Virus record (IMG/VR): IMGVR_UViG_3300046723_000060
Span: 1-63,745 of that record
Strand: one strand, 5' to 3'
From: a virus
Lineage: Duplodnaviria > Caudoviricetes
Length of the DNA stretch: 63,745 nucleotides
Of this stretch, positions 1 to 63,745 are shown piece by piece (positions within the stretch are counted from its first letter, which is position 1; each line of letters opens with the position of its first letter). The notes beneath the pieces were generated by a model. It was given only the letters and a program-made list of their open reading frames with translations, was not told the origin of the DNA and did no database searches. The position numbers were made by a program, and so were the translations under genes.

Positions 1-124
1 TTCCTGTTCCCCCTCCGCTAACATTGGTCTGGCCGCCACCACCAACACCAGACTGGGCAAAGGTTGTCGTCGTAAAGATCAATAGGATAAATAAGAGTCG
101 TTTCATTTCTATCTCACTCCTAAT
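1..124. repeat. Terminal direct repeat (circular assembly overlap), copy 1
   Basis: Bases 1-124 are identical to 63622-63745; gene order reads continuously across the junction. Confidence 0.95.
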
Positions 125-2516
125 TCACGATCAAATAACTTAAACATGCGCTGTTTGCTGCCGGAGTAGCGCTAGCCGTAATCGTGAAACTCGTTGCCGA
201 ATTACGAGCTGAAACTGTATAGGTACGTCCAGTCGAGGTGTTACAAGTCACGCCAAGCCTGGTTCCCAACGAACTATCCTCAAACACAAAGATCTCGCTG
301 TTGACACTGACAGAAGTAGTATTTACCTGAATAGTAGTTGCAGGGTTAGCGATAGCAACCGTGCCTGCTGAAGCCGCAGCGCACACCGCAGGAGAAGCCG
401 CTGAGTTACAGTTGGTTCCTGTTACAGTATCTGGAGTTATGCTTAAATTCCCTGCGCCGTCAGAACGGATCTGACCTGACTTATCGGCTCCCGGTACCGT
501 CCACGTATAGCTAGTTACAACCGCAGGAGCCTGCCAGCCGAATGTTCCGCCGCCAGAAGCGGTCAGCGCCAACTTACCGCTGCCAGCACCGTTAGAGGTC
601 AGTGATACTGCTGTTAAAGCACCGAGTGCGGTCACTACACCCGATTTGTTTACGCTGAACTGAGACGTTCCACCTACACGCAAGCGCATCAAGAATGAGC
701 CAGCCGCGCTTGAAGTATCAGTTACATCCTCAGTCCAACCATCAAAGGTAGTCGCTCCAGAGTTCCACGTTGCCGTCGAAGCGATAGGACTGGCGGCTGA
801 TGTGATTGTTCCCAGAGTGAAGAGTTTCGCTCCCAAGAAGGTCTGAGCCGCAATTGTGACTAATCCACGATTTGATGCGCTGGCAGAGGGTATGTTGAAA
901 GTGTGCGTGGTCCCCGACGAGCTGATATTGAAGTCTGCTCCCGTCGTACCCGTTGCGAAAGTCTGGGTCGTACCACTCAGACCATTCAATGACGTGATCC
1001 CTGTTGCCGGTGGGCTGGCCCATGTTCCATCTCCTCTCCAGAATGTAGAACTAGAAGCACTAGTACCGCTATTCAGGTTGGTTACGGGAAGGTTCCCGCT
1101 TACGTCTGCTGTCAATGAAACCGCACTGAATGTTGGCGCCCCACCAGCGTTCCCGTGTAATACGGTAGTAGAGGTCCCCAGTGTGCCAAGTGTGGACACG
1201 GCAGTGGTATTTCCACCGATCACCAACTGGTTGATCGTCAGCGTCCCGCCTGCCGTCACGTTCCCGCTTCCTGCTGGTGTCGCCCATGTTCCATCTCCCC
1301 GCCAAAAGGTTGAACTAGATGCCGAAGTGCCTGAGTTGAGATTCGTCACTGGCAAGTTCCCTGTGACATCAGCACTAAGGCTTACCGCCCCGAATGACGG
1401 TACTCCCGCTGCGTTTCCGTGTAGCACAGTCGTCGTGGTACCTAGACTCCCTAAAGTCTGACTTCCTTGCGAGCCGCTGCCTACCATGATGGCATTTGCG
1501 GTTAGGCTGGCCGCGCTGGTTACGCAGGTTGTGCAGCCAACGGTGCCCGTCGTAGTGACAGTACCACCTGTAAGCGGAGCGCTGAAGACGATTGACGTTA
1601 CTGTTCCCGACCCTGGAGGAGCCGCCCATGTTCCATCACCTCGCCAGAATGTAGCTGAACTAGCGCTAGTCCCTGAGTTCAAGTTAGTTACAGGAAGGTT
1701 GCCGGTAACGTCAGTAGACAACGCCACTGCTCCAAAGGTAGGTAACCCACCGGCATTGCCATGAAGCACGGTGGTTGTAGTGCCCAACGATGCCAGTACC
1801 GCGGTGGCTTGCAATCCCCCACCAACCACCAAGCGACTAGCCGTTAGCGCAGCGGCGCTAGTTACGCAAGTAGCGCAGCTAATCGTTCCAGTGGTCGTAA
1901 TCGGTCCACCTGTAAGCGGTGAGGCGGTTGCGACTGAACTAACCGACCCAACTCCACCTGGTATTGCCCACGTACCATCCCCGCGCCAGAAGGTTGTCGC
2001 TCCAGCACTCGTACCGGAATTAAGATTGGTAACAGGAAGATTCCCAGTGACTCCAGTAACCAAGCTAATAAGTGGAATGTCGGCCGCAACGAGTGAACGG
2101 TAAGTAGGTGCTACAGCCCCACCACCTGTTGGCCCAGCCGCAACCGTGTTCGCTGACTGTGGAGTGATGGTGAAGGTCAGTACCGGGGTGGACGTCGGTG
2201 AAGTGACCGCAGCACTAAAATAAGGAGCAGTAGTGCCAGCAATGCTGAAGCTAACAACAGTACCTCCACCACCGCCACCTCCCGAGCCTACAGCCGTCCA
2301 AGTGTTGGCGGTAGGTCCACAAGTCTTGAGTAACTGTGCGGTAATATCCCAGATCATCGGCTCCTGCTGACCAACTTGGGCGGGATTACAGTTAGGCAAT
2401 GGCTGTGGAGAAGATTGAACGAGAGTTGTCTTGCCGCTGTTACCTTGAGCGTGCGACATGGGACAGCCAGATAGCAAGAGTATAAGGAATGGTAGAGCTG
2501 GGCATAGTCGCTTCAT
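120..2516 (-). CDS. Tail-fibre/adhesin-like Gly-Thr-Ser-rich protein with internal repeats and an N-terminal export signal
   Basis: Four copies of [24 protein letters not shown]; N-terminus [18 protein letters not shown] is lipobox/Sec-like. Confidence 0.7.
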
Positions 2517-2921
2517 TTAGCTGCTCCCTATCACGTCATAACCTGTGGTTCCGTTGGCATACAAACGAACATATTGATATTGGTTAGACAAGTCCCACTC
2601 GGTCTGACCGTCGATCGTATCGGTACCTTGAGGGAAGATCTGCAGCGATCCCGCACCAGCATCTAGCTTCTTGACCACATATAGCTTTCCTTGAACAGAT
2701 GCCGAATCAGGTAAGGTGATAGGAATGTTCAGGCCAGAGGTCGTACCACGAATGACCATCTCAGGGTAAGGAGTGAAGGTAGCTAGGTAAGCTGAGCTAA
2801 CGTTAACCACTGCAACTCCACCCATGGTATTGATGATGTCGAGGTCAGCATTAAGCGTGGTCCCCCACGTATTAGCCGATCCCCCAACAGTTGGCTTAGT
2901 CAGCCCAAGTAAAGCGGTCAT
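2517..2921 (-). CDS. Small virion/tail-associated protein
   Basis: Likely ATG at 2921 overlapping the upstream stop; LGLTKPTVGG..WGTTLNADLDII and ITLP..VKKLD..TIDG motifs are common in tail-fibre modules. Confidence 0.55.
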   Translation of the reverse strand: MTALLGLTKPTVGGSANTWGTTLNADLDIINTMGGVAVVNVSSAYLATFTPYPEMVIRGTTSGLNIPITLPDSASVQGKLYVVKKLDAGAGSLQIFPQGTDTIDGQTEWDLSNQYQYVRLYANGTTGYDVIGSS

Positions 2922-5662
2922 TGGCACACTCCAGTTACACCGGATAATGTCACATTTCCAGTCATCTGGCACTTGGTAGTTATACCGTTACCACTTAAAG
3001 TTGCTACATGCGGACTACCTGAAGCATTGTCGGTTACGGTTACTGCCCCTGTCCTGCCACCTGTAGCCGTAGGGGTAAACGTAACGTTCAATGAACAAGT
3101 AGCCAGAGATGCCAACGTCCCTCCACAGTTGGTCACTGGAACGGTAACCACCGCAAAGTCTCCCGAAGCTACTACCGACGATATAGTCAGCGCACCGCTA
3201 CCTGTGTTGGTTAGGATAATCGACCTCACCGTCGAGGTTGTAGACAACGTCTGATCCCCAAAGTTCAGGCTGGTTGGATTGAGACTCACACCGGGAGTCT
3301 GTGCTACACCCGTACCTGAAAGCGTTACTACCTGCGGTGAGCCTGAAGCGTTATCTGAAACGGTAAGATTCGCACTGCGCGTACCGCCAGCAGTAGGTGT
3401 GAAGGTAATGTTGAACGTGCAATTCAGGCCAGATAATAGAAGTGAGGGACAATTATCAGTAAAGCTGAAATCCCCTGGATTAGCTCCCGTGGAGATGGAC
3501 TTGCCGCTAATGGTTACCGTGCCGCCAGGGCCGCTGGTATTGGTAAGCACATGAGCTTGACTAGCCGATGATGTGCCTACCGTCTGGTTGCCGAAGATAC
3601 GGGTCGCTGGCAACAAGGTAACTGTCAATGCTGCTGGAACAGTCAATGAAATTTCATTCGACTTAGCGCTCTCTTGTGCCGGCTGCCATGCTCCACCGTT
3701 ATTACCAGTACCAGATGTGGCGCTAGAGAAAGTGAAGGTCGAACCTGTCGGCTGGCCTGTCGAGGTAAACGTTCCGTTGAACAACGTATTGCCACCTATC
3801 GTCACCGTCGTTCCGCTTGCGAAGGTACAAGTAGCGGTACAGGTTACTGTCGCGGTCGTTCCGTTGCCCGTGATGCTCGAGACAATGCCTCCGATGTATG
3901 CTGTGACCACGTAGAAGTAGGTTCCATTGGCTGGAGTATCAGTTGTTGTGAGCGACGTCAGGCCAGACTTGACTACGCTGTAAGGGCCGCCATGAACCGT
4001 TCCGCGGTAAAGCGTGTAAGCCGTTGGAGTGGGAGACCCTGACGATGCCGTCCAGTTCAAACTCGCTGTACTGCCAGCTACCGAACCGTTTAGCCCTGTC
4101 GGTGCTGCCGGAGGAACAGGGCCTCCACCAGTGAACTGATAAGCTCCAGCCGTCCAGTTGGTTGGGGCTACGGGTCTCGCTACGCCAAGGTAGTCCACGT
4201 TGAGTGCTGTGATACCCAAGCTCGTAAGGTTAGTGCCCAGCAGAATAGCTGAGCTACCAGTCTGTGGCTGATACGGTGGAGAACTGGCTGCGTTCAGATT
4301 AGGATTGGCAATGGAAGAGTTAGCATCGAATCCGGTAGCTGAAGTCCATGCCGCAACCGTAGCAAATCCAGTGCCGCTAGGCCCCGCTCCGCTGAACATC
4401 ACATTCAGTCCAGTTAGGTTAAACAGTACGTTGAAATTACTGGTGGTAAGCGTCGTCCCTGGATTCACAAAGATTCCTGTAGGAACCGTAGAGATAATGT
4501 TGTTTTCTATGGTACAAGGCGAGTCGGTCTTGATGCCCGATTGTCCAAAGCCATTACCGAAGATTATGTTGCTGTAGATCTGCCCCAATGGAGCGGTATT
4601 GGTGCCACATCCAGTAATGTAACCGTTGCTAGGACCATTGCTGGTCGAACCGTTAATCATCAGGTTGTTGAATATCCTGACGTTCGACACCGTTCCGCCA
4701 TTCGGATCAATGAAGATATCTCCCGTTTGCCTGAATCCCCAGTCACCGTGAATCCAGTTGTCGAAGATATTGACCGCACCGGACTGCGTGCCACCAAAGC
4801 CTTGGAACACGAAGATTCCATTGTGATGGAACGTGTTGGTGGCAGTGGTATCATCCCAGTTCACCGCATCAAACATGTTGTTATGGGAAATCTCCATGGT
4901 GCCGGAGTTGGCCCCGGCATTCAGCGCCATGCGGATAGCGTGGTTGATCCGCGAACAGGTATTGTTGGTGATAACGTTATTGGTGTCCGTCGTGCCCTGC
5001 TGGAAATGAATGCAGCTATGCGTGTCGTGCATAGTGTTGTTCTGAACTACGTTGTTGGAACCGGCAAACTGGATGCCAATAGGATAGCTGCCAGATGTGA
5101 CGCAGCCATTCGTATCCGTGAAAGAAGTCCGCACGCACAGGTTATTGATGTGCCAGTTCTGGATGGTTACGTTGCTGCCATCGCTGTAGATAGCGCCTGA
5201 GTTCTGCTCGAAGGCTAGTCCGGTTCCGTTGGCGGTATTCTGGATGACACCGTTTACGCCACCGTCGATGACGATGAAGCTCTGATGATTGGTGATAGGC
5301 GAGCCGGTAAACGATCCCCATACAGGCGAGGTTAGGTTAGCTCCTGATTCAAACAGTAGTGTGATTGGGTGTCCGCTTGTTCCCGATCCTTGAAAGAAGA
5401 AGACGTCCTGTTCGTTCGCGGTACCCGTATAAGTACCGCAGAAATGAACGATGGTGTCAGGACCAATCTGAGTTGCTCCAGCACCCCACTTACCGGCAGC
5501 GTTGAATCCATTGGTACCATCATGCAGCGCATAGGCGTTGGCGCAAGAGGTTCCATCATTTGTTACCGTAGCGTTCTGCGCGTAGTAGATGTTAGCTATA
5601 GACGCCTTACTTGAAGCTGCTCCCACGAGCATCAGGGCTAGGACTATCAGTAATCGTCTCAT
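2918..5662 (-). CDS. Exported right-handed beta-helix protein with an FN3 domain and two Ig-like (ASH/choice-of-anchor D-like) domains; possible depolymerase or adhesin
   Basis: Signal peptide MRRLLIVLALMLVGAASSKA; Asn-rich beta-helix repeats; PAAPTGL..LNWTAS..YFYVVTA (FN3); two FG.QT..LTNT..CT/S..FTPTA.G.R...TV.DNASGSP domains. Confidence 0.75.
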   Translation of the reverse strand: MRRLLIVLALMLVGAASSKASIANIYYAQNATVTNDGTSCANAYALHDGTNGFNAAGKWGAGATQIGPDTIVHFCGTYTGTANEQDVFFFQGSGTSGHPITLLFESGANLTSPVWGSFTGSPITNHQSFIVIDGGVNGVIQNTANGTGLAFEQNSGAIYSDGSNVTIQNWHINNLCVRTSFTDTNGCVTSGSYPIGIQFAGSNNVVQNNTMHDTHSCIHFQQGTTDTNNVITNNTCSRINHAIRMALNAGANSGTMEISHNNMFDAVNWDDTTATNTFHHNGIFVFQGFGGTQSGAVNIFDNWIHGDWGFRQTGDIFIDPNGGTVSNVRIFNNLMINGSTSNGPSNGYITGCGTNTAPLGQIYSNIIFGNGFGQSGIKTDSPCTIENNIISTVPTGIFVNPGTTLTTSNFNVLFNLTGLNVMFSGAGPSGTGFATVAAWTSATGFDANSSIANPNLNAASSPPYQPQTGSSAILLGTNLTSLGITALNVDYLGVARPVAPTNWTAGAYQFTGGGPVPPAAPTGLNGSVAGSTASLNWTASSGSPTPTAYTLYRGTVHGGPYSVVKSGLTSLTTTDTPANGTYFYVVTAYIGGIVSSITGNGTTATVTCTATCTFASGTTVTIGGNTLFNGTFTSTGQPTGSTFTFSSATSGTGNNGGAWQPAQESAKSNEISLTVPAALTVTLLPATRIFGNQTVGTSSASQAHVLTNTSGPGGTVTISGKSISTGANPGDFSFTDNCPSLLLSGLNCTFNITFTPTAGGTRSANLTVSDNASGSPQVVTLSGTGVAQTPGVSLNPTSLNFGDQTLSTTSTVRSIILTNTGSGALTISSVVASGDFAVVTVPVTNCGGTLASLATCSLNVTFTPTATGGRTGAVTVTDNASGSPHVATLSGNGITTKCQMTGNVTLSGVTGVCQ

Positions 5663-5680
5663 TGTCGTAACCCTTTCATA

Positions 5681-6442
5681 TCATGGATTGTATGGCGGTG
5701 TCATGCGAGAACCACTATGGTGGCCACGCAGGGTGAATATATTATTGGATACATCGCTGTTATAGATATCTCTAACTTCCTGTGCAGTCAGTGCCCTGTT
5801 GTAGATGCGGCAATCGTCCACGGAACCTACATAGACCTTATGGTTGATTGTTGGATCTGAGTTGGATGCAATGTAGAGGTCTCCAGCCGAGGTCAGATCG
5901 TAAGCTATTGGACTGGCATTGGTTAAAGATCCGATCAGAGTTCCATTACTGTATAACAGTTGTTGTGGCGCCGGAGCGGCCGGATCGTAGGTTCCTGTCA
6001 GGTTCTGCCACGAGGTATTATCTAAAATAATTCCCGAAACGGTTAACTCTGAAGTTGCTCCCGCGATTCCTATTGTGAAAATAGCCGCAGTAGGGTCAGC
6101 TACTCCATGCACACCTATCTGATAACTTTGAAAGGTAGGCGGAACATCCTCGGCAAATGCCTTGCAGAATACCGACTGTCTGAAGTTTTGTACCTGCGGC
6201 CCCTTAAACCATGCGGAAATAGTTACCGCAGCAGGTTCCAGTACAGCGGCTCGTGGAATCCTGACCGAGTCATCGCTAACAGGGTGTCCCCTAAACGACA
6301 ATCCACCGCCGTTGGGACCTGTGGTAATCCACGTAGGACCATCTATTAGATTTCCATTATTCCCGTTACCGGAAGAGTCAGTAGCAATCGTTCCTGAACC
6401 GTCCTTTAACTGCCACCATCCGACTAGTCCAGGTATTGGCAT
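5681..6442 (-). CDS. LamG/concanavalin A-like lectin domain protein
   Basis: GLVGWW..GSGT.ATDSSGNGNNG and GSVDDCRIYNRALT.QEV signatures. Confidence 0.85.
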   Translation of the reverse strand: MPIPGLVGWWQLKDGSGTIATDSSGNGNNGNLIDGPTWITTGPNGGGLSFRGHPVSDDSVRIPRAAVLEPAAVTISAWFKGPQVQNFRQSVFCKAFAEDVPPTFQSYQIGVHGVADPTAAIFTIGIAGATSELTVSGIILDNTSWQNLTGTYDPAAPAPQQLLYSNGTLIGSLTNASPIAYDLTSAGDLYIASNSDPTINHKVYVGSVDDCRIYNRALTAQEVRDIYNSDVSNNIFTLRGHHSGSRMTPPYNP

Positions 6443-6443
6443 G

Positions 6444-6878
6444 TCATTGTATGATTAAGGTGATAAAGGCTCCGTCACCGGAGTTGTCAGCGTCAACTGA
6501 ATACCTGTAAGGACTCCATACGTTCAAATTGACTGCGGCTGCGGTGAGAAACAATGTTTGACCGGGAGCAAGTGTGGCGACAATACTTCCAGTATCGTCG
6601 CGGTTTCCGCTGCCCCCACCAGCCCCACGCCTTACAATATAGATATTTCCAGCATTGAACTGTGTTCCAGAAGCGGCTGGCTTGAATGCCTGAATCATGA
6701 TCTCTTCCGCACGGATAGTCGTAGGATAGTTTGTGGAGCTAGTTGGAGTACCCGGCGCGTTATCAGATGTTGGATCGACAACGGACATGAATCCTACTGG
6801 CGTACCAGGAGTTGTTACGCCAATGAATCCCAGCGGCCAGTCTGGACCGTTAACGTCGCGCTGAATGCTATTGGTCAT
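6444..6878 (-). CDS. Virion-associated hypothetical protein, paralog of 61508-61942
   Basis: Shares NGP.W.LG, GTPV..MS.VD, N.GNIY, NR.D.G and SPY...VD.DN.GDGA.ITLII with the paralog. Confidence 0.65.
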   Translation of the reverse strand: MTNSIQRDVNGPDWPLGFIGVTTPGTPVGFMSVVDPTSDNAPGTPTSSTNYPTTIRAEEIMIQAFKPAASGTQFNAGNIYIVRRGAGGGSGNRDDTGSIVATLAPGQTLFLTAAAVNLNVWSPYRYSVDADNSGDGAFITLIIQ

Positions 6879-7011
6879 CGCCGCACCAATAGAGCTATTA
6901 GAACTATCACTTCAAGGATTTGAACGGAGAGGATGCTCCATATCACCATCTCGAGACGATATTCCCGTTGTTGTTTCTTTGCGTCAGGAGGGCGGGGAGT
7001 ACTGACAATCA

Positions 7012-7305
7012 TCATAGAAACTCAAATCTCCTTTTAGCGGCAACATAAGTCAACTTAGTTCCGTCTGCTAGTTTGGTTGTATCGGAAGGCTCAACAGGTA
7101 GCCCTAGAAAGCGAGTAATTGAAGCGGTGTTGGTTTGCGCCGGAACGGCTTCTTTGTTGCTTTGTTTAAGCTGAGCTTGTAACGCGGCGTGAGAGTCTTG
7201 AAGCTCATAGAGCATACGCAAGGTCTCACGGAACGAACGTTCAGTTGATTGCGGGTCTTTCAACTGATCGTGGCTGGGATACCAACGGGTAGAGTTTTCG
7301 TTCAT
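7012..7305 (-). CDS. Hypothetical protein in the tail module
   Basis: ORF start overlaps the stop of the large tail gene. Confidence 0.55.
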   Translation of the reverse strand: MNENSTRWYPSHDQLKDPQSTERSFRETLRMLYELQDSHAALQAQLKQSNKEAVPAQTNTASITRFLGLPVEPSDTTKLADGTKLTYVAAKRRFEFL

Positions 7306-10300
7306 AGCGGTGCTCCATCAACTGGGCCGGAGAGGAAGGATTTCATTACAGTGTAAGGGTCTTGTCGCTGCCACGGGCCTACACTGACTTCGCAATCTTC
7401 CATAAAGAACTGAAAGGGTGCGGTAGAACTGGCAGCGAAGGCGTATAGCTGACCCTTGTTGGCGCTCACTCTGAATAGCTTCTTGACGTATACCCCAGCC
7501 GACGAGGGTAAGGTAACTGGCAACGGTGACTGGCCATCGTAACTTGTAATCTGCAAGGTGATATCGGCCGCAGAGATATAAGCCATAGCGATCTGGCCGA
7601 TGTGACCGTAACCTTGCATCCCGAAGCTAGTACCCAGCGTCTGCCACTGGATGGTTGTCGCCGGCTGGATGACAAAGCTCGTCTGCCACAGGAATAACGT
7701 TGTTGGCGCAGTCTGTGTGGTGAAGTCATCGGTCCAACTGAAGTACAGGCCCATGAACGAACTGACAACGAGAGCATTGCCGACACTGATTGGTTGGCGA
7801 GCTCGAGTTGCTGAGGCTGGTACGGCTAACGGTGCTCCTACCTGTACCGCTTGCGACATCATGTTGATCGCCATGCCGGCTGGACAGATAGCGTCTACGA
7901 AGGTATCGCCCCATTGTTTAGGCGCTCGTAAGTCTCCGCCAGGATCTTCAAAGGTGGCCAGTAACACTTGGATTGGCCCATCAAGGTCGTTGGTAAACGG
8001 CGTCTGAACGCTTACCCGACCATTAATATCGGCCATCTGCAGTTCGGGATAACGAGTGGATGAGGTCAGCAACGTCCCAGCTTGTCCTTCAGGATGATAG
8101 AACCTTGTTACCTGAGTTGCATAGAGATCAACGCACCACGCATTCCTTCTCGTGTCGTAGACCAGAGTGTTGTAATTGCCAGCCGAGTCCTGATACGTCG
8201 CGTAGAGATAGTAATTACAGTAAGTGAGCCTGAAGGTTCCAGCTCTTGCGTAATCAGGTGGCAGGACCGTGTGAGCTAGTCCTGGAGGCCCGTAAGTCTG
8301 AGCTTCACCTGGAGTACCGTCGTGAGGGAAGAGGTTGTACAAGTCCTCGTCGGTGAGGCTACCCTTGCCTGACGACCATATCCCATCCTTAGCCCAGAAG
8401 AAGATTTGGCTTCCATCCGTGCAGCAGGCATAAGGTGCTGCCAAGCCCCGCGGTAAAGGTTGCTGCACAGGATTGTAACGCTGCAAGGGATTGGTCGGTT
8501 GAGGGTAGAGTGCCCACCAACGTTCGGTTGAGCCTACGAAGGAGAGACCGTCTAGGACTAGACCACCCATCAACGGTTCAGACGGAGTTACCAGTTCCAT
8601 ATTGAAAGCATCGGGAGCCGAGTCGGGATTATTACCCTTGGCAAAGTAGAGTGTACCGGGACGTAGCGGATCGCCTACCGCGAATACCGTGCCATTGACA
8701 TCCGGCCCCCACATATAGGGTAGGAATTGGCGTGCGATCGCTGGCTCATAGATATTGGTCTGACCGTTGTCGCTGATGGCACCTTGATTAAATCCAGCGG
8801 TACATTCAACGAACTCGAAGAGATAGTCAGTACCAGAGATGAGTGTGGGCCTGACTCGTAGAGTGTAGGTTGACTGACCACCTAGGTTCACAAGGTTCCC
8901 CGGCAGATATCGCAGTGCCAATGTCGGCGAGGGAATCGTTACAACCGCAATGAATCCAACGATAGTCGAGGCCGTAGCGTTTAGTGGAAAATCAATAGAC
9001 GGCCATGGCTCGAAGTTATCAAACTCCAGCGCCTCCCCAGCCTGAGCCGACTCATCGGCATAATCATCCTGAAACGATGAGTGACTTGAGGCGATAGACC
9101 CGATATAGCGCCAACTTGTTACTGAACCTCCAAACCTGAAGACGTCCCAAGTATCAATCTGCGTATCATAAGCCGCTGAGGGAAGGTTGATTTGTACAGG
9201 CTGGCGGTGAGCCAGCACACCGTAGCGCATGTCAGGTGAGGGATTACCCTTAGCTCCAGTTACCTTGGACCGTGGTCGCACACGGTAACGGTATGGCTCG
9301 CCAATGTCGCCCACATCTGGCTGTGAGCCACCAACAAAGGCAATGGAACTAATGCTCACCCTGACCGTTGCTGTAGCGTTTACATACACCTGAACTGAGT
9401 TGATATTGGCGAGCGTCTTGGTCTGATCTCCACCGATGCGGGTAAGCGCACGGATAGGTATCCAAATCTCAGTCCACTGACCTTCACCTGCTACCGAAGG
9501 ATTAGACGGTGTAAGATTAAGCGCTCCGGCACCTTGGTAAGTGTTGGTCTCGGAGACGATAGCTTGAGTTGCGGCAAGTAACGTAATCGGTGTCGCCGCA
9601 GTAGTAGCGCTCACCAGGTCCGATGGCCTGACTCCAGTCAGGTAATAGTTATCTAGGAATGTTCCGTCGCTGACGTCGAACTGCAACCGCATCTCAGCTA
9701 GGTTAGCTGGATTATCCACGTTGACTGAAAAGTGCAGGTAATCATCATCTTGAAACGCGCTAGTGTTGACACCGATGCTGGCGGCTCCGGCTGAGATATT
9801 TATCTCGTAGACGTAGTGAACCATATCATCATGCGAGTCGGTGAAGGCCATAACCTGAACTTGAGTCAAGTCCTGATTGGCTGGCAGAGGAATAGAATCC
9901 CACTGCTGCGGCCTAGATAGCGGTACTGAGGCTGGCAGTTCCGGCCCCATATTGTAGACTTGGTTCCAAGTGACTGAATTGTCGAGCGAATACCAGATAC
10001 CAGCACTACGTTTGGTGACCGTAAACCCGTCGTCTCCGTTAGCCAGTACGCGAGAGTTGATATTGAGCGCCATGCTAGCTTGTGGCGTTCCTGTAACGAA
10101 TCCCCAGATACAGCCGTAGTAAGTGTGCGTGTGTTGGCCTACGGCTGAGGCAAAAGTAGTCGTATTGCCGTCACCAGCGTTGCCTGGATTGGCGTAAGGA
10201 GATGTGGTTGATGGATCGAGTCCCCAGCCAAAGTTCTGATTGATGCCCATTTCGTATGCGCCAACATGGGCATTCGGCCCCCAACCATTTAAGGATGTGG

Positions 10301-11522
10301 TAGCACTGACGATGATTGTTCCCGTGGGACCGCCGCCAGCCGGCCCTGTAGTCAACGTTCCAATTCCAGCGCCTACCGTAAACGTCTCAACGTTATCCTG
10401 GTCGCCAATAATCGGTGTAGCGGCTAGGACACTTGAGGCATTCTGAACACCGTTGATGATGATAGTTGGAAGCCCGATAACCGATTCACCCGCAGCATGA
10501 ACGTTGTTCAAGAACACTTCGATACAGAGCTGCCCAGTAGGTCCCTTAGTAACATTGCGTACATAAGTCTTCTCAGTTCCTACTTGAACGATAGCGCCAC
10601 GCTTTAATTGAGCGATAGTTTCAGACTGTGGCAGCGACGAGCCTGACTGATTGGCTACAGGCTCAGACTTGGACGGTGCGGTAACTCCTTCTAGCGCAAT
10701 CACCGCTAGTCCCGGTGGCCCACTCTCCTGGTAGATAGCCTGAATGTTCATGGGCACGGCCAGAGGTGGAATCACTTCCTCAATAATCGTAATCAGCGTG
10801 GGAGATCCATTCAGGTAGAGGATCTCGCCACGCTGGTACTGCACTACGGGGGAGACTTCGAGTGACCATCTGGGCGGTGCGGCTCCGTGAATACCGCCTT
10901 CTGGAAACGGGCTAACTGGATCAAAGAAGCTCGAGACGATGATGTCGGTTGAGCGACTGTTAGCGCTCCATGCAGAAGCTGTGCCACCCGTGTTCCATGT
11001 GCCGCCGGGAGACAAGACTTCAGTAAAGGTCTGAGCCACTGGAGCCGCTTCACATCCCGTTTGCGGTTCGGCTATACCAACCTTCGATGCGGTGACTACA
11101 CCACCTTCAGGGGCTGAGAACTTCTGATAGTCAGCTCCGTTAGCAATGTACATGTACGGGTCGGGAGACTGGTTGGGACGAAAGGGAACTAATACTGCGC
11201 CAGGACCGCCGGCAACGAGTGTTCCAACTTGGGCTCCGGTATCTAGCCACACTGCGTCATTCGTATCTCGCGCTAAGGTACGTGGCAGACCGTCAGTTTC
11301 AAGCTCCACATAGTCGCGTATGTCGGTAACAGGAGCGCCGCCTGTAGCAAAGGAGAGAACTTGGCCGGGACGAGTCTCGATGGAATCGTCGTTGACCACG
11401 CGAACGTTCTGGGCGTATGGAAACTTGTCTGGAGGCAGAGAATCAGGAGGGTTGTTCGGACTCCAACCTTTGAAGACTGCGCGATTGCCTTGCCGATTGC
11501 GTGTGAAGGTCTCGTTAGGCAT
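7302..11522 (-). CDS. Large tail nozzle/stabilisation protein (P22 gp10-like role)
   Basis: About 1400 aa, beta-rich, follows the adaptor gene; probable ATG at 11522 (MPNETF); propeller-like C-terminal half. Confidence 0.55.
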   Translation of the reverse strand: MPNETFTRNRQGNRAVFKGWSPNNPPDSLPPDKFPYAQNVRVVNDDSIETRPGQVLSFATGGAPVTDIRDYVELETDGLPRTLARDTNDAVWLDTGAQVGTLVAGGPGAVLVPFRPNQSPDPYMYIANGADYQKFSAPEGGVVTASKVGIAEPQTGCEAAPVAQTFTEVLSPGGTWNTGGTASAWSANSRSTDIIVSSFFDPVSPFPEGGIHGAAPPRWSLEVSPVVQYQRGEILYLNGSPTLITIIEEVIPPLAVPMNIQAIYQESGPPGLAVIALEGVTAPSKSEPVANQSGSSLPQSETIAQLKRGAIVQVGTEKTYVRNVTKGPTGQLCIEVFLNNVHAAGESVIGLPTIIINGVQNASSVLAATPIIGDQDNVETFTVGAGIGTLTTGPAGGGPTGTIIVSATTSLNGWGPNAHVGAYEMGINQNFGWGLDPSTTSPYANPGNAGDGNTTTFASAVGQHTHTYYGCIWGFVTGTPQASMALNINSRVLANGDDGFTVTKRSAGIWYSLDNSVTWNQVYNMGPELPASVPLSRPQQWDSIPLPANQDLTQVQVMAFTDSHDDMVHYVYEINISAGAASIGVNTSAFQDDDYLHFSVNVDNPANLAEMRLQFDVSDGTFLDNYYLTGVRPSDLVSATTAATPITLLAATQAIVSETNTYQGAGALNLTPSNPSVAGEGQWTEIWIPIRALTRIGGDQTKTLANINSVQVYVNATATVRVSISSIAFVGGSQPDVGDIGEPYRYRVRPRSKVTGAKGNPSPDMRYGVLAHRQPVQINLPSAAYDTQIDTWDVFRFGGSVTSWRYIGSIASSHSSFQDDYADESAQAGEALEFDNFEPWPSIDFPLNATASTIVGFIAVVTIPSPTLALRYLPGNLVNLGGQSTYTLRVRPTLISGTDYLFEFVECTAGFNQGAISDNGQTNIYEPAIARQFLPYMWGPDVNGTVFAVGDPLRPGTLYFAKGNNPDSAPDAFNMELVTPSEPLMGGLVLDGLSFVGSTERWWALYPQPTNPLQRYNPVQQPLPRGLAAPYACCTDGSQIFFWAKDGIWSSGKGSLTDEDLYNLFPHDGTPGEAQTYGPPGLAHTVLPPDYARAGTFRLTYCNYYLYATYQDSAGNYNTLVYDTRRNAWCVDLYATQVTRFYHPEGQAGTLLTSSTRYPELQMADINGRVSVQTPFTNDLDGPIQVLLATFEDPGGDLRAPKQWGDTFVDAICPAGMAINMMSQAVQVGAPLAVPASATRARQPISVGNALVVSSFMGLYFSWTDDFTTQTAPTTLFLWQTSFVIQPATTIQWQTLGTSFGMQGYGHIGQIAMAYISAADITLQITSYDGQSPLPVTLPSSAGVYVKKLFRVSANKGQLYAFAASSTAPFQFFMEDCEVSVGPWQRQDPYTVMKSFLSGPVDGAPL

Positions 11523-12957
11523 CGTCGTCCGCCGATACAGGTTGCTGCACTGGATTGAGATTACGTTCCCTAACCGCCATGCCCATGAGAGTGTCAGTGT
11601 ACTCGCCAAACTCAGAGAGCTTGCGGTTATAGAGCGTCGCCTGTTTCATGAAGCGCTTGAATAGCGGTACCGTAGCCATGAATTCAGCGCCACCTGCCTT
11701 AATCATAGCGATGTGGACACAGTAATCGAGCAGAGCGTCCAAGTCTTCTCTCGCTACCTGAACTTGGTCAGCATCGAGAGTTGGTATAGGTGCATTCTCA
11801 ACCACGGTGACAGTCAGGTCGTAAGGCACGCCGTTGATACCACTGTCTGCAGGAGGATTGAGAGCGAAGAGGTTCATCCCACTGTAGCTCACCGACCTTG
11901 GTACGCCTGGATCAGCACCTTCCCATGAGGTGTTGTAGAAGTCTGAGCCACGGACTGAGCTTACTTGAGCTGGAACGTTGTTTACCCTCATAGCGAGTAG
12001 TGCCGGAGCTGAGTCTCGCAGGATAGCGCACATCTGGCGGTAGCGAGTCTCGCAGTACTGAGCACGCAACGGATCCTGAGCGTTAGACTCCCTGCTGAAC
12101 AGATCAGCCAACGCTCCCCACTTGATAGCTGGAGTCCAGTCATCGGGTATCAGGAAAGGTGTAGCTGTGCCTGTGAAGACTAAGGTGACGCCAGCCTCGA
12201 CTGTCAGCAACTCGTAGCTCCCACCAAATGCCGGTGGACAGTTGGTATCAAACGATAATGGCGGCTGAGTCGAGAGCAGATACGTAGATGGCAATCCCGG
12301 TGTGCCAGCAGGATTCAGCGTGTAGAGCGCATCGTAACTTTGTTCCGCGAACGTGTCTTCTGGCCACAGTACCGACGGCGCGGGGATGTCAATCCCCGAC
12401 TGGGCAGAACGCCCGTAAATACCGAATCCGTAGCGGCCAGTGCCATAACCTTTGCCCGTAAGCACTGATTCAGTTGGGAGATAGGCCATCCTTCTGACAT
12501 CGATGACGGTGTCAGGGAGCGTAATTCTTCCGGCGACAGCGCCAACTGTTCTGACAGTTTGCGTGCATGAGGTGATCGACAGTAGCTCATCGCGTCTCCG
12601 TTGGACTGCGTTTACAATGTCGTCGTTGGTGAATTGGACTGAGACTACGCCAGTAATAGGCTCAAGTAGATGGTAGAGAATGGTCTGGTAGAGCGATTGG
12701 TCGGTGACCGTATAAGGACACAAAGTGTTGGTGAGATTCGATATGTCGTACCATGTCGTAGAGGAGGCGGTCGGGGCCACAAAGTCTCCCCGCCAGTATC
12801 CCGTAAGTGAATTCCAAGTGCGAAGTCCCTCCGCTATGTAGGCCGTAAGTTCTGCTGAACTCCAAAACACCATGGATGCGTCGAATAAACGGTTCGCAAG
12901 CTGTTGCCTCAGTGTGCTGAGTGGAATGTAGGCATACGGCAGAGCTTGTGTCGCCAT
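11515..12957 (-). CDS. Head-tail adaptor/tail tubular protein
   Basis: LRQQLANRL..FWS.AEL..YI.EG and IPDDW..AIKWGALADLF motifs; gene position. Confidence 0.55.
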   Translation of the reverse strand: MATQALPYAYIPLSTLRQQLANRLFDASMVFWSSAELTAYIAEGLRTWNSLTGYWRGDFVAPTASSTTWYDISNLTNTLCPYTVTDQSLYQTILYHLLEPITGVVSVQFTNDDIVNAVQRRRDELLSITSCTQTVRTVGAVAGRITLPDTVIDVRRMAYLPTESVLTGKGYGTGRYGFGIYGRSAQSGIDIPAPSVLWPEDTFAEQSYDALYTLNPAGTPGLPSTYLLSTQPPLSFDTNCPPAFGGSYELLTVEAGVTLVFTGTATPFLIPDDWTPAIKWGALADLFSRESNAQDPLRAQYCETRYRQMCAILRDSAPALLAMRVNNVPAQVSSVRGSDFYNTSWEGADPGVPRSVSYSGMNLFALNPPADSGINGVPYDLTVTVVENAPIPTLDADQVQVAREDLDALLDYCVHIAMIKAGGAEFMATVPLFKRFMKQATLYNRKLSEFGEYTDTLMGMAVRERNLNPVQQPVSADDDA

Positions 12958-12961
12958 TCAC

Positions 12962-13174
12962 TTAGGTCTTCCCTGATGATTTTAGATACCCATACAGAAT
13001 GCCTAATAGCGATGAGACCGCTCCTACTAGCATCTGCCGTCCCGCTTCCTGCGGCGTATGTCCGCTCTCTACCATAACTAGAGCTGCTCCAAGCAGGAAT
13101 AGCAGCATCATAATCAAGACAACTAGTTTGCCGCCGTCAGTCTCCAATGACTTGAGGAAGCCATCCCAGCTCAC
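12962..13174 (-). CDS. Small two-TM membrane protein
   Basis: Two hydrophobic segments; GTG start overlaps the upstream stop. Confidence 0.55.
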   Translation of the reverse strand: MSWDGFLKSLETDGGKLVVLIMMLLFLLGAALVMVESGHTPQEAGRQMLVGAVSSLLGILYGYLKSSGKT

Positions 13175-13344
13175 TTTTTGCCACCACGTTTCTTCATGTC
13201 GCGCTTATGCTTAGCATCCATCTCACGACCTTTAGCGGTCTCTTTGTTACCACGCATAGCGCCAATCTTATTCATCGTTCCATAGATGGCATGAGGATTG
13301 TCGCCATATTCCTTCTTCAACTTGTCCTCAAGAAACTTGGGCAT
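13171..13344 (-). CDS. 57-aa Lys-rich basic protein (below the ORF track cut-off)
   Basis: Manual translation MPKFLEDKLKKEYGDNPHAIYGTMNKIGAMRGNKETAKGREMDAKHKRDMKKRGGKK; tightly packed with neighbours. Confidence 0.65.
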   Translation of the reverse strand: MPKFLEDKLKKEYGDNPHAIYGTMNKIGAMRGNKETAKGREMDAKHKRDMKKRGGKK

Positions 13345-13346
13345 AA

Positions 13347-13526
13347 CTACCTCTTGTGCGAAGCCTTCGCAGCCTGCTTGGCAAAGTTAGCTTTCTTAGC
13401 AGCCTTGCCACCCTTCTTCTCAGCAGCGGCAATCTTCTTGGGAGTAGCTTTACCGAATGAGCCAACAGTTCCCTTTTCCTTCATTCGCTCAGCAGCATGT
13501 TCCATCCACTTAGGATCATCAGCCAT
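13347..13526 (-). CDS. 59-aa Lys/Ala-rich basic protein (below the ORF track cut-off)
   Basis: Manual translation MADDPKWMEHAAERMKEKGTVGSFGKATPKKIAAAEKKGGKAAKKANFAKQAAKASHKR. Confidence 0.65.
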   Translation of the reverse strand: MADDPKWMEHAAERMKEKGTVGSFGKATPKKIAAAEKKGGKAAKKANFAKQAAKASHKR

Positions 13527-13527
13527 T

Positions 13528-13740
13528 CTAGTACCCCTTACTCATCGTAGACTTAGGCTTAATCGCCTTCTGTCCCAATGTCTTTACACCCTTCTTATGC
13601 GGTGCGCCAACCTTGGAAGGACTGATATTCATCCCGAACGAGCCAGTGCCCCCTATAGCAGCAGGATCGGACTTGGGAGTGCCAAACTGCTTATTCTCCG
13701 CTTCAATGGACGGGCCGCGGTAGACCTTAATCATTCCCAT
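13528..13740 (-). CDS. Small Lys/Gly-rich protein
   Basis: ORF with GAGGAG RBS, operon packing. Confidence 0.6.
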   Translation of the reverse strand: MGMIKVYRGPSIEAENKQFGTPKSDPAAIGGTGSFGMNISPSKVGAPHKKGVKTLGQKAIKPKSTMSKGY

Positions 13741-13743
13741 CAG

Positions 13744-13986
13744 TTACTCCTCAACTCTGAAGCGGATACGTTCGTCGGCTTGGCCAGCACGCAGACGCTT
13801 GTTGAAGAGATCCGACTGCGATTCGGTGACATGGCCACGGCCCATGACGCGTTCGGTCAAGCCGCCACCAGTCTCGTAGTAGTCGTCCTCGCTGTATAGG
13901 TCGTCCTTGTAGCTATCGCAGTGTAGACGAGTTGCGCCAAGGATTCTGGCGTTAGCTGCTTCTGAAGCGTACGATTTATCTCTCAT
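13744..13986 (-). CDS. Hypothetical protein
   Basis: ORF with AGGAG RBS. Confidence 0.6.
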   Translation of the reverse strand: MRDKSYASEAANARILGATRLHCDSYKDDLYSEDDYYETGGGLTERVMGRGHVTESQSDLFNKRLRAGQADERIRFRVEE

Positions 13987-13995
13987 AAATTCTCC

Positions 13996-14262
13996 TTAGT
14001 AACAGACCCACTGACCACGAACTCTATGTGCTTCGGCTCCAGGACCGCCTACAGTACATTTTTGTCCTGGCGTCGATGGTACCGCACAGTCCGTACAATA
14101 GGTAATATAGCCATCAGAAAGATTCATTCCAGGCATATCACCCATCTGTAGGTCGGCAAAGGTATGAGGAAATAGGCGCATTAAAGCATGGGCACCGATC
14201 TGCGCCTGTACTGCGTAGACTACAATCACCATTATCACCAATAGAAATAATATGCGTTTCAC
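13996..14262 (-). CDS. Small exported Cys-rich protein resembling a tail-fibre tip motif
   Basis: Signal peptide MKRILFLLVIMVIVVYAVQA; TFADL..YCTDC..C..W.C resembles the C-terminus of 14269-16095. Confidence 0.6.
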   Translation of the reverse strand: MKRILFLLVIMVIVVYAVQAQIGAHALMRLFPHTFADLQMGDMPGMNLSDGYITYCTDCAVPSTPGQKCTVGGPGAEAHRVRGQWVCY

Positions 14263-14268
14263 AAGTTC

Positions 14269-16095
14269 TCACTTTCCCGCAACGGTCCAGTTGGTACCGT
14301 CGCAATATCCAAGTACATGATTGGTGCTGCTGCCAGTGATGGTAGCACCCCAAGTGTTGGTAGACGAGTCCGTGATTGCAGCGAATGATCCTTCGGTTCC
14401 AGCAGCGCAGGCTGGTAGGGAGGCAAAGACCATAGGCGTGCGTTTCACGTTGTCGTGTGTTCCACCACTGTTGGTGATAACTAGGCCAATATCACTAGCC
14501 GACATTCCAAGATTCAATGTGTTATTTGCTGATGCGGATATATTCTCACCCACGGCATAGCAGTCCGAACAGTTGGTTAAGCTATCGAGAGAGCCGTATA
14601 TCCCGAAATTAGTCATGCTTGTAGATGAAGATGTCATCGTATTATTGTAGCCAGCCACAACACCATGCAGAATACTGAAGTTGGTAAGACTGAAGCTGTT
14701 CAGGTTCCCGATCCAAGTTACATTAGAAAGAGATGCGCCGTTAGTACTCGATATGGTTACCGTACTTACTGAGCCTAGGGCGTGAACGCAGGTCAGATTA
14801 TTGCTGCCACCTACGGAAGCTGAATTAAGGGTAAACTGGTTATTGTATCCGATGATTTCCACGTCACTGGCACTGGTGCGAGTAGGAGTCCCAGCACCCA
14901 TCGTCAGGGTATTGTTGAACCCGATGAACATGAACTGGCTTTCATTACTTCTTCCAGCCACGTCCATAGCGTTACTAGACCCGATAGTGTAGAGATCGCT
15001 TGCTGAAGTAGTGCCATTAGTGGTGTTAAAATCACCCATGGTAAATATATCGACGCCACCTAGGGAATTATTTCCACCAATCGAATACTCTTCGCTAGTG
15101 GAAGAAATTCCGTGCCCAAGGCTGGTTCCGTCACCTATCGCCGCACATTCCGAGCAACTGTTTATGGTGTTACCGCTGCCAAATGAAAACTGCCCTACCT
15201 GATTCGCACTTCCTGCGGTAACCGTAGTGGTGTCGCCGAAAACAAAGGTCTCCAGAGAAGAATGCCCGCCGGATGCAGCCGTAATTACATTGCTCAAGCC
15301 TACCTGCATGACTTGACCGTTAGCACTAGAAGACGCTGTATCGTCAACCCAAGTCCAATGAAGCGAATCGTAGCAGGTTCCTGCTGGATGCTCGCTAAGA
15401 ACAGCACGATCAACGCTAGGAAGAGTGCAACCTGATCCGCCACCTGTAGATGCAATAGTCAGCGTGCTACCAGAGGGTGTAATGGTAATGTTGCTTCCAG
15501 CAGTGAGTGTTCCCCACACTGCATCCGTACCTGTCGAGATAATAACTTGACCTAGAGTGCCAAGTGCTAGGCGTGCCCACGATGGGTTAACACCAGTCGG
15601 TGAGGTCTGATTCTGTGCGGTGATAAGGTCACCACGGACGGGAGGAGATGCAGGAATGGTATCAAGGTGAGTGGTGGAGAGCAGGTTATGAGCTGTGGTA
15701 GAACCACCGTTGTTACAAGTTGAGCCGACAGTGAAAGGGTCGCAGAGGATGATATCGGAATAAGTTACTGTCTGAGAGAATCCAGCGGAACTCATGGTTA
15801 CATCGTAGCGGCCGTTGTCACTGTACGCCTGCCAACGACCACCAGATTGAGCAGTAAATGGATTCGCCAGAGGAGTGTTGTTGTTGTCCGCATATATCGT
15901 AGCGAGACCCGCTCCATGGATATAAACAGTGATAGTACAACTGGGGTGGGAAGCCTGGACTCGAGTGGTAGAATTCAGACCTGACGTTACCACTGGTCTA
16001 TTCCCCTCCTCGCACCAACCCTTTAAGGAATCTCTCGCAGACGCAAGTTTTGCGCTACCCAGCAGGAACAGCAGTAGAATGAATAGGCGTTTCAT
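14269..16095 (-). CDS. Tail spike/fibre-like protein with a signal peptide
   Basis: MKRLFILLLFLLGSAKLASA signal; LATIYAD..PLANPFTA..G....Y..NGRYDV virion-attachment-like motif; beta-roll-like centre; FASLPAC..YCDGTNWTV tip. Confidence 0.7.
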   Translation of the reverse strand: MKRLFILLLFLLGSAKLASARDSLKGWCEEGNRPVVTSGLNSTTRVQASHPSCTITVYIHGAGLATIYADNNNTPLANPFTAQSGGRWQAYSDNGRYDVTMSSAGFSQTVTYSDIILCDPFTVGSTCNNGGSTTAHNLLSTTHLDTIPASPPVRGDLITAQNQTSPTGVNPSWARLALGTLGQVIISTGTDAVWGTLTAGSNITITPSGSTLTIASTGGGSGCTLPSVDRAVLSEHPAGTCYDSLHWTWVDDTASSSANGQVMQVGLSNVITAASGGHSSLETFVFGDTTTVTAGSANQVGQFSFGSGNTINSCSECAAIGDGTSLGHGISSTSEEYSIGGNNSLGGVDIFTMGDFNTTNGTTSASDLYTIGSSNAMDVAGRSNESQFMFIGFNNTLTMGAGTPTRTSASDVEIIGYNNQFTLNSASVGGSNNLTCVHALGSVSTVTISSTNGASLSNVTWIGNLNSFSLTNFSILHGVVAGYNNTMTSSSTSMTNFGIYGSLDSLTNCSDCYAVGENISASANNTLNLGMSASDIGLVITNSGGTHDNVKRTPMVFASLPACAAGTEGSFAAITDSSTNTWGATITGSSTNHVLGYCDGTNWTVAGK

Positions 16096-17041
16096 GCCAT
16101 CCCCTACGACGGACCTCTTCCATAATTAGGCTGACGTCGTGCCGAGTGTATACCATAGGCATATAAGTTTCACTCTCTAAAATTGTAGGGGAGGCCCATG
16201 CGGAGGCCATTTTCTCTGAAAATGAGAGGTACATGCTCGAGCTGATCGAATTTCCCTCGGGCCGCCACCATATTCCTGTTGGTGTGCCCCGCAATGCAGA
16301 AATGATGCCCACTCCGGCCTGGTAGCTAATCACAAACTTAGCCCTGTCAGTGATGGCCCAGAGTTCACCTAGATTGGTCCGACCAATAACACTAGTCCAC
16401 CAGTCCTGACCTTTGAGCAAAGGTTCTAAGATTCCAGTGAAGTAGGCTAGGTCGTAGGAAGCGCCGACAACGAGGATGTGTAAGCCAAATTCATCATGGA
16501 CGCGCTTACCCAGTTCTACCCATTCTTGCGGAGTCCAGATAGGACCGCGGTTATGGCCTTCAACTGTATTGCCAGCGAGAGGGCCGGGATAGAATACGGC
16601 GTAGTCGCCAATCTTCTGGTGTACGTCAGCAGCATGGATACGTTCGATAGTTTCAATATGGAAATCCCTAAAGATGTTCCAGTTGATCTGGTATTGCGGT
16701 AGCCAGTTCTCTAAACGGATACCCTTTTCTAGCGGAGCATTAGGGATGAGTACGCAGTATTTCTCACCGTCGAATTCGTACATGCCGTCTTCAACGTAGT
16801 TGTACGTTCCGTCGGGATGAACGCGAGGACCATAGGCTTGGATAGAGAAAGGCTTCATATCCACTGAGTTTACGAAACGGAATCGTCTGACAAAGTCGAG
16901 AGCGCGGGAGTCAACTTTGTCCTTGGAGCCAACTAAAGAGACGTCGATTACGCCACCGGAATCTAACTTGTCACGGATAGCTTGAATCTTAGTTAACGCC
17001 CAGACTGAGTCGCCAATTCCTGTAGGTAACAAGAACTTCAC
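16055..17041 (-). CDS. Glycosyltransferase, GT9/heptosyltransferase-like
   Basis: GIGDSVW N-terminus; GRTNLGEL...AKFVISYQAG...GTPT motif. Confidence 0.75.
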   Translation of the reverse strand: MKFLLPTGIGDSVWALTKIQAIRDKLDSGGVIDVSLVGSKDKVDSRALDFVRRFRFVNSVDMKPFSIQAYGPRVHPDGTYNYVEDGMYEFDGEKYCVLIPNAPLEKGIRLENWLPQYQINWNIFRDFHIETIERIHAADVHQKIGDYAVFYPGPLAGNTVEGHNRGPIWTPQEWVELGKRVHDEFGLHILVVGASYDLAYFTGILEPLLKGQDWWTSVIGRTNLGELWAITDRAKFVISYQAGVGIISALRGTPTGIWWRPEGNSISSSMYLSFSEKMASAWASPTILESETYMPMVYTRHDVSLIMEEVRRRGWHETPIHSTAVPAG

Positions 17042-17661
17042 GGTCGCTCCTTAACCCTTGAGATGAGTATGCTCCCCGTCCAAGTATCCTCAAAGTATGC
17101 CCAATCTACTGACCCTGGACTCTTGCGATGCAATGCCGCAAAGGTAGCGGCTGAGACGACGGAATCTCTCGCATCGTCTACGAGGATCCACCTTGCGTTA
17201 GATCGCCATGCCAACAGAACGTCGTTATAAGCATCATCGTAGGAATGGCCACCATCTACATGAACAAGGTCAACCTGTGGCAGACGATCAATCTTGGTTG
17301 AGTCCGCTACACGGATTCTGCCTCTACTCCCTAGCAGATTGCCCACAAACTGAGAGGGAATAACCGGGAAGTCACGGTCTTGTTCGCAATCGTTATCTAT
17401 ACCTAGGTAGGTGGCGTTAGGACAGCCGTCAAGGAATGCTAGTGCGCTTATGCCTAAGCCAACACCAATCTCAATGATGCGTTCAGGCTGGATGACAAGA
17501 GCTACTTCACGTTTGAAGCACGCATAGCCTAGGCGGAACTTCTCCGTGTGAAAGAGTGGTGCTACTCCCATAGGTAAGTGAGGACGATGATCGTAGGTAG
17601 AAAGAGGATAGTTGTGACGGATATATTGGGCGTAGTCGGTTAGTTCTCCACCGAAGATCAT
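17038..17661 (-). CDS. Class I SAM methyltransferase (Methyltransf_24-like)
   Basis: IIEIGVGLG.S, DLVHVDGGHSY, ILVDD. Confidence 0.85.
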   Translation of the reverse strand: MIFGGELTDYAQYIRHNYPLSTYDHRPHLPMGVAPLFHTEKFRLGYACFKREVALVIQPERIIEIGVGLGISALAFLDGCPNATYLGIDNDCEQDRDFPVIPSQFVGNLLGSRGRIRVADSTKIDRLPQVDLVHVDGGHSYDDAYNDVLLAWRSNARWILVDDARDSVVSAATFAALHRKSPGSVDWAYFEDTWTGSILISRVKERP

Positions 17662-18167
17662 GTCTCATACACCCACATGGAGTGTTCGTGATGGACACCG
17701 GGTAGAAGCTCCTGTGTGGCTTGCATAATGGGACCGTGGCCGGCATCGTGACCGCAGAGCAAGCCCTTGCATAGAGGTTTCCATGCGAGGATGTCGGCTT
17801 TAACATTCTCATAATCGTGACTGGCATCGATGAAGACCATATCGAATGTATTTCCAGATAAGATTCTAGCTGCGTCCACCGATGCCATCCGTACTGGAAC
17901 CACTTTTAGGCTGGCGATATAAGGCTTCATGTTCTCGCAGAAGGCTTCATACAGACCGATAACCGGAGGGTTGTGTTCCTCGCTGCCTAGCCAGGTATCT
18001 ACGGCGAATACGTGGCCGTCAGTGTTGTCGGCTAGGCAAGTGGTAGAGCGGCCTTTCCAGCAGCCTACTTCTACGATGTTCTTGTGAGTAGCGGCTTTTT
18101 CAGCCAGCCAGCACAAATCATGGTCTTCCATCCACCCCTCAATCTTGAGAGCGTTCTCGATATTCAC
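17658..18167 (-). CDS. Class I SAM methyltransferase (Methyltransf_24-like)
   Basis: VEVGCWKGRST, FDMVFIDASHDYE, CGHD. Confidence 0.9.
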   Translation of the reverse strand: MNIENALKIEGWMEDHDLCWLAEKAATHKNIVEVGCWKGRSTTCLADNTDGHVFAVDTWLGSEEHNPPVIGLYEAFCENMKPYIASLKVVPVRMASVDAARILSGNTFDMVFIDASHDYENVKADILAWKPLCKGLLCGHDAGHGPIMQATQELLPGVHHEHSMWVYET

Positions 18168-19021
18168 GAGACACGTTCCAAGATACGTTTGGCGATAGCT
18201 TCGGTAGTAATGTAATTCACAAGTGTCTCTCGCACATCCATCATCGTATCAGCCCATTCCCATCGACATTCACTATTGTCCAAGTCACAAGTTGCCCACG
18301 AATCGCACAAGATTCTTGCTTTCATCAAATCTATTCGTTGAAACGAAACCAAAGTCATCTCGGGACATGATTCTAAGTTAGCAAAGTAGGGTAGCGTCCC
18401 CGCTGCCATTATCTCCACATGCCGCATACAATCCCAACCACCCTTCTTCATGGTGTAGCCGAAGTAGGCGTCACTGTACTGGTCGTAATAACGTTGCTCA
18501 GAGTCGTAGTAGACGTAAGTAGAACGGTCTCGAGGATCACAATGCGCCATGAGTCTCGTCTTACGTGAGAGGTCTATAGGTCTAATCTTCTCTTTGGGAA
18601 TACCGAACTGGATAGGTATCAGGTTGGGATTAGGTTCGTATATCTCTCGCTTGAAATACCAGCCGTGGCCAACCGCGGAAGCTAGTTCCGGCCCATCCTC
18701 ACCGTCGATGAACGCTATTTTATTTGATGGATAAGCATCAAGTACAAGCTGCATATAATCCCTACAGCGATGAATAGAGCCGTAAACCACAGCGTCATAG
18801 TACTTAGACTGAATCTTCGCTTCCACGTTGTCACGGTCAACCTCGATGTCGGGTAGGAGTTTGTAGAGAGAGTGGAACATGCATGGTTCGGATGTGTCAT
18901 ACATGAACCACATCTTTTTGACGTCTACTAGGTCGGGGCCGAGGAGAGAGCGTAAGCCGTGCATGGCTACGTCGCACTGATAATCTGCGCCTGTCGCTCC
19001 TGAGATATAGAGGATCTTCAA
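18164..19021 (-). CDS. Putative GT-B glycosyltransferase-like protein
   Basis: DYQCD..HGL, FIDGED, YFKRE, TMKKGGWDCMRH.EI.A.G.LPYF; TTG start overlaps the upstream stop. Confidence 0.6.
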   Translation of the reverse strand: MKILYISGATGADYQCDVAMHGLRSLLGPDLVDVKKMWFMYDTSEPCMFHSLYKLLPDIEVDRDNVEAKIQSKYYDAVVYGSIHRCRDYMQLVLDAYPSNKIAFIDGEDGPELASAVGHGWYFKREIYEPNPNLIPIQFGIPKEKIRPIDLSRKTRLMAHCDPRDRSTYVYYDSEQRYYDQYSDAYFGYTMKKGGWDCMRHVEIMAAGTLPYFANLESCPEMTLVSFQRIDLMKARILCDSWATCDLDNSECRWEWADTMMDVRETLVNYITTEAIAKRILERVS

Positions 19022-19917
19022 GGTTCCACACCTTCCCACCGCTCAGTCCAAGCTCCCCACCAGATTTCTTCTCGTGTACCACCGTAACGCTTCTTGAATG
19101 CACCTTCCGTATCTCCCCACACACCTCTAGCTGGATCAGCCCATGGGTTCACTGACTGGTTGTGCAAGTGGATGAACGGAAAGTTAGTCACGGCATACAC
19201 TGGCGGTAGCTTACGAAGGAAACATTCGGTCGGGTACTCGCTGTCGTAGAAGATGCCGTCGTGTTCGTTGAAACGACCTACCTGTTCCCATATGGCGATA
19301 GGGATGATTTGGCCCGTGGGCCCCAACCTGTTCCACTTGGCTATCTTGTTGGGACCTTCGTAACGGAACCAGAAAGAGCGGCCGGGAGGACAGATGTCCT
19401 GACCGTCGAAGGCAACTGTGGAGTAAGCCTCTTTAAGATATTCCCATAGAGAAGGATCCTCCATGTCCTCCCTATCCCACTCTTGTGGAGAGCGGCGCAT
19501 GTCTACCGTGGGAGTGAGTGTCTCGAAGTGACTGAAACGTAGGCCAGAGGATTGAGCTAGTAAGGGATGCTCAAACCACTGAGAGATAGAGTGTTGGTGC
19601 TCAGGTAGAGGAGAGAAGACTAGGTCGTCTTGGAAGAGGCAGGCGTAGTCGAATCCAATGCCCTGCATCCACTCTATGGCTTTATTAAGTCCACCATTCA
19701 CAAAGCCATTGTGAGCATCAAGCCCCTTAACGTAAATGTTCGGCATTTCTTTTTGCAACTCATCAAGCTGCGGAGTGACTAACATGCGATAGGTAACAGT
19801 TGACCTGTCGAGTTGAATGTAGATACCAACTCCAGGTTCCATCTTCCTGAGTGACCTAACACAACGCAGGAGCTTGTTACCACCTGTTGAGGCGATGACG
19901 ACGCCAACCTTGTTCAC
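19018..19917 (-). CDS. GT2-like (GT-A) glycosyltransferase
   Basis: VGVVIAS, NGFVNGGLNKAI, LFQDD, VGRFNE..FYDSEY. Confidence 0.75.
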   Translation of the reverse strand: MNKVGVVIASTGGNKLLRCVRSLRKMEPGVGIYIQLDRSTVTYRMLVTPQLDELQKEMPNIYVKGLDAHNGFVNGGLNKAIEWMQGIGFDYACLFQDDLVFSPLPEHQHSISQWFEHPLLAQSSGLRFSHFETLTPTVDMRRSPQEWDREDMEDPSLWEYLKEAYSTVAFDGQDICPPGRSFWFRYEGPNKIAKWNRLGPTGQIIPIAIWEQVGRFNEHDGIFYDSEYPTECFLRKLPPVYAVTNFPFIHLHNQSVNPWADPARGVWGDTEGAFKKRYGGTREEIWWGAWTERWEGVEP

Positions 19918-20438
19918 AGTTCCATCCCTTTGAATATCACCCCGATACCGCCTACGTTCAGGTCGCCATTCGTTCCCGACCCACGTTGCCATTGCTCACC
20001 CGATGCCGGATCACGAGCGATAATCTCTACTGATGGATACTGGCGCTTCACTTCTCCCCAAAGTTGATTTACACCGTGCATCAGGATGTCATGGAAGCCG
20101 ATGAGCTTGGTAGCTGCGGGATACCACATATCGAAGTCCTGATAGACGGCGCCATACTCGTGGTCGGCGTCGATGAACACACAGTCCGGTGGACCGCCTA
20201 GGTATTCAAGGACTTGGTGTAAGGTCTCAAGGGAGTGCGAGTCGTTCTGGATATGGTGGATGCCCGGCAGACCGTTCGGCAGCACGTCTACTGTCACTAC
20301 CTTTATCCCGGCTTGCGCGTGCTCCCAGCTCGACCCGACTCCCAACTCGACGTAGGTCTTGATGCCCATACCGAGGCATAGGCTGACCCAAGAGTGGTAT
20401 TCGGGGATACGTTGATTAGAGCCTCGATAGATGGTCAC
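19914..20438 (-). CDS. Class I SAM methyltransferase (Methyltransf_24-like)
   Basis: YVELGVG, VFIDADHEY, GFHDI; GTG start with GGAGG RBS. Confidence 0.8.
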   Translation of the reverse strand: MTIYRGSNQRIPEYHSWVSLCLGMGIKTYVELGVGSSWEHAQAGIKVVTVDVLPNGLPGIHHIQNDSHSLETLHQVLEYLGGPPDCVFIDADHEYGAVYQDFDMWYPAATKLIGFHDILMHGVNQLWGEVKRQYPSVEIIARDPASGEQWQRGSGTNGDLNVGGIGVIFKGMEL

Positions 20439-21558
20439 TGACCGCCTCCACTGCGTTTTCCATTCCTTTACCGTAGTTCCTGAACATTCGCATGGTTGGA
20501 TAGAACGGATGATCGTCACGATGGATAGGGTATTGCCATGCTGAGTTACCGGGGAGGACGACCCATGTTGGTACACCCATGGCGGCTGAGAGGTGAGCTA
20601 CGCCTGTGTCTACGCTGACTACCATATCGCACGTTGCGATCGCTTTAGCCGTATCGAGCCAGTTCTCAATTACAGGATTGTCGCACTCCTTCGGTAGCTC
20701 ATGTTTGTAGTTCAGGTTGACCCACTGATGCTTCCTGTCCATGGAATTGAGGACGGACTGGAGCTGGCTGGCGTGCATGGAACGGCATTTAGTGGGAGAC
20801 ATGCCTTCGCCGGCGAGAGCGCAGATACCAACACGCAAAGGTCGGTCATTGATTGTCCTTCTAGTTGGAAAGTTTATATAAGGATCCTTGAATGGACTCC
20901 AATTCTCGAACGTCACACCGAGCTTGTACGGTAGCGTAAGAATAGAAGTGTGGTAGTCATAATCGTGGAACTTAAAGTCCGCATTGCCGCCCCAGTTCTC
21001 GATGGCGTGGTAACCCATGTGCTCGATGAGCGGCGCCAGACCGGGCTGGCAGACGTAGGATATCTTGGCTCCACAAGAACGTAACGTTCCCATCCACCGC
21101 ATGAAGTAGAACTGGTCGCCGTAACCTTCGCCCTCAATCACCAGAATGCGCTTGCCTGCAAGAAGTTGATCTTTCCACTCAGGAATGAAGTCCTTCAGTT
21201 GCGATCGCAGGTTGACATCCTGCAAATACAATGGCCAGCCACGGGTGAGGTCGCCTACTCGCAGCAGTGCCCTGCCATAATGTCCAGCGGCTCGCTTATC
21301 ACCGGGACCCAAATGCCATGCTTCAGCTGCACAAGGCAGAGCTTCGTCGAACCGGCCTAAACCCTCAAGAATGATGCTCATATTGAGCAATGTAGGAATG
21401 GTTCTGGCTATCTGCAGGGCCTTCTCAGCGATAGGCAGCGCTTGCTCGAACATACCTTTGTTGTAGAGTTCGGAGGAGATATTCTGGAATTCGGTCTCAG
21501 GGCCGACAGGGTCTACTGGTTCAGGCTCTCTAGCGAATGGATTCAGGGTGAGGATCAC
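20416..21558 (-). CDS. TPR-repeat GT9-like glycosyltransferase
   Basis: TPR-like helices followed by EGYGDQFYFMRW and VVSVDTGVAHLSAAMGVPTW. Confidence 0.85.
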   Translation of the reverse strand: MILTLNPFAREPEPVDPVGPETEFQNISSELYNKGMFEQALPIAEKALQIARTIPTLLNMSIILEGLGRFDEALPCAAEAWHLGPGDKRAAGHYGRALLRVGDLTRGWPLYLQDVNLRSQLKDFIPEWKDQLLAGKRILVIEGEGYGDQFYFMRWMGTLRSCGAKISYVCQPGLAPLIEHMGYHAIENWGGNADFKFHDYDYHTSILTLPYKLGVTFENWSPFKDPYINFPTRRTINDRPLRVGICALAGEGMSPTKCRSMHASQLQSVLNSMDRKHQWVNLNYKHELPKECDNPVIENWLDTAKAIATCDMVVSVDTGVAHLSAAMGVPTWVVLPGNSAWQYPIHRDDHPFYPTMRMFRNYGKGMENAVEAVSDHLSRL

Positions 21559-21695
21559 TTGTCTTTTTTCGGCGGCCTGCCGCCCTTTCTCGCCCACTTT
21601 ACCAGCGTGGCCTTATCATACTTTGCGGCACGAGCCTTACCGCCCTTGCTGCCCATCCACTTCAAAAACTCGCGTATTGACCTTGTTTTTTTCAC
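21555..21695 (-). CDS. 46-aa basic KGG-motif protein, possibly leaderless (not in the ORF track)
   Basis: Manual translation MKKTRSIREFLKWMGSKGGKARAAKYDKATLVKWARKGGRPPKKDK; GTG start lies just below a predicted -10. Confidence 0.55.
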   Translation of the reverse strand: MKKTRSIREFLKWMGSKGGKARAAKYDKATLVKWARKGGRPPKKDK

Positions 21696-21703
21696 AAGGA
21701 TAG

Positions 21704-21732
21704 CTTATATAACTTACCTGTAAGATTGTCAA
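21704..21732 (-). promoter_or_regulatory. Sigma70-like promoter ahead of the glycosylation cluster
   Basis: TTGACA-17 bp-TATAAG in an AT-rich gap. Confidence 0.55.
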
Positions 21733-21765
21733 CGGTAAAAAGAGAGGTATTACTGTGGATAAATC

Positions 21766-22782
21766 CTAATACTGACCACCGTATACTGTGGAAACTCCCA
21801 AGAGAGTATTGTAGGCTCCATAGTTCTGACCCATCCAGTTGATACCACGGATGCTGAACCAGGCGTCTACGAAATCCTTATCCTGCTGGCGATACTTGGT
21901 CATACGGTCTTTGTACTCGGCTTGTGCGGCTCCCATGAGGAAGCGGAAGTCAGGCCCAGTCGATCGTGGTGAGAGATCCTTATTCGCTTCAGCCCATTCG
22001 TAAGCGTACATTCTGGCTCGAGCGATGACGCAATCTTCGCCTACTTGAACTGGTAATGTGTCAGTAGGGTTGACTAGATCGTCTCCGCGACGGCGACCGT
22101 AAGTAGCGTAGACAAAAGGATTGACTGGCTGGCCCCAGAGCTCAAATAGAGGATAGCCTAGAGTTGCGCTGGCATTATCCGTACCTTGGCCTCTAGCGTC
22201 GATCATGTACGGCACAACCTGAGACGGAAACTGGTAGATAGACCGTTGCGGGTCGATCATATCGAGTTCCGCTCGTTCCATGGTTATGCCTAGCCACATG
22301 TACATGGACATGTTACGGACGGAGATCCATGTCTTGTGATCCTTGAACTGAGCTGGATAGTAGAGCTGGTAGAGCTGGTAGGAGATGTTAGTGCCAGAGT
22401 TGTCGTAGAAGGTGCGGTCTAGAGTAGCGGCACCTGTAATCTGATCATACTGGATTAAGTTATAGATTTGACTGACACCTGACGAGGTACCAGGACGTAG
22501 CTGGCGCTGGGTGATCAGCGAGGTAGGACAGTCAAGTTGAGATTGGTTGATAGCGGCTACAGCGGCAGCATCGAACTGAACGGTATCTGAGCCTAGTACT
22601 ACGGTAACGGTACCTGTGGTAACTACAGACGGGCTGCGCCATGAGGATTCATATAACTGGAAGGACCAGATATCAGAATCCCTGATGACTCCCCAAGCAC
22701 GATTTATCAGGGTGCCTGTAAAACTAAAAGGTAGTTTGGGTACAGCGCCCCTTAATTCGGCCTGCATGTTTTGAAACGCCAC
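21766..22782 (-). CDS. Head completion/adaptor protein
   Basis: LINRAW..I.....WSF adaptor-like N-terminus; lies downstream of the capsid genes. Confidence 0.55.
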   Translation of the reverse strand: MAFQNMQAELRGAVPKLPFSFTGTLINRAWGVIRDSDIWSFQLYESSWRSPSVVTTGTVTVVLGSDTVQFDAAAVAAINQSQLDCPTSLITQRQLRPGTSSGVSQIYNLIQYDQITGAATLDRTFYDNSGTNISYQLYQLYYPAQFKDHKTWISVRNMSMYMWLGITMERAELDMIDPQRSIYQFPSQVVPYMIDARGQGTDNASATLGYPLFELWGQPVNPFVYATYGRRRGDDLVNPTDTLPVQVGEDCVIARARMYAYEWAEANKDLSPRSTGPDFRFLMGAAQAEYKDRMTKYRQQDKDFVDAWFSIRGINWMGQNYGAYNTLLGVSTVYGGQY

Positions 22783-22806
22783 GCAGAACCTCCTATGGAG
22801 CGTGTC

Positions 22807-23172
22807 TTAGACACAGAATAGCTGAACACGGAAGCTGAATGTGGATAAGTTGGTTGAAGCAGCGGCTTCCGTGCCTACCGTCTGAGATTGGCCACCTGAG
22901 GTCACCGTTGCAGTTGCATAGGGCCTGAAAATGACCGAAGGGACCGCGTTGCCTGACCCGCCAAGGTTGTATTGGGTGTTGAGCTCGAAAGCGTTGGTCG
23001 TATCGAGAGAAGCATCGCAAAACTCGAAGCCACCGACACCAAGTGAGGCCGCAGTCAGTACCATTCCAGTCGTGCGGGAGTAGCTCGCTGGACCTGTAAT
23101 GTCCACCGTGATGAGCATTTTGTTGCCCAACTGGATGTTGGAGACAAGAGAGATACCTAGCTTGAAAGCCAT
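22807..23172 (-). CDS. Virion structural/decoration protein
   Basis: DITGPASY..TG..LTAASLG and TEAAASTNLST motifs; gene position. Confidence 0.6.
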   Translation of the reverse strand: MAFKLGISLVSNIQLGNKMLITVDITGPASYSRTTGMVLTAASLGVGGFEFCDASLDTTNAFELNTQYNLGGSGNAVPSVIFRPYATATVTSGGQSQTVGTEAAASTNLSTFSFRVQLFCV

Positions 23173-23187
23173 TCAGTTCCTCCCTTT

Positions 23188-23865
23188 TTAGATACGGCCG
23201 CAGAAGTTTCCGCGGGTGATGATGACGCTGGAAATCGTTGAGATGACTGGAGTGCCGATAGCCACGCCCAAGACGTTAGACAGAGTGACCGTGGTCAGGG
23301 CTACGCCAGCATCAAAGGTTGAAGCGGTGGTAGCGGAGACTTTGGAGCTGACTGTAGTCGCCAAGGCGGTAGAGGTCAGGGAGTTGTCGAACAGAACTGA
23401 CGCTACGCCTGCGACCTGGATCCAGCCGAAGTTGCCCTTGACGAGAGCTACGCCCGTGCCCGATGACGTGGTTGGGTTAATGAATACGCCGGCGATGTAG
23501 GCTGGCAAGAGAGTGTTAGGCTGAACGTCTGAGGTAACTGTGTAAGACTGCGTTGCGCCACCGGGAAGGTCAGAGATGCGCCAGAAAGCGCAAGTACCAC
23601 GAGCCGGCGATGCCGTGGCGGTAGCCAGAGTGCCGACGTACATGTAGACGCCGCCGTAGAGAGTACCAACGGTAGTGTCTGATAGCGCCAGAGCTCCAAC
23701 GTCGTCAACCACGATACGGTCACCGGGAATCGTAGCGCTTATTGCCGCTGACGGTACGCCTGATGGAGCTGAAACTACCGCTCCACCGGACGTTGCGTCA
23801 TTGACATCGTTCAGGAACTTTGCGGTGAGTTGGTCCGCTTGCTTCGTGAGCATTCCGCCTGCCAT
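23188..23865 (-). CDS. Capsid cement/decoration protein
   Basis: Directly after the MCP; GVYMYV, AGVFIN, GNFGWIQVAG.ASV. Confidence 0.6.
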   Translation of the reverse strand: MAGGMLTKQADQLTAKFLNDVNDATSGGAVVSAPSGVPSAAISATIPGDRIVVDDVGALALSDTTVGTLYGGVYMYVGTLATATASPARGTCAFWRISDLPGGATQSYTVTSDVQPNTLLPAYIAGVFINPTTSSGTGVALVKGNFGWIQVAGVASVLFDNSLTSTALATTVSSKVSATTASTFDAGVALTTVTLSNVLGVAIGTPVISTISSVIITRGNFCGRI

Positions 23866-23892
23866 GGTGTGTCTCCTTTATCCCAATCTCAC

Positions 23893-25035
23893 TTAGAATC
23901 CTGCGCCGACCAACTGCCAGTTGTCGCGTGGTTGAACGGTATATAGGTTGAGGCCGGCTTTCAGGAACATCACCACGAGGTCAGCGTTGGTTTGGCTCCT
24001 GATCGGTGGCGTAAAGTTGAAGTTATACTCTGGGTCGCTGGCTGGACGGAGCTTCCATCCCTTGACTCGCAGCCAGAAGAATGGCTCGCCGGGAGTACAG
24101 GAAGTTGCGCTCGGATAGTTCGAGATAGCAGCCTGAGTCGTGCTCAAAGTCGGTGTGGTGAAAGCCGTAGGCTTAATGGAGGTCGTCTGGCTCAGGTTAG
24201 ACGGCAGGATAGTGCCGTACTTGGTCGAAGGTGCCAGTTTATCCACGAAGATCGTACCGTCAAGGACCTTGAGGCCGCTGACGCCGATAGACAGGTCCTG
24301 AACCATCTCGAAACGTTGTTTCGGTTCCTGACGCTCGGCTAGGTAGCTGAACAGAGCCTTGTTGCAAAGCCCGATGTCAGGAGGCTGTACGCAGTTCTGA
24401 TAGGCTTCAAAGACTGTTTTGTAAGTGATCTGTCCAGTGTTGCCGGAAGAGTCGCCTACCCATGTCGGAACTGAGTTTAGCACGTTACCGATGGCGCCGT
24501 TGCGTGACTGGCCACCGTAAGTGGTGAATACGTTGCCGTCCCAAGATGGGTTGACGCCATCGTTCAAGGCTTCAGACAGGCCATTGATAAAGATCAGGCG
24601 GTTGGAGCCGGAGATGTTCTGACCATGACGGTAGAAGTCGATGGCGACGTCGGTATTGAGCGCCTGAACTGCGTTCTGCATGTAAGCGTCGATCAGCTTC
24701 ACCTTTACCGCGGGACCGCTGCCCTGGATTACGTTGGTCTGCCAGAGGTTCAGCGGCACCTGTTCCACGTATTCCTTGGGAACGAAGGCGGTAGCCGCGA
24801 TGATCTGCTTCTGCATGACCGTTACATCGGAGCCGGGAGCGATGGCGCCGCCGTTTACACGGTCATACATGAAGGGATCCTGCATGAACGTGCCGCCGGC
24901 AAAGTCTTCTAAAGCTCCCATGGCACGCATCTTACGCATCCAGGGAGTTTCGACGAAGAAGTTATCGACGAGGACGTCGTCCTTCAAATCAGCGAGTGTG
25001 GTTGCTGAGATTTGATCAAATGTTGGGTCAGCCAT
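23893..25035 (-). CDS. Major capsid protein
   Basis: 380 aa, follows the scaffold; ATTL.DL....VDNFF...P N-terminus; strong AGGAG RBS. Confidence 0.8.
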   Translation of the reverse strand: MADPTFDQISATTLADLKDDVLVDNFFVETPWMRKMRAMGALEDFAGGTFMQDPFMYDRVNGGAIAPGSDVTVMQKQIIAATAFVPKEYVEQVPLNLWQTNVIQGSGPAVKVKLIDAYMQNAVQALNTDVAIDFYRHGQNISGSNRLIFINGLSEALNDGVNPSWDGNVFTTYGGQSRNGAIGNVLNSVPTWVGDSSGNTGQITYKTVFEAYQNCVQPPDIGLCNKALFSYLAERQEPKQRFEMVQDLSIGVSGLKVLDGTIFVDKLAPSTKYGTILPSNLSQTTSIKPTAFTTPTLSTTQAAISNYPSATSCTPGEPFFWLRVKGWKLRPASDPEYNFNFTPPIRSQTNADLVVMFLKAGLNLYTVQPRDNWQLVGAGF

Positions 25036-25063
25036 CGTTGCTCTCCTATAAACTCACTGATAC

Positions 25064-25903
25064 TTAATTCTTGAAATCTCCACTCGTTTGCCGCTCTACT
25101 AATCTCTGCGCTGCACGAGAGACGCGATCGTTCTGCAGCTGAGTCTCGCTCTTGTTCCAAGGCTGGTTATCGCTACGCAGCTTGTCGTCGGGACGGACGG
25201 CGAAAGGAGACTTAGAGGGCAGCATGGGACGAGTCTCGGGATTGCCGAACCTTGAGACCAGTTCCGTTTCCTTTTCCTTGGCGCCTTCGGCTTTCCACTT
25301 GGCTATTTCAGCGTCGCGTTGTTTCTGGGCGGCTTGCTCACGGGCCTCACGAACCTTGAACTTCTCTTCCCAGTAAGGAAGCAATGTCTTGCCAGCGGCT
25401 TGAGCTTCACGGCGGAGTTGTTCAGCGTTAAACGGCTGGCCGGGGAAGAGTCGGGCATGTTCGTTAGCGGCGTCGAGTAATCCTGCGAGGTTAGCGGCGA
25501 AAGCGTCACCAGCTTGCTGGAACTTGTCCATGGTGAGGTAACGGTCGTCGGGAGCGGCTGCCGCAGGCTTCGGTGGCTCAGGGTCATAACCCAAGTCTTT
25601 TGTCACATCGATAAGACCTTGACGATTAGCTTCAAGCAGAGCAGCCTTGGCACGGGCAGCTTCAGCAGCAGAAGCTATGGCTTGATTCTGTACCTGTTTG
25701 AGCTTGCTATCGTTCTCGGTGTACCAGGACTGTACGCGAGCTTCGTAGTTCTTCATGGTCTCTTCGAGCTTGACTGCGGCTTGGCGAGCTTCTTCAGCAT
25801 CAGCTTGAGACTTATCGAATGCACGGCGAGAGACAACCGTGTCTAAAACCTTGATCTCATCATCTGTGGCCCCGTTAGCCTTCAAATACTCTGCGTAAGT
25901 CAT
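25064..25903 (-). CDS. Capsid scaffolding protein
   Basis: Helical, Ala/Glu/Lys-rich; directly upstream of the MCP; RBS GGAGGCAAAC before ATG 25903. Confidence 0.6.
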   Translation of the reverse strand: MTYAEYLKANGATDDEIKVLDTVVSRRAFDKSQADAEEARQAAVKLEETMKNYEARVQSWYTENDSKLKQVQNQAIASAAEAARAKAALLEANRQGLIDVTKDLGYDPEPPKPAAAAPDDRYLTMDKFQQAGDAFAANLAGLLDAANEHARLFPGQPFNAEQLRREAQAAGKTLLPYWEEKFKVREAREQAAQKQRDAEIAKWKAEGAKEKETELVSRFGNPETRPMLPSKSPFAVRPDDKLRSDNQPWNKSETQLQNDRVSRAAQRLVERQTSGDFKN

Positions 25904-25914
25904 GTTTGCCTCCA

Positions 25915-26229
25915 CTATCCGTTACTGGGCGGTGCCATTGGTTCGCCCGTTGGTGCTGATTGCATCATTCCTGCTACAACCTCGCGCATCAGGTTGTTAA
26001 TCTCACTTACCTTGGCCGATGTGGCTGGAAAGGCTTTAGCAATTGCTCGCAGGTCGCTCACTACCCTGATGGCCAGTTGTGTACCATTCTGCATCGCTGG
26101 ACTGGGTACGGGTGGCGCAGGACTGGCTGCGGTAGGCGTAGTCGGATTAACCTGAGCCGGAGAAGGTGGATTCCCAGGATCTCCCCCTGCACTTGGGGGC
26201 GGAGTCATCGCAACTGGGCTAGCCGCCAT
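25915..26229 (-). CDS. Pro-rich hypothetical protein
   Basis: ORF packed between neighbours. Confidence 0.55.
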   Translation of the reverse strand: MAASPVAMTPPPSAGGDPGNPPSPAQVNPTTPTAASPAPPVPSPAMQNGTQLAIRVVSDLRAIAKAFPATSAKVSEINNLMREVVAGMMQSAPTGEPMAPPSNG

Positions 26230-26384
26230 TACGCTTTCTTATGCGCCTGTTTCTTACCCTTGCCGAGCTTGGGCAAAGTCATCGAGTCGGGCTTCATGTC
26301 CGACTTCATCTTGAGCTTGGAGCCGGAACCGCCAATCTTTGCTAGGTTGCCAGCGAATCCGCCTGATTTACTGTGTCCGCGCAT
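26229..26384 (-). CDS. 51-aa Lys/Gly-rich protein (not in the ORF track)
   Basis: MRGHSKSGGFAGNLAKIGGSGSKLKMKSDMKPDSMTLPKLGKGKKQAHKKA; AGGAG RBS. Confidence 0.6.
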   Translation of the reverse strand: MRGHSKSGGFAGNLAKIGGSGSKLKMKSDMKPDSMTLPKLGKGKKQAHKKA

Positions 26385-26398
26385 TCTTGCTTCTCCTG

Positions 26399-26485
26399 TT
26401 ACTTCTTACCGAATTTCTTCCCGTGCTCTTTCTTCTCTTCCTTCTTCTCTTTTTCCTTTTTATCTTTTTTGCCGTGATGCTTCAT
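26399..26485 (-). CDS. 28-aa Lys/Glu-rich peptide (not in the ORF track)
   Basis: MKHHGKKDKKEKEKKEEKKEHGKKFGKK; AAGGAG RBS. Confidence 0.5.
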   Translation of the reverse strand: MKHHGKKDKKEKEKKEEKKEHGKKFGKK

Positions 26486-26516
26486 CGTGGCTCCTTTATG
26501 TCTTGATAGGGCCGTA

Positions 26517-26660
26517 GAAACAAAAAGCCCACTGTCACTAACGCTTGTGTCGTGATCGGAGGCAACCAATCAGGAAGGGCGTTAATAACAGTGGGCCGTA
26601 TCGTGTCTGAAAAATCCCTCGGAGGAAGATTCAGAGGATAACGAATCCTACTGGTGGGAG
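26517..26660 (-). ncRNA. Structured RNA: 18-bp stem with an inner hairpin displaying GGUUGCCUCC, followed by a U-tract
   Basis: 26527-26544 pairs with 26579-26596; both plus-strand C.A mismatches become G-U pairs on the minus strand; UUUUUGUUUC follows. Confidence 0.6.
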
Positions 26661-26689
26661 AGTACAGTAACAGGACTAGGTGTTGTCAA
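26661..26689 (-). promoter_or_regulatory. Possible promoter for the structured RNA or capsid operon
   Basis: Perfect TTGACA at 26689-26684 but only a weak -10 (TGTACT at 17 bp, TACTCT at 19 bp). Confidence 0.35.
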
Positions 26690-26698
26690 GAGAATTCT

Positions 26699-26929
26699 TT
26701 AAGGGTGGACGGAGGAGTAGCGAATGTCCTGTTCTTCCCTGAACCTTACACGGCAGATTCCGCCTTGAGACAGAGCTACTTCAAGTGTTCCCGTAGCTTT
26801 CTCGGTACGCAAGCCGATAAGGATTTGTACGAAGTCGAGTGAGCCTTGGTAGACACGTTCTCTGACGAGATGGTAGGTATCGCGCAACGGAGTTGTCGTC
26901 GTAGTCGTAGAGATGGTTACACTCTTCAA
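26699..26929 (-). CDS. Small hypothetical protein, possibly DUF2292/YezD-like
   Basis: TGTLEVALSQGGICRVR pattern; directly upstream of the structured RNA. Confidence 0.45.
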   Translation of the reverse strand: MKSVTISTTTTTTPLRDTYHLVRERVYQGSLDFVQILIGLRTEKATGTLEVALSQGGICRVRFREEQDIRYSSVHP

Positions 26930-27089
26930 TTGCCGTCCTCACTGCGGGGATGAGTAGCGGGAATGTGCATGACTGATAGAGTGGTATTGCGGGAGTTGAA
27001 GTAACGGTCTACTTCCTCCCGTGTCAGGATGGTAGGGGGAACGGTGGGTAGGATGACGGGATAGAAGTCGTCTACTTGCTTATCGTCCT

Positions 27090-29162
27090 TCATCGGCTCT
27101 CCGTGATTGTTGATCTCGCTCCGTTATCCTTGCTCACTAAACGAGGGGCGGCTTGACCTGAAGGTGGACGACCTTCGGGATTAGGCTTAGCTGGTGGAGC
27201 TGCCGCTCCAGGTGGCGTGCCGGGTGGGACGAGACCTTCGGCTCCAGCGATTTGCTGCATACGGGCTGCGAACTCGAGATCCATCTCTTGTTCAGACTGG
27301 TAACGTTCAATGATTGTGTTGCCGTCAAGCTGGCCATAGTTGGGCAATTCCCAACTCTCTGCAATGGTCTGACTATCAATCTTCACGCCGGCTTTTCTTA
27401 GTTGTACAAGCCCTAGCTTCATAGCCATCTGAGTCATCTCATGGAGAGAGTTAGGCAGGATGAAGAATCTGAGATTATCGGCAAATACTCTAGCTCTGGT
27501 GATCTTATCTGAGGCTGAACCAAACTTGGGATCTTCGCCAGGTAAGTGAGATGGCACAAGCGAGGCTGGGTCGAAGTCGAATACCTCGGGATGTACGCCG
27601 TCCATGCCTACGATTTGCATCACTCTGGGTGTAGTGTAGTACTGCAGGACGAGATACTTGACCATCACGCCTAAGTCGCGCATCGGTGGTTCCATTGAGC
27701 GGGACATGTCCTCTACGATCGGGCCTTGAGTCTCCATGATCTTTTCTAGTTCGTCCATGGAGCCGACTGTTCTGGCCTTAGCTAGAGCTTGAATATCGTT
27801 GATAGCCAGTTGAGCGTCCATGTCGGCACCTAGTTGCTCGTACATCTGCATGGACTCTGGATAGACTTTGAGGACGTCCATGGGCACGGCCAAGTCTACG
27901 CCGATACCGTCTGCGGCGTTACCGTCTAGGCCGATACGAGCTCTAGGCTGCATGGGATCGAACCGTCGCATCTCTTTCATCGAGGTAGCGTTGGTATCGA
28001 ACTTGAGAGCAGGATCAAGTTGAGCGCGGACCTTGTCCATGTTGCCGCGCATGATTTCCTTGCGGGATTCGTTGAGTTCGTAACCGTCGTGAACGAGGCT
28101 GAAGCCTAGAGGTTCCCATGGCCAAGAGTCGGGACTGAATGAGATGCCGGGGAACATGCCGTGCCAGTCAAATCCTGGACCATCGTACATGATACAGCGG
28201 TCGGAGCTTATTAGTAGACGGCGGTAAGGATAGAGTCTCGCATCGTTCTCGTCGGCCTTACGTGTGAGAGCGCGGCCGTTAGCGTCTTGACCTACATGAA
28301 TCTCTTGTCCGATGTAAGGGACGGTGTAGGACCACGTTGAACCCGGTTCGCCCATCGGTATTGGTCTGTCAGTAGTGTTGATACTTAGATCAAGGACCCA
28401 AGTCTTTCTTACTGGGACAAGTAGGTCGGGTAGACCTGAAGTCTCAGCTCTCGGTGTCTTACCGAAGATGCGTTGCAACACATTGCCTAGAGCGGCTTTG
28501 TGTACGGCGTCGTTCTGATACCAATACTTGCTAGCAGAAGGAACTAGTCTATCTTGGTAAGAAGGAAACATGCCATGTGCCATAGCAACCGGCATTTCGT
28601 CAAGAATGGTGCATGCGTACGCTTCTTGCCAATTTCCCGAGGACGGTAACTGGGTAGGAAGGACAGATGGAGCCCCGTAAGTGAGGAGCTTGATATCACC
28701 TCGCCCTGTTCCGTGCATGTCACGACGATACACCGGATGAATCCACCCTCTACCGGTAGCGGCTGCATACTGTAGCGCCTCCTTTACCGCACGGTCTGCG
28801 AAACTCTCGAGATACCATGCGCGGGTTACTTTATTCATCATCAGCGCTTGAGGAGCGTAAGCCTTGTTATCGCTGTGATAGCCCCAGAAGGGACGGAGCT
28901 TGCTCATGACTGAGACTACTTCTCTGATGTTGCGCTTCAGGCGGTTTGGGTTAACGCGGCTGCGGTAACTAGCATTGTAGGTTGGCTGAGTATCGAGGCC
29001 GGAGATGGTGTCGAGAGCTTTACGGAAGTCCTTGAACCCACGCTGGGACTTTAACCAGGCTAAGCCATCGCCTGTAGCATCATCGAGCCAACCGATACGT
29101 TCTGATTCGGCCACTGCTGCTGGAGGTAGTTGCCAGCTCTTGAATGAGAGTTTATCAGCCAC
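27090..29162 (-). CDS. Portal protein
   Basis: 690 aa between terminase and capsid; NRLKRNIREVVS, YAAATGRGW, LVLQYYT.PRV.QIVG.DG (P22-like portal pattern). Confidence 0.8.
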   Translation of the reverse strand: MADKLSFKSWQLPPAAVAESERIGWLDDATGDGLAWLKSQRGFKDFRKALDTISGLDTQPTYNASYRSRVNPNRLKRNIREVVSVMSKLRPFWGYHSDNKAYAPQALMMNKVTRAWYLESFADRAVKEALQYAAATGRGWIHPVYRRDMHGTGRGDIKLLTYGAPSVLPTQLPSSGNWQEAYACTILDEMPVAMAHGMFPSYQDRLVPSASKYWYQNDAVHKAALGNVLQRIFGKTPRAETSGLPDLLVPVRKTWVLDLSINTTDRPIPMGEPGSTWSYTVPYIGQEIHVGQDANGRALTRKADENDARLYPYRRLLISSDRCIMYDGPGFDWHGMFPGISFSPDSWPWEPLGFSLVHDGYELNESRKEIMRGNMDKVRAQLDPALKFDTNATSMKEMRRFDPMQPRARIGLDGNAADGIGVDLAVPMDVLKVYPESMQMYEQLGADMDAQLAINDIQALAKARTVGSMDELEKIMETQGPIVEDMSRSMEPPMRDLGVMVKYLVLQYYTTPRVMQIVGMDGVHPEVFDFDPASLVPSHLPGEDPKFGSASDKITRARVFADNLRFFILPNSLHEMTQMAMKLGLVQLRKAGVKIDSQTIAESWELPNYGQLDGNTIIERYQSEQEMDLEFAARMQQIAGAEGLVPPGTPPGAAAPPAKPNPEGRPPSGQAAPRLVSKDNGARSTITESR

Positions 29163-29611
29163 TAGAAGTTTACCTTATCCAAGTTTACAGTCTCTGCTGC
29201 GGCATCCCTATCGCCTAAGTTGTTTTCTCTCGCGTGCAAGTACCACTGAGCTTCCATAAATCTCTGACGATACGTTTCGCGCTTGCGTTCATCTCTCAGT
29301 TGCATGTACAGTCGCAAGAACTCTTTCTCATACTCCGTGGTTGCTGAGGATGAGATACGCTGGTAGATACGGTCCCTGATTTCCTTATCCTTACTGGCCA
29401 TCAATGATTGATCGTAATGCATCTCACGCTGGCTAGTTTCATATTCCTGCTTGCGGAGTTGGTCAACGAGTTTATCTATTTGTGTAAGCGTGTCGGCTTC
29501 TTCCTTGATGGCGCCGTCAGGAGTGGGACAGTCAGTAAAAGGAGCGAGCACGAGATGGCCGTTGGGATAGCGGAAGTAGATGACAGCAGCGACACAGCCG
29601 GGCTTACGCAT
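29162..29611 (-). CDS. Hypothetical protein
   Basis: ORF packed between terminase and portal. Confidence 0.6.
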   Translation of the reverse strand: MRKPGCVAAVIYFRYPNGHLVLAPFTDCPTPDGAIKEEADTLTQIDKLVDQLRKQEYETSQREMHYDQSLMASKDKEIRDRIYQRISSSATTEYEKEFLRLYMQLRDERKRETYRQRFMEAQWYLHARENNLGDRDAAAETVNLDKVNF

Positions 29612-29613
29612 GA

Positions 29614-31860
29614 TTAACGATACCTTTCCATCTGGTCTATTTCATACGCTAATTCGGACACCGTTGCAATCTCTCTTTGTTCCATATCCTTGGGTGAGAA
29701 CACGTTGGACGGTCTACTGGGCTGTAAGTTGAGTGGAGGTAAGGTTGAAGGGTTGACTGACCGCTTCTTACTTCTTGCGGCGATAGGTTCAAGGTCATGA
29801 GGACAGAAGCAGGCCATGGCGGCAGCAAAGACACGGTCATCGTGCTTGCCATCTTCGTGTTCGAGCTTCTCCCTGCCCGTGGCAGTAACTTTCGATTCAA
29901 AGGTTCGCATCTCTTCTAGCAGCCACGGTGAGTTGATGTGTAGCCATAAGTTCTTGGCGCAGGTAGCGAAGTAGGTGGTGAGCATCTGACGGGACCAGGT
30001 GCCGGAATACCACCCACGCTTGCGGGAGATGGCTTTGCTGCGTTGAGGGTTCTTGCCATCGTAACGGCTCATCATGTGGAAGTTAGAGTAGCCCAAACGG
30101 GCCATGTCCTTCTGGCACATATCGCCAACCGAGGCTAGTTGCTCGATACTTACGTAAGGCTCGCGCCAGCGAGTGCTCGATGGATCCATATGCGTCTTGT
30201 AGTAGGCGGCAATGCCTAAGACGAATGCGAAGGCTTCCGCATGGTTGATGTAAGAGCTAGATAGTTCGGCTACCTGAGTGTCAGGATCGTCGTCGTTCTT
30301 CCCGATAGCCCACACTGATATTGAGGTAGCGTCTTCGCCGCGGCCGGCTGCTGTATCTACGCCTATTGAGTATCTGACTCCAGGCTGAGGATGAGCCCAG
30401 ATGAAGAGTATTCCCGTAGCTGTGCCGGCATCCTTGGGATTAGGCTGGATTTGCTGCTCGAGCAAGGGTACCAGTTCCCAGCGGTAAGTCTCATCGCGCA
30501 GGTTAGTGTAACGGATGGGGATACGTTCCTTGTCGTAGTCGATATATTCTGTAGGTGGTTCGTGGTCGGCTTCTATCGATTGACCAACGATACAGAACAT
30601 GTCAAAGGTCTTCTCACGGCGTGTTTCAATCTCGGCTAATGTCTGGTGGCTGAAAGCGCTGGTGATAGACTTCTGCAAGGCTTCTTCATCGTCAGCGCAC
30701 ATTTCCTGATACCACTTGGCGGTGGTGCCGCCGCGCTTCGATTCTTCATGGCCAAACTCCCAGAACCATTGCTGTTCCCGTGGCATACGCCAGTAGAGGC
30801 CAGAATGTACGCCGCGGCGATGTTGATCTTCGACTAGATGCTTCTTTAAGAGTGGGTTTGAATCAACGTAGAGTTCGCACTTGGCAACGTGCTCGCGGGT
30901 GTCCTGGTTGGGATACCATCCTTCTGGGATAGGAAAGTCGTAGTTTATCCATTGCTGCTTGGGATACATCTCTACACCGCAGAACCATGGAAGGAATAGT
31001 GGGCAGTGACGAGCTTTGCGTAGATGCCAATAGTCGCGGGATGAACGCCAGCGGTCGGGCCACCATCCCTTATCACCTTCGCCGGAGGATTCTAGGGCGC
31101 CGAAGACGTTAGGTGAAGCGTGGACGGCGCGCAAGAGAGACGATTCAATCTGGTTCTCAGCGTCGGTGTAGGTTGCTACTTCGGATAGGTGATAGATGGT
31201 GGGAGTGGTGCCACGGGCGATACCAGACATCTGGGCGCCGTGCTGGAATGAGACTGAAGTCTGGCAGCCGCCGAAGCCCATTAGGCCGCGGTCAGATTCA
31301 ACCTTACGTGTAAGTTCAGGACGTAGCCAGACAGGCAGATATTCGTAGAAGAGACGAATCATCTTGGCCATTTCTGCGGTCTTGGTCTGGTCGGCGCTGC
31401 CAATAACAGCGTTTACGCCGTAACCGAAGACGATACGTAGTCCGATTAGGAGTTCAACGAGCGTAGACATGCCTAATTGCCGGGCTTTCAAGATGATGAA
31501 CTCTAGCGTTCTTCCAGAGGCTTCTAAGTCGGAGATGATGTTATAGAAGATTCGTTGAGGTACGCGGAAATTGAATCGGTGGATGGTTCCATCGTCATCT
31601 TTCAGGTACGCATAGCGGGTTAGAGCATAATCGGCGTCGCAACTGACCAGGAGTTGTTCGTTTAGGATCCAGTCATGCTCGAATTGAGTGAGGTTCTGAG
31701 TTCCCTTGGGAGCGCCGTTCTGGTCCAGTTCATACATGTTGTAGCGCTTGAGATGATCTTCAAAGGCTTGGACATCGGAAATGGAGTGTGGTTCGAGGGT
31801 TATCTTGAATTCACGTTGAGCTTCGTCGATACGTTGAGCGATGCGGGAGGGAGCGTACAT
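29614..31860 (-). CDS. terL: Terminase large subunit
   Basis: Walker A ILKARQLGMST, Walker B-like HLSEVA, nuclease motifs GVDTAAGRGED and HDDRVFA. Confidence 0.95.
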   Translation of the reverse strand: MYAPSRIAQRIDEAQREFKITLEPHSISDVQAFEDHLKRYNMYELDQNGAPKGTQNLTQFEHDWILNEQLLVSCDADYALTRYAYLKDDDGTIHRFNFRVPQRIFYNIISDLEASGRTLEFIILKARQLGMSTLVELLIGLRIVFGYGVNAVIGSADQTKTAEMAKMIRLFYEYLPVWLRPELTRKVESDRGLMGFGGCQTSVSFQHGAQMSGIARGTTPTIYHLSEVATYTDAENQIESSLLRAVHASPNVFGALESSGEGDKGWWPDRWRSSRDYWHLRKARHCPLFLPWFCGVEMYPKQQWINYDFPIPEGWYPNQDTREHVAKCELYVDSNPLLKKHLVEDQHRRGVHSGLYWRMPREQQWFWEFGHEESKRGGTTAKWYQEMCADDEEALQKSITSAFSHQTLAEIETRREKTFDMFCIVGQSIEADHEPPTEYIDYDKERIPIRYTNLRDETYRWELVPLLEQQIQPNPKDAGTATGILFIWAHPQPGVRYSIGVDTAAGRGEDATSISVWAIGKNDDDPDTQVAELSSSYINHAEAFAFVLGIAAYYKTHMDPSSTRWREPYVSIEQLASVGDMCQKDMARLGYSNFHMMSRYDGKNPQRSKAISRKRGWYSGTWSRQMLTTYFATCAKNLWLHINSPWLLEEMRTFESKVTATGREKLEHEDGKHDDRVFAAAMACFCPHDLEPIAARSKKRSVNPSTLPPLNLQPSRPSNVFSPKDMEQREIATVSELAYEIDQMERYR

Positions 31861-32498
31861 CAGGCTGATTTCCGTTGCTCTAGTATTCTCTCTGCGTAAT
31901 CGGCTACACAGTTGGCTAGTTCGGGGGGGATAGTCGCCGTTCGTGCAGCATCCGCTTTCTTCGAGCCTCCGAATTGAGCCATAACTTTCCTTCGTACAAT
32001 GTTCCGCTCTGAGCGCGGAAGATCATAAAATCCTTTTGGAAGAAATGACCCGCTTCCTCTCTGTAATTTCTTGATGCCTTGCACTAACAGTGGCGGTACT
32101 GCGTTTCCCCACAGATAGAATGGACCGCAGTGATGCTCAGCATTGCCAACGAACTGCTGTGCTGCTCGTACATTTTCCATTACATAGGGAACTCCACTCG
32201 CTTCGCACAGTTCTCTTGTATGGTTGAAAAGTTTTATACCCAACTCTGGATACTTCGGATTCGGGAAAAAATGCTTCATGCCGTGGACGCTGAATTGTTC
32301 ACAAGGGCTGCTCGCCACGATGAAATCAGCCTTATAATCGCGCAATGTCGTAAGCAGCAGAATATCCCATTGAATAAATGCACAGTTCTCTGGATTCTCT
32401 GGCGGGCGTTCCAGGTCAATTCCAATACACTCCCAGCCTCGCGCAGCAAAAGCTCGTGACCAACCCCAGCGTCCGCAGAATAGGTCAAGCAGCCTCAT
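31860..32498 (-). CDS. C5 cytosine DNA methyltransferase-like protein (short form)
   Basis: LLDLFCG..GWS (motif I), ASSPCEQFS (motif IV), MENV (motif VI). Confidence 0.75.
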   Translation of the reverse strand: MRLLDLFCGRWGWSRAFAARGWECIGIDLERPPENPENCAFIQWDILLLTTLRDYKADFIVASSPCEQFSVHGMKHFFPNPKYPELGIKLFNHTRELCEASGVPYVMENVRAAQQFVGNAEHHCGPFYLWGNAVPPLLVQGIKKLQRGSGSFLPKGFYDLPRSERNIVRRKVMAQFGGSKKADAARTATIPPELANCVADYAERILEQRKSA

Positions 32499-33121
32499 TC
32501 TTCTACCACGATAGCGTCTACAGCTTGAGGTAGCGCTGCTCTGACCGCGTGTAATCTCTCACTCAAGCGGCGTACTGTTTGTTCTGCCGGAGGTGCGGGG
32601 ATGACCATAGCTTGTTGTGTAGGTGAGCTGGATGCATTAGCGCTGGTTTGAACGTTGACCACGGTGCGTGATCCCTTGGGCATGGGCATGAGGCCGGAAA
32701 CTTGCATGTGCAGGCGGCGATCGGAGAAGCCATTCTCGATGTCGAGTGCTGCGTTAATGTTGGTATCGACGATTTCGTCTTGAGATACGGAGAGTTTAAC
32801 CGCGGACTTGAGTGATTTGAGACGCTCGATAGACTTGACTAAAGAATCTAGGATGCGGTTAGGATCTACGCCGGCAGCAACACAGAAGGCTTCAAGTGGC
32901 AGCACATCACGCACTTGTTTCCATGATTGTTTGTAGATAGCCATAAGGCCTCTGGCTTCGAGGTCTGAGGAGGCTGCCAAGTAGTAGTACGGGTCGGTAG
33001 GGAGATTCTTCTTGGCTAGGCCGGACATGATTTCTTCTAACAGAGGTGTTACTTGAGGGACGGTGAGCAGGGATTTAGAGGAGATACCGAGTTTCCTACA
33101 AGCTAGGGATTTGGTAATCAT
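32495..33121 (-). CDS. Hypothetical protein, candidate terminase small subunit
   Basis: HTH-like start ACRKLGISSKSL; upstream of terL. Confidence 0.4.
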   Translation of the reverse strand: MITKSLACRKLGISSKSLLTVPQVTPLLEEIMSGLAKKNLPTDPYYYLAASSDLEARGLMAIYKQSWKQVRDVLPLEAFCVAAGVDPNRILDSLVKSIERLKSLKSAVKLSVSQDEIVDTNINAALDIENGFSDRRLHMQVSGLMPMPKGSRTVVNVQTSANASSSPTQQAMVIPAPPAEQTVRRLSERLHAVRAALPQAVDAIVVEE

Positions 33122-33123
33122 GG

Positions 33124-33363
33124 TTAGTCGTCTAATTCTATACCATCACGTTCGGCCTGCAACCTACGTTCAAAGTCCTTGTTAATCTCTTCCTGATCCA
33201 TGAGGCTGAATTCGCTCTTACGTCGAGGTAGAGGTGCGTGCTTAGAGGCCCATTCTTCTTCTCGCAGCTTGATCTGGCGCTCGTTGAGGTCGTTCTGTTT
33301 CTCTAGAGCCAAGGCGATACGGCGGAGCCAGAAGAATTGTTTGGCTTCATCGAGGAGCTTCAT
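33124..33363 (-). CDS. Hypothetical protein
   Basis: Operon-packed ORF. Confidence 0.55.
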   Translation of the reverse strand: MKLLDEAKQFFWLRRIALALEKQNDLNERQIKLREEEWASKHAPLPRRKSEFSLMDQEEINKDFERRLQAERDGIELDD

Positions 33364-33608
33364 TAGAAATTCCCACGAACCTTAAAGTCAATGGCGTACC
33401 CATACTGCAAATTGTTTGAATCCATTTCACGACACAACGACTCCATAGCGTTTCTTACGTAATAATCCATATCAAATGTCTTATATACCTTCACCTCTGT
33501 TGGAAACGAATAGACACGGAATGGCCATGTTCTGACAGCAGCGGTGGCTGCGAGGCCGCCGACTAGAGTCCGCAGGAAGTTCCGTCTATCCGAGTGGGGC
33601 ACGCACAT
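33363..33608 (-). CDS. Small protein with a twin-arginine (Tat)-like signal
   Basis: SDRRNFLRTLVGGLAATAAV. Confidence 0.55.
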   Translation of the reverse strand: MCVPHSDRRNFLRTLVGGLAATAAVRTWPFRVYSFPTEVKVYKTFDMDYYVRNAMESLCREMDSNNLQYGYAIDFKVRGNF

Positions 33609-33801
33609 GCTCCTTCACTGCCGCACGATAGTTGTCTAGTGCTGCTGGCCGCATGGCTTCTACTCTAGCTGCTATTTGCTGGTTACGGTTACGCCTAGAG
33701 ATGTAGTGGAGTAGAGCACGGATAGAGATGAGGAAACCTTCGCCTATCAGTACGCCAATGATGATGTCCGGCCAGAGATTAGGATGAGTCATTTGCCCCA
33801 C
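33586..33801 (-). CDS. Small single-TM protein
   Basis: IIIGVLIGEGFLISIRALL followed by a basic stretch. Confidence 0.5.
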   Translation of the reverse strand: MGQMTHPNLWPDIIIGVLIGEGFLISIRALLHYISRRNRNQQIAARVEAMRPAALDNYRAAVKEHVRAPLG

Positions 33802-34253
33802 CGTTTCTTTACTTCTACCGTAGTATCGCTGATTATCACCTGTTGAGGAGGAAGGTCTTCAACCATCTCCTCAGGATACTTGATGTGTTCTATCTGTTTG
33901 GTACCGTCGAGTTGTTTCGTCTCAACTGGGACTGGTAAGCCTAAGCGTACTCTCTCAGCGTTGGGATTATCCATGGTGAATGAGGCTGTTTGTTCGGCTA
34001 CTTCAGATTCAGGTGTAGCGTCAGCGAGTGGAACCTTATCACCGAATTCGATAGTAGAGGAGGATTCAGGGAAGTAGGCGTTATCGAGGTGCAGGGTGAG
34101 TTTGATGATGCCACCAACTCTCCCAAAGGCCACATGAGGTGAGAGCATCCCTTCGTTCTCTAGGAGTTTGTTGAACACATCTCGGATGTAACTTTTCAGT
34201 TCATCACCGGAGAGAGCGCGGTTGACGACCTTCTCAGAACTTGTTGGTGACAT
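33789..34253 (-). CDS. Hypothetical protein
   Basis: Operon-packed ORF. Confidence 0.6.
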   Translation of the reverse strand: MSPTSSEKVVNRALSGDELKSYIRDVFNKLLENEGMLSPHVAFGRVGGIIKLTLHLDNAYFPESSSTIEFGDKVPLADATPESEVAEQTASFTMDNPNAERVRLGLPVPVETKQLDGTKQIEHIKYPEEMVEDLPPQQVIISDTTVEVKKRWGK

Positions 34254-35070
34254 CAGATTCCTCTTTCTCGTCTTACCTGCAATAATCGTTCAAGTTGGTC
34301 TGCTACTGAATCAGTCAGATGTAGACGAAGATCTCCATCTTTAATCTCTGCAGTGGCATCATCTCCAATGAGAGGAACAATTACGGAAAGTTTTCCGTTC
34401 AAATCAGGTGGTCTGCAGATAGCTCCCACTCCAAGTATCCTTGACTGGTCGATAATTTCTGTATCATCAGATTCCCATTGCATAGGCTCTAACCTTCTGT
34501 CTGGATTCTTATATCTAAGCCACATCAGTTCGTTGTAATCCCTTCAAGATTTCCTTATGCGTGCGGCGAATCCCTTTTTGTTTCCCACGGTGAAGTGAAC
34601 TACGACGGATGGCTTCAGAGAGCTTGATGCGGTATTCATCCTGATGCAAGCGGGGATCGTCGAGGTTACGGCGCTTGATGATGATTTCGGGTAAGTGTTG
34701 CTGCATGGAGTCGAGGTAGCGCTCGCGGTGAAGGTTACGGGCTCCGTCTAGGGATACGTTGATAGGCACGAATGGCAAGCGTTTACGGGCAATAATAACC
34801 ATCCAGGGAGACCAGTAGAGCCAGCGAGCATTGATACGTTCTTCTAGGCGGGGGGTGACTTTAAGTAGCATCGGAATCCTTACTAACTACAATTTCCTCA
34901 ATTAACCCTGCCCAAGTTTTTGCAATGTCAATCAATACATCCGTATCAACATTGTCCAAATGGAATCCACGTCGATCATCCAGATTTAGCAATATCAGTC
35001 GAACACAGGTTCGGACCTTACTGTTCGTAGAGCAATTTTTAATGACCTCGTAGAGTTCACTCGTCACCAT
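34253..35070 (-). other. Three small hypothetical CDSs (34253-34525, 34515-34871, 34861-35070)
   Basis: Overlapping start/stop junctions on the minus strand. Confidence 0.55.
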
Positions 35071-35725
35071 TGATAGTCTCCAAGAGTTCTTCCTCAGTTG
35101 CTGACTCGTTTGATTCTAGGTGCGCTCCGTCAGCCGCCGCACCGTTACTTAACTGTCCAGTCGTAGTGGTCATCTCCTGACTCGGCAATCGTAAGTCATC
35201 ACCTCCTTTGGACATCATAGCAAGACGTTCCCGTAACGACATCGTCGGCTTATCACCCATCGGAATGTTATCTTTCAGGAATTTCATGGGTACTGGAGGA
35301 GGAGTGAGAGAGACATTCTGGATGCTATCAGCTTCGGTAGAGACTGGATAAGTCGGAGCGTTTGGATAGTCGAGTGATCGTGTTAATACTGAATGCGGCA
35401 TAGGTGAAGGTACGACCTTCTCTTTCTCAGCTAACAACTCCTTCTTACGTTGAATCTTCTCTTCATAAGTGTAGAGTGGCGGACGGTCGAACTTCTTAAT
35501 CCGGCAGCGCGGACACATCTTAGGCCGGTGAGCGAGACGGGATTTCCATTTGTAGTCGCAACGGACGCAGTGATACGGCTTAGCGGCTTCAGCCTTGACT
35601 CCCATGAGCGATTCGATCTCACGGTCAAGTTCGGTGCGGATGGCGAATAGGCTCTTGATCCGGTCTTGTAACTCCTCCGCTGTCCGCGGTAACGGTATAT
35701 TCGTGTTGAAGGTGAAATAGGCCAT
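35057..35725 (-). CDS. Zn-ribbon protein, putative regulator
   Basis: HCVRCDYKW....PKMCPRC; same motif as 46727-46897. Confidence 0.6.
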   Translation of the reverse strand: MAYFTFNTNIPLPRTAEELQDRIKSLFAIRTELDREIESLMGVKAEAAKPYHCVRCDYKWKSRLAHRPKMCPRCRIKKFDRPPLYTYEEKIQRKKELLAEKEKVVPSPMPHSVLTRSLDYPNAPTYPVSTEADSIQNVSLTPPPVPMKFLKDNIPMGDKPTMSLRERLAMMSKGGDDLRLPSQEMTTTTGQLSNGAAADGAHLESNESATEEELLETINGDE

Positions 35726-35946
35726 CAGCTGCATACCACGAAATCAGCATCTGGTTCAGCATTGGCCGGAAGTTCATCCACTACTAATATTTCCATCCCC
35801 ATTACACTTTTTGAGTCAGAAAGTTTCAACATTTCGTTTAATAGCTCAAGTAACGCACGAGCCGTCATGTAGATATGCGTCGGATTCCTTCCAGTCTTAG
35901 AAGCGTGCTCACTCGCCATCTTAGCTATTTTAGTCAGGTACGCCAT
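35725..35946 (-). CDS. Hypothetical protein, first gene of the leftward transcript
   Basis: ORF directly below a predicted promoter. Confidence 0.55.
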   Translation of the reverse strand: MAYLTKIAKMASEHASKTGRNPTHIYMTARALLELLNEMLKLSDSKSVMGMEILVVDELPANAEPDADFVVCS

Positions 35947-35958
35947 CGATAGGTAGCC

Positions 35959-35987
35959 TATATAGCACTAACCTATCCGTAGGTCAA
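35959..35987 (-). promoter_or_regulatory. Leftward sigma70-like promoter
   Basis: TTGACC-17 bp-TATATA with an extended TGn and an A/T-rich UP tract. Confidence 0.55.
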
Positions 35988-36425
35988 GTGAAAATAAAAA
36001 TAAAAAAAGGTCAGCACGGGATGAGACGCGTCTCCGCCGTCCTCTCTCTCTATGCTGGACAACTCCGACCTTGTGCTTGCCTATTGCCTACGATTGCGGC
36101 CAGCTGCCAGGTGTCGGCGCGGCGAGGCACGGCGTGCGGCCGGCGAGCGAACGGAGGGTTACGCTTGAGAGTTACAGCTGTGCGGACTATGGGACTAGGA
36201 CGGTGGACTAAGCTGACGTACTGGGACTAATGCTGGTTTAAGGTAACAATTCGTTACTATCTTGCCTAGCACAAGAGCACGTTTGCTTCCAATGTGAATG
36301 GCCCCTCCATAGTCCCAGTACTTTTCCTCAATAGCGTAACCTTTTGTTACATGTGGTAGTGAGGGTTAGACGAATCGTGCTCGTTAATTTTCCACAACTA
36401 TTTTTAGGGGTGCGTACGAATTTAC

Positions 36426-36454
36426 TTGACATACTTTTAGTGTAATCCTATAGT
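36426..36454 (+). promoter_or_regulatory. Strong rightward early sigma70 promoter
   Basis: TTGACA-17 bp-TATAGT upstream of the first plus-strand gene. Confidence 0.8.
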
Positions 36455-36475
36455 GAGCACTGGGAGGCAACGTAC

Positions 36476-38520
36476 ATGAGTAAACTACATACTGAACTGG
36501 CAAGCGTTCTAGTCAATGGCAAGCTACCGTCATATGCATGGCCAGGTGGCTATCCTATGTATTACTTGGATGGCGAGAATAGCGTACTGTGCCCGGTATG
36601 CGCTGAGAAGTCTAATGATGATGAGATTCCTCAATTCCGACCAGTAGCCTATGGCGTGAACTGGGAGGATGCCAGCATGTTCTGTGATAGCTGCTGCAAG
36701 AGGATCGAATCAGCTTACGCTGAGGTTAGAACGTTTAACGCTGTTAGTACACTTTAGAGAATGGAGACAATATGAGCAAGCAATGGCACGACATGACCGA
36801 GCTGGAATATCAGCGGTCCAAGGTTACATCCTACACTGGCGGCGCAACGTGGATTAGAACGCCATGGAATACGTTTTGGGTTGCCTATGGCACGCCTATT
36901 GATATTCGCAAGGAATTGCAGCAAGGCACAGTGCGGGTAGAAGTATTCCAGCAATGGCATGATGCAACGGTATTAGCTTAAGTATTGCTCCTGCCCATTA
37001 GCAATAGTGGGCGGTATGGAGTACTTAAAGCAATAGGAGGCAACCTATGGACACACTAACAGCTGTAAGGACGTTCGCCAAACCGGGATATTCTCCGGCA
37101 AAGCGTACGCGCATTGAGGACAGCAAGTATTACCTCGTACGTATGCAGAATACGGAACGGGACCAAGGGGACGGTTATTACTTGGCAGAGGGAGAATATC
37201 GCGAATTGCTTCCTGGTGCAGCTGCACGTGCGCGTCGCGATGCCAAGTTGAATCACTGCAATGCAGTGGTGGAATGGAATGGGCCCGTGTTCGCAGTCCT
37301 TACCTCGTCTTATGGCCATTGGGATACGTCGCGCAAACCTAAGTATGCCGGCAGTCAAGCAGAGGCTAATGCGTATGTGATAGAGGCACGCGCGGCACAC
37401 GCCAAGTGGCTAGCAGACTGTGAGAAAGCATTAGTGGGTTATGAGGCAGCATACGCGAAAGATCCATCTGAATGGCGTGCGGGTAGTGTACGGGATTGCA
37501 AGCGAGTTATTGCAGAGAATCAGGACACATTCAGGTTTGAGGTATTGCAGGTACGTAACGCGTAACGGGGAATGCGCGGGAGTTTATATCCGGTAGTACC
37601 GTACCAGCAGCGGGGAATGGCTGGAACTAGAATAGAGGCTCAATATGACTAAGAAGCACTTTATCGCACTGGCGGATGTTTTAATCGCGTTACGGGAGGA
37701 TGCAATGGAGGATAAGTCTACTCCTCAAATACGGACAGGGAGGCTCGACCAATGGGGACGTATACGTAACGCATTGGGAGACTTCTGTGCCGCACAGAAT
37801 CCGCGTTTCAATCGGGATCGTTGGCTGGGCTATATTGCTGGCACTAACGGCCGCAATGGTGGAAAGGTTAAGGTGTAATCATGCGAATCTCAAGAGAAGT
37901 AGCGTTAACTTGTAAGCATTGCGGCGATGTGCTCACCTATGACCAAGGTGTGCTCGTAGATACTACAGGAGGCGACGTATGCGGCATCGCTAGCGTTAAT
38001 GGACCAGGAACAAACAATGATAATCGACCACATGAACTAACAGTAGAAACGGCAATGCTCACAGTTATTTACAATCAGATAAGGGGGAAGTTATGCGTCA
38101 AGTAATCTCTCGTGAAGTAGCGTTAACCGAGGCGTACCTCGATCATCAGGCACAGCTATCGCAGCCGTCATTTCCGCGAGTACAGGCGAGCGTATGGCCG
38201 GATGTGGTGGGAACTGTGCTGGGGATCGTGGGCTTTGTGATGCTGGTAGTGGAGTATTGGAGGGCGTGGTGAGTATTCATATGAAAAGGAAAGTTCAAGT
38301 AGACGGACTAACCCTTCCATTGTCGCGCTCGATTCTAGGATGGGTAGCGATCTTCGGCAAGGATTACATCGTTTATTTTAAGCAGAATAGCAGCGGCAAA
38401 TGGATTGTCCGCAGACCGAGAGCGCTTGAGCCTATCGCTGTAACCGATACCTTGGATACTGCGCTAGTAATTGCTAATCGACATTGGAAAGAAGTGAGAG
38501 CACCGGAGGAACGCACATGA
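36476..38520 (+). other. Cluster of small early hypothetical CDSs (36476-36757, 36772-36981, 37047-37565, 37645-37878, 37881-38105, 38093-38272, 38281-38520)
   Basis: Co-oriented short ORFs with RBSs; 38093-38272 translated manually (59 aa, C-terminal TM). Confidence 0.65.
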
Positions 38521-39089
38521 ACACTAAACTAGTCTCAGAATCACTCAAGGGAATTGTCATGGCTATCGGCCTAGTACTGCTGCTTTTCAGCATGGCTATA
38601 CTGGCACCGGAGAGCCGGGGAGACACCATTAAAGTGTCTACGATTGCCTCAGAACTAGACACTGAAAGTGTGCTACCGCTGGCTGGGGGTGTTGACGTAC
38701 AGCTTGCTGGTAACCTCATACAAGCGCAGAACGCGGCATGGGGTAAACAATGGTTTGAGGGGAGTCTGGAACTGTCTATAGAGAGCGTGCTTAAGGCTAT
38801 CGGACTCTATGTCTGGGATGGTGGGCCCACTGAGATTACCAAAGATCAGACTGCGTTTCAGGTTGTGTGGATACAGAGCCACATTGCCATTGATCCGAGG
38901 CTTACTGTTGAGTTTGATACGACGGCTATCAACTTTGGGGAGGTACCAGTATCTACACCTGAGCCTATGACGTTCGTACTAGTGCTGATGGGCCTGGTAT
39001 GGCTGGGTGTAGTGAGGTGGAGTAATAGGCAGAGTATGGCGGATCGCATCGTGGAGCGCGTACGTGCTTATAAGGGGATGCAGCCATGA
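38517..39089 (+). CDS. Exported protein with a PEP-CTERM-like sorting signal
   Basis: N-terminal hydrophobic signal; C-terminal STPEPMTFVLVLMGLVWLGVVRW followed by basic residues. Confidence 0.7.
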   Translation: MNTKLVSESLKGIVMAIGLVLLLFSMAILAPESRGDTIKVSTIASELDTESVLPLAGGVDVQLAGNLIQAQNAAWGKQWFEGSLELSIESVLKAIGLYVWDGGPTEITKDQTAFQVVWIQSHIAIDPRLTVEFDTTAINFGEVPVSTPEPMTFVLVLMGLVWLGVVRWSNRQSMADRIVERVRAYKGMQP

Positions 39090-40675
39090 CAAACAAACAC
39101 AGAATCGTTTGCACTTGTAATCCGAAATGCTCAAGCGTGGAGTACTGTGACGGATGGAAGTGTGAGAATTGCAACAATATGGCACACCTAGACGGATTTC
39201 ATCCTTGCGACGAACACGGCCGCGAGATGGAACCAGTGGACGGATGGAATGGCTTATACGTGTGCGGTAGGTGCGCCAATGTCTACGAACAACGAACTGG
39301 CAAGCGTTATCTCACCACAGAAGATGTGGCAGCAGGGGTACGGGCAGGGCAGTAGAGGTAAGAGACGGTTAAGGAGGCAACCATGAGGTCGATACTGAAA
39401 GGATTCACTACGCAAGTAGAAGCAAACGCCTTTGGCAAAGAGCTGCCAAGGCCCACACTTAGATCGTGGCATATTAACCGTGAGAAGTCTGGACACATGC
39501 GCTACGTAGTTGCCACTGATACAGAAAGAGTTGCTAGCGTCTATACCGAATCAAATGCTCGTCTAATCGCAGCGGTGCCGGACCTTTTAGACTTAGTATG
39601 CGCCTTTGAAAGCTACTTGGAAGATAACAGTCAAAGCGAGCGGCGCCGTGCTCATTGCTTGGCAGAAATAAAGAATGTTCTCGACAAAGCTATAGGGTAG
39701 AGGCAGGGCAGTAGAGATAAGAGACGGTTAAGAACGATTTGACGGTTTAGGGAGGCAACCATGAGTACGATTGAGAAGGGGAAGTATATGCATACACCAG
39801 GGCCGTGGTTTGTAGGCACGGGATGGATAGGTGCCGGTGAGATCAGGGAAGGCCGTGTCATTGCTCGGGTGGATAACTACCCATACGGTGACAGTGAAGC
39901 TAACATCCGACTCTTAGCAGCGGCACCGGAGTTGCTGGAGGCTTTGCGGTCTGCAATTAAAGTACTGCGGTGGGCAGGTGGTAATGAAGAACGTGTCTAT
40001 GATGCAGCAGTGGCTGCAATCGCCAAAGCCGAGGGGCGACCATGAGATACGGAGGCAAGGAGGCAACCATGAATACGACAGTAGAACTGACACAAGAGCG
40101 AGTGAGCAACTATGTTGCAAGGGGAGGCGTGCGCTGTCCGTTCTGTGATAGCGAGGACGTGGGTGGAGGATTTATCTCCATTGAGCCGGGAGTGGCGACA
40201 CAGCTAGTAAATTGCTCTAGCTGCGACAAGGAATGGACAGATATTTATAAGTTGCATGACATTCAGGTGCAGTCATGAGATACGGAGGCTCGATCAGAGC
40301 GTACCAAGCTGGTGAACATGAGCTGGCAGACCTGCTAGCGGACGTAGACAGTGAGGATGTGCTGGTCTATATGCCGCATACGGACGATACGGGGGATATA
40401 CGGAGGCTGGCTGAGGCATGGGCACAAGAGGAGGGGTTGACGTCATGGGAGAACTGACATTATTCGTAGCACAATTTGAATCCTCAAACTTTGAGTTTGA
40501 AGGATTCGGAACCAGTGACAAGGCTGCCAGAAAATCCTTGTTACGTGTGCTACGGACGCATTGTAAGCAACGTGGTGCCAAACTGAAAGAGTTCTACTAT
40601 CCAGATGAAGTGTTCGTGCGTGAAGTACGGACAGGAGACGGATTTATAGACAAAGAGAAAATATGCGCGTCCTGA
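39086..40675 (+). other. Cluster of small early CDSs (39086-39355, 39383-39700, 39761-40045, 40069-40278, 40275-40457, 40445-40675)
   Basis: Cys-rich Zn-binding ORFs; two ORFs share N(A/I)RL(I/L)AA.P(D/E)LL. Confidence 0.65.
39343..39732 (+). repeat. 31-bp direct repeat (39343-39373 and 39702-39732) flanking gene 39383-39700
   Basis: GGCAGGGCAGTAGAG(G/A)TAAGAGACGGTTAAG, one mismatch. Confidence 0.9.
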
Positions 40676-41226
40676 TTGCATGTGAATTCAGCGGGATTGT
40701 GCGTGAGGCTTTCATTGAACGTGGACATAATGCTATGTCTGTCGATTTATTGGACAGCGAGCAATCAGGCCCGAATCATATCGTTGGAGATATATTAGAT
40801 TTCCTGTCGCGCACGCAGGTGAAATGGGATCTGATGATTGCGTTTCCACCTTGTACACACTTAGCAGTAAGTGGAGCCCGCTGGTTCAGTGGAAAACAGA
40901 TAGAGCAACGCAAGGCGCGAGGGTTCTTTCTGGATCTAATACATGCGAACGTGCCCCGTGTGGCGATAGAGAATCCCATTGGAATAATGAGCACGCAATA
41001 TCGCAAGCCGGATCAGATTATTCATCCTTGGCAGTTTGGACATGGAGAAACAAAGGCAACATGCCTGTGGCTTAAAGAGCTGCCCAGACTAGTACCTACA
41101 AACGTGGTGGAAGGACGTCATGCGCGGGTACACAGAGAGCCGCCGTCACCAGACAGATGGAAGAATCGCAGCAGGACTTATACAGGTATTGCTAAGGCAA
41201 TGGCTGAGCAATGGGGAGGATTGTGA
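40663..41226 (+). CDS. Phage cytosine DNA methyltransferase-like protein (short form)
   Basis: MRVLIACEFSG.VR.AF, AFPPCTHL, IENP.G, RS.TY.GIA.AMAEQWG. Confidence 0.8.
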   Translation: MRVLIACEFSGIVREAFIERGHNAMSVDLLDSEQSGPNHIVGDILDFLSRTQVKWDLMIAFPPCTHLAVSGARWFSGKQIEQRKARGFFLDLIHANVPRVAIENPIGIMSTQYRKPDQIIHPWQFGHGETKATCLWLKELPRLVPTNVVEGRHARVHREPPSPDRWKNRSRTYTGIAKAMAEQWGGL

Positions 41227-42909
41227 TGGGAAAACTAGGTATCGAGACGCAGGTTGAAGGCGATCGTGGCTCTACGGGGCTGGAAACGGCCTCTACGGGC
41301 CATCAGGACGCCTTCCAGGCATTGCTTGAGCATACCTACAGGCTCCTGAACCGGCCGGCACTGCATAGCCATCGCTGTTCTGTTTGCCATTTGGAGAGGA
41401 TCTGCTGCCAGCAACCGTGTACTTACAGGGCTACGGATCTGGAGCGGGATTACCGCTGCGGGTGTGAGGAGGCGCGATGAAAGTTGTGATAAATGCCTGT
41501 TACGGGGGATTCAGCCTATCACCGCGAGCGGTCAAGAGATTGGCAGAGCTAAATGGTAGAGAATGCTATTTCTTTACCTTCCAGCGTAATCCGCTAGACT
41601 TCGACATTCGTATTCCTGCGACAGTTGAAGAACTGGAACTGGAAAACGACAGGATTGGCATGTGGTCTGCCTTCGATATTCCTAACCCTAATGAGGTCAT
41701 TGGCAAAGCCTTCCGTGGAAAGGACGAATTTAACGAACGCTATAAGAAACACTCATTGCCCAATGATGGAGGCGTTGAACGTAACGATCCTAAACTCATT
41801 CAGGTAATCGAGGAATTAGGAGCTGGACACCGTACCGGAGCCAGCGGTCCTTGCGCGGACCTGCGTATCGTAGAGATTCCCGATGGTACAGACTACGAGA
41901 TTCAGGAATACGACGGACTTGAGCATGTGGCAGAGAGACATAGAACTTGGAGTTAAAGGAGGCATGATGAGCTATGACCCTAAGTGTGAGGAATTAGCAC
42001 TCTACTTTGCGCCTAAAGCTAAAGGGGAACGCCTTAAATATCTGTCACAGTTGATCCAGGACACCATTGAACAAGAAACCGGACCACATGCTCATGAGTG
42101 CCAGCAATGCGGGAAGGTTATGGAAGATGATTGTGATTGTGATAACCCTGACCGTATGACCTGGTGCTCCAGCTCCTGCAGGGAGGCATTTGACCTATGA
42201 AAGTCCTCATGTACGTCGGAGGTAACGCTCCTAGCCGCGATTCAGAACTGACTGTAAGTGGAGACTTCCACCACTTCACCGCCTATTACGCTCCCGGCTA
42301 TGACGTCTGCGAAGATCCTGAATGTGAGTGCCGGCAACGGATTATCACTGGCTCAGGCACTACGGAAGCTGAGGCCATTGCCGACTATTGGGAGAAGTGG
42401 GAGGACCAATGCCAGCCTTAACCAAGCAAGAGAAACGCGATCTCTGGCTCCATGCCGTCGATTGCGCGAATGAAGCCTTGAGTGGCAAGAATAAGGGCCG
42501 CACAGCCTATGAGGATGTGTACAAGCTGGTGGTGAAGGAATACTTGAAATGGAAGATGCAATCTCTAAAGGTCGAAGGGAGAGACTGAAATGTTAACTCT
42601 ATATCGCAAGACAATGGACTGGTTATATTGCCGATTGGGATTATATGCGCCAGAACGTTGTGTGTTTTGCGGGACGCATACGACCAGTGCTCTGCCATAC
42701 GAAGTGAATCAATATGGCTGGCCATGCTGCACGGATTGCGAGCCTATGCAATGAGCTACGATCCGAAATGCAGAGACTTAGCAGAGTATTTTCTGGCTGA
42801 TGAAGAACATTCGCAAGAAGAAGTCACATGGTTAGCGCAAGAGATACAGGATTCAATCGAACGTTGGTTTGAGCCGCGAGAATCAAGACCAAAAGATGTA
42901 ACGCCATGA
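41226..42909 (+). other. Cluster of small early CDSs (41226-41480, 41477-41956, 41967-42200, 42197-42421, 42409-42588, 42751-42909)
   Basis: 41477 has the common phage pattern KVVINACYGGF.LS..EYDG.E.V.E; 41967 and 42751 are paralogs (MSYDPKC..LA.YF). Confidence 0.6.
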
Positions 42910-42956
42910 GCAGCGCTGGTGGTGAAGCAGTATCTGAAGTGGAAACGGAAAGAAAT

Positions 42957-43712
42957 ATGATTTACGTAGCTTTTGGCGGGGGCATCAACTCAACAGCTAT
43001 GTTAGTAGGAATGTTACAGCGCGGATTTTGGCAACGTGCAATTTGGCCTAAATGGGTTGTTTTTGCCGATACAGGAGGAGAGAAACCGGAAACATATCGT
43101 CATGTGGATTTGGTAGAACAATGGCTTAAAGATACTGGAGATTTGGAACTCCATCGAGTTAAGAAGGATTCCATGTATGAAAGTCTGGAAGATGAGTGCT
43201 TGCGAAATAATACTCTCCCCGCGCTCGCATTCGGATGGCGATCTTGCTCTGACAAGTGGAAACAGGCTCCGCAGCAGAAGTTTATGAATCACGACGAACA
43301 GGCGAAGGAGATTTGGGCGTCTGGCGGCAAGATTATAAAGGCTATCGGCTTTGGCGTAGATGAGCTACATAGAGCCAAGCCTTATGAAGACGAAAAGTAC
43401 CGCAACTGGTATCCACTAATTGACTGGAAATGGAACCGAAACGATTGCATCGAAGCAATCAAGCGAGCAGGACTGCCAGTTCCACCTAAAAGTAGCTGTT
43501 TCTATTGTCCCGCTATGCGGAAGTCAGAGATTGTACAACTCTCGAAAGATAACCCCGCACTCTACGCTCGCGCTCTAGCGATGGAAGAAAACGCAACAGC
43601 GGCGCATACGATCAAGGGATTAGGCAGGTCATTTTCGTGGAAGGAATTAGTTGGGCCGGAAGTGATCGAACAAGTTTGCATGTGTTTTGATGGAGAGTGC
43701 AGCAGTATCTGA
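42957..43712 (+). CDS. PAPS reductase-family (adenine nucleotide alpha-hydrolase) protein
   Basis: AFGGGINSTAM PP-loop-like, FADTGGEKPETY, YPL, PPKSSCFYCP. Confidence 0.8.
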   Translation: MIYVAFGGGINSTAMLVGMLQRGFWQRAIWPKWVVFADTGGEKPETYRHVDLVEQWLKDTGDLELHRVKKDSMYESLEDECLRNNTLPALAFGWRSCSDKWKQAPQQKFMNHDEQAKEIWASGGKIIKAIGFGVDELHRAKPYEDEKYRNWYPLIDWKWNRNDCIEAIKRAGLPVPPKSSCFYCPAMRKSEIVQLSKDNPALYARALAMEENATAAHTIKGLGRSFSWKELVGPEVIEQVCMCFDGECSSI

Positions 43713-43725
43713 AGTGGAGAAAGCG

Positions 43726-45301
43726 ATGAGTAACGAAAAGTTATTCACCTTTAGTTGTTCTTGTTGTGAGCGTGGAATTGCAGCGCGTGGACCAAGCCGA
43801 ATACGTTGTTTGGTCAAGTTACATTCGCTTGGATGGGCCAGCACTTCCATGGAACACCCTGAAAGTTCGCGGCATATTTGTCCTGGTTGTGCAAAAACGC
43901 ATAAGACATTTTCTCCTGGTCGCGCATTCAAGCACAGCGTATTTGCGGAGATGGGGAGCATGATTAATTCGGTGAAGGTCAAGCCATGAAGCGGAGCGAT
44001 AAAGCCAAAGCGGGGCCGAAGTTTCGTGTGGGGCAGGTGCTACGAGTATGCAGAACATATTTCCGCATCTATCGCCGCCACTATTCTGCTGATCGTTGCG
44101 CTTCATGGGATAACGGCTGGTATTACGAAGATGACTCCGGAAGCATTTACAGTGAACATGCTGTGCGCCCACTCACCGCTCGTGAATCCGGCCAGCGCCA
44201 GCGAAAGGGGAAGGAATGCTAAGCGAACTTTTCAGCTTGTTACGTTGTTGCCTAGGTCTACACGAATGGAGACCGTGGCTTCCAGCAAATGACGACTATA
44301 AGCGCAGGAGATTTTGTGCTCGTTGTCCGAAGATGCAGGTGACTGCCGAGCGCCAAGCCAAGGGAGAACAGCGATGAGCGACCCGACATACGTTAAAGAT
44401 GTGATTCAAGCCAATCCGATCTGGGAACTTGCGTTTTCTCTATCGGAAATTATGAACGACAACGCGCCAATCGGATGGTCGAAGTATATTTTTCCGGCAG
44501 AATGCCTACTGGCGCATTACGAGATGAAGCGCAAGGTGCAGCGATGAGCGACCCTTATGTAATGGATGTTACGTCCTACAGCGACAAGATTCCAGGTGAT
44601 AAGCACAATTACGAATGGGCTGTGCGCTTCGATAATACCGGACCAGCGGATTACGTGCATGAGCCGGGATATATTGGCGTGACACAGTTCGATGAAAAGG
44701 GGAACGTCAAAGAACGTGTGTTGCTCTCTCCTAAGCAAATGGATGCACTGATTAAATTCAGCCATAAAGTGAGGAAGCCATGAGCGAGGGGAAGCAGGAA
44801 GGCACATTCAACGAGTACTGGGCAAAGAATGCAATGGACACTAAAGTTTGGGAAGTATTCGAGAAGGGTAATTTATATGCCGTAGCCCAATGGGGATGGA
44901 ATGCCGCCCGCCAAGCGAACCAGCCACAGGAGAAAGCGCAACCGGAGATGGAAGTAACCTACCTGCGATTCAAGGAATACCCAGATTGCATGCATCACAG
45001 CGACGGCTACATTTGTGGCCCGTGTACTCGGCGTAGTGTTGGCGAAATGTTACAAGCAGCCTTCCAGCGCGGCCAGCAGGCAATGGCTGAGAAGGCGGCG
45101 CAGCTACGTGAAGTGTTAGAAGCCCTAGTAGAACATGCCCCAGAAAGTTGCGGGGATTCAGATTGTGATTGCTTGCACTATAAAACTGCGCTTAGCGATG
45201 CACGTTCCGTGTTGGCCGCCGAGCCACCGCAGGGAGAAGCGGAGAGCGAACGTCCCAGCAACCACACCAGCGTACAACGCGCAGTGACCGGCGAGGATTG
45301 A
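43726..45301 (+). other. Cluster of small hypothetical CDSs (43726-43989, 43986-44222, 44374-44547, 44544-44783, 44780-45301)
   Basis: Several ATGA-overlapping junctions. Confidence 0.55.
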
Positions 45302-45461
45302 TACTAGTACTCTGAAGAAAAAGCGAAGACTTAGTTCGCCTTTTGTTCTCTCTTAAAGTAATACTTTAACATTTCTAACCTACTGAAAACGCGAAACTTT
45401 AAGTTCTTTAGAATCTGTGAGAGGTGTAATAGTAGTATTTTAAGAAGACACCAAGGTGTAG

Positions 45462-46259
45462 TCATTGAACGGGACCTTTCCTAATACACCTCTCACTGAA
45501 ACTAAAAGACTTAGAGGCTATTTTTGTAAGGTCATTTTCAGTCGTTTTCCGCTCAAAAGTAAGTGTTCCAGCTCGATCAAACTTACCTTCGATTTCCATT
45601 CGCCTTCCAGCCTTAGGGCAAACATAGAGAATACGCCTAGGGTCGTCGGCCGCGGTAGGATCCTTGCGCTCGATTAAGAGCACAGTAGAGCTGTAATAGC
45701 CCCATGCAGAGACGCCGGAGACGCGCTGGCGAGCATCCTGGTAACGTTCCTGTGGTTTTAGCTTGGGGGACTCCACAACACCTAGAATGGTCAGCCCTTG
45801 CGGGAAATCCTTAGATACCTCGGTATAGCAGCTCATTTCGTCTAGGAACGCTGTTACCTGGTAGGAGAGGCCGGGAGGCTCGATATATCTCTGGAAGGCT
45901 TCTATGACGGCGAAACGGGCGCCACTCTTGGCTATGGCTTCCATCAGCTGGCGCTTGGTCTTGCGGTCCTTACCGAATGCCGGAATGATCGGAACCTCGC
46001 CTGGATCTATGCCCATATCGACTAGCGTGCGGTGAGCCGTGCGTTCCGTGCGATCGCCAGCCACGTAGACCCATGGCACAGGATAGGACTTACAGCCTAC
46101 TACTGCGTTGCCCTGCTGCCATTCTAGGAGCCAGCTGAATAGCCAGCGAGTCTTGCCAGCGTCAGATGTGCCAGCCAGTAAGTGAACCTCTTGGGTTGGT
46201 AGAAACGGATCAATGATGAATGGTTGTGGGTCTTCAATAAGGTCAGGCTGGTCAGTCAT
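45462..46259 (-). CDS. AAA_25/RepA-like (RecA-fold) helicase-type ATPase
   Basis: FIIDPFLP..EVHLLAG.SDAGKT Walker A; RVSGVSAW; GGAG RBS. Confidence 0.75.
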   Translation of the reverse strand: MTDQPDLIEDPQPFIIDPFLPTQEVHLLAGTSDAGKTRWLFSWLLEWQQGNAVVGCKSYPVPWVYVAGDRTERTAHRTLVDMGIDPGEVPIIPAFGKDRKTKRQLMEAIAKSGARFAVIEAFQRYIEPPGLSYQVTAFLDEMSCYTEVSKDFPQGLTILGVVESPKLKPQERYQDARQRVSGVSAWGYYSSTVLLIERKDPTAADDPRRILYVCPKAGRRMEIEGKFDRAGTLTFERKTTENDLTKIASKSFSFSERCIRKGPVQ

Positions 46260-46355
46260 TTATTCTCCATAAGTGTGAAGGGCCAGCCTGGAGAAAGCCG
46301 ACCCTTCCACCTGATTCCGTTGGTCAACGGGCGAGACCGCGAATCTCGCGGCTAC

Positions 46356-46383
46356 ATGATACACGGCATTACAGATTTATCAA
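46356..46383 (-). promoter_or_regulatory. Possible promoter for the helicase-like gene
   Basis: TTGATA-16 bp-TATCAT. Confidence 0.45.
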
Positions 46384-46726
46384 GACTGAAAATGGATACC
46401 ATTAGTGGTGTGCAAGAGCACTTACAAGCCTCTACATCTTGTTGTAGCGTGAGCTATAAAACGATGCTATGGTCGCTCACCTCGGAGGCATCCCGTGTTT
46501 GAAATCCCCAATAAATGCCCAGTATGTGGCTTCACTGGCCTACTTCCTACCTACGTTCGCCAACCGTGGATAGTGAAACTCTTTGCTAAATGGATGCGAA
46601 AACCAGCGCCACAAGACTTTATGGCGGTAACCTGTACCGAGTGCCGATATAAATTTGCAGTACTGCCCACTGTGCTATCAAATATCCCTTGACTTATGCA
46701 CCGTAGTGTGCCACAGTGTGTACACC

Positions 46727-46897
46727 ATGAGTACAAAGAAGAAAGGCGCGTTACCGTACAGACTACCCATTCTCAGATGTAAGCGCTGTAAGCATGAATG
46801 GCATCCAAGGAGTAATCATCGGCCCGTAAGGTGTGGGAAGTGTAAGAGTCCGTATTGGGATAGGGAGCCGGCAGGGTTAGCTGAACAAGCATCATGA
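46727..46897 (+). CDS. Small Zn-ribbon protein
   Basis: RCKRCKHEW.PR...PVRCGKCKSPYWD. Confidence 0.7.
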   Translation: MSTKKKGALPYRLPILRCKRCKHEWHPRSNHRPVRCGKCKSPYWDREPAGLAEQAS

Positions 46898-46914
46898 GGG
46901 TTAAAGGAGGCAAC

Positions 46915-47458
46915 ATGAAGCTGACAGGTAAGGTAGTCACCATCGAATCTGGGGACAGTTACACCGATAAGCTCGAACGGATTGTTATTCGTTTCGATCA
47001 GGCCGACAGTTGTTACCGAGACGTTCGCATTGCCAACACCGATGGGTATTACCTGAATGATATCGTCGAAGTGAATACTGTTTTATTGCCCAAAGTAGCT
47101 CGCGCCGCGTCTTAACCCCATGGGACACCACGTTAACCATAAGAAATCTAAGCCACAGGTTGCTCATAAGAGGACGGTGGCTGCGAGACCTAAGGTTAAG
47201 CGTGATGTCTCCTGCCAGCCAAGCGGTTCCGTTATGACCCCTCGAGAGCCGCTGGCTGGCCTTAGTTTAACAGATGCCGAATGGGATAGCTTGTTCTGCA
47301 TGGCGGTGAGGCACCACTTCGAGAGCGAGCAGGTGTGGGTACCGTCAGTGTTACGGACCATGGCGTTGCTTGAGGGTATTAACGATAAGACGGGACGGCC
47401 ATGCAGGATATACGTTCGCCCTGGGAAGCGTGTACTGATCGTTGAGACCTTATCGTGA
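46915..47458 (+). other. Two hypothetical CDSs (46915-47115, 47120-47458)
   Basis: First ORF has a GGAGGCAAC RBS. Confidence 0.6.
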
Positions 47459-47853
47459 TTAAATTCGAGTTCTTCGTAGCAGGTGTCCCTCAAAGTAAGC
47501 AGTACAGACAAACTAAGTTTGGAGTCATTTACAGTAAGGGAAAAGTAGTCGCTTGGGAGAAAGCAATAGCCATGGCAGCGCTAGTAGCAGCGGGAGCAGG
47601 ATATAAGGCGGCAATAGGAGCGTGTTCGTTGTGGCTGGACTTCTACTTTCCTATCCCCAAGTCACGTAAGGAGCTTACACCCGGTATGCCGCACTTGCAG
47701 GACCCTGATACCACGAACTTGCTGAAGGCTGCCGAGGACGGCCTGAAACGAGTGTTGTTCGTGGATGACAACCTAGTGTGGAGAACGATGTGTAGTAAAG
47801 CGTGGTGTGAGGCGGGGAAAGAGGGAGTACAGGTAGTGGTGACCATAGAATGA
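47455..47853 (+). CDS. rusA: RusA-family Holliday junction resolvase
   Basis: G.PQSKQ, PDTTNLLKAAEDGL....FVDDNLV. Confidence 0.85.
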   Translation: MIKFEFFVAGVPQSKQYRQTKFGVIYSKGKVVAWEKAIAMAALVAAGAGYKAAIGACSLWLDFYFPIPKSRKELTPGMPHLQDPDTTNLLKAAEDGLKRVLFVDDNLVWRTMCSKAWCEAGKEGVQVVVTIE

Positions 47854-48716
47854 AAGAGATCAGAATATCCCCGAGTCAGCTCAAGACGTGGTCAACCTGC
47901 AAGGAATTGCACCGCATCGGCTATCTCTTGAAGAAGGAAGCTATAGAACCTTCGATTCACTATCAGTTTGGCTCAGTCATTCACAAGATGGCGGAAGGTT
48001 ACTGGTCTGGCCTACCGTACATGGAATCGTTCCACAACGCTCTCAAGGTAGCTCAGGAACTGGATATCCGGTTACTCAATGCTAAGGATCAGACTAAGTG
48101 GAGTAGCTTGCAGGATGCGATAGCGCCGATTACTACTATCTATTATGGGTATCACGCAGCTACAGCCGATGCTCATCCTCCAATTATGAATGAACAGACT
48201 ATTGAATGGGAATGGGGAGAATACGCCGGCGTCAAGGTGATCTGCAACGGAATCATCGACAGGCTGTCACACGATGGCAAGTTAATCGACACCAAGACCG
48301 CCTCGGCTGTTGGCTATACTTGGAAAGCTGATCTTAAAAAACGGTTGCTCCGTGAGCCTCAGATGGGTTTCTATCTACGGCATCTGTATCTAAACGAACC
48401 TGTCAAGCTCACTGGTATCGAATACGAAATCATCGTCAAGCCCTACCGCGGCTCTGATCCCCGTATCGAGACTATCGACGTTACCGACGAAGTGATGAGT
48501 TTCCAAGAAACATTCCGACAACAAATGGATTGGGCTATTCGTGAGATTTGCACGTTTTACGCAAACTGTCTTGAAGCACAACCTTGGCCGATGTCATCCA
48601 CAGCCTGTGTTGGAATGTTTGGTGAATGCAGCTACTTGCCAGTTTGTCTAGGGAAAACAACTCTCGACAATGAGAAACTTTATCGGATTAAGTTGGAAAA
48701 GGAGATTGAAGTTTGA
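47850..48716 (+). CDS. PD-(D/E)XK exonuclease, Cas4/AddB-like with a split Cys cluster
   Basis: ISPSQLKTWSTC, FGSVIH..AE, GIIDRL...LIDTKT, Q...Y, C-terminal AC......C.Y..VC. Confidence 0.85.
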   Translation: MKEIRISPSQLKTWSTCKELHRIGYLLKKEAIEPSIHYQFGSVIHKMAEGYWSGLPYMESFHNALKVAQELDIRLLNAKDQTKWSSLQDAIAPITTIYYGYHAATADAHPPIMNEQTIEWEWGEYAGVKVICNGIIDRLSHDGKLIDTKTASAVGYTWKADLKKRLLREPQMGFYLRHLYLNEPVKLTGIEYEIIVKPYRGSDPRIETIDVTDEVMSFQETFRQQMDWAIREICTFYANCLEAQPWPMSSTACVGMFGECSYLPVCLGKTTLDNEKLYRIKLEKEIEV

Positions 48717-48718
48717 TT

Positions 48719-49018
48719 GGTCAGGTCTGGTGTGGCTTGGTATGGTCAGGCCAGGCATGGAGAGGTTGGGTCTGATACGGCGTGGTAAGCAGAGGTTTGG
48801 TGCGGTGAGATAGGGAAAGCAATGGCAAGGCCGGGTCTGGTTAGGCTCGGCTTGGTCAGGCGAGGCGCGGTGCGGTTAGGCATGGCTAGGATTGGTCTGG
48901 TGCGGAACGGTAAGGTCAGGCGAGGACGGGCAAGGTGGTGCAAGCAGAGGTAAGGCGCCGCAGTGTTAGGCGGGACAAGGTGCGGTTCGGCAAGCTCAGG
49001 TAAGGCTAGGCATGGGAT
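48719..49018 (+). ncRNA. GGY-NN pentamer array (60 in-phase units); putative guide-RNA locus of VIPR type
   Basis: Exact 5-nt period over 300 bp with no indel; by hand 50/60 units start GG and 44/60 start GG(C/T); last two bases vary; fills the gap ahead of a RAMP-like gene. Confidence 0.8.
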
Positions 49019-49040
49019 TCTTTAAACGGAGGCAACCGAA

Positions 49041-49649
49041 ATGGCAACAACATTAGTTCCTGAACTGAACGCAGTGAGCAATGACGCAAAGTCGTCAATC
49101 GTCGAGCCCTACGTGGCCGAGGTTGACATCCAAGGTGTAACTGCGTTTCTGTTCCATCGTTGGTCGGTAGACGGAGTGGAAGCCAAGGCCAACGCGGCTA
49201 AGGGTAGTAAAGCTAAGAAGTCTGATGACATTGAGTCATATGTGTATCGACTGGACGATGGAAACTTAGCTATTCCATCAGAGTATCTACGGATGGCGAT
49301 TATCGGCGCTGCCAAGTTTAAGCAGGATCCTCGCTCGCCGCGCAAGAGTGCGATGGATTTGTTCAAGGCAGGACTGACATGCCTTGATGAACTGTGTGAC
49401 CTTGGAACCAAAGATTGGGATTACGTTGACCGCCGCAGAGTTCAAGTACAACGTAACGCGATTACCCGCTCGCGGCCTGCGCTAAAGGTGGGATGGAAGA
49501 TTTCAGTGCGGTTACAAGTACTCTTACCGGAGTACATTAATCCAGACATGTTGAATGATGCAGTACAGTCGGCTGGAAGATTGATTGGGATTGGTGACTT
49601 CCGTCCCACCTTTGGAAGGTATCAAGTCACTGGATTCAGGATTGAATAA
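49041..49649 (+). CDS. Stand-alone RAMP/Cas7-like protein; putative Vipr-type RNA-guided effector
   Basis: First strand VDIQGVTAFLFH; AIPSEYLRMAIIGAA (RAMP IP.S.LKG-like helix); thumb-like DRRRVQVQRNAITRSRP; C-terminal Gly-rich loop AGRLIGIGDFRPTFGRYQV. Confidence 0.75.
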   Translation: MATTLVPELNAVSNDAKSSIVEPYVAEVDIQGVTAFLFHRWSVDGVEAKANAAKGSKAKKSDDIESYVYRLDDGNLAIPSEYLRMAIIGAAKFKQDPRSPRKSAMDLFKAGLTCLDELCDLGTKDWDYVDRRRVQVQRNAITRSRPALKVGWKISVRLQVLLPEYINPDMLNDAVQSAGRLIGIGDFRPTFGRYQVTGFRIE

Positions 49650-49688
49650 ACGAGTTTACGGCCCTCGACCGTATCGAGGTAAAAGGAG

Positions 49689-50435
49689 ATGAACATGAAC
49701 GAGACACAGCTGGATCTGGCACAACAACTGAAGGCTGAGTTTGAGAAGAATGAGCCTAAGCCTGCACCTAATCAGGCCATCCTGGAGTTACAGAAGCAGG
49801 CTACTCAAGTTCAGCAAGAATCCAAGATGAAACAGTGGTCGGGACTCTCCGGTTACAGCTATCAGGAGATTGGCATCGTCAAGATGGCTGAGCTGTATTA
49901 CTCCATGAACTGGGGCTGGACGGTACCGCAATCTATCCTTATGGCTATCCACTGTGCCAAGTTTGATTACAAAGTAGACCCGGCTGAAGGGCATGTCTAT
50001 ATGACACCAGCTGGGAGAATTGGAACCTCACTTGAGGGCTTGAAGATCAAATCTGAACACAAGGGAATGAAGATCGGGCATCCCAAGTTTGATGAAGTTA
50101 CTCGGCCTTGGCCACAAGGTAAGTTTCTGCAAGTAAAAGGTCAAGACAGGATTAAGCGCGAAGCTACTATGGAACAGGACCAAGGAGTGAAATGCACGCT
50201 GGTTATAAACGATGAGCCCATAGAATACACAGCTTGGGCCAGCGAGTGGATGGTTGGTACCAATCCTAACTGGGTAGAGAAGCCTATGCACATGTTGAGA
50301 GTCAGAGCTGAAATGCACTGCATCAAGTTTGCTACTGGGATAGGAGTGAGTGAAGAGTTGGTTGATTCCGTACCTTCTACTGAGCCCGTCAGGCAGGAGC
50401 CTAAAGCTCCCAAGGAAACTCCGTTTGTGAGGTAG
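49689..50435 (+). CDS. RecT/Bet-like single-strand annealing protein
   Basis: VDPAEGHVY, TSLEGL, W.EKPMHMLRVRAE.HCIKFA.G resembles the Redbeta/RecT C-terminal motif. Confidence 0.65.
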   Translation: MNMNETQLDLAQQLKAEFEKNEPKPAPNQAILELQKQATQVQQESKMKQWSGLSGYSYQEIGIVKMAELYYSMNWGWTVPQSILMAIHCAKFDYKVDPAEGHVYMTPAGRIGTSLEGLKIKSEHKGMKIGHPKFDEVTRPWPQGKFLQVKGQDRIKREATMEQDQGVKCTLVINDEPIEYTAWASEWMVGTNPNWVEKPMHMLRVRAEMHCIKFATGIGVSEELVDSVPSTEPVRQEPKAPKETPFVR

Positions 50436-50437
50436 TT

Positions 50438-50644
50438 ATGGACGACTGGAAGGCCAAAGTACTGCTCTGGAAGCTGCAGCAGGAGGCTAACGAGAAGGAA
50501 AAGCAGGCTGACCTGTTTCCTCCTGATGAGAAGAAGAAGTTAGAGAAGGCTGATCGTATAGCCGAACTACAGCGTAACGCCCGTAACAAAGTTCCGCCTA
50601 AGCCGCCGCAAGTTGACGACGATGGCAACGAGATCCCCTTTTAG
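50438..50644 (+). CDS. Small protein with an SSB-like acidic tail
   Basis: Ends in DDDGNEIPF. Confidence 0.55.
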   Translation: MDDWKAKVLLWKLQQEANEKEKQADLFPPDEKKKLEKADRIAELQRNARNKVPPKPPQVDDDGNEIPF

Positions 50645-50679
50645 GGATAACGAACACATATAAATATAAGGAGACTCAA

Positions 50680-51282
50680 ATGTCTGAAGCAGCTGCAACA
50701 CAGAAAGCTAGTAGGTTCGCAGGATTCGAGCAGGAGGAGCGTAAGCGTTGGGACGATGGTTGGTACAGCGGAGTGATTGTTGCCGAGTATGAGACGTCGG
50801 GCAACTTCGCTACCGTACATAAGACTCAGGACGTTCCGTCTACCGCTGGTGACAGCCGGAACTTGAAGCTGTGCGTGATGGTGGTCAACGGTAACGATAC
50901 CAAAAGTCTTAATACGACCATCAACTACCGGCCGGAGGCGTTGGAAGCTGAGCGCATGGAGGACTTGCGTGTGCGTAAGGCCGCTAAGGAACAGTTCAAA
51001 GGAGCGGACTTCCGTGACTCCATGAGCTTGAGTAAGTTCCACGAGCTCGAACGTGCCGGCATCCCTATTGAGGATAACGGCCATGGCGGGTTTGATGTGG
51101 ACAAGATGCTGGGTATTGCTGCGGACTTCTATCTTGGTACCAGGGTGAAGAAGAGTAAAGATAGCAAGGACGATCGTGCGGTAACCGATGCGGAGAAGAA
51201 GTCGGCTACCGATGAGGAGCGTAAGGGTTGGTATCACAAGATCACGCAGATAGCCTACGTTGACAGCAAGGTTAAAAGATAA
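50680..51282 (+). CDS. Hypothetical protein, possible ssDNA-binding protein
   Basis: DGWYSGVIV start; located in the recombination module. Confidence 0.45.
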   Translation: MSEAAATQKASRFAGFEQEERKRWDDGWYSGVIVAEYETSGNFATVHKTQDVPSTAGDSRNLKLCVMVVNGNDTKSLNTTINYRPEALEAERMEDLRVRKAAKEQFKGADFRDSMSLSKFHELERAGIPIEDNGHGGFDVDKMLGIAADFYLGTRVKKSKDSKDDRAVTDAEKKSATDEERKGWYHKITQIAYVDSKVKR

Positions 51283-51290
51283 CAAGTTTA

Positions 51291-51550
51291 AGGTGGTGCC
51301 GCCTGACCCATCTAACCGTACGGCAAGGGTTGAGTTCCCATAAAGGGATGGACGGCACTGCTTATATATAACTCGAGGGACCGTACCCAATTCCAAGCTC
51401 TGTCCCACCCACTGACACCTTGGAGCCATACGGAATGCGGTCCCTGATTATTCTAGCAAGGTTGGACCGGGTCGTGCATTCCGGTGGCATAGAGTGGGTA
51501 GAAGCGCGAAGATTAAAGCTCAACGTAAGCTATTCCGGTTTTGTTTTTTC
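51291..51550 (+). ncRNA. Putative structured non-coding RNA
   Basis: Stem 51291-51301/51353-51363 closes two hairpins; stem AGGGACCGTA/TGCGGTCCCT (51376-51385/51436-51445) with inner TTCCAAG/CTTGGAG; G-U pairs favour the plus strand; U-tract near 51540. Confidence 0.5.
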
Positions 51551-51679
51551 CTAACGCGAAGCGAACGAAGTGAGCGTGGCTTCTTGGGTTTTACAACTAA
51601 CAAGGGTTGAAACAATATCCACAGAGAATACTAACAATTGGGCTTGACATTAGAGTAAACAAGGTATAGAAGGAATATC

Positions 51680-52036
51680 ATGCCACAAGAACTAAACAAC
51701 AAGGATCTCCGTACCGTAGGCATCATCCTAGCCATAGGAATCCTCATCATAATCTTCTGTCTCTTCTGGGCTGCTAGGACTATTAGTGCTGAGGAGAAAG
51801 CCCACGAGTATAAGCTCACTGAAGTACAACAGTTGAAGCTCAAGGTAACTCAGCAGGAAGCTCAGTTGCTGCAAGCTCAACTCCAGAACATCCAGCGACA
51901 GTTCCAGGATAAGGTAAGCCAACTGATGCAGGAAGCTCAGAAGGTGAAGCTCGAGAACTCGTGGCCACCTGAGACAGCATTCAATCCTGATACCTTACAG
52001 TTCTCAGCACCGCCAGCTAAGGAGGAGAAGAAGTGA
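51680..52036 (+). CDS. TM-anchored coiled-coil protein (i-spanin-like)
   Basis: N-terminal TM followed by a Gln-rich coiled coil. Confidence 0.45.
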   Translation: MPQELNNKDLRTVGIILAIGILIIIFCLFWAARTISAEEKAHEYKLTEVQQLKLKVTQQEAQLLQAQLQNIQRQFQDKVSQLMQEAQKVKLENSWPPETAFNPDTLQFSAPPAKEEKK

Positions 52037-52245
52037 ACAAGCCGAAGGTCGTGTTAACAGAGTGGGGCCCAGTCACAGAGTCAGCTCGAGTTCAAGCCGT
52101 AATCAACATGAAACTCGACCCAGCCAAGCGTCAAGCGGTGCTGGAACTCCTGTGCAAGAAGATGGGCTCAGTCTCTAAGGGTGAGATGGAATTTAGGGAA
52201 CGTTATCCCGAACTCTACGAAGAGGACGAACCTAGTGCGAGTTGA
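52033..52245 (+). CDS. Hypothetical protein
   Basis: Overlapping GTGA junction with GGAG RBS. Confidence 0.55.
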   Translation: MNKPKVVLTEWGPVTESARVQAVINMKLDPAKRQAVLELLCKKMGSVSKGEMEFRERYPELYEEDEPSAS

Positions 52246-52561
52246 GAAACTCTGGGGATGGGAAGACATCATCTGCAACGATATCTACTGCATGAAGATG
52301 TTGCACCTCAAGCTCGGGTACCAGTCCTCACTCCACATGCACCCGATAAAGGATGAAACATTCTTGGTGGTTGACGGATGTTGCGATCTCGAAGTTGACG
52401 GCTCTATCAGGCGTATGGTTCCAACCAGTAGCCATCACCTGATGCCAGGAACACCTCACCGATTCTGGGCAGTAAACGGGCCATGCACGATCGTAGAGTG
52501 TAGTACTCCGCACTCGGACGATGATGTAGTGAGATTAGAAGAGTCAAAGGAGATTAAATGA
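52235..52561 (+). CDS. Cupin-fold protein (mannose-6-phosphate isomerase-like)
   Basis: VEKLWGWE, SLHMHPIKDETF.V..G, PGTPHRF, E.STPH.DDD..R. Confidence 0.85.
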   Translation: MRVEKLWGWEDIICNDIYCMKMLHLKLGYQSSLHMHPIKDETFLVVDGCCDLEVDGSIRRMVPTSSHHLMPGTPHRFWAVNGPCTIVECSTPHSDDDVVRLEESKEIK

Positions 52562-52935
52562 AACGACTTATCCCGGCCCTAGTTGTAGCAGCAGTCGTAC
52601 TCTCAGGCTGTAGTCCACTTGAACGTCAAGCCTATAACACGGTAGTCGCAGCCAAGGCTTTCCTCGATAAAGAGAAATCACAGCACCCGGAGTGTGCCAC
52701 AGTTCCCAACAGTACGATCTGCGACGATCTCACCAAGGCTACTGGAGCCAAGGATGCGCTCATCGACGCTATAACCGTCTACTGCTCAGGCCCAGACTTC
52801 AACGCTAGCGGTGCTTGTAACGCTCCCGACCTCCACACCGCTGCCGGCGTCAACGCTGAAGCCAAGTTACGAGCTGCTATAACGAACTACAATCAGATTG
52901 CAACGGATCTTAAAACTGCGACAGGGGGACACTAA
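52558..52935 (+). CDS. Lipoprotein (o-spanin-like)
   Basis: Lipobox MKRLIPALVVAAVVLSGC. Confidence 0.65.
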   Translation: MKRLIPALVVAAVVLSGCSPLERQAYNTVVAAKAFLDKEKSQHPECATVPNSTICDDLTKATGAKDALIDAITVYCSGPDFNASGACNAPDLHTAAGVNAEAKLRAAITNYNQIATDLKTATGGH

Positions 52936-52936
52936 C

Positions 52937-53113
52937 TTGTATTTAACTCTCATCGACCTAGGTATCCAATTCCTCCTACCCTTCATCTCCGGCCTCAAGG
53001 GAGGTAAAGCTCCAGCCGAACTCATCGCCGCAGTACAAGCGGCCATCGACGCTATCATCGCCCACAAGGTCGACATCATTAATAAAAGTAACCTCGATTC
53101 ATTGCGTGGCTGA
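52937..53113 (+). CDS. Small amphipathic protein
   Basis: TTG start after a GGGGG RBS. Confidence 0.5.
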   Translation: MYLTLIDLGIQFLLPFISGLKGGKAPAELIAAVQAAIDAIIAHKVDIINKSNLDSLRG

Positions 53114-53140
53114 GAATTAACTTGCACATGAAATAGATTC

Positions 53141-53683
53141 GTGCAACGCTTCTTGCCATCTGGAGAATCCGCAGTGCCTGATCACGACCACGAGCATGGT
53201 AGACCCGACGAGTGGGCTGAAGTCCACCAACTGAAGCACATCGTCGCGGAGCTAAAGGAAATCAATTCTCACCTGTCGTGTATCTGCAAGGCTCTGCAGC
53301 CCACTCCAGCCACAGACTTCAGGTTGGTTCAACAAGGAGATTCAACGATGGCTATTACCGGAGTACAGGTAGGTTCCAGTGCGGCATTCCAGATTTTCCT
53401 AGTTCCAGCAAACGCAGCGTCTTTGCAAAGCGGTCCTGTGGCAACGAGCGACGATCCGAACGTATCCATTTCACCAAATACCAACGATCCCACAAATCCG
53501 TTTATGATTGTTTGCACGGTTGCTACGGGAGATACCAATGCATCCTTTAACCTGAAGGTTGACGGTGTAAACAGCGTAGGCGCTCCGATCACCCATACCT
53601 TTGTCATTCCAATCCTGCAGGCGCCGCCTCCGGCCGCTGTAGACTTCGACCTCGATCAGTTGGCCGTATCACCACTGAAGTAA
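53141..53683 (+). CDS. Ig-like beta-sandwich protein, paralog of 53686-53949
   Basis: Shares G...GSSA.F...LVP....LQSGP....DD..V.I and ASFNL. Confidence 0.55.
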   Translation: MQRFLPSGESAVPDHDHEHGRPDEWAEVHQLKHIVAELKEINSHLSCICKALQPTPATDFRLVQQGDSTMAITGVQVGSSAAFQIFLVPANAASLQSGPVATSDDPNVSISPNTNDPTNPFMIVCTVATGDTNASFNLKVDGVNSVGAPITHTFVIPILQAPPPAAVDFDLDQLAVSPLK

Positions 53684-53685
53684 CG

Positions 53686-53949
53686 ATGGCCAAAGTAATC
53701 GGAATCCGGCCGGGATCAAGCGCTATCTTCATAGCCAGCTTGGTTCCGTCCGCTTCCGCGTTACAATCTGGACCATCGTATTCTACCGACGATTCCAAGG
53801 TCACCATTACGCTTAGCAACGATCCCTACGTGGTATTTGTAGGAGTAGCAAGAGACAACTCTGCCGCTTCCTTTAACCTGACTCTTAGCGGTCAAACATC
53901 TAGTGGACGAATCAGCAGCGTCTTTGCCATACCGATCTTATCCAGTTAG
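53686..53949 (+). CDS. Ig-like beta-sandwich protein, tandem paralog
   Basis: Aligns with the C-terminal domain of the preceding gene. Confidence 0.55.
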   Translation: MAKVIGIRPGSSAIFIASLVPSASALQSGPSYSTDDSKVTITLSNDPYVVFVGVARDNSAASFNLTLSGQTSSGRISSVFAIPILSS

Positions 53950-53963
53950 GGAGGCCCAGCAGA

Positions 53964-53990
53964 GGAGGGGCTATCCTCAGCCCCTTCTTT
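53964..53990 (+). terminator. Possible intrinsic terminator or hairpin
   Basis: GGAGGGGCT-ATCCTC-AGCCCCTTC followed by a short T run. Confidence 0.45.
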
Positions 53991-53994
53991 CACC

Positions 53995-54426
53995 ATGTTA
54001 CTAGTGCTCCAGCGCAAGGTTATGACTCCGGCATCGACCATTGGTGAGATAACCATCGATGGCAACCACGAATGTTACAGCCTCGAGCTTCCAGTAAAAG
54101 ACGGTTTACCGGGCAGCGCTATCCCTCCCGGCATCTTCCCCGTAACACTCTCTCCCTCGCCTAAGTTCCAGTTAAGCAACGATCCATGGGTAATGAAGTA
54201 TGCTGACTTCATCCCGCATATCAATAACATCCCTAACCGCTCGACCATACTAATTCATCATGGGAATGGACCGCATGACACCGATGGTTGTATATTAGTA
54301 GGCCAAACGATAGGAGAGGATTTTATAGGAGCTAGCCGCGCCGCTTTCTCTGCCTTGCACGCTAAGCTCACACAGGCTATCGGCCTTGGGCAAACAATAG
54401 AACTAGATGTGCGACTGACGCTGTAA
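53995..54426 (+). CDS. DUF5675-family (L,D-peptidase-like) putative endolysin
   Basis: STIGE..IDG...CYSLE, AIP.G.F, VP/IP.RS.ILIH.GN...DTDGCILVG. Confidence 0.75.
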   Translation: MLLVLQRKVMTPASTIGEITIDGNHECYSLELPVKDGLPGSAIPPGIFPVTLSPSPKFQLSNDPWVMKYADFIPHINNIPNRSTILIHHGNGPHDTDGCILVGQTIGEDFIGASRAAFSALHAKLTQAIGLGQTIELDVRLTL

Positions 54427-55116
54427 CCTGCCGACCCATCTAGTCTTGAGCGCTATCCACCCAAACGCTCCTATCACCATCACTGGCAGCAGGGAATCAT
54501 TCAGTTCCGCCCACTTGCCATATGGTTGCAGCACATAGCCAAAGTCGAATAGTCCCAGCAGCATCCACAGTACCGCCAGCGTGCCATAGACTGTTCTACT
54601 CTTTATGAACGGTGCTGCCGGAGCCAGCGTCATTCCAGCGGACGTTATCAACACTCCATCCATAATCAATATCCACTGGTCTACACTCACCGTGCCATAG
54701 TCTTTCAAGGCTATCCACATCAGCGCCGCGGCATAAGGAAGCATCATTACCGACATCCACTTAGACGTCCTGACAACGATGGCACATGCTAGTAACCTAA
54801 TGGGAATGAGAGCGCAGCAGTATAGGATACGATAGAGGTCCGAGTCATACGGTACGGAAACGTGCCGGCATACCTCTAACAGTACCGTTCCAAACAGTTC
54901 TGCCGCGAAGTATAGCCTGATGAGCCTAGTCGGTAGAGGGCTTGTCGCCGCCAGGCTTACCGCCAGCACCAGTAGCAGTGACGTGAAATACGGACTCCAC
55001 TCCGATAATGCCTGCCAAATACTCAATATCCTCACCCTCCTCGACTTCAAGGACTGCCGTAAAGCCGCTAACAGATAGTACAGTTGCCTTGAACACTTTT
55101 CCGGGCTTGTGTCCAC
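54403..55116 (-). CDS. Multi-pass membrane protein
   Basis: About six hydrophobic segments; true start uncertain. Confidence 0.55.
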   Translation of the reverse strand: MDTSPEKCSRQLYYLLAALRQSLKSRRVRILSIWQALSEWSPYFTSLLLVLAVSLAATSPLPTRLIRLYFAAELFGTVLLEVCRHVSVPYDSDLYRILYCCALIPIRLLACAIVVRTSKWMSVMMLPYAAALMWIALKDYGTVSVDQWILIMDGVLITSAGMTLAPAAPFIKSRTVYGTLAVLWMLLGLFDFGYVLQPYGKWAELNDSLLPVMVIGAFGWIALKTRWVGRLQRQSHI

Positions 55117-55125
55117 CTGACATGT

Positions 55126-55981
55126 CTAATACCTCCTAAACGATATCCCATTCTTTGCTTCCAGATACGTCGCAATGTTCTCCGTCATCAGCCTATGCTC
55201 GATAGCATCCTCTTTCAACCTGCTGATAGCATCATTCTGAAGGTTGATCTCGGCAATTTTAGCCTCATCCCGGCCGCGTTGACGCGCAGCCAGAACCATA
55301 TACGCAATGAACTGGACGATCATGCTGCCAATCCATAAGATGAGGGCTAGGTAACTGGCATTCATGGTTTAGACTGGCTGATATTGAGTTAGAACCATCC
55401 ACCAAACGCATAGTTCGAGAATATCACCACGCAGATTAGTACCGCGACCCAGAAGCATACGCTGGCCCATGGCTCACCTACGCCAAGCGCTGGCAGTACG
55501 AGTTTCATAATCTTGAACAGGATGGCTACCACCACAACGGTGACTAGGAATCCAATGAAGGCCCATATAACTCCTTCGTGTCCGAAGAAGCCTATACGGT
55601 GCTGCAATGCAAGTAAGGTATACATATTCACTCTCCTTTAGGTGGGATGGGAACTTGGGCCTGAGCTTCGGCAATGGCGCCACCGGCTTTAGCGGTAGCA
55701 TCAGCGGCAACTTGCAAGGTCTGTTGCAACTTATCCGGTGCTCCATGAAGCTGCAGGAACTCGAACATGCGATAGCCGCCCTGGAACAGGAACATGACGC
55801 CCATGAGCTTCAGTGTATTGCCAACACTGTTGCTGAGATTGAACTTATCCGGCGCAATGCCAATCGAGGTGAGACCACTAACCATAGCCGCCGAACCACC
55901 GCTGATAAACGACCTGAAGATGCCTAATAGCCAAGTTGACCAATCGTAAGTCCTGGCATTCACAACTGCAGTAAGAGTCAT
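55126..55981 (-). other. Three small membrane proteins (55126-55365, 55389-55631, 55628-55981); holin candidates
   Basis: One or two TM segments each; adjacent to the putative endolysin. Confidence 0.5.
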
Positions 55982-56970
55982 CGGACTGGGACCTCCGTAT
56001 GGGAACCACTGTATATTGCCTTTCGAGGGACGTAAAGCGATAGTTGTGTAAGGTCAACCGGCTCAGCAACGTGGCACACACTTTGGAAATGGCACGGTGA
56101 ATACAAGTCGCACGCCCCTCTACTCATCGGCTCAGCGATATACGGCCGGCGCTCCTCAATCAATCTCATCATGTCTGAGGCTTCCCTAATCAACTGATAC
56201 TTGGTATCACGGATGACATTCTCTAGCGGTAACTCCACTTGCTGGTCCTGCAACAACGGTTGTATCGCTCCCTGCTTCCATGCCTGATCTATCCACTCAT
56301 CTACATCCAATCTATGCTGGTCGAGCAACTGTACAGGCTTCCAGTTGGTATCCTCCGGCTTAACCCACTTCCAATGAACGTTAGGTATGCCGGGATGAAC
56401 ATAAGCTCTAGTCCATGGAGAGAGAAATCTCGCATTCCTGTTCTGGCCTAACACGATCGCATGGAGTACCAACGGGCAGCCCGACATAACGAGGTCCCCA
56501 AAGGTACGCCACGAATGAAGCTCACGCGAGATGGTGTCATCGTCCCACGACTCAACCGTAACCCATCGGTGTAGAGTGCCCGCATCATCAGCCCAAGATA
56601 GGAACTTCCAGTCGATCTCAGAGGTCAGCCTCGCTGGTTCAGGATCATGCAGCACAGGTAGTACTGTCTTAGCTACTCCATGCAGCACGGATTCAAGCAG
56701 CGATGTCCAACCCTTAGACGCTTGGTAAGGATCCTTACCAATGATATCTAACCCAGGATCAGCTGCTCGTTGTAAGAATACAGACTTAGCATCAGCGGCT
56801 ACCTCAGCCACATCCTTCTGCTTGGTGAGTTCAAGGATTCCACGACGAAGGAGAAGGTCAAAAAGAGTTTTAGGACGAAATCTGGCCAGTCGCCATTCTG
56901 AATTGAGAAGGAAACGACGCTTGCAGGTCTGGAAATCGCCAAGAGACGCCGCATCAACGGTGAACTTCAT
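55978..56970 (-). CDS. Divergent, probably inactive PD-(D/E)XK/Cas4-like protein
   Basis: DAASLGDFQTCKRRF start and PMSRGACDLYSPCHFQSVC end mirror 47850-48716; no clear D.K motif. Confidence 0.55.
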   Translation of the reverse strand: MKFTVDAASLGDFQTCKRRFLLNSEWRLARFRPKTLFDLLLRRGILELTKQKDVAEVAADAKSVFLQRAADPGLDIIGKDPYQASKGWTSLLESVLHGVAKTVLPVLHDPEPARLTSEIDWKFLSWADDAGTLHRWVTVESWDDDTISRELHSWRTFGDLVMSGCPLVLHAIVLGQNRNARFLSPWTRAYVHPGIPNVHWKWVKPEDTNWKPVQLLDQHRLDVDEWIDQAWKQGAIQPLLQDQQVELPLENVIRDTKYQLIREASDMMRLIEERRPYIAEPMSRGACDLYSPCHFQSVCHVAEPVDLTQLSLYVPRKAIYSGSHTEVPVR

Positions 56971-58679
56971 GGCCGTGGAAAGTGACGTAACACAAATGCT
57001 GCAAACTTATCTCCAGCTTTAGACATTGTGCGTAACCCTGGTTGAATTGTTCCATCAGGTAGACGTTTATCAGCGCCAGACCGAGTCTGGTAATCTTGAA
57101 TTATCTCTTCATGAAGAGGATTAGTTCGATCAGGTGGCTGCGTTAAATCAACAAATGTAGTTCCACGAGAAAGAATACTGCTCTTGCCAACCCTAGCCCT
57201 AGCGGCTATCTGACTGCCAATCGTGGGCTTGGCACTAACAGGTATAGGCTCCGGTGTAGGTGAAGGAGGAGTAGTCATCCCACCTGGCCTCTGAACCTGT
57301 GGGAACAGTGTTGGTGAACCTTGCGGCACTTCCGGCAACGCTGCACTACCAATCGGCGTAGCGGTAGAAGTCATGCCAGCAAATGGACTTGGAGCAGGAG
57401 CGGCTAGAGGTGGTTTAGCACCTCTACGAGCGTTGAGAGACGCCGCATGTTGCTCTTTCAACCTCTCCATGTCAGCAAGAGCACCCTGCCGTTCAGCCTC
57501 GATCTCACTCATCCGATCAGCAAACGCCTGATGATCCTCTTCACTAACCTTATCTAGCTTAGACCAATCGGTAATCTCTTTCTGACGAGCCTTCTCCGCA
57601 TCAGCCAGACGGTTAGCTAAGTCCTTCTGCTGTTGCTTAGCCCTGTTAGCAAAGTCCTCCTGCATCTCAGCATAAGCCGCCATACGCTTCTGACGCTCTT
57701 TGAGAATGCTGGCAGGAGATTCACCAGATGGCGTGGCTTTAGGTGGAGCTTCCTGCATCTTACGGATAGCTTCTAATTCAGCCCCGCGATTAGCATAGAA
57801 ATCTTCAGTGGAAGGTAGAGAAGCTCCAGGAAACTCAGGTGGAGGTGGCGGCATACCCTTCTTAGGGATAATGCTCTCTGCTGCTTCTGGTCCAAACATG
57901 AATCCGCCAAACTCACCTAATCCCGGTACTCCGATTAGGTGTCCAAGCCCTGTTCCTGCGAGCCTAGAAGCAGCGTGAACTCCCGGCTTAATCGCTCCCG
58001 TACCACCTTCAGTACGAAGGGCAGTAGCAACCTTACCTGGAACTCCCGCAGCTTTCATGCCCTCACTAGCTAATGGTGACAATGCCAACGCCGCAGGTAC
58101 CGCCGACTGCCCAATAATCTGACCACCTTCACCCTTAGCCGCAAGTTCCTGTTGAGCCAAATCGCTTACGCCAATAAGCGGTCCAGCTCCAGAGATAGCC
58201 GCACTGTAACCAGCCGCAACAGGATTAGTACTAGCTGCTCTCGCTCGAGAATACTCAGCTGCCGCTTCCCGTCCACCCTGAGCCAGTGTACCTTTACTGA
58301 AATCCATGGACGGAGAGCCAACTAGATTTTTCTTAGTGAAGAAGTCAGGATTGAGTGGATTGACAGTTCCACCTTCCGGTGCAGACGGTATCATCCCCTT
58401 AATAGTTTGTAATGCCGCACCACCCGCACCCTTAAGCGATGTGCCTTCTCCAGTGACATTCGATTCAAACTGAGTCTTGGGTGTCGTCTGATAACCCTGC
58501 TTCATATAATCACGCAGATCTTCATTAGGAACCATTCCACGCTTGCCATCTGGCGAGTACATGACCTTATGCGTGGTAGGGATATACCCCTGCTTCAGCG
58601 CATCATCCCAGTTCTCTGCAGGCACAGCCTGAACCTTACCCGTCGTCGGACTCTTAAATTGGACTTGATTGTCAGGCAT
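56967..58679 (-). CDS. Internal virion/DNA ejection protein (putative)
   Basis: Ala/Gly/Pro-rich with coiled coil; repeated SP.GK...VP.E....A/Y.KQGY motif; gene position. Confidence 0.55.
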   Translation of the reverse strand: MPDNQVQFKSPTTGKVQAVPAENWDDALKQGYIPTTHKVMYSPDGKRGMVPNEDLRDYMKQGYQTTPKTQFESNVTGEGTSLKGAGGAALQTIKGMIPSAPEGGTVNPLNPDFFTKKNLVGSPSMDFSKGTLAQGGREAAAEYSRARAASTNPVAAGYSAAISGAGPLIGVSDLAQQELAAKGEGGQIIGQSAVPAALALSPLASEGMKAAGVPGKVATALRTEGGTGAIKPGVHAASRLAGTGLGHLIGVPGLGEFGGFMFGPEAAESIIPKKGMPPPPPEFPGASLPSTEDFYANRGAELEAIRKMQEAPPKATPSGESPASILKERQKRMAAYAEMQEDFANRAKQQQKDLANRLADAEKARQKEITDWSKLDKVSEEDHQAFADRMSEIEAERQGALADMERLKEQHAASLNARRGAKPPLAAPAPSPFAGMTSTATPIGSAALPEVPQGSPTLFPQVQRPGGMTTPPSPTPEPIPVSAKPTIGSQIAARARVGKSSILSRGTTFVDLTQPPDRTNPLHEEIIQDYQTRSGADKRLPDGTIQPGLRTMSKAGDKFAAFVLRHFPRP

Positions 58680-60457
58680 TAGAATGGCTTAAACGAACTG
58701 GCCTTGCTACCAGACTTAGTGGCAGTACCCATATCAGGTGAAGATGGCGGTGGAGAAGTGGACATTCCATACCCAGTCTTAGCCGAACCAATCTCCCGTT
58801 GCCACGCCGCATACTCATTGTTTACCCGGTCCTCGGCAAGTCCAATCATGTTATGCATCGTCTGCGGATCAATCACTACCCCGCGCAGCAGGTCTGGTGT
58901 CATCTCAAACTCATTCCCAATTCCAACTCGCTTCAGTAAAGTAGCCATCCACGGAGCGGAGTTCTGCGCTTCATCAATGATTGGCTGAGTGATTCGGCCA
59001 CCTTTTTGGAGCCCAGTGGTCATACCAATATGGTTATAGAGTAGGTTGATCATCGCCTGCTGGTCGCCCTTAAGTGCTTTAGGCAACGCTTCTTGCATGA
59101 CCTTATATCGAGTAACGGATCCATTGTAAGCGTCATAGGCTTTAGCCACGCCTGGAGGAACTTTACCACCAACGATCCTTGCCCCAGGTGGAAGTCCCAT
59201 TGCAGTTGCTGCATTAGATTGCGGTGAAGAAGACTTCTTTGACTGTGGACCAAAAGCTGGCTTGGATACAGTTGTTCCGCTAGGTTGCATTGAAGGTGTC
59301 GAAACTGGAGTTGGAGGAGCTGGAGTTCCCCCTTTACGTCGCTCGCTAACATTTGTTACAGGAACTAGCGCAGTAGAACCATCTGGTTGCTGAACCGTCT
59401 TCCAAGTCTTAGTTGTAGTTGTCGTATCAGCCGCAGAAGGATAATACTTTTTAGTCCCTTCAGGTAGCGGCTTCCCAGATTGGTCAGTCAGCTTTTTATA
59501 AGCCTCATACCCGATAGCATGGTCGCCATTAGGCATAACCACTTCAACCATCGTTGGCTTCTGGAAGGGAACAGGCTGATCTACCTTACGACCATCCTGA
59601 GTTGAATAAGTCCCTTCAAGTGGATCAAATACAACTGGCTCGCCAGTATCTGGATCGACAAGATTCTTTGCCTGTAGATGACTAGCAGGTCCAAAGGTTC
59701 CTGTGAGGGCGTAACGCTTTGCCGCCATAGAATCTAAGTTTCCGAATATCTGCTTGGCTTCATTAGTCCACCTATTAATCTGTGCTTGGTAGACACGCTG
59801 CTGGTCTGTAAGACCCTGCCCTACCTGTGCCTGATGTTGTGCAAACGGAGCGGCAACGGATTGTTCTAGCGCACTCGGCTGCGGCCTTACCGGAGGAGGC
59901 GGCGTCATGGTAACGCCATTGTCCATCACTGTCGGCGTCGATCCGGTCGGTGGAGTCATGGTCACTCCACCTTCACCTACCGTAGACCCATACTGTGGCG
60001 TAGGAGGAACTTGCATACCGCCAGGACGGCCCTGCTGTTCCTGTTTACGCCTAAGGATAAAGTCGATAATTCCATGCGCCTTGTCTAGCGCACCTTTCGA
60101 TTCCTTATTGACCCCGATAATCTTTCCATACTGTTGCAGCGCTTCATCTTTCTGCGCGGTCAGATCATCTTGTTCCTGCTGAGTTAATGGACGTTCGCCA
60201 CCGACTCCACCATTAAGTGTAGGATCCCATTTCGTACCCTTGGCTATTTGACCGATTGCTGTAGCCGCATTGGTACGATACATCTGAGCATGAGCAACTC
60301 TCTGCTGATGATGCGCTTGAAGTGCCTTATCAAGCGAACCTCCAGGCTCAGCCATCGCTCCAAGGAATCCTTCAGGACGATCAGGGCCTACAGATCCTTG
60401 AGGAACCTGTGAGGCTTCATCGAAGGAATCAGTCAATACTGGAGGTTTAGTAGCCAT
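58679..60457 (-). CDS. Internal virion/DNA ejection protein (putative)
   Basis: Low-complexity Gln/Pro/Gly composition; follows the pilot-like gene. Confidence 0.55.
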   Translation of the reverse strand: MATKPPVLTDSFDEASQVPQGSVGPDRPEGFLGAMAEPGGSLDKALQAHHQQRVAHAQMYRTNAATAIGQIAKGTKWDPTLNGGVGGERPLTQQEQDDLTAQKDEALQQYGKIIGVNKESKGALDKAHGIIDFILRRKQEQQGRPGGMQVPPTPQYGSTVGEGGVTMTPPTGSTPTVMDNGVTMTPPPPVRPQPSALEQSVAAPFAQHQAQVGQGLTDQQRVYQAQINRWTNEAKQIFGNLDSMAAKRYALTGTFGPASHLQAKNLVDPDTGEPVVFDPLEGTYSTQDGRKVDQPVPFQKPTMVEVVMPNGDHAIGYEAYKKLTDQSGKPLPEGTKKYYPSAADTTTTTKTWKTVQQPDGSTALVPVTNVSERRKGGTPAPPTPVSTPSMQPSGTTVSKPAFGPQSKKSSSPQSNAATAMGLPPGARIVGGKVPPGVAKAYDAYNGSVTRYKVMQEALPKALKGDQQAMINLLYNHIGMTTGLQKGGRITQPIIDEAQNSAPWMATLLKRVGIGNEFEMTPDLLRGVVIDPQTMHNMIGLAEDRVNNEYAAWQREIGSAKTGYGMSTSPPPSSPDMGTATKSGSKASSFKPF

Positions 60458-61087
60458 TTATATAGCCATTGCTCCTGCGAGGAGCTTCTCAAAAGAATCA
60501 GATAAATCCTTAACATGCTGTCTATGAATCTGTTCCGACTGTCCACGAGAATAAAGTGCCAGTTTGCCTAGATCGCCAGCGGTTGACGACGCTAGTCCTC
60601 CTGCTTGAATTCCCTGTCCAGTCTCACCAAGACCTACACTCGATTCAGCCTGACCTACACCAGCCTCGCCTTGCGCTCCAGCGGTTCTAGCTCCAAATAG
60701 CATATTGTCTATCTTCGACATCAAGTCAGTATCGCGTTGCTGATTTACACCTACCGCTCCACCGCCTCGAGCCGTACCCATTTCACCCAGTTGGCGCTTC
60801 TCAGCATCAGATTGAGCTAGTGCGGCATTAGACGCTGGAGCTACTGCTGAAAGTGCAGTTGACCTGTCACCACTTGCTAGTTTCTTGAAGTATCCACCAG
60901 CATCACCTAGGTCCTGTACCCCAGCCGCTGTAGTAGCTTGACCTGTCTTAGCCTGCTGCTGAGCAAAAGGTAACGCCCAATTGAAAGTATTCTTGAGGTC
61001 ACTGAACGAAGTCAGTTGATTGGATCTATCGGTTTTGGCGCTACTACCACCAACATTATTGAAGATTCCTTGCAATAGTCCTGACAT
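60458..61087 (-). CDS. DNA transfer/pilot protein (P22 gp7-like role)
   Basis: Gly/Ala/Gln-rich, 209 aa, first gene of the ejection trio. Confidence 0.5.
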   Translation of the reverse strand: MSGLLQGIFNNVGGSSAKTDRSNQLTSFSDLKNTFNWALPFAQQQAKTGQATTAAGVQDLGDAGGYFKKLASGDRSTALSAVAPASNAALAQSDAEKRQLGEMGTARGGGAVGVNQQRDTDLMSKIDNMLFGARTAGAQGEAGVGQAESSVGLGETGQGIQAGGLASSTAGDLGKLALYSRGQSEQIHRQHVKDLSDSFEKLLAGAMAI

Positions 61088-61503
61088 TAGTGAACCTCTT
61101 TCACCGTCGGTACACCCACTCCCAACGTGATATACACCGGAGACGTTACCTTATGCATTCCGTGTTTCTCGCACAATCTCGGTACATGCGGCGAATCCGC
61201 TACCACAAACCATCCACGCGCCTGACAGTCAATCAAATATCCAATGCTATCTGCAGCCAACTTATCCGCTATTCCCGTACCGCGGTAGGCTTTCTCAACC
61301 ACTAAAGGTCCCGCAAAGGGAAGCATTTGTAGTACGGACATTCCTATAATCTCTCCATTAGCTTCAGCAACATAGATGCGCGACATCTCACGATTGAGTG
61401 GTGACCATCCACGCGAGGCTAGAACATTGTCAACGCGAGCCCAATCCTCATCAGTCGAGAGTGGCCCATCAATCCAGCGATATACTATTTCGTTAGTTTT
61501 CAT
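61087..61503 (-). CDS. GNAT-family acetyltransferase
   Basis: YVAEANGEIIG, VVEKAYRGTGIA..L, CEKHGM. Confidence 0.8.
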   Translation of the reverse strand: MKTNEIVYRWIDGPLSTDEDWARVDNVLASRGWSPLNREMSRIYVAEANGEIIGMSVLQMLPFAGPLVVEKAYRGTGIADKLAADSIGYLIDCQARGWFVVADSPHVPRLCEKHGMHKVTSPVYITLGVGVPTVKEVH

Positions 61504-61507
61504 GTTG

Positions 61508-61942
61508 TTAAATTATGAGCGTTATTTGCGCTCCGTCGCCCGTATTGTCGCTATCTACCCACAGTAGATACGGGCTGAATTTCAGCGTCTCTTGCGACGG
61601 AGAACCGATCACCCCAGTTGTTCCTGCTGGAATAGTGAGAATAATACAGCCAAGATCCGTTCGGTTATTGCTGCCGGTGCTGCTTTTCTGTATTACGTAT
61701 ATATTCCCAGTGTTATTGGTCAGACCATTGCCGCCGTTAGACTTCATGCCCTGAACAATGACCTGATTGCAGCGCACGGTATACTCGCCGGCTCCAGCTG
61801 TCCCAGGCGTTGCCGTCTGTGGAGCGTTGAGATTACCAGAATCAACCAGTGACATAATGCTTACAGGAGTTCCAGCCGTAGTTACGATATTCCCTAGCTG
61901 CCAGAACGGTCCATTGGGATTCTTCGATACTCCATTTGACAT
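61508..61942 (-). CDS. Virion-associated hypothetical protein, paralog of 6444-6878
   Basis: End-to-end motif similarity; AGGAG RBS. Confidence 0.65.
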   Translation of the reverse strand: MSNGVSKNPNGPFWQLGNIVTTAGTPVSIMSLVDSGNLNAPQTATPGTAGAGEYTVRCNQVIVQGMKSNGGNGLTNNTGNIYVIQKSSTGSNNRTDLGCIILTIPAGTTGVIGSPSQETLKFSPYLLWVDSDNTGDGAQITLII

Positions 61943-61951
61943 TGTTTCTCC

Positions 61952-63727
61952 TTAAAATGGGCTAGGCGTGACTGTTGCCACAAAAGCATCCGACGCCCCG
62001 TTGCAGTGAATCGTCGCAGTAGTAGTATTGGTCGCAGTCACCTGAACTCCCGTTGAACCGCTGGTTGTAGGAGCCACCACTACTAATGGAGCAAAGGCAT
62101 ACGTTCCTCCAAAAGTTACCGTTGCGGCGTTAGTGGTGCAAGTCCCCGCTTGCGTTTCTGAAGCCGTAACTTGCTGAGTTCCATTGAGTGTAACTCCTCC
62201 GCCAAGTCCGCTGATGACTACACCACCTTCATTAACCAGCTTGCTTCCGACAACATCGGCATAAACCTTTCCAGAAGCACGAGCACGTAGGTCAACGTTC
62301 TGCAATGTAACCGTTCCCGAAGCAACTAGTTCAATCGCTCCGCTGGTCGTGGAACCAGTAGTATTGCCAAACCACAAGTTAGAATCCCTGAATACCGCCA
62401 CCCCTCCAGCAGTACGGTTACTGAATCCAATCATCTGATTGGTTACGTTAGTTCCAAATCCAGTCTGGATATTGCATAGAGTGCATTGCATGTTTCCGGA
62501 GTTGGCATGGAAGATTGCGTACATTATGTTGTTCCCGCTCGGTGTAAATTGCGCAAGAGAAATACCGCAATCATAACAAGTAAAATTGGGAGTTCCAGCG
62601 GCGCCAGCCGGACCTACAACAGTTATACCTACTTGAGCACTATTCTCAATCCTCAATCTGACTGCGTTTAGGCTTGGACCAGTACCACCAATCGCTAAGC
62701 CGTTAACGCCTACCGTTCCACAGCCAGAGTTGTCTACCTCGAACCAGCGCTCCCAAGCGCTATAGACAATACCAAGCGTACTGTTAAATCCGGTACCGTC
62801 ATTACCACCGATGTTGATACAGTTGAAGTTCTGTAACGCTCCTGGCCCTTGCGTATAGATTAGCCACTTGCCAGCAATGTTCGGAGCTTTCATATTTCCG
62901 CCACCGGTAAGCGTAAAGTTATCCCACTGTCCACCGATGACGCGCACGAAACAAGCTGAACCAGCGCTGCCGGATGCACCGTGGGTGCAAGCGCCAGTGC
63001 CTGGGAAAGACGGTCCCAGATATAATGTCGTAGATGAACGTCCGCGGCCAGATATCCTTAAACCGCCAGCATAGAATATATTGCCAAACTGAGCAGCACC
63101 AGAAAATCCAGCCAAAGCCGGGTTATTTGTGCATCCAGCAGGGTTAGTATAGAAGTGTGGTCTCTCTATCCAGTAGTTACCAGCGGCCATTTCAACGTGA
63201 GGGCAGGAAGCGATATAGGTAGTAAGTAGAGTATCGACCGAATCAAATGCTGTGTCATCTGAATTACCCCAAATAAAACAAGCATTAGCCCCTGAGTTAG
63301 CTGCAGGGTTAGCGCTTAGAGTTACTGTTGTAGAACTGGCGAAAGTAATTGTTCTAGTTATGCTATCGGAGATTGCACCGGTGCCGCCGTTACTTCCAAA
63401 GGCTTGGCATGTAGTCCAGCCCATAGCATTCTTTCCAGTATCAGCAGAGACAAACGGAGCATCAGTGCAGGTGACTGTAGCTGAGCCGGTAGTCCAGCTA
63501 CAAGTGTTATCTATTACCGTATTCGCTGGAGTGTTGTAACAATTATTTGTGTTGGAGGCGTTACAGAATGGAGATAGCGCGATCATGCCGGGAGCTAATG
63601 GCTGAGCCTGTACCGGAAGACTTCCTGTTCCCCCTCCGCTAACATTGGTCTGGCCGCCACCACCAACACCAGACTGGGCAAAGGTTGTCGTCGTAAAGAT
63701 CAATAGGATAAATAAGAGTCGTTTCAT
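61952..63727 (-). CDS. Exported beta-helix tailspike-like protein
   Basis: Signal peptide MKRLLFILLIFTTTTFA; WGNSDDTAFD and LRISGRGRSSTTL tailspike-type motifs; C-terminal VTFGGTYAFAP.VVV module. Confidence 0.7.
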   Translation of the reverse strand: MKRLLFILLIFTTTTFAQSGVGGGGQTNVSGGGTGSLPVQAQPLAPGMIALSPFCNASNTNNCYNTPANTVIDNTCSWTTGSATVTCTDAPFVSADTGKNAMGWTTCQAFGSNGGTGAISDSITRTITFASSTTVTLSANPAANSGANACFIWGNSDDTAFDSVDTLLTTYIASCPHVEMAAGNYWIERPHFYTNPAGCTNNPALAGFSGAAQFGNIFYAGGLRISGRGRSSTTLYLGPSFPGTGACTHGASGSAGSACFVRVIGGQWDNFTLTGGGNMKAPNIAGKWLIYTQGPGALQNFNCINIGGNDGTGFNSTLGIVYSAWERWFEVDNSGCGTVGVNGLAIGGTGPSLNAVRLRIENSAQVGITVVGPAGAAGTPNFTCYDCGISLAQFTPSGNNIMYAIFHANSGNMQCTLCNIQTGFGTNVTNQMIGFSNRTAGGVAVFRDSNLWFGNTTGSTTSGAIELVASGTVTLQNVDLRARASGKVYADVVGSKLVNEGGVVISGLGGGVTLNGTQQVTASETQAGTCTTNAATVTFGGTYAFAPLVVVAPTTSGSTGVQVTATNTTTATIHCNGASDAFVATVTPSPF

Positions 63728-63745
63728 TTCTATCTCACTCCTAAT
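63622..63745. repeat. Terminal direct repeat (circular assembly overlap), copy 2
   Basis: Identical to 1-124. Confidence 0.95.

Follow-up and report, generated by a model that had tools for sequence, protein, structure and literature searches.

In Staphylococcus aureus, the hairpins of RNAIII and RsaE carry C/U-rich anti-Shine-Dalgarno sequences in their loops, including the loop of a terminator hairpin, and address the Shine-Dalgarno (SD) sequences of several mRNAs; both are host-encoded and use short UCCC seeds. Phage RNAs that block a ribosome-binding site (RBS) are known as well, as are terminated late leaders moonlighting as small RNAs (sRNAs). The sar RNA of P22 (Rfam RF00262) is a small phage antisense RNA which occludes an RBS and is cis-encoded opposite its target. 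In the part of PMC12197685 that concerns c4 RNA of P1 and P7, the loops of this RNA pair around the RBS and block translation, and loop and target differ together between sister phages, giving type specificity. StxS is presented in the relevant part of PMC7547250 as a terminated late-leader RNA of Stx phages, trans-acting by base pairing, including on a phage gene; like the lambda-type 6S RNA (the short PR′-tR′ transcript), it has its promoter just upstream of late genes and a strong promoter-proximal terminator. Finally, T4 RegB and RegA, a nuclease and a repressor, switch off many early genes post-transcriptionally via a Shine-Dalgarno motif, as far as PMC3014915 treats them.

Here we analyse a locus at positions 26517-26689 of the window, a complete 63.7-kb phage genome (63,745 nt), whose hairpin is read on the minus strand. 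With StxS and 6S RNA it shares a promoter-like element just upstream of late genes and a strong promoter-proximal terminator. Unlike them, the unit is located between portal and head genes and not ahead of lysis genes, the seed is in the terminator hairpin's own loop and the predicted targets are a phage early-gene set with one common RBS. Also in contrast to these systems, no Q-type antiterminator domain was found here: a search of the complete genome with PF06530 and PF03589 gave nothing at E ≤ 0.1, which leaves room for unrelated antiterminators. As for c4, loop and target differ together between sister phages, but c4 has a single downstream operon (icd-ant) as its target, within an immunity circuit, while the predicted targets here are five dispersed genes, and no Rfam match links the two. 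In the whole window no Rfam family reached its gathering score, and a search at E ≤ 10 gave sar alone. Identity with sar was rejected: the match scored 13.8 bits (E = 6.8) where the gathering score is 43, and is noise; the proposed occlusion of an RBS by a small phage RNA would nevertheless be of the sar kind. Likewise, the proposed silencing of many early genes through their SD region would resemble the action of T4 RegB and RegA, with a putative RNA, drawing its specificity from 10-13 bp, in place of proteins. Compared to RNAIII and RsaE, the complementarity runs 5 nt past the SD and defines a phage-private cassette. In the literature we found no description of one phage RNA loop addressing the phage's own early-gene set via an identical RBS cassette.

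The putative leader and its terminator hairpin

The hairpin (26527-26596, minus strand) consists of an 18-bp lower stem, an internal loop and a 7-bp apical stem. A sequence-only reading of the region had described an 18-bp stem, a U-tract behind it and an enclosed UGAUU-GGUUGCCUCC-GAUCA, and these elements were all recovered: the 5′ arm (26596-26579) pairs with the 3′ arm (26544-26527), including two G.U pairs, TTTTTGTTT follows at 26526-18 on the minus strand and the enclosed segment is found at 26572-26553. The same reading had proposed a 10-nt loop. The anti-RBS 10-mer GGUUGCCUCC (DNA GGTTGCCTCC, 26558-26567, minus strand) is indeed the exact complement of the shared RBS GGAGGCAACC, but the loop proper is predicted to be UUGCCU (26560-26565, minus strand), only 6 nt. 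In the predicted fold, the two closing G-C pairs of the 7-bp apical stem are made by the GG and CC at the ends of the 10-mer, so that six of the 10 complementary bases are unpaired and the other four are tied up in these pairs.

For the 184-nt region, the folding energy is -63.5 kcal/mol (z = -6.3), a stability matched by none of 200 shuffles, and the hairpin ranks as the most stable among 15,918 80-nt windows of the whole genome (-42.2 versus a mean of -17.6, SD 5.1). Its orientation is also clear from the sequence. Three to four G.U pairs which work on the minus strand alone are present in each of five distinct hairpin versions, the minus strand is the better-folding one in four of these five, and the T-tract exists on this strand only. 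The arrangement is that of an intrinsic terminator, with a stem base GGCCCAC.../...GUGGGC and then the U-tract UUUUUGUUU (26518-26526, minus strand); the same stem-base/U-tract arrangement was observed in all close relatives and in the 13 distant loci shown, the T-tract following the hairpin in every relative shown. A simple terminator scanner missed the hairpin because its loop limit is 3-8 nt and it allows no internal loops. The next ATG (26485), that of the first head-module gene, is 32 nt beyond the U-tract.

A -35-like hexamer TTGACA had been placed about 90 nt upstream of the stem, and it is found at 26689-26684 (minus strand), 87 nt from it. All 21 relatives examined, which comprise 13 distant loci and 8 distinct close sequences, have this hexamer; it immediately follows the stop codon of the upstream small ORF and precedes the U-tract by 100-160 nt. 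A candidate -10 hexamer, TACTCT (26659-26664, minus strand), follows 19 nt after TTGACA. TAnnnT at this 19-nt spacer occurs in 8/8 close and 5/13 distant sequences, with one more at 18 nt, and in close relatives the spacer is constant in length and variable in sequence. By sigma-70 rules the candidate promoter is weak: its spacer measures 19 nt, a sigma-70 scan made no call for it and few of the distant sequences have the -10 hexamer. A second TTGACA-N15-TACTGT at 12366-12392 was discarded, as it is intragenic and has neither leader nor terminator behind it. The promoter-like element is about 160 nt upstream of the U-tract and the 32 nt before the head-module ATG leave no room for another promoter; hence read-through has to be either leaky or under regulation. 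No family was assigned to the small ORFs, two upstream and others downstream, and the Atlas gave only viral hypotheticals below 0.9 for them.

A putative RNA of about 135-136 nt (26518-26653, minus strand) would start immediately behind the -10 hexamer, where the promoter-like motif places it, and end with the U-tract of the terminator. The consensus leader structure, which is built on only five distinct sequences, comprises 36 pairs with 94.3% of cells paired, compared to 35-51% in slid controls. Ten pairs changed on both sides, versus 3.4 ± 1.3 in shuffles, and none of 500 shuffles reached ten. Helix 1 of this consensus is hairpin B (GGAU / AUCC, 26636-26648, minus strand), inside a 5′ motif (A)GGAUUC; a GGGATTC-like motif recurs in the leaders of distant relatives. 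Hairpin C (26606-26635, minus strand) holds a second CCUCC in its loop, CUUCCUCCGAGG. Its outer stem changes by compensation (UCUGAA/UUCAGA here, CCUGAC/GUCAGG in relatives) and its inner part is deleted in the relatives L002/L182. We considered this CCUCC loop as a second seed and rejected it, since there was no excess of complementary RBSs and the complements were not clearly RBS-placed. The internal loop of the hairpin in G001, a close relative, was dismissed in the same way, its complements not being clearly at RBSs.

Start regions complementary to the loop

GGAGGCAACC occurs in six exact copies, all on the plus strand. Five are located 0-3 nt before an ATG (starts 37047, 39383, 39761, 40069 and 49041) and the sixth is the hairpin copy. 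This agrees with the two earlier statements that the loop's complement serves as RBS of several genes and that the hairpin is the sole exact copy away from an RBS position. The motif is the most frequent strand-specific 10-mer of the genome (6 copies, versus 4 for the next). Similarly, CAACC follows GGAGG in 6 of the 81 plus-strand occurrences of the latter, the next 5-mer doing so three times.

The predicted target RBSs, all on the plus strand, belong to five dispersed genes situated 10-23 kb from the hairpin and on the other strand: 37036-37045 before gene 37047-37565 (172 aa, no family; -7.9 kcal/mol), 39373-39382 before gene 39383-39700 (phrog_1273; -8.5 kcal/mol), 39751-39760 before gene 39761-40045 (phrog_1273; -9.4 kcal/mol), 40059-40068 before gene 40069-40278 (69 aa; -8.5 kcal/mol) and 49027-49039 before the Vipr-like gene 49041-49649 (-8.0 kcal/mol). 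The copies at 39373 and 39751 are not independent, since they result from a tandem gene duplication with a duplicated junction. For the last gene, a 13-bp pairing had been announced, and CGGAGGCAACCGA at 49027-49039 does allow 13 bp including one G.U.

When opening costs were counted on both sides, the five genes with exact RBS copies scored from -7.9 to -9.4 kcal/mol and the next of 144 start regions -5.2 kcal/mol. This next-best site is a partial, same-strand target, the RBS GGAGGCAAAC (25904-25913, minus strand) of a 279-aa head-module gene with its ATG at 25903, which offers 8 contiguous bases to the loop. The site had been singled out beforehand and is confirmed directly before the ATG; the label of 'scaffold' then given to this gene (25064-25915) found no support from any search. 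A predicted accessible seed complementary to start regions is thus present, opening of the 6-nt loop costing 0.0 kcal/mol and that of the whole 10-mer 7.05, and pairing extends to 10-13 bp. The 10-bp duplex was computed at -18.9, against -7.0 for GGAGG:CCUCC and -15.0 with a non-cognate loop. Whole-molecule cofolding, a method unable to model loop-to-target contacts, did not rank the cassette genes first, nor did duplexfold with a 28-nt query single them out, long bulged duplexes dominating its results.

The gene at 49041-49649 had been taken for a RAMP gene. It is plausibly Vipr-like: its protein matches PDB chain 36pp_D, 'SUSP1 Vipr protein' (E = 1.3e-4), and GGYNN repeat RNAs adjoin it, 28 of 30 matches to the GGYNN pattern being located at 48719-49011 (the remaining two, at 38991-39018, are in coding sequence). 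A VIPR vrRNA adjoins vipr and is defined by YNNGG repeats, 9-16 in tandem, ahead of a conserved tail. The hairpin RNA is not of this type, as none of the 30 GGYNN matches is within 26517-26689; it is 22 kb from the vipr-like gene.

Loop and cassette in close and distant relatives

Across eight distinct close sequences, the 14 apical bases UUGG-UGCCUCCGA differ at a single position, which is U or A, the other 13 being invariant. The lower stem and the internal loops vary in sequence and length, stems changing by compensation whereas the loop does not change. The apical loop is under sequence selection beyond the needs of a terminator. In the A variant (GGAUGCCUCC), the predicted loop is reduced to 4 nt, with an opening cost of 1.1 kcal/mol.

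A loop which reads the cassette should vary together with it, as the sequence-only reading had anticipated. The predicted direction was observed in two A-loop and four U-loop phages, with four exceptions and at one variable position. Relatives with the A loop carry GGAGGCATCC RBSs (four and one, respectively) and no GGAGGCAACC at all. We counted exact 10-mers placed at RBSs, those of the own loop type against those of the other type. For U loops this gave 5:1 in the window, 2:0 in G003/L182, 2:0 in L180 and 1:0 in L179, which has one additional copy without a start codon behind it; for A loops, 4:0 in G001 and 1:0 in L177. With orthologous sites merged, the counts became 6:1 versus 0:5 (Fisher p = 0.015), a value to be read with one variable position and one inferred event in mind. 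The ratios of RBS-placed 8-mers, GGAGGCAA:GGAGGCAT, were 8:3 in the window, 6:1 in G003, 4:2 in L179, 5:1 in L180 and 2:1 in L181 (U loop), and 1:7 in G001 and 0:5 in L177 (A loop). In the energy computation, matches at ≤ -6 kcal/mol numbered four with the own RNA versus none with the cross RNA on G001 start regions, and four versus one on those of the window.

The genes carrying the cassette are mostly non-orthologous between the window and G001, tblastn giving a match in G001 for one of eight window proteins. At the phrog_1273 gene (39761), L177, an A-loop phage, has GGAGGCATC as its orthologous RBS, an A-to-T switch together with the loop. Position 8 of the 279-aa head-gene RBS is A in 5/5 distinct U-loop sequences and T in 2/2 A-loop sequences, which is weak evidence because the spacer after GGAGGCA varies a good deal; this RBS and the hairpin are linked, about 620-650 nt apart. 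The exceptions are window position 46484, which carries GGAGGCATCC, G003 position 23486, where ATC corresponds to AAC at the orthologous site of the window, L179 position 776, with ATC, and G001 position 48244, with AAC. Window gene 46495 shows a 13-nt perfect match to the A-type loop and not to the loop of the window itself.

The sole tree built, for the 279-aa head gene, places the U-loop phages in one clade (support 97/99) within an A-loop grade. A single loop change therefore suffices, and the loop state is confounded with descent. Pattern scans of viral contigs gave no further hairpin variants among the matches listed.

In distant relatives, TTGACA, leader and terminator are kept at the same site, and the loop and the shared RBS are absent. 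Their apices differ greatly or the terminators are short and plain; those of L015, L018 and L020 are short versions of about 10 bp. GGAGGCAWCC has 0-2 copies in each of five distant genomes without the loop, and these same genomes have 0-2 RBS-placed copies of each 8-mer. Comparison of the distant leader RNAs with their own start regions showed no excess complementarity and no own-versus-cross excess, and the 9-mer complements of these RNAs are in coding sequence, not at RBSs.

Possible roles of the hairpin

Since the promoter-leader-terminator unit is family-wide, it probably served in the ancestor to control transcription of the head genes, through termination and read-through. In the window and its close relatives, the loop is complementary to a shared RBS and both differ together in sister phages, and thus the RNA probably silences genes by pairing. 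The reading which we favour, and which we hold to be slightly better than an even bet, joins both: a promoter-proximal terminated leader RNA, comparable to StxS, would have been recruited to repress, at their RBSs, a set of early genes that includes the Vipr-like (VIPR) gene.

It is possible, if rather unlikely, that the hairpin is a terminator or attenuator for head-gene transcription and nothing else, with an apex kept for a protein (antiterminator or nuclease) or for co-transcriptional folding and an RBS match without function. The unit works across the family with unrelated apices or short hairpins, regulated or leaky read-through is required ahead of the head genes, the loop polymorphism amounts to one event and the covariation has exceptions, as this reading would have it. 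It leaves unexplained, however, the exact complementarity between the top 10-mer and the apex of the most stable hairpin, as well as the joint occurrence of cassette and loop in one clade. Nor does it account for the fact that in two A-loop phages the variable cassette base tracks the loop even though the genes are non-orthologous. Domain searches revealed no Q-type antiterminator and no sigma-70 region 2 match. A different partner could be sought in cis: the leader loop, carried by the read-through late mRNA, might pair with the RBS of the 279-aa head gene and tune its translation relative to capsid protein, the early matches being secondary. We regard this as very unlikely. This RBS does have the best score after the five cassette genes and its position 8 agrees with the loop in five U-loop and both A-loop sequences, but co-inheritance with the hairpin is expected from their tight linkage, only 8 contiguous bases are available (-5.2 versus -7.9 to -9.4 kcal/mol at early sites), the spacer after GGAGGCA is variable and it stays unexplained why the full 10-mer is enriched on the early strand.

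GGAGGCAWCC might instead be read by a phage protein, either as an oriented DNA word or, in the manner of T4 RegA/RegB, as early start-region RNA, with the hairpin copy as an extra site or decoy. The location of all six exact copies on one DNA strand would be consistent with this, as would the extended motif around GGAG reported for T4 RegB at early start regions in the part of PMC3014915 devoted to it. On the other hand, the hairpin RNA strand carries the complement and not the motif, the G.U pairs and the T-tract put the functional RNA on the late strand, and a DNA word is not expected to be found 0-3 nt before start codons in five of six copies; we consider this explanation a shade less credible still than a partner in cis. 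The least probable in our judgement is an RNase III processing site parting the portal-side mRNA from the head-gene mRNA, as in T7-like phages, with an incidental apex. An 18-bp perfect stem topped by a 7-bp apical stem with an internal loop does resemble known RNase III substrates. Nevertheless, the U-tract directly after the G+C-rich stem base is kept in all relatives, the ~10-bp versions in L015, L018 and L020 are too short for RNase III, and the invariant loop and the covariation would stay unexplained.

For the co-opted anti-RBS leader, we propose the following scheme. A small transcription unit on the structural-gene strand would comprise TTGACA-19 nt-TAnnnT, a ~135-nt leader in which two small hairpins form, and a strong intrinsic terminator, and may yield an independent transcript late in infection. 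In the clade of the window, the terminator hairpin would have been lengthened and capped with an apical stem-loop, in which the loop U(U/A)GCCU and its closing GG/CC pairs complement the 10-nt cassette GGAGGCA(A/U)CC of several early-strand genes. Through its open loop, the hairpin may nucleate on AGGCAA, either as part of the terminated RNA or from the 5′ end of a late mRNA produced by read-through, and the duplex could then grow to 10-13 bp and mask the region from the Shine-Dalgarno to the start codon. 30S subunits would be excluded and translation of the cassette genes lowered, the Vipr-like (VIPR) gene among them, with a weaker effect on the 279-aa head gene downstream. If true, this would offer a sequence-readable way to predict temporal regulons in uncultured phages, a natural portable RBS tag read by RNA and a candidate regulator of the VIPR system. 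A clean specificity swap is feasible, as a single base separates the loop/RBS pairs of sister phages.

A bolder extension, which we put forward as doubtful, is a private 'address code': the 10-nt RBS cassette would enrol any gene in one post-transcriptional regulon, VIPR effector gene included, read by one leader-RNA loop. Because the code of sister phages differs (U versus A), such an RNA would also discriminate between self and a co-infecting relative, and the genes of a rival could be silenced by it. Such a code would be an RNA counterpart of T4 RegA/RegB, and would tie RNA-guided DNA silencing to the infection clock via the VIPR effector gene.

As to the occurrence of this phage, megablast of 4 kb against GenBank phages gave no match and the genome contig search no relative. 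A terminase protein query retrieved Tunturiibacter phages only, at 33% identity; in the intergenic region of these phages the order is opposite, a terminator and then a promoter-like sequence. A sequencing-run search for the phage listed no RNA run; it returned 17 soil DNA runs, in which the phage makes up small shares.

A terminator hairpin with a conserved apex

The window is a complete virus of 63,745 bp with direct terminal repeats, whose minus strand encodes the terminase (29614-31860), the portal (27090-29162) and the major head protein (23893-25035). On the same strand, the hairpin site is flanked by two small ORFs 3′ of the portal gene and by the first head-module ORF. The lower stem of 18 bp, including two G.U pairs (26596-26579 with 26544-26527), is separated by an internal loop from a 7-bp apical stem (26572-26566 with 26559-26553), and the U-tract UUUUUGUUU follows directly 3′ of the stem (26526-26518). 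A sequence-only reading had described this minus-strand structure correctly except for its 10-nt loop: the predicted loop, UUGCCU (26565-26560), has 6 nt, with two G-C pairs closing it. For the 184-nt region the folding energy is -63.5 kcal/mol (z = -6.3; none of 200 shuffles was equally stable), and the hairpin is the most stable among the 15,918 80-nt windows of both genome strands. Since in the window the next ATG (26485) follows the U-tract after just 32 nt, the head genes must be reached by read-through. The head module opens with a 28-aa Lys/Glu-rich micro-ORF (MKHHGKKDKK..., 26399-26485, minus) with a good SD, whose start is kept in close relatives.

A portal protein search gave 28 viral contigs, 26 of which reach downstream of the portal gene; the hairpin is present in nine of these, those at 92-96% portal identity. 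Among 79 metagenome loci from a terminase search, seven carry the unit of promoter-like element, leader and hairpin, one of them truncated. Pooling both searches left 8 distinct sequences with 5 distinct hairpins. Their consensus structure comprises 36 pairs, and 94.3% of cells are paired (slid controls, 35-51%); both partners have changed in 10 pairs, where shuffles give 3.4 +/- 1.3 (0/500 reach 10). Each distinct hairpin holds 3-4 G.U pairs valid solely on the late strand. Against this stem turnover, the apex UUGG-UGCCUCCGA is invariant in close relatives except for one base, U or A.

A scan for a hairpin and T-tract at the homologous site also covered 17 distant loci with 60-68% portal identity, of which we examined 13 closely, leaving out L010, L012, L027 (identical to L011) and L021 (without clear terminator). 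All 13 carry TTGACA right after the upstream ORF, 100-155 nt 5′ of a GGCCCG-based terminator; TAnnnT occurs 19 nt past TTGACA in 8/8 close and 5/13 distant sequences. The distant apices are unrelated to that of the window, or the hairpin is short. Such an arrangement points to leader-terminator control of head-gene transcription as the ancestral role of the unit. Domain searches of the window genome found no Q-type antiterminator or sigma factor domains, and the element matches no Rfam family. A (G)GGAUUC-like word (GGGATTC, GGGAATC, GGGTTCC) stands family-wide close to the leader's 5′ end (window 26645-26651, minus); another, at 49014-49020 (plus) just 5′ of the RBS of a vipr-like gene, may be chance.

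The RBS cassette of early genes

The 10-mer GGAGGCAACC, the most frequent strand-specific one of the genome, has six copies, all on the plus strand. Five lie 0-3 nt ahead of ATG start codons (genes at 37047, 39383, 39761, 40069 and 49041); the remaining one lies at the hairpin, as the complement of its apex. Near copies precede genes at 36476 and 46915 (plus) and the 279-aa head gene starting at 25903 (minus). From about 36.4 kb the plus strand carries small ORFs, mostly without assigned function. It is opened by a near-consensus sigma-70 promoter, TTGACA-17 nt-TATAGT (36426-36454), just 5′ of the first early-strand gene, whose RBS is a 9/10 match to the cassette. A second such promoter, TTGACA-17-TATAAG, lies between genes of the tail region (21702-21732, minus). 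The cassettes at 39373 and 39751 serve tandem phrog_1273 paralogues (39383-39700 and 39761-40045, plus), whose upstream junction, GGCAGGGCAGTAGAG..TAAGAGACGGTTAAG, is duplicated as well and takes in the cassette (region 39340-39763, plus).

The longest loop pairing, 13 bp, is with the RBS of gene 49041 (49041-49649, plus). This pairing had been noted before for a presumed RAMP gene; the 202-aa product is plausibly Vipr-like, matching the PDB chain 'SUSP1 Vipr protein' (E = 1.3e-4). GGYNN repeats lie in the 300 nt upstream, with 28 of 30 pattern matches at 48719-49011 (whole-window expectation 0.1), in at least two arrays with a common tail containing AAGCAGAGGT. According to PMC13142463, such repeats beside vipr are the signature of VIPR systems. 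On this evidence 48719-49649 (plus) is probably a VIPR system, and the next gene (49689-50435) could be an accessory gene of it. The repeat search led us to reject the hairpin element as vrRNA, nearly all matches lying at 48719-49011 instead.

Covariation of loop and RBS

The cassette differs between phages with a U-loop and those with an A-loop. The complete A-loop genome G001 (behind locus L008) has the loop GGAUGCCUCC and five copies of GGAGGCATCC, the hairpin copy plus four RBS-placed ones, with no GGAGGCAACC; A-loop locus L177 has one GGAGGCATCC RBS, one GGAGGCATCA and zero AACC. Conversely, U-loop phages carry AACC RBSs (two in G003/L182, one in L179 plus a copy without start codon, two in L180) and no ATCC. 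With orthologous sites merged, the table is 6:1 vs 0:5 (Fisher p = 0.015), or 5:1 vs 0:5 with the tandem pair merged too (p about 0.013, one-sided, hand calculation). RBS-placed 8-mers GGAGGCAA:GGAGGCAT number 8:3 in the window, 6:1 in G003, 4:2 in L179, 5:1 in L180 and 2:1 in L181, against 1:7 in G001 and 0:5 in L177. In five distant genomes that lack the loop, GGAGGCAWCC occurs 0-2 times, as does each 8-mer in RBS position. Between the window and G001, most carrier genes are not related; only one of eight window proteins has a tblastn match in G001.

Orthologous RBSs switching with the loop are those of the phrog_1273 gene and the 279-aa head gene. For the MKLTGKV gene RBS this holds in G001 and fails in G003, and the junction at window 46484 retains T, like G001. 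The RBS of gene 46495-46692 (plus), CTCGGAGGCATCC (46480-46493), is perfectly complementary over 13 nt to the A-type apex of sister phages L006 and L007 and is mismatched to the window's own loop; it may be a recombination relic or a cross-phage target. In a single tree, built for the 279-aa head gene with distant relatives as the root, L006 (A) branches first, then L007 (A), then the U-loop clade (support 97/99), so a single loop change is enough, and descent is a confounder of loop state. The proposed check of loop-RBS covariation in relatives came out mostly in the predicted direction, and is qualified by this single change and the exceptions. Neutral history does not readily account for many separate RBSs in unrelated genes matching their own phage's loop base, nor for the cassette occurring only where the loop occurs.

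Pairing, alternative explanations and known systems

Exposure of the open loop requires 0.0 kcal/mol for U and 1.1 for A, and opening of the full 10-mer 7.05. The 10-bp loop-RBS duplex is worth -18.9, vs -7.0 for the core SD:anti-SD and -15.0 for the non-cognate combination. With opening costs of both RNAs included, the five cassette genes score between -7.9 and -9.4, and the next best among 144 crude start regions reaches -5.2. With -6 or lower as the threshold, the RNA of the window matched four of its own start regions and none in G001; the G001 RNA matched four of its own and one in the window (gene 46495).

We hold it somewhat probable that the leader RNA, either as terminated product or as part of read-through mRNA, would pair through its terminator loop with the cassette of early genes and block their translation initiation. 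A plain terminator or attenuator, its apex conserved for a protein, is an unlikely but serious alternative. Action mainly in cis on the 279-aa head gene, which carries a near copy of the cassette, appears improbable, and we give slightly less credence to a cassette read by a protein or as DNA. An RNase III site seems the least probable of all; like the protein- or DNA-read cassette, it is disfavoured by the G.U pairs, the one-sided T-tract, the invariant loop and the co-presence of loop and cassette.

Loop and target of c4 RNA differ together between P1 and P7. In this RNA, according to PMC12197685, loops pair with the RBS and sequence-specific binding underlies P1/P7 heteroimmunity. StxS, according to PMC7547250, exemplifies a terminated late leader that can turn into a trans-acting sRNA. 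In T4 a comparable task falls to proteins, RegB and RegA, which act on an extended SD motif (PMC3014915). In literature largely excluding subscription journals, we came across no account of a phage RNA addressing a set of its own early genes via a common RBS cassette.

A search of 185,579 species genomes yielded no related prophage. Among cultured phages, the nearest relatives are the Tunturiibacter phages Tunturi_1 (PP887698.1 = L264) and Tunturi_2, at 33% terminase identity over 95% of the protein, with similar genome size (63 kb) and identical terminase-portal-head gene order; this relationship hints at an acidobacterial host. Tunturi_1 has a similar unannotated K/E-rich micro-ORF at the same place (L264 5736-5804).

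Follow-up and report, generated by a model that had tools for sequence, protein, structure and literature searches.

A phage-borne GGY-NN pentamer array directly upstream of a stand-alone Cas7-like gene, a probable minimal VIPR locus

The window (the whole 63,745-nt stretch of DNA analysed here) carries on its + strand a repeat array of 60 in-phase GGY-NN pentamers, 300 nt in length (48719..49018). It is followed by a 22-nt linker (49019..49040, +; TCTTTAAACGGAGGCAACCGAA) that separates the last unit from an ATG, and by the gene opened by that ATG, which encodes a 202-amino-acid protein identified by profile homology and AF2 fold as a stand-alone Cas7-like RAMP (49041..49649, +) and named vipr below. 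The distance of 22 nt between array and gene, claimed in the original prediction on which this analysis builds, was recovered from the sequence. Upstream of the array lies a PD-(D/E)XK exonuclease gene (47850..48716, +; Pfam PF12705, 1.6e-14; exonuclease in PHROGs), the stop codon of which is 2 nt before the array start. Downstream of vipr, a 248-amino-acid gene (49689..50435, +) encodes a putative RecT/Red-beta-like single-strand annealing protein, assigned from an Atlas lead and from its predicted fold. The source is an uncultured tailed phage, the record containing genes for a portal, a large terminase, a major head protein and an SU10-type adaptor. Among cultured phages, the closest large terminase comes from Tunturiibacter phages, at 32.9% identity, and no tRNAs were found in the record. 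Cellular homologues of the 202-residue protein, with 56–57% identity, come from Tepidimonas, Thermomonas and Caldimonas. Two DNA sequencing runs are listed with the record (shares of 0.08 and 0.05), and no RNA run is listed.

A parse of 48719–49018 reproduced every number first given for the array: 60 pentamers in one phase, 50 of them starting with GG and 44 with GGY, with variable fourth and fifth positions. G is found at position 1 in 57 units and at position 2 in 53, whereas position 3 is a pyrimidine in 51 of the 60 (T 29, C 22, A 8, G 1). All four bases are used at position 4 (A 20, G 16, C 12, T 12) and at position 5 (A 27, T 16, C 10, G 7). The longest stretches of clean units are 1–11 and 22–44, the latter comprising 23 units. 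The degenerate units (12, 15, 19, 21, 45, 46, 49, 50, 52 and 56) are mostly of the form G-H-N-N-N, and part of the array may have decayed, since GG is no longer present in ten of the 60. The phase is nevertheless unbroken over 300 nt, with zero indels, which argues for continuing selection. The units are also not homogenised, in agreement with the earlier view that this is not a slipping microsatellite.

The periodicity is far outside what the rest of the phage offers. When the other 300-nt segments of the window (n = 12,448) were scored in their best phase for GG or CC at period 5, the count was at most 14 (mean 6.9), compared with 50 in the array, and composition-matched shuffles of the array itself (n = 2000) reached a mean of 15.2 and a maximum of 22. 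The signal is strand-specific: the in-phase maximum on the minus strand (CC) anywhere in the record is 12. Tandem Repeats Finder made no call over the array, as expected because three of the five pentamer positions vary. The variable bases have no higher-order periodicity at lags 1–35 (best lag 22, uncorrected p 0.0135), and the fold z-score is −2.05, with no evident terminal structure.

The 202-residue ORF had no match in Pfam, NCBIfam or PADLOC, and its only match in PHROGs was phrog_4652, of unknown function. In a set of 5.8 billion sequences, 6995 of the 7066 scored candidates were homologues at E ≤ 1e-3, and an exhaustive search yielded 1283 cluster representatives of the Vipr family. A family profile built from 65 sequences (A1) matched the PDB chain 36pp_D, ‘SUSP1 Vipr protein’, over near full length (profile 32–203, chain 5–189; E 3.7e-17, 65.9 bits) and, when run against the SUSP1 genome, recovered vipr at E 2.5e-19. 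The residues reported to contact GGY in SUSP1 Vipr are H17, R138, D177, W178 and R179 (10.64898/2026.04.26.720927). In the HMM alignment, these positions correspond to H39, R145, D186, F187 and R188 of the window's protein. Four of the five putative contact residues are thus identical in the aligned sequences and the fifth is a conservative change (W178 to F187), and R145, D186 and R188 are each at least 90% conserved across A1.

The AF2 model of the protein (pLDDT 93.0, pTM 0.84) returned 121 PDB matches in Foldseek at E ≤ 0.001, the top ones being Csm3, type VII Cas7 and Cas7-11 (best E 1.5e-6, TM 0.46–0.56). In VIA-align, 28 chains reached Z ≥ 8, among them Cmr-beta (6s6b_I; Z 11.6, r.m.s.d. 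3.6, 155 aligned), 9g9a_D (Z 11.3) and 6ae2_B (Z 11.2). The top fold matches, Csm3, Cmr4 and Cas7 (Z 11.6–9.8), cover residues ~20–202, and without exception the best matches in structure are backbone RAMPs of CRISPR systems. The DSSP string of the model includes a β-hairpin at 128–148, which contains R145, and a loop at 183–193 (GIGDFRPTFGR); residues 183–194 of the ORF read GIGDFRPTFGRY. By alignment to SUSP1, we read the model as a predicted RRM core in which the hairpin at ~128–148 is the thumb and the loop at 183–193 is the G-loop. The gene had been described from its sequence as RAMP-like, with a C-terminal G-rich loop, and the structural matches bear this out. The 202-residue ORF thus encodes a Vipr protein.

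The first description of VIPR (Viral Interference Programmable Repeat) systems, published in 2026, presented them as CRISPR-like, RNA-guided DNA silencers (10.64898/2026.04.26.720920). Vipr is described as binding vrRNAs composed of GGY/NN repeats, the NN bases of which pair with dsDNA, with one base skipped per unit, resulting in repression of transcription (10.64898/2026.04.26.720920). The natural targets given are satellites, prophages and rival VIPR loci, and seven types are distinguished by the architecture of the array and by the accessory vap gene (10.64898/2026.04.26.720920). The minimal working effector consists of one upstream vrRNA and the vipr coding sequence (10.64898/2026.04.26.720920). 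A follow-up has shown phage–satellite competition involving VIPR (10.64898/2026.10.15.759431), and 99 VIPR-like clusters with a period of 5 emerged from a survey with a language model (10.64898/2026.10.21.760802).

If array and gene form a functional unit, the two should occur together in other genomes, and the original prediction had named neighbouring GGY arrays beside homologues as a point to check. We compared 24 viral, 53 metagenomic and 5 genomic loci and one named phage, with homologues of 49–97% identity, and called an array where at least eight in-phase GG occurred on the same strand; pentamer position 3 was not selected on. A same-strand array is present next to the gene in 21 of the 24 viral loci, and in 45 of the 49 distinct loci that extend for 300 nt or more in both directions (34 upstream, 23 downstream). 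Arrays occur at a density of 1.56 per kb in the interval from −700 to +900 nt around vipr and of 0.020 per kb per strand in the remainder of these loci, an enrichment of ~78-fold. Across 2532 units, position 3 is C or T in 86% and positions 4 and 5 have an entropy of 1.98 bits each, giving a clade logo of G.95, G.86, Y.86, N, N. The window's 60-unit single-phase array is the longest among the loci examined, the longest in relatives having 52, 51, 50 and 47 units. Two loci (L015 and L017) carry a tail-less upstream array together with five separate tailed vrRNAs downstream, so that tail-less and tailed forms coexist in the clade.

The surroundings of the gene are much less constant. The 248-residue protein downstream has an Atlas lead of 0.96, with 30 of 30 matches in the RecT set. 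Its AF2 model is of medium confidence (pLDDT 71), with lambda Red-beta as top fold (7ujl_A; Foldseek E 1.3e-3, Z 7.9) and RecT as second (7ub2_E; E 1.9e-3, Z 7.0), and searches for a PDB sequence match and for Pfam or PHROGs families returned nothing. It is best read, from the predicted structure, as a RecT/Red-beta-type annealing protein. Exonuclease and annealase flank vipr, placing the VIPR cassette inside a phage exonuclease–annealase recombination module. The exonuclease next to vipr is common only to L084, L132 and L135, and the RecT/Red-beta-like gene is absent beside vipr in the other loci. More generally, the neighbours of the window's vipr are common to none of the 24 viral loci and are not common to 50 of the 53 metagenome loci. 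There is no conserved vap, no neighbour family occurring in more than 9 of 72 loci (blastp, 1e-8), and no vrRNAs were found downstream of the window's vipr. No cas genes were detected by Pfam on 65 ORFs or by PADLOC on 4 ORFs, and a tandem-repeat scan of the whole record (63.7 kb) found no CRISPR array, with four short unrelated rows in its output; the lack of both had been noted from the start.

We conclude that the locus is very probably a minimal VIPR system, consisting of vipr and a vrRNA array. The VIPR-type identity proposed at the outset is upheld by the homology to the solved SUSP1 Vipr, by the Cas7 fold and by the arrays at 45 of 49 loci. The locus is a further member of the already published VIPR kind, and its architecture alone does not establish a separate variant. 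The missing vap does not exclude membership, because loci are described as only ‘typically’ having one and some hits as stand-alone genes (10.64898/2026.04.26.720920). A viral or proviral carrier, as in the window, is likewise usual for VIPR without being obligatory.

The published VIPR mechanism matches the one that the original prediction put forward, in which each Cas7-like subunit grips one GGY and displays NN and the NN string acts as a gapped guide, for example against rival phages, and by homology it would apply at the window's locus. The array would be transcribed from the + strand, probably together with the operon around it. Each pentamer would then be bound by one Vipr protomer, with its GGY sequestered and its NN presented, and a string of NN from ~9–16 or more units would pair with dsDNA, skipping one base per unit. 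The resulting filament may block transcription of a competing mobile element, be it another phage, a prophage or a satellite. Transcription, filament formation, the 1-nt skip, silencing and the kind of target are what we infer for this locus from its published relatives.

Close relatives show how such an array changes. Three soil contigs (L084, L132 and L135) belong to a close phage relative; their Vipr proteins are 94–97% identical to the window's (L084, 95%), and upstream of vipr they have the same exonuclease and RusA genes. Their arrays are mutually identical and have 21 units each, making the window's array 39 units longer. Only its last 11 units can be aligned to L084, the remainder being unrelated. 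Within the aligned units, 11 of 55 bases differ, divided 1/0/4/3/3 over positions 1/2/3/4/5, and the vipr DNA of the two is 84% identical, with 79 of the 97 differences at third codon positions. These differences indicate that GG is held fixed while positions 3–5 drift at about the silent rate, and the comparison as a whole indicates that the 5′ part of the array was replaced wholesale, in multiples of five bases. Units 10–14, the degenerate GATAC among them, agree at 22 of 23 nt with the 3′ end of the upstream array of another locus, L098; array content is otherwise not common to more distant loci.

The boundary between array and gene is short and recurrent. A GGAGG ribosome-binding site at 49028–49032 lies 8 nt before the ATG and ~9–10 nt past the last unit. 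The linker also carries a T-rich end motif, found repeatedly in the clade where an upstream array stops (end consensus GGCAA GG(A/T)TT TTT in the 43–45 upstream arrays of relatives tabulated), and in L084, L132 and L135 the linker is kept with a 1-nt indel. No structured 3′ tail follows the repeat tract, only 22 nt being available before the ATG; the absence of a tail argues against a type II architecture, not against VIPR. Rfam returned no family, hammerhead included, in 47500–51000 at E ≤ 1. A search of 48300–49800 gave 0 sites for a sigma-70-like promoter or an intrinsic terminator, although the promoter type of the host may differ from the sigma-70-like model.

This arrangement invites the most serious alternative, namely that the tail-less upstream array is mainly a cis-regulatory 5′ leader, on which a Vipr filament would cover the ribosome-binding site and thereby autoregulate or buffer Vipr; the locus would then remain part of VIPR biology, with another function. 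An array with 22 nt between its end and the ATG, and 9 nt between its end and GGAGG, is well placed for such a role, as are the upstream arrays of 45 distinct relatives, which end 5–83 nt before the start codon and in 29 cases within 30 nt. No promoter or terminator was detected between array and gene, and the combination in L015 and L017 of tail-less upstream with tailed downstream arrays suggests two role classes. However, the upstream vrRNA1 of SUSP1 is reported to be a working, reprogrammable guide (10.64898/2026.04.26.720920). Moreover, the entropy of positions 4 and 5 approaches its maximum and their bases do not repeat, neither of which a mere binding platform would need, and the turnover of the array between 95%-identical relatives is as expected of arms-race guides. 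We consider a mainly regulatory array improbable. The guide role and the leader role are not mutually exclusive.

A second and markedly less probable explanation is a partly decayed or accreted relic, made of former vrRNAs fused by recombination, with only part of the blocks still functional and the degenerate units left over from old array ends. The ten units without GG, the match of units 10–14 to 22 of 23 nt of the L098 array end and the presence of only 21 units in the nearest relatives would fit such a history. The phase kept over 300 nt without an indel speaks against it, and the single-phase arrays of 52, 51, 50 and 47 units in relatives show that long arrays are a habit of the clade. 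That there is no guide system at all, and that a microsatellite, a G-quadruplex tract or a repetitive coding region lies beside an unrelated gene by chance, can practically be dismissed: with 45% G (134 of 300 bases) and GG every 5 nt the tract could in principle form two-tetrad quadruplexes, and short ORFs of 47, 43 and 65 amino acids overlap it, but the ~78-fold association with Vipr homologues (arrays at 45 of 49 loci), the strand specificity, the pyrimidine preference at position 3, a 5-nt period incompatible with a reading frame and the lack of homogenisation all speak against it.

With the array taken as a guide, its NN string can be searched for targets. According to the published rule, a target reads NN-x-NN-x, one base being skipped per unit. 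Sliding blocks of 9–16 units were compared with the phage itself, the 24 viral loci and 54 further loci, and the best scores equalled the maxima of shuffled guides. Exact 8-unit seeds in viral_contigs gave at least 121 matches for units 1–8, 44 for units 22–29, 20 for units 47–54, 15 for units 37–44, 14 for units 30–37 and 9 each for units 10–17 and 26–33. Under exact matching, with no mismatch allowed, the longest extension of a seed was 10 contiguous units, in one contig family each. One such match, of units 21–30, is found in L029, L055 and L065 at one homologous site, and the other, of units 1–10, at one site in L157, L167 and L208; in both, the skipped base is not at the wobble position. 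Both were rejected because the chance expectation was estimated at ~0.5 per seed. An exact 10-unit seed (units 24–33) had 0 matches in genome_contigs. The composition of the NN string fits codon positions 1–2 better than 2–3 or 3–1, and none of the three beats a uniform model. These searches thus identified no natural target; one may lie outside the data that they covered.

VIPR is a newly described way of recognising DNA programmably and has been proposed as an ancestor of CRISPR backbones. The window's locus leaves the known mechanism unchanged and adds a confirmed environmental member to a very large Vipr clade, for which two components, a protein and an array, seem to suffice. The arrays of this clade can be continuous and as long as 60 units, placed directly on the vipr leader. 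The locus is therefore a compact test case for the delimitation of guides without a tail, a ribozyme or a spacer, and for the gain and loss of units, with 21 versus 60 units at 95%-identical Vipr. A more speculative proposal, which we regard as unlikely although less so than any of the alternatives above, is that the long leader-fused array of this vap-less clade constitutes a distinct class of vrRNA without fixed boundaries, the filament of which also throttles vipr translation. In that case, nucleation anywhere on the 60 units would give overlapping guides, or footprints with gapped recognition of up to ~180 bp, and the length of the array (21 versus 60 units) would tune both the guide repertoire and the dose of Vipr.

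Among known systems, the closest in kind is the type II system of Escherichia phage SUSP1, with vrRNA1–4 and vap1 (10.64898/2026.04.26.720920, 10.64898/2026.04.26.720927 and 10.64898/2026.10.15.759431). Both have a stand-alone Vipr of ~200 residues with an RRM core, a thumb and a G-loop (GDW/FRPxFGRF), and in both, GGY-NN pentamer RNA genes lie on the same strand, one of them directly upstream of vipr. Both are phage-borne, with neither cas genes nor a CRISPR array. Homology between the two proteins is remote, being picked up by the profile but not by tblastn at 1e-5. The array architectures also differ. The upstream guide of SUSP1 has a clean 12 units and ends ~100 nt before vipr, whereas the window has 60 units ending at 22 nt; the downstream runs of SUSP1 are broken, with ~9–16 units, whereas the window has one continuous array. 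Each SUSP1 vrRNA carries a tail of ~40–50 nt, described as a pseudoknot (10.64898/2026.04.26.720920), whereas the window's array is tail-less. Downstream, SUSP1 has a 149-residue vap1 and three more vrRNAs, and the window has neither vap nor downstream vrRNAs. The clean block of 23 units in the window also exceeds the published 9–16.

The two-part layout of the window, an upstream array and vipr, is the same as that of the published minimal effector. The other architectures reported for VIPR (types I and III–VII) comprise staggered overlapping vrRNAs, hammerhead-interspersed arrays and single vrRNAs (10.64898/2026.04.26.720920). The window's array may belong to the staggered class, which the legend of fig. 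S18 of that source describes as continuous, the end of one vrRNA starting the next.

The Cas7 backbones of Class 1 CRISPR systems (Csm3, Cmr4, type VII Cas7 and Cas7-11) resemble the window's Vipr in fold, in the G-rich loop and in the thumb hairpin, and polymerise on guide RNA at a fixed period, although sequence identity between Vipr and these proteins is only 8–16%. Unlike the Class 1 systems, the window has no partner Cas proteins, no CRISPR repeats, no Cas6 and no Cas5, and its array has a period of 5 nt rather than 6 nt. Published VIPR systems further differ from Class 1 in that two of every five guide bases pair, the target is dsDNA and one base is skipped per unit.

The upstream arrays of relatives share a common end, with the consensus GGCAA GG(A/T)TT TTT at the ends of 43–45 arrays, and a ribosome-binding site lies within 10–25 nt past it. 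The window version of this end (49004–49036) reads GGCAT GGGAT TCTTTAAACGGAGG. The conserved end could be a 3′-end signal or a translation leader, both putative. Within the window array, units 10–14 (48764–48788) are identical at 22 of 23 nt to positions 274–296 of L098, a locus fetched for comparison, including the degenerate unit GATAC, a pentamer that lacks GG. As this segment of L098 lies at the 3′ end of its upstream array, degenerate units within the window array may be leftovers of earlier array ends.

Two classes of vrRNA, the GGY-NN guide RNA, are found within a single locus in L015 (3639–5023) and L017 (2297–3641), both of which encode Vipr homologues. The upstream array is tail-less in both (32 and 28 units, respectively) and abuts the start of vipr. 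Five separate guides, 12–19 units long, lie downstream of vipr, and a conserved, hairpin-containing tail of 50 nt comes after each of them.

A Vipr homologue with 53% identity is encoded by a cultured-lake phage, Phage DSL-LC04 (OR003939.1; L083, locus 2680–3618), in which it is annotated as a ‘helix-turn-helix transcriptional regulator’, probably a mis-annotation. The unannotated 320-nt gap upstream of the gene is filled by a GGY-NN array; as read from the sequence, this array includes a long inverted repeat and has a small hairpin plus a T-run at its end. Homologues with 56–57% identity are also present in five cellular genomes (L311–L315: Tepidimonas, two Thermomonas, a Caldimonas MAG and a Proteobacteria MAG). 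Four of these loci carry two upstream arrays of 12 units each, and L315, on a short contig, carries one. Because the five loci are syntenic with the viral loci L004, L006 and L014, they seem to represent a single prophage lineage that occurs in both Betaproteobacteria and Gammaproteobacteria.

The window phage also carries several DNA-modification-type genes (17038–18167, 31860–32498, 40663–41226 and 42906–43712): two Methyltransf_24 ORFs, a C5-cytosine methylase fragment, a PAPS-reductase-like gene and a phrog_757 DNA methyltransferase (E = 1e-68).

Directly downstream of vipr lies a RecT/Red-beta-like annealase gene (49689–50435), which shares just 47% identity with the corresponding gene of L084 (1121–1870), a soil contig of a close phage relative, whereas the flanking genes are 91–95% identical (Vipr 95%, orf68 91% and orf200 94%). 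On this pattern, the annealase gene appears to have undergone a mosaic swap. On the other side of the locus is a PD-(D/E)XK exonuclease gene (Pfam PF12705; 47850–48716), the adjacency of which to vipr is limited to the phage lineage of the window. The exonuclease ends in a cysteine-rich stretch, C..C......C.....C, which, judged by eye, we take to be reminiscent of the iron–sulfur cluster in Cas4/AddB-type nucleases.
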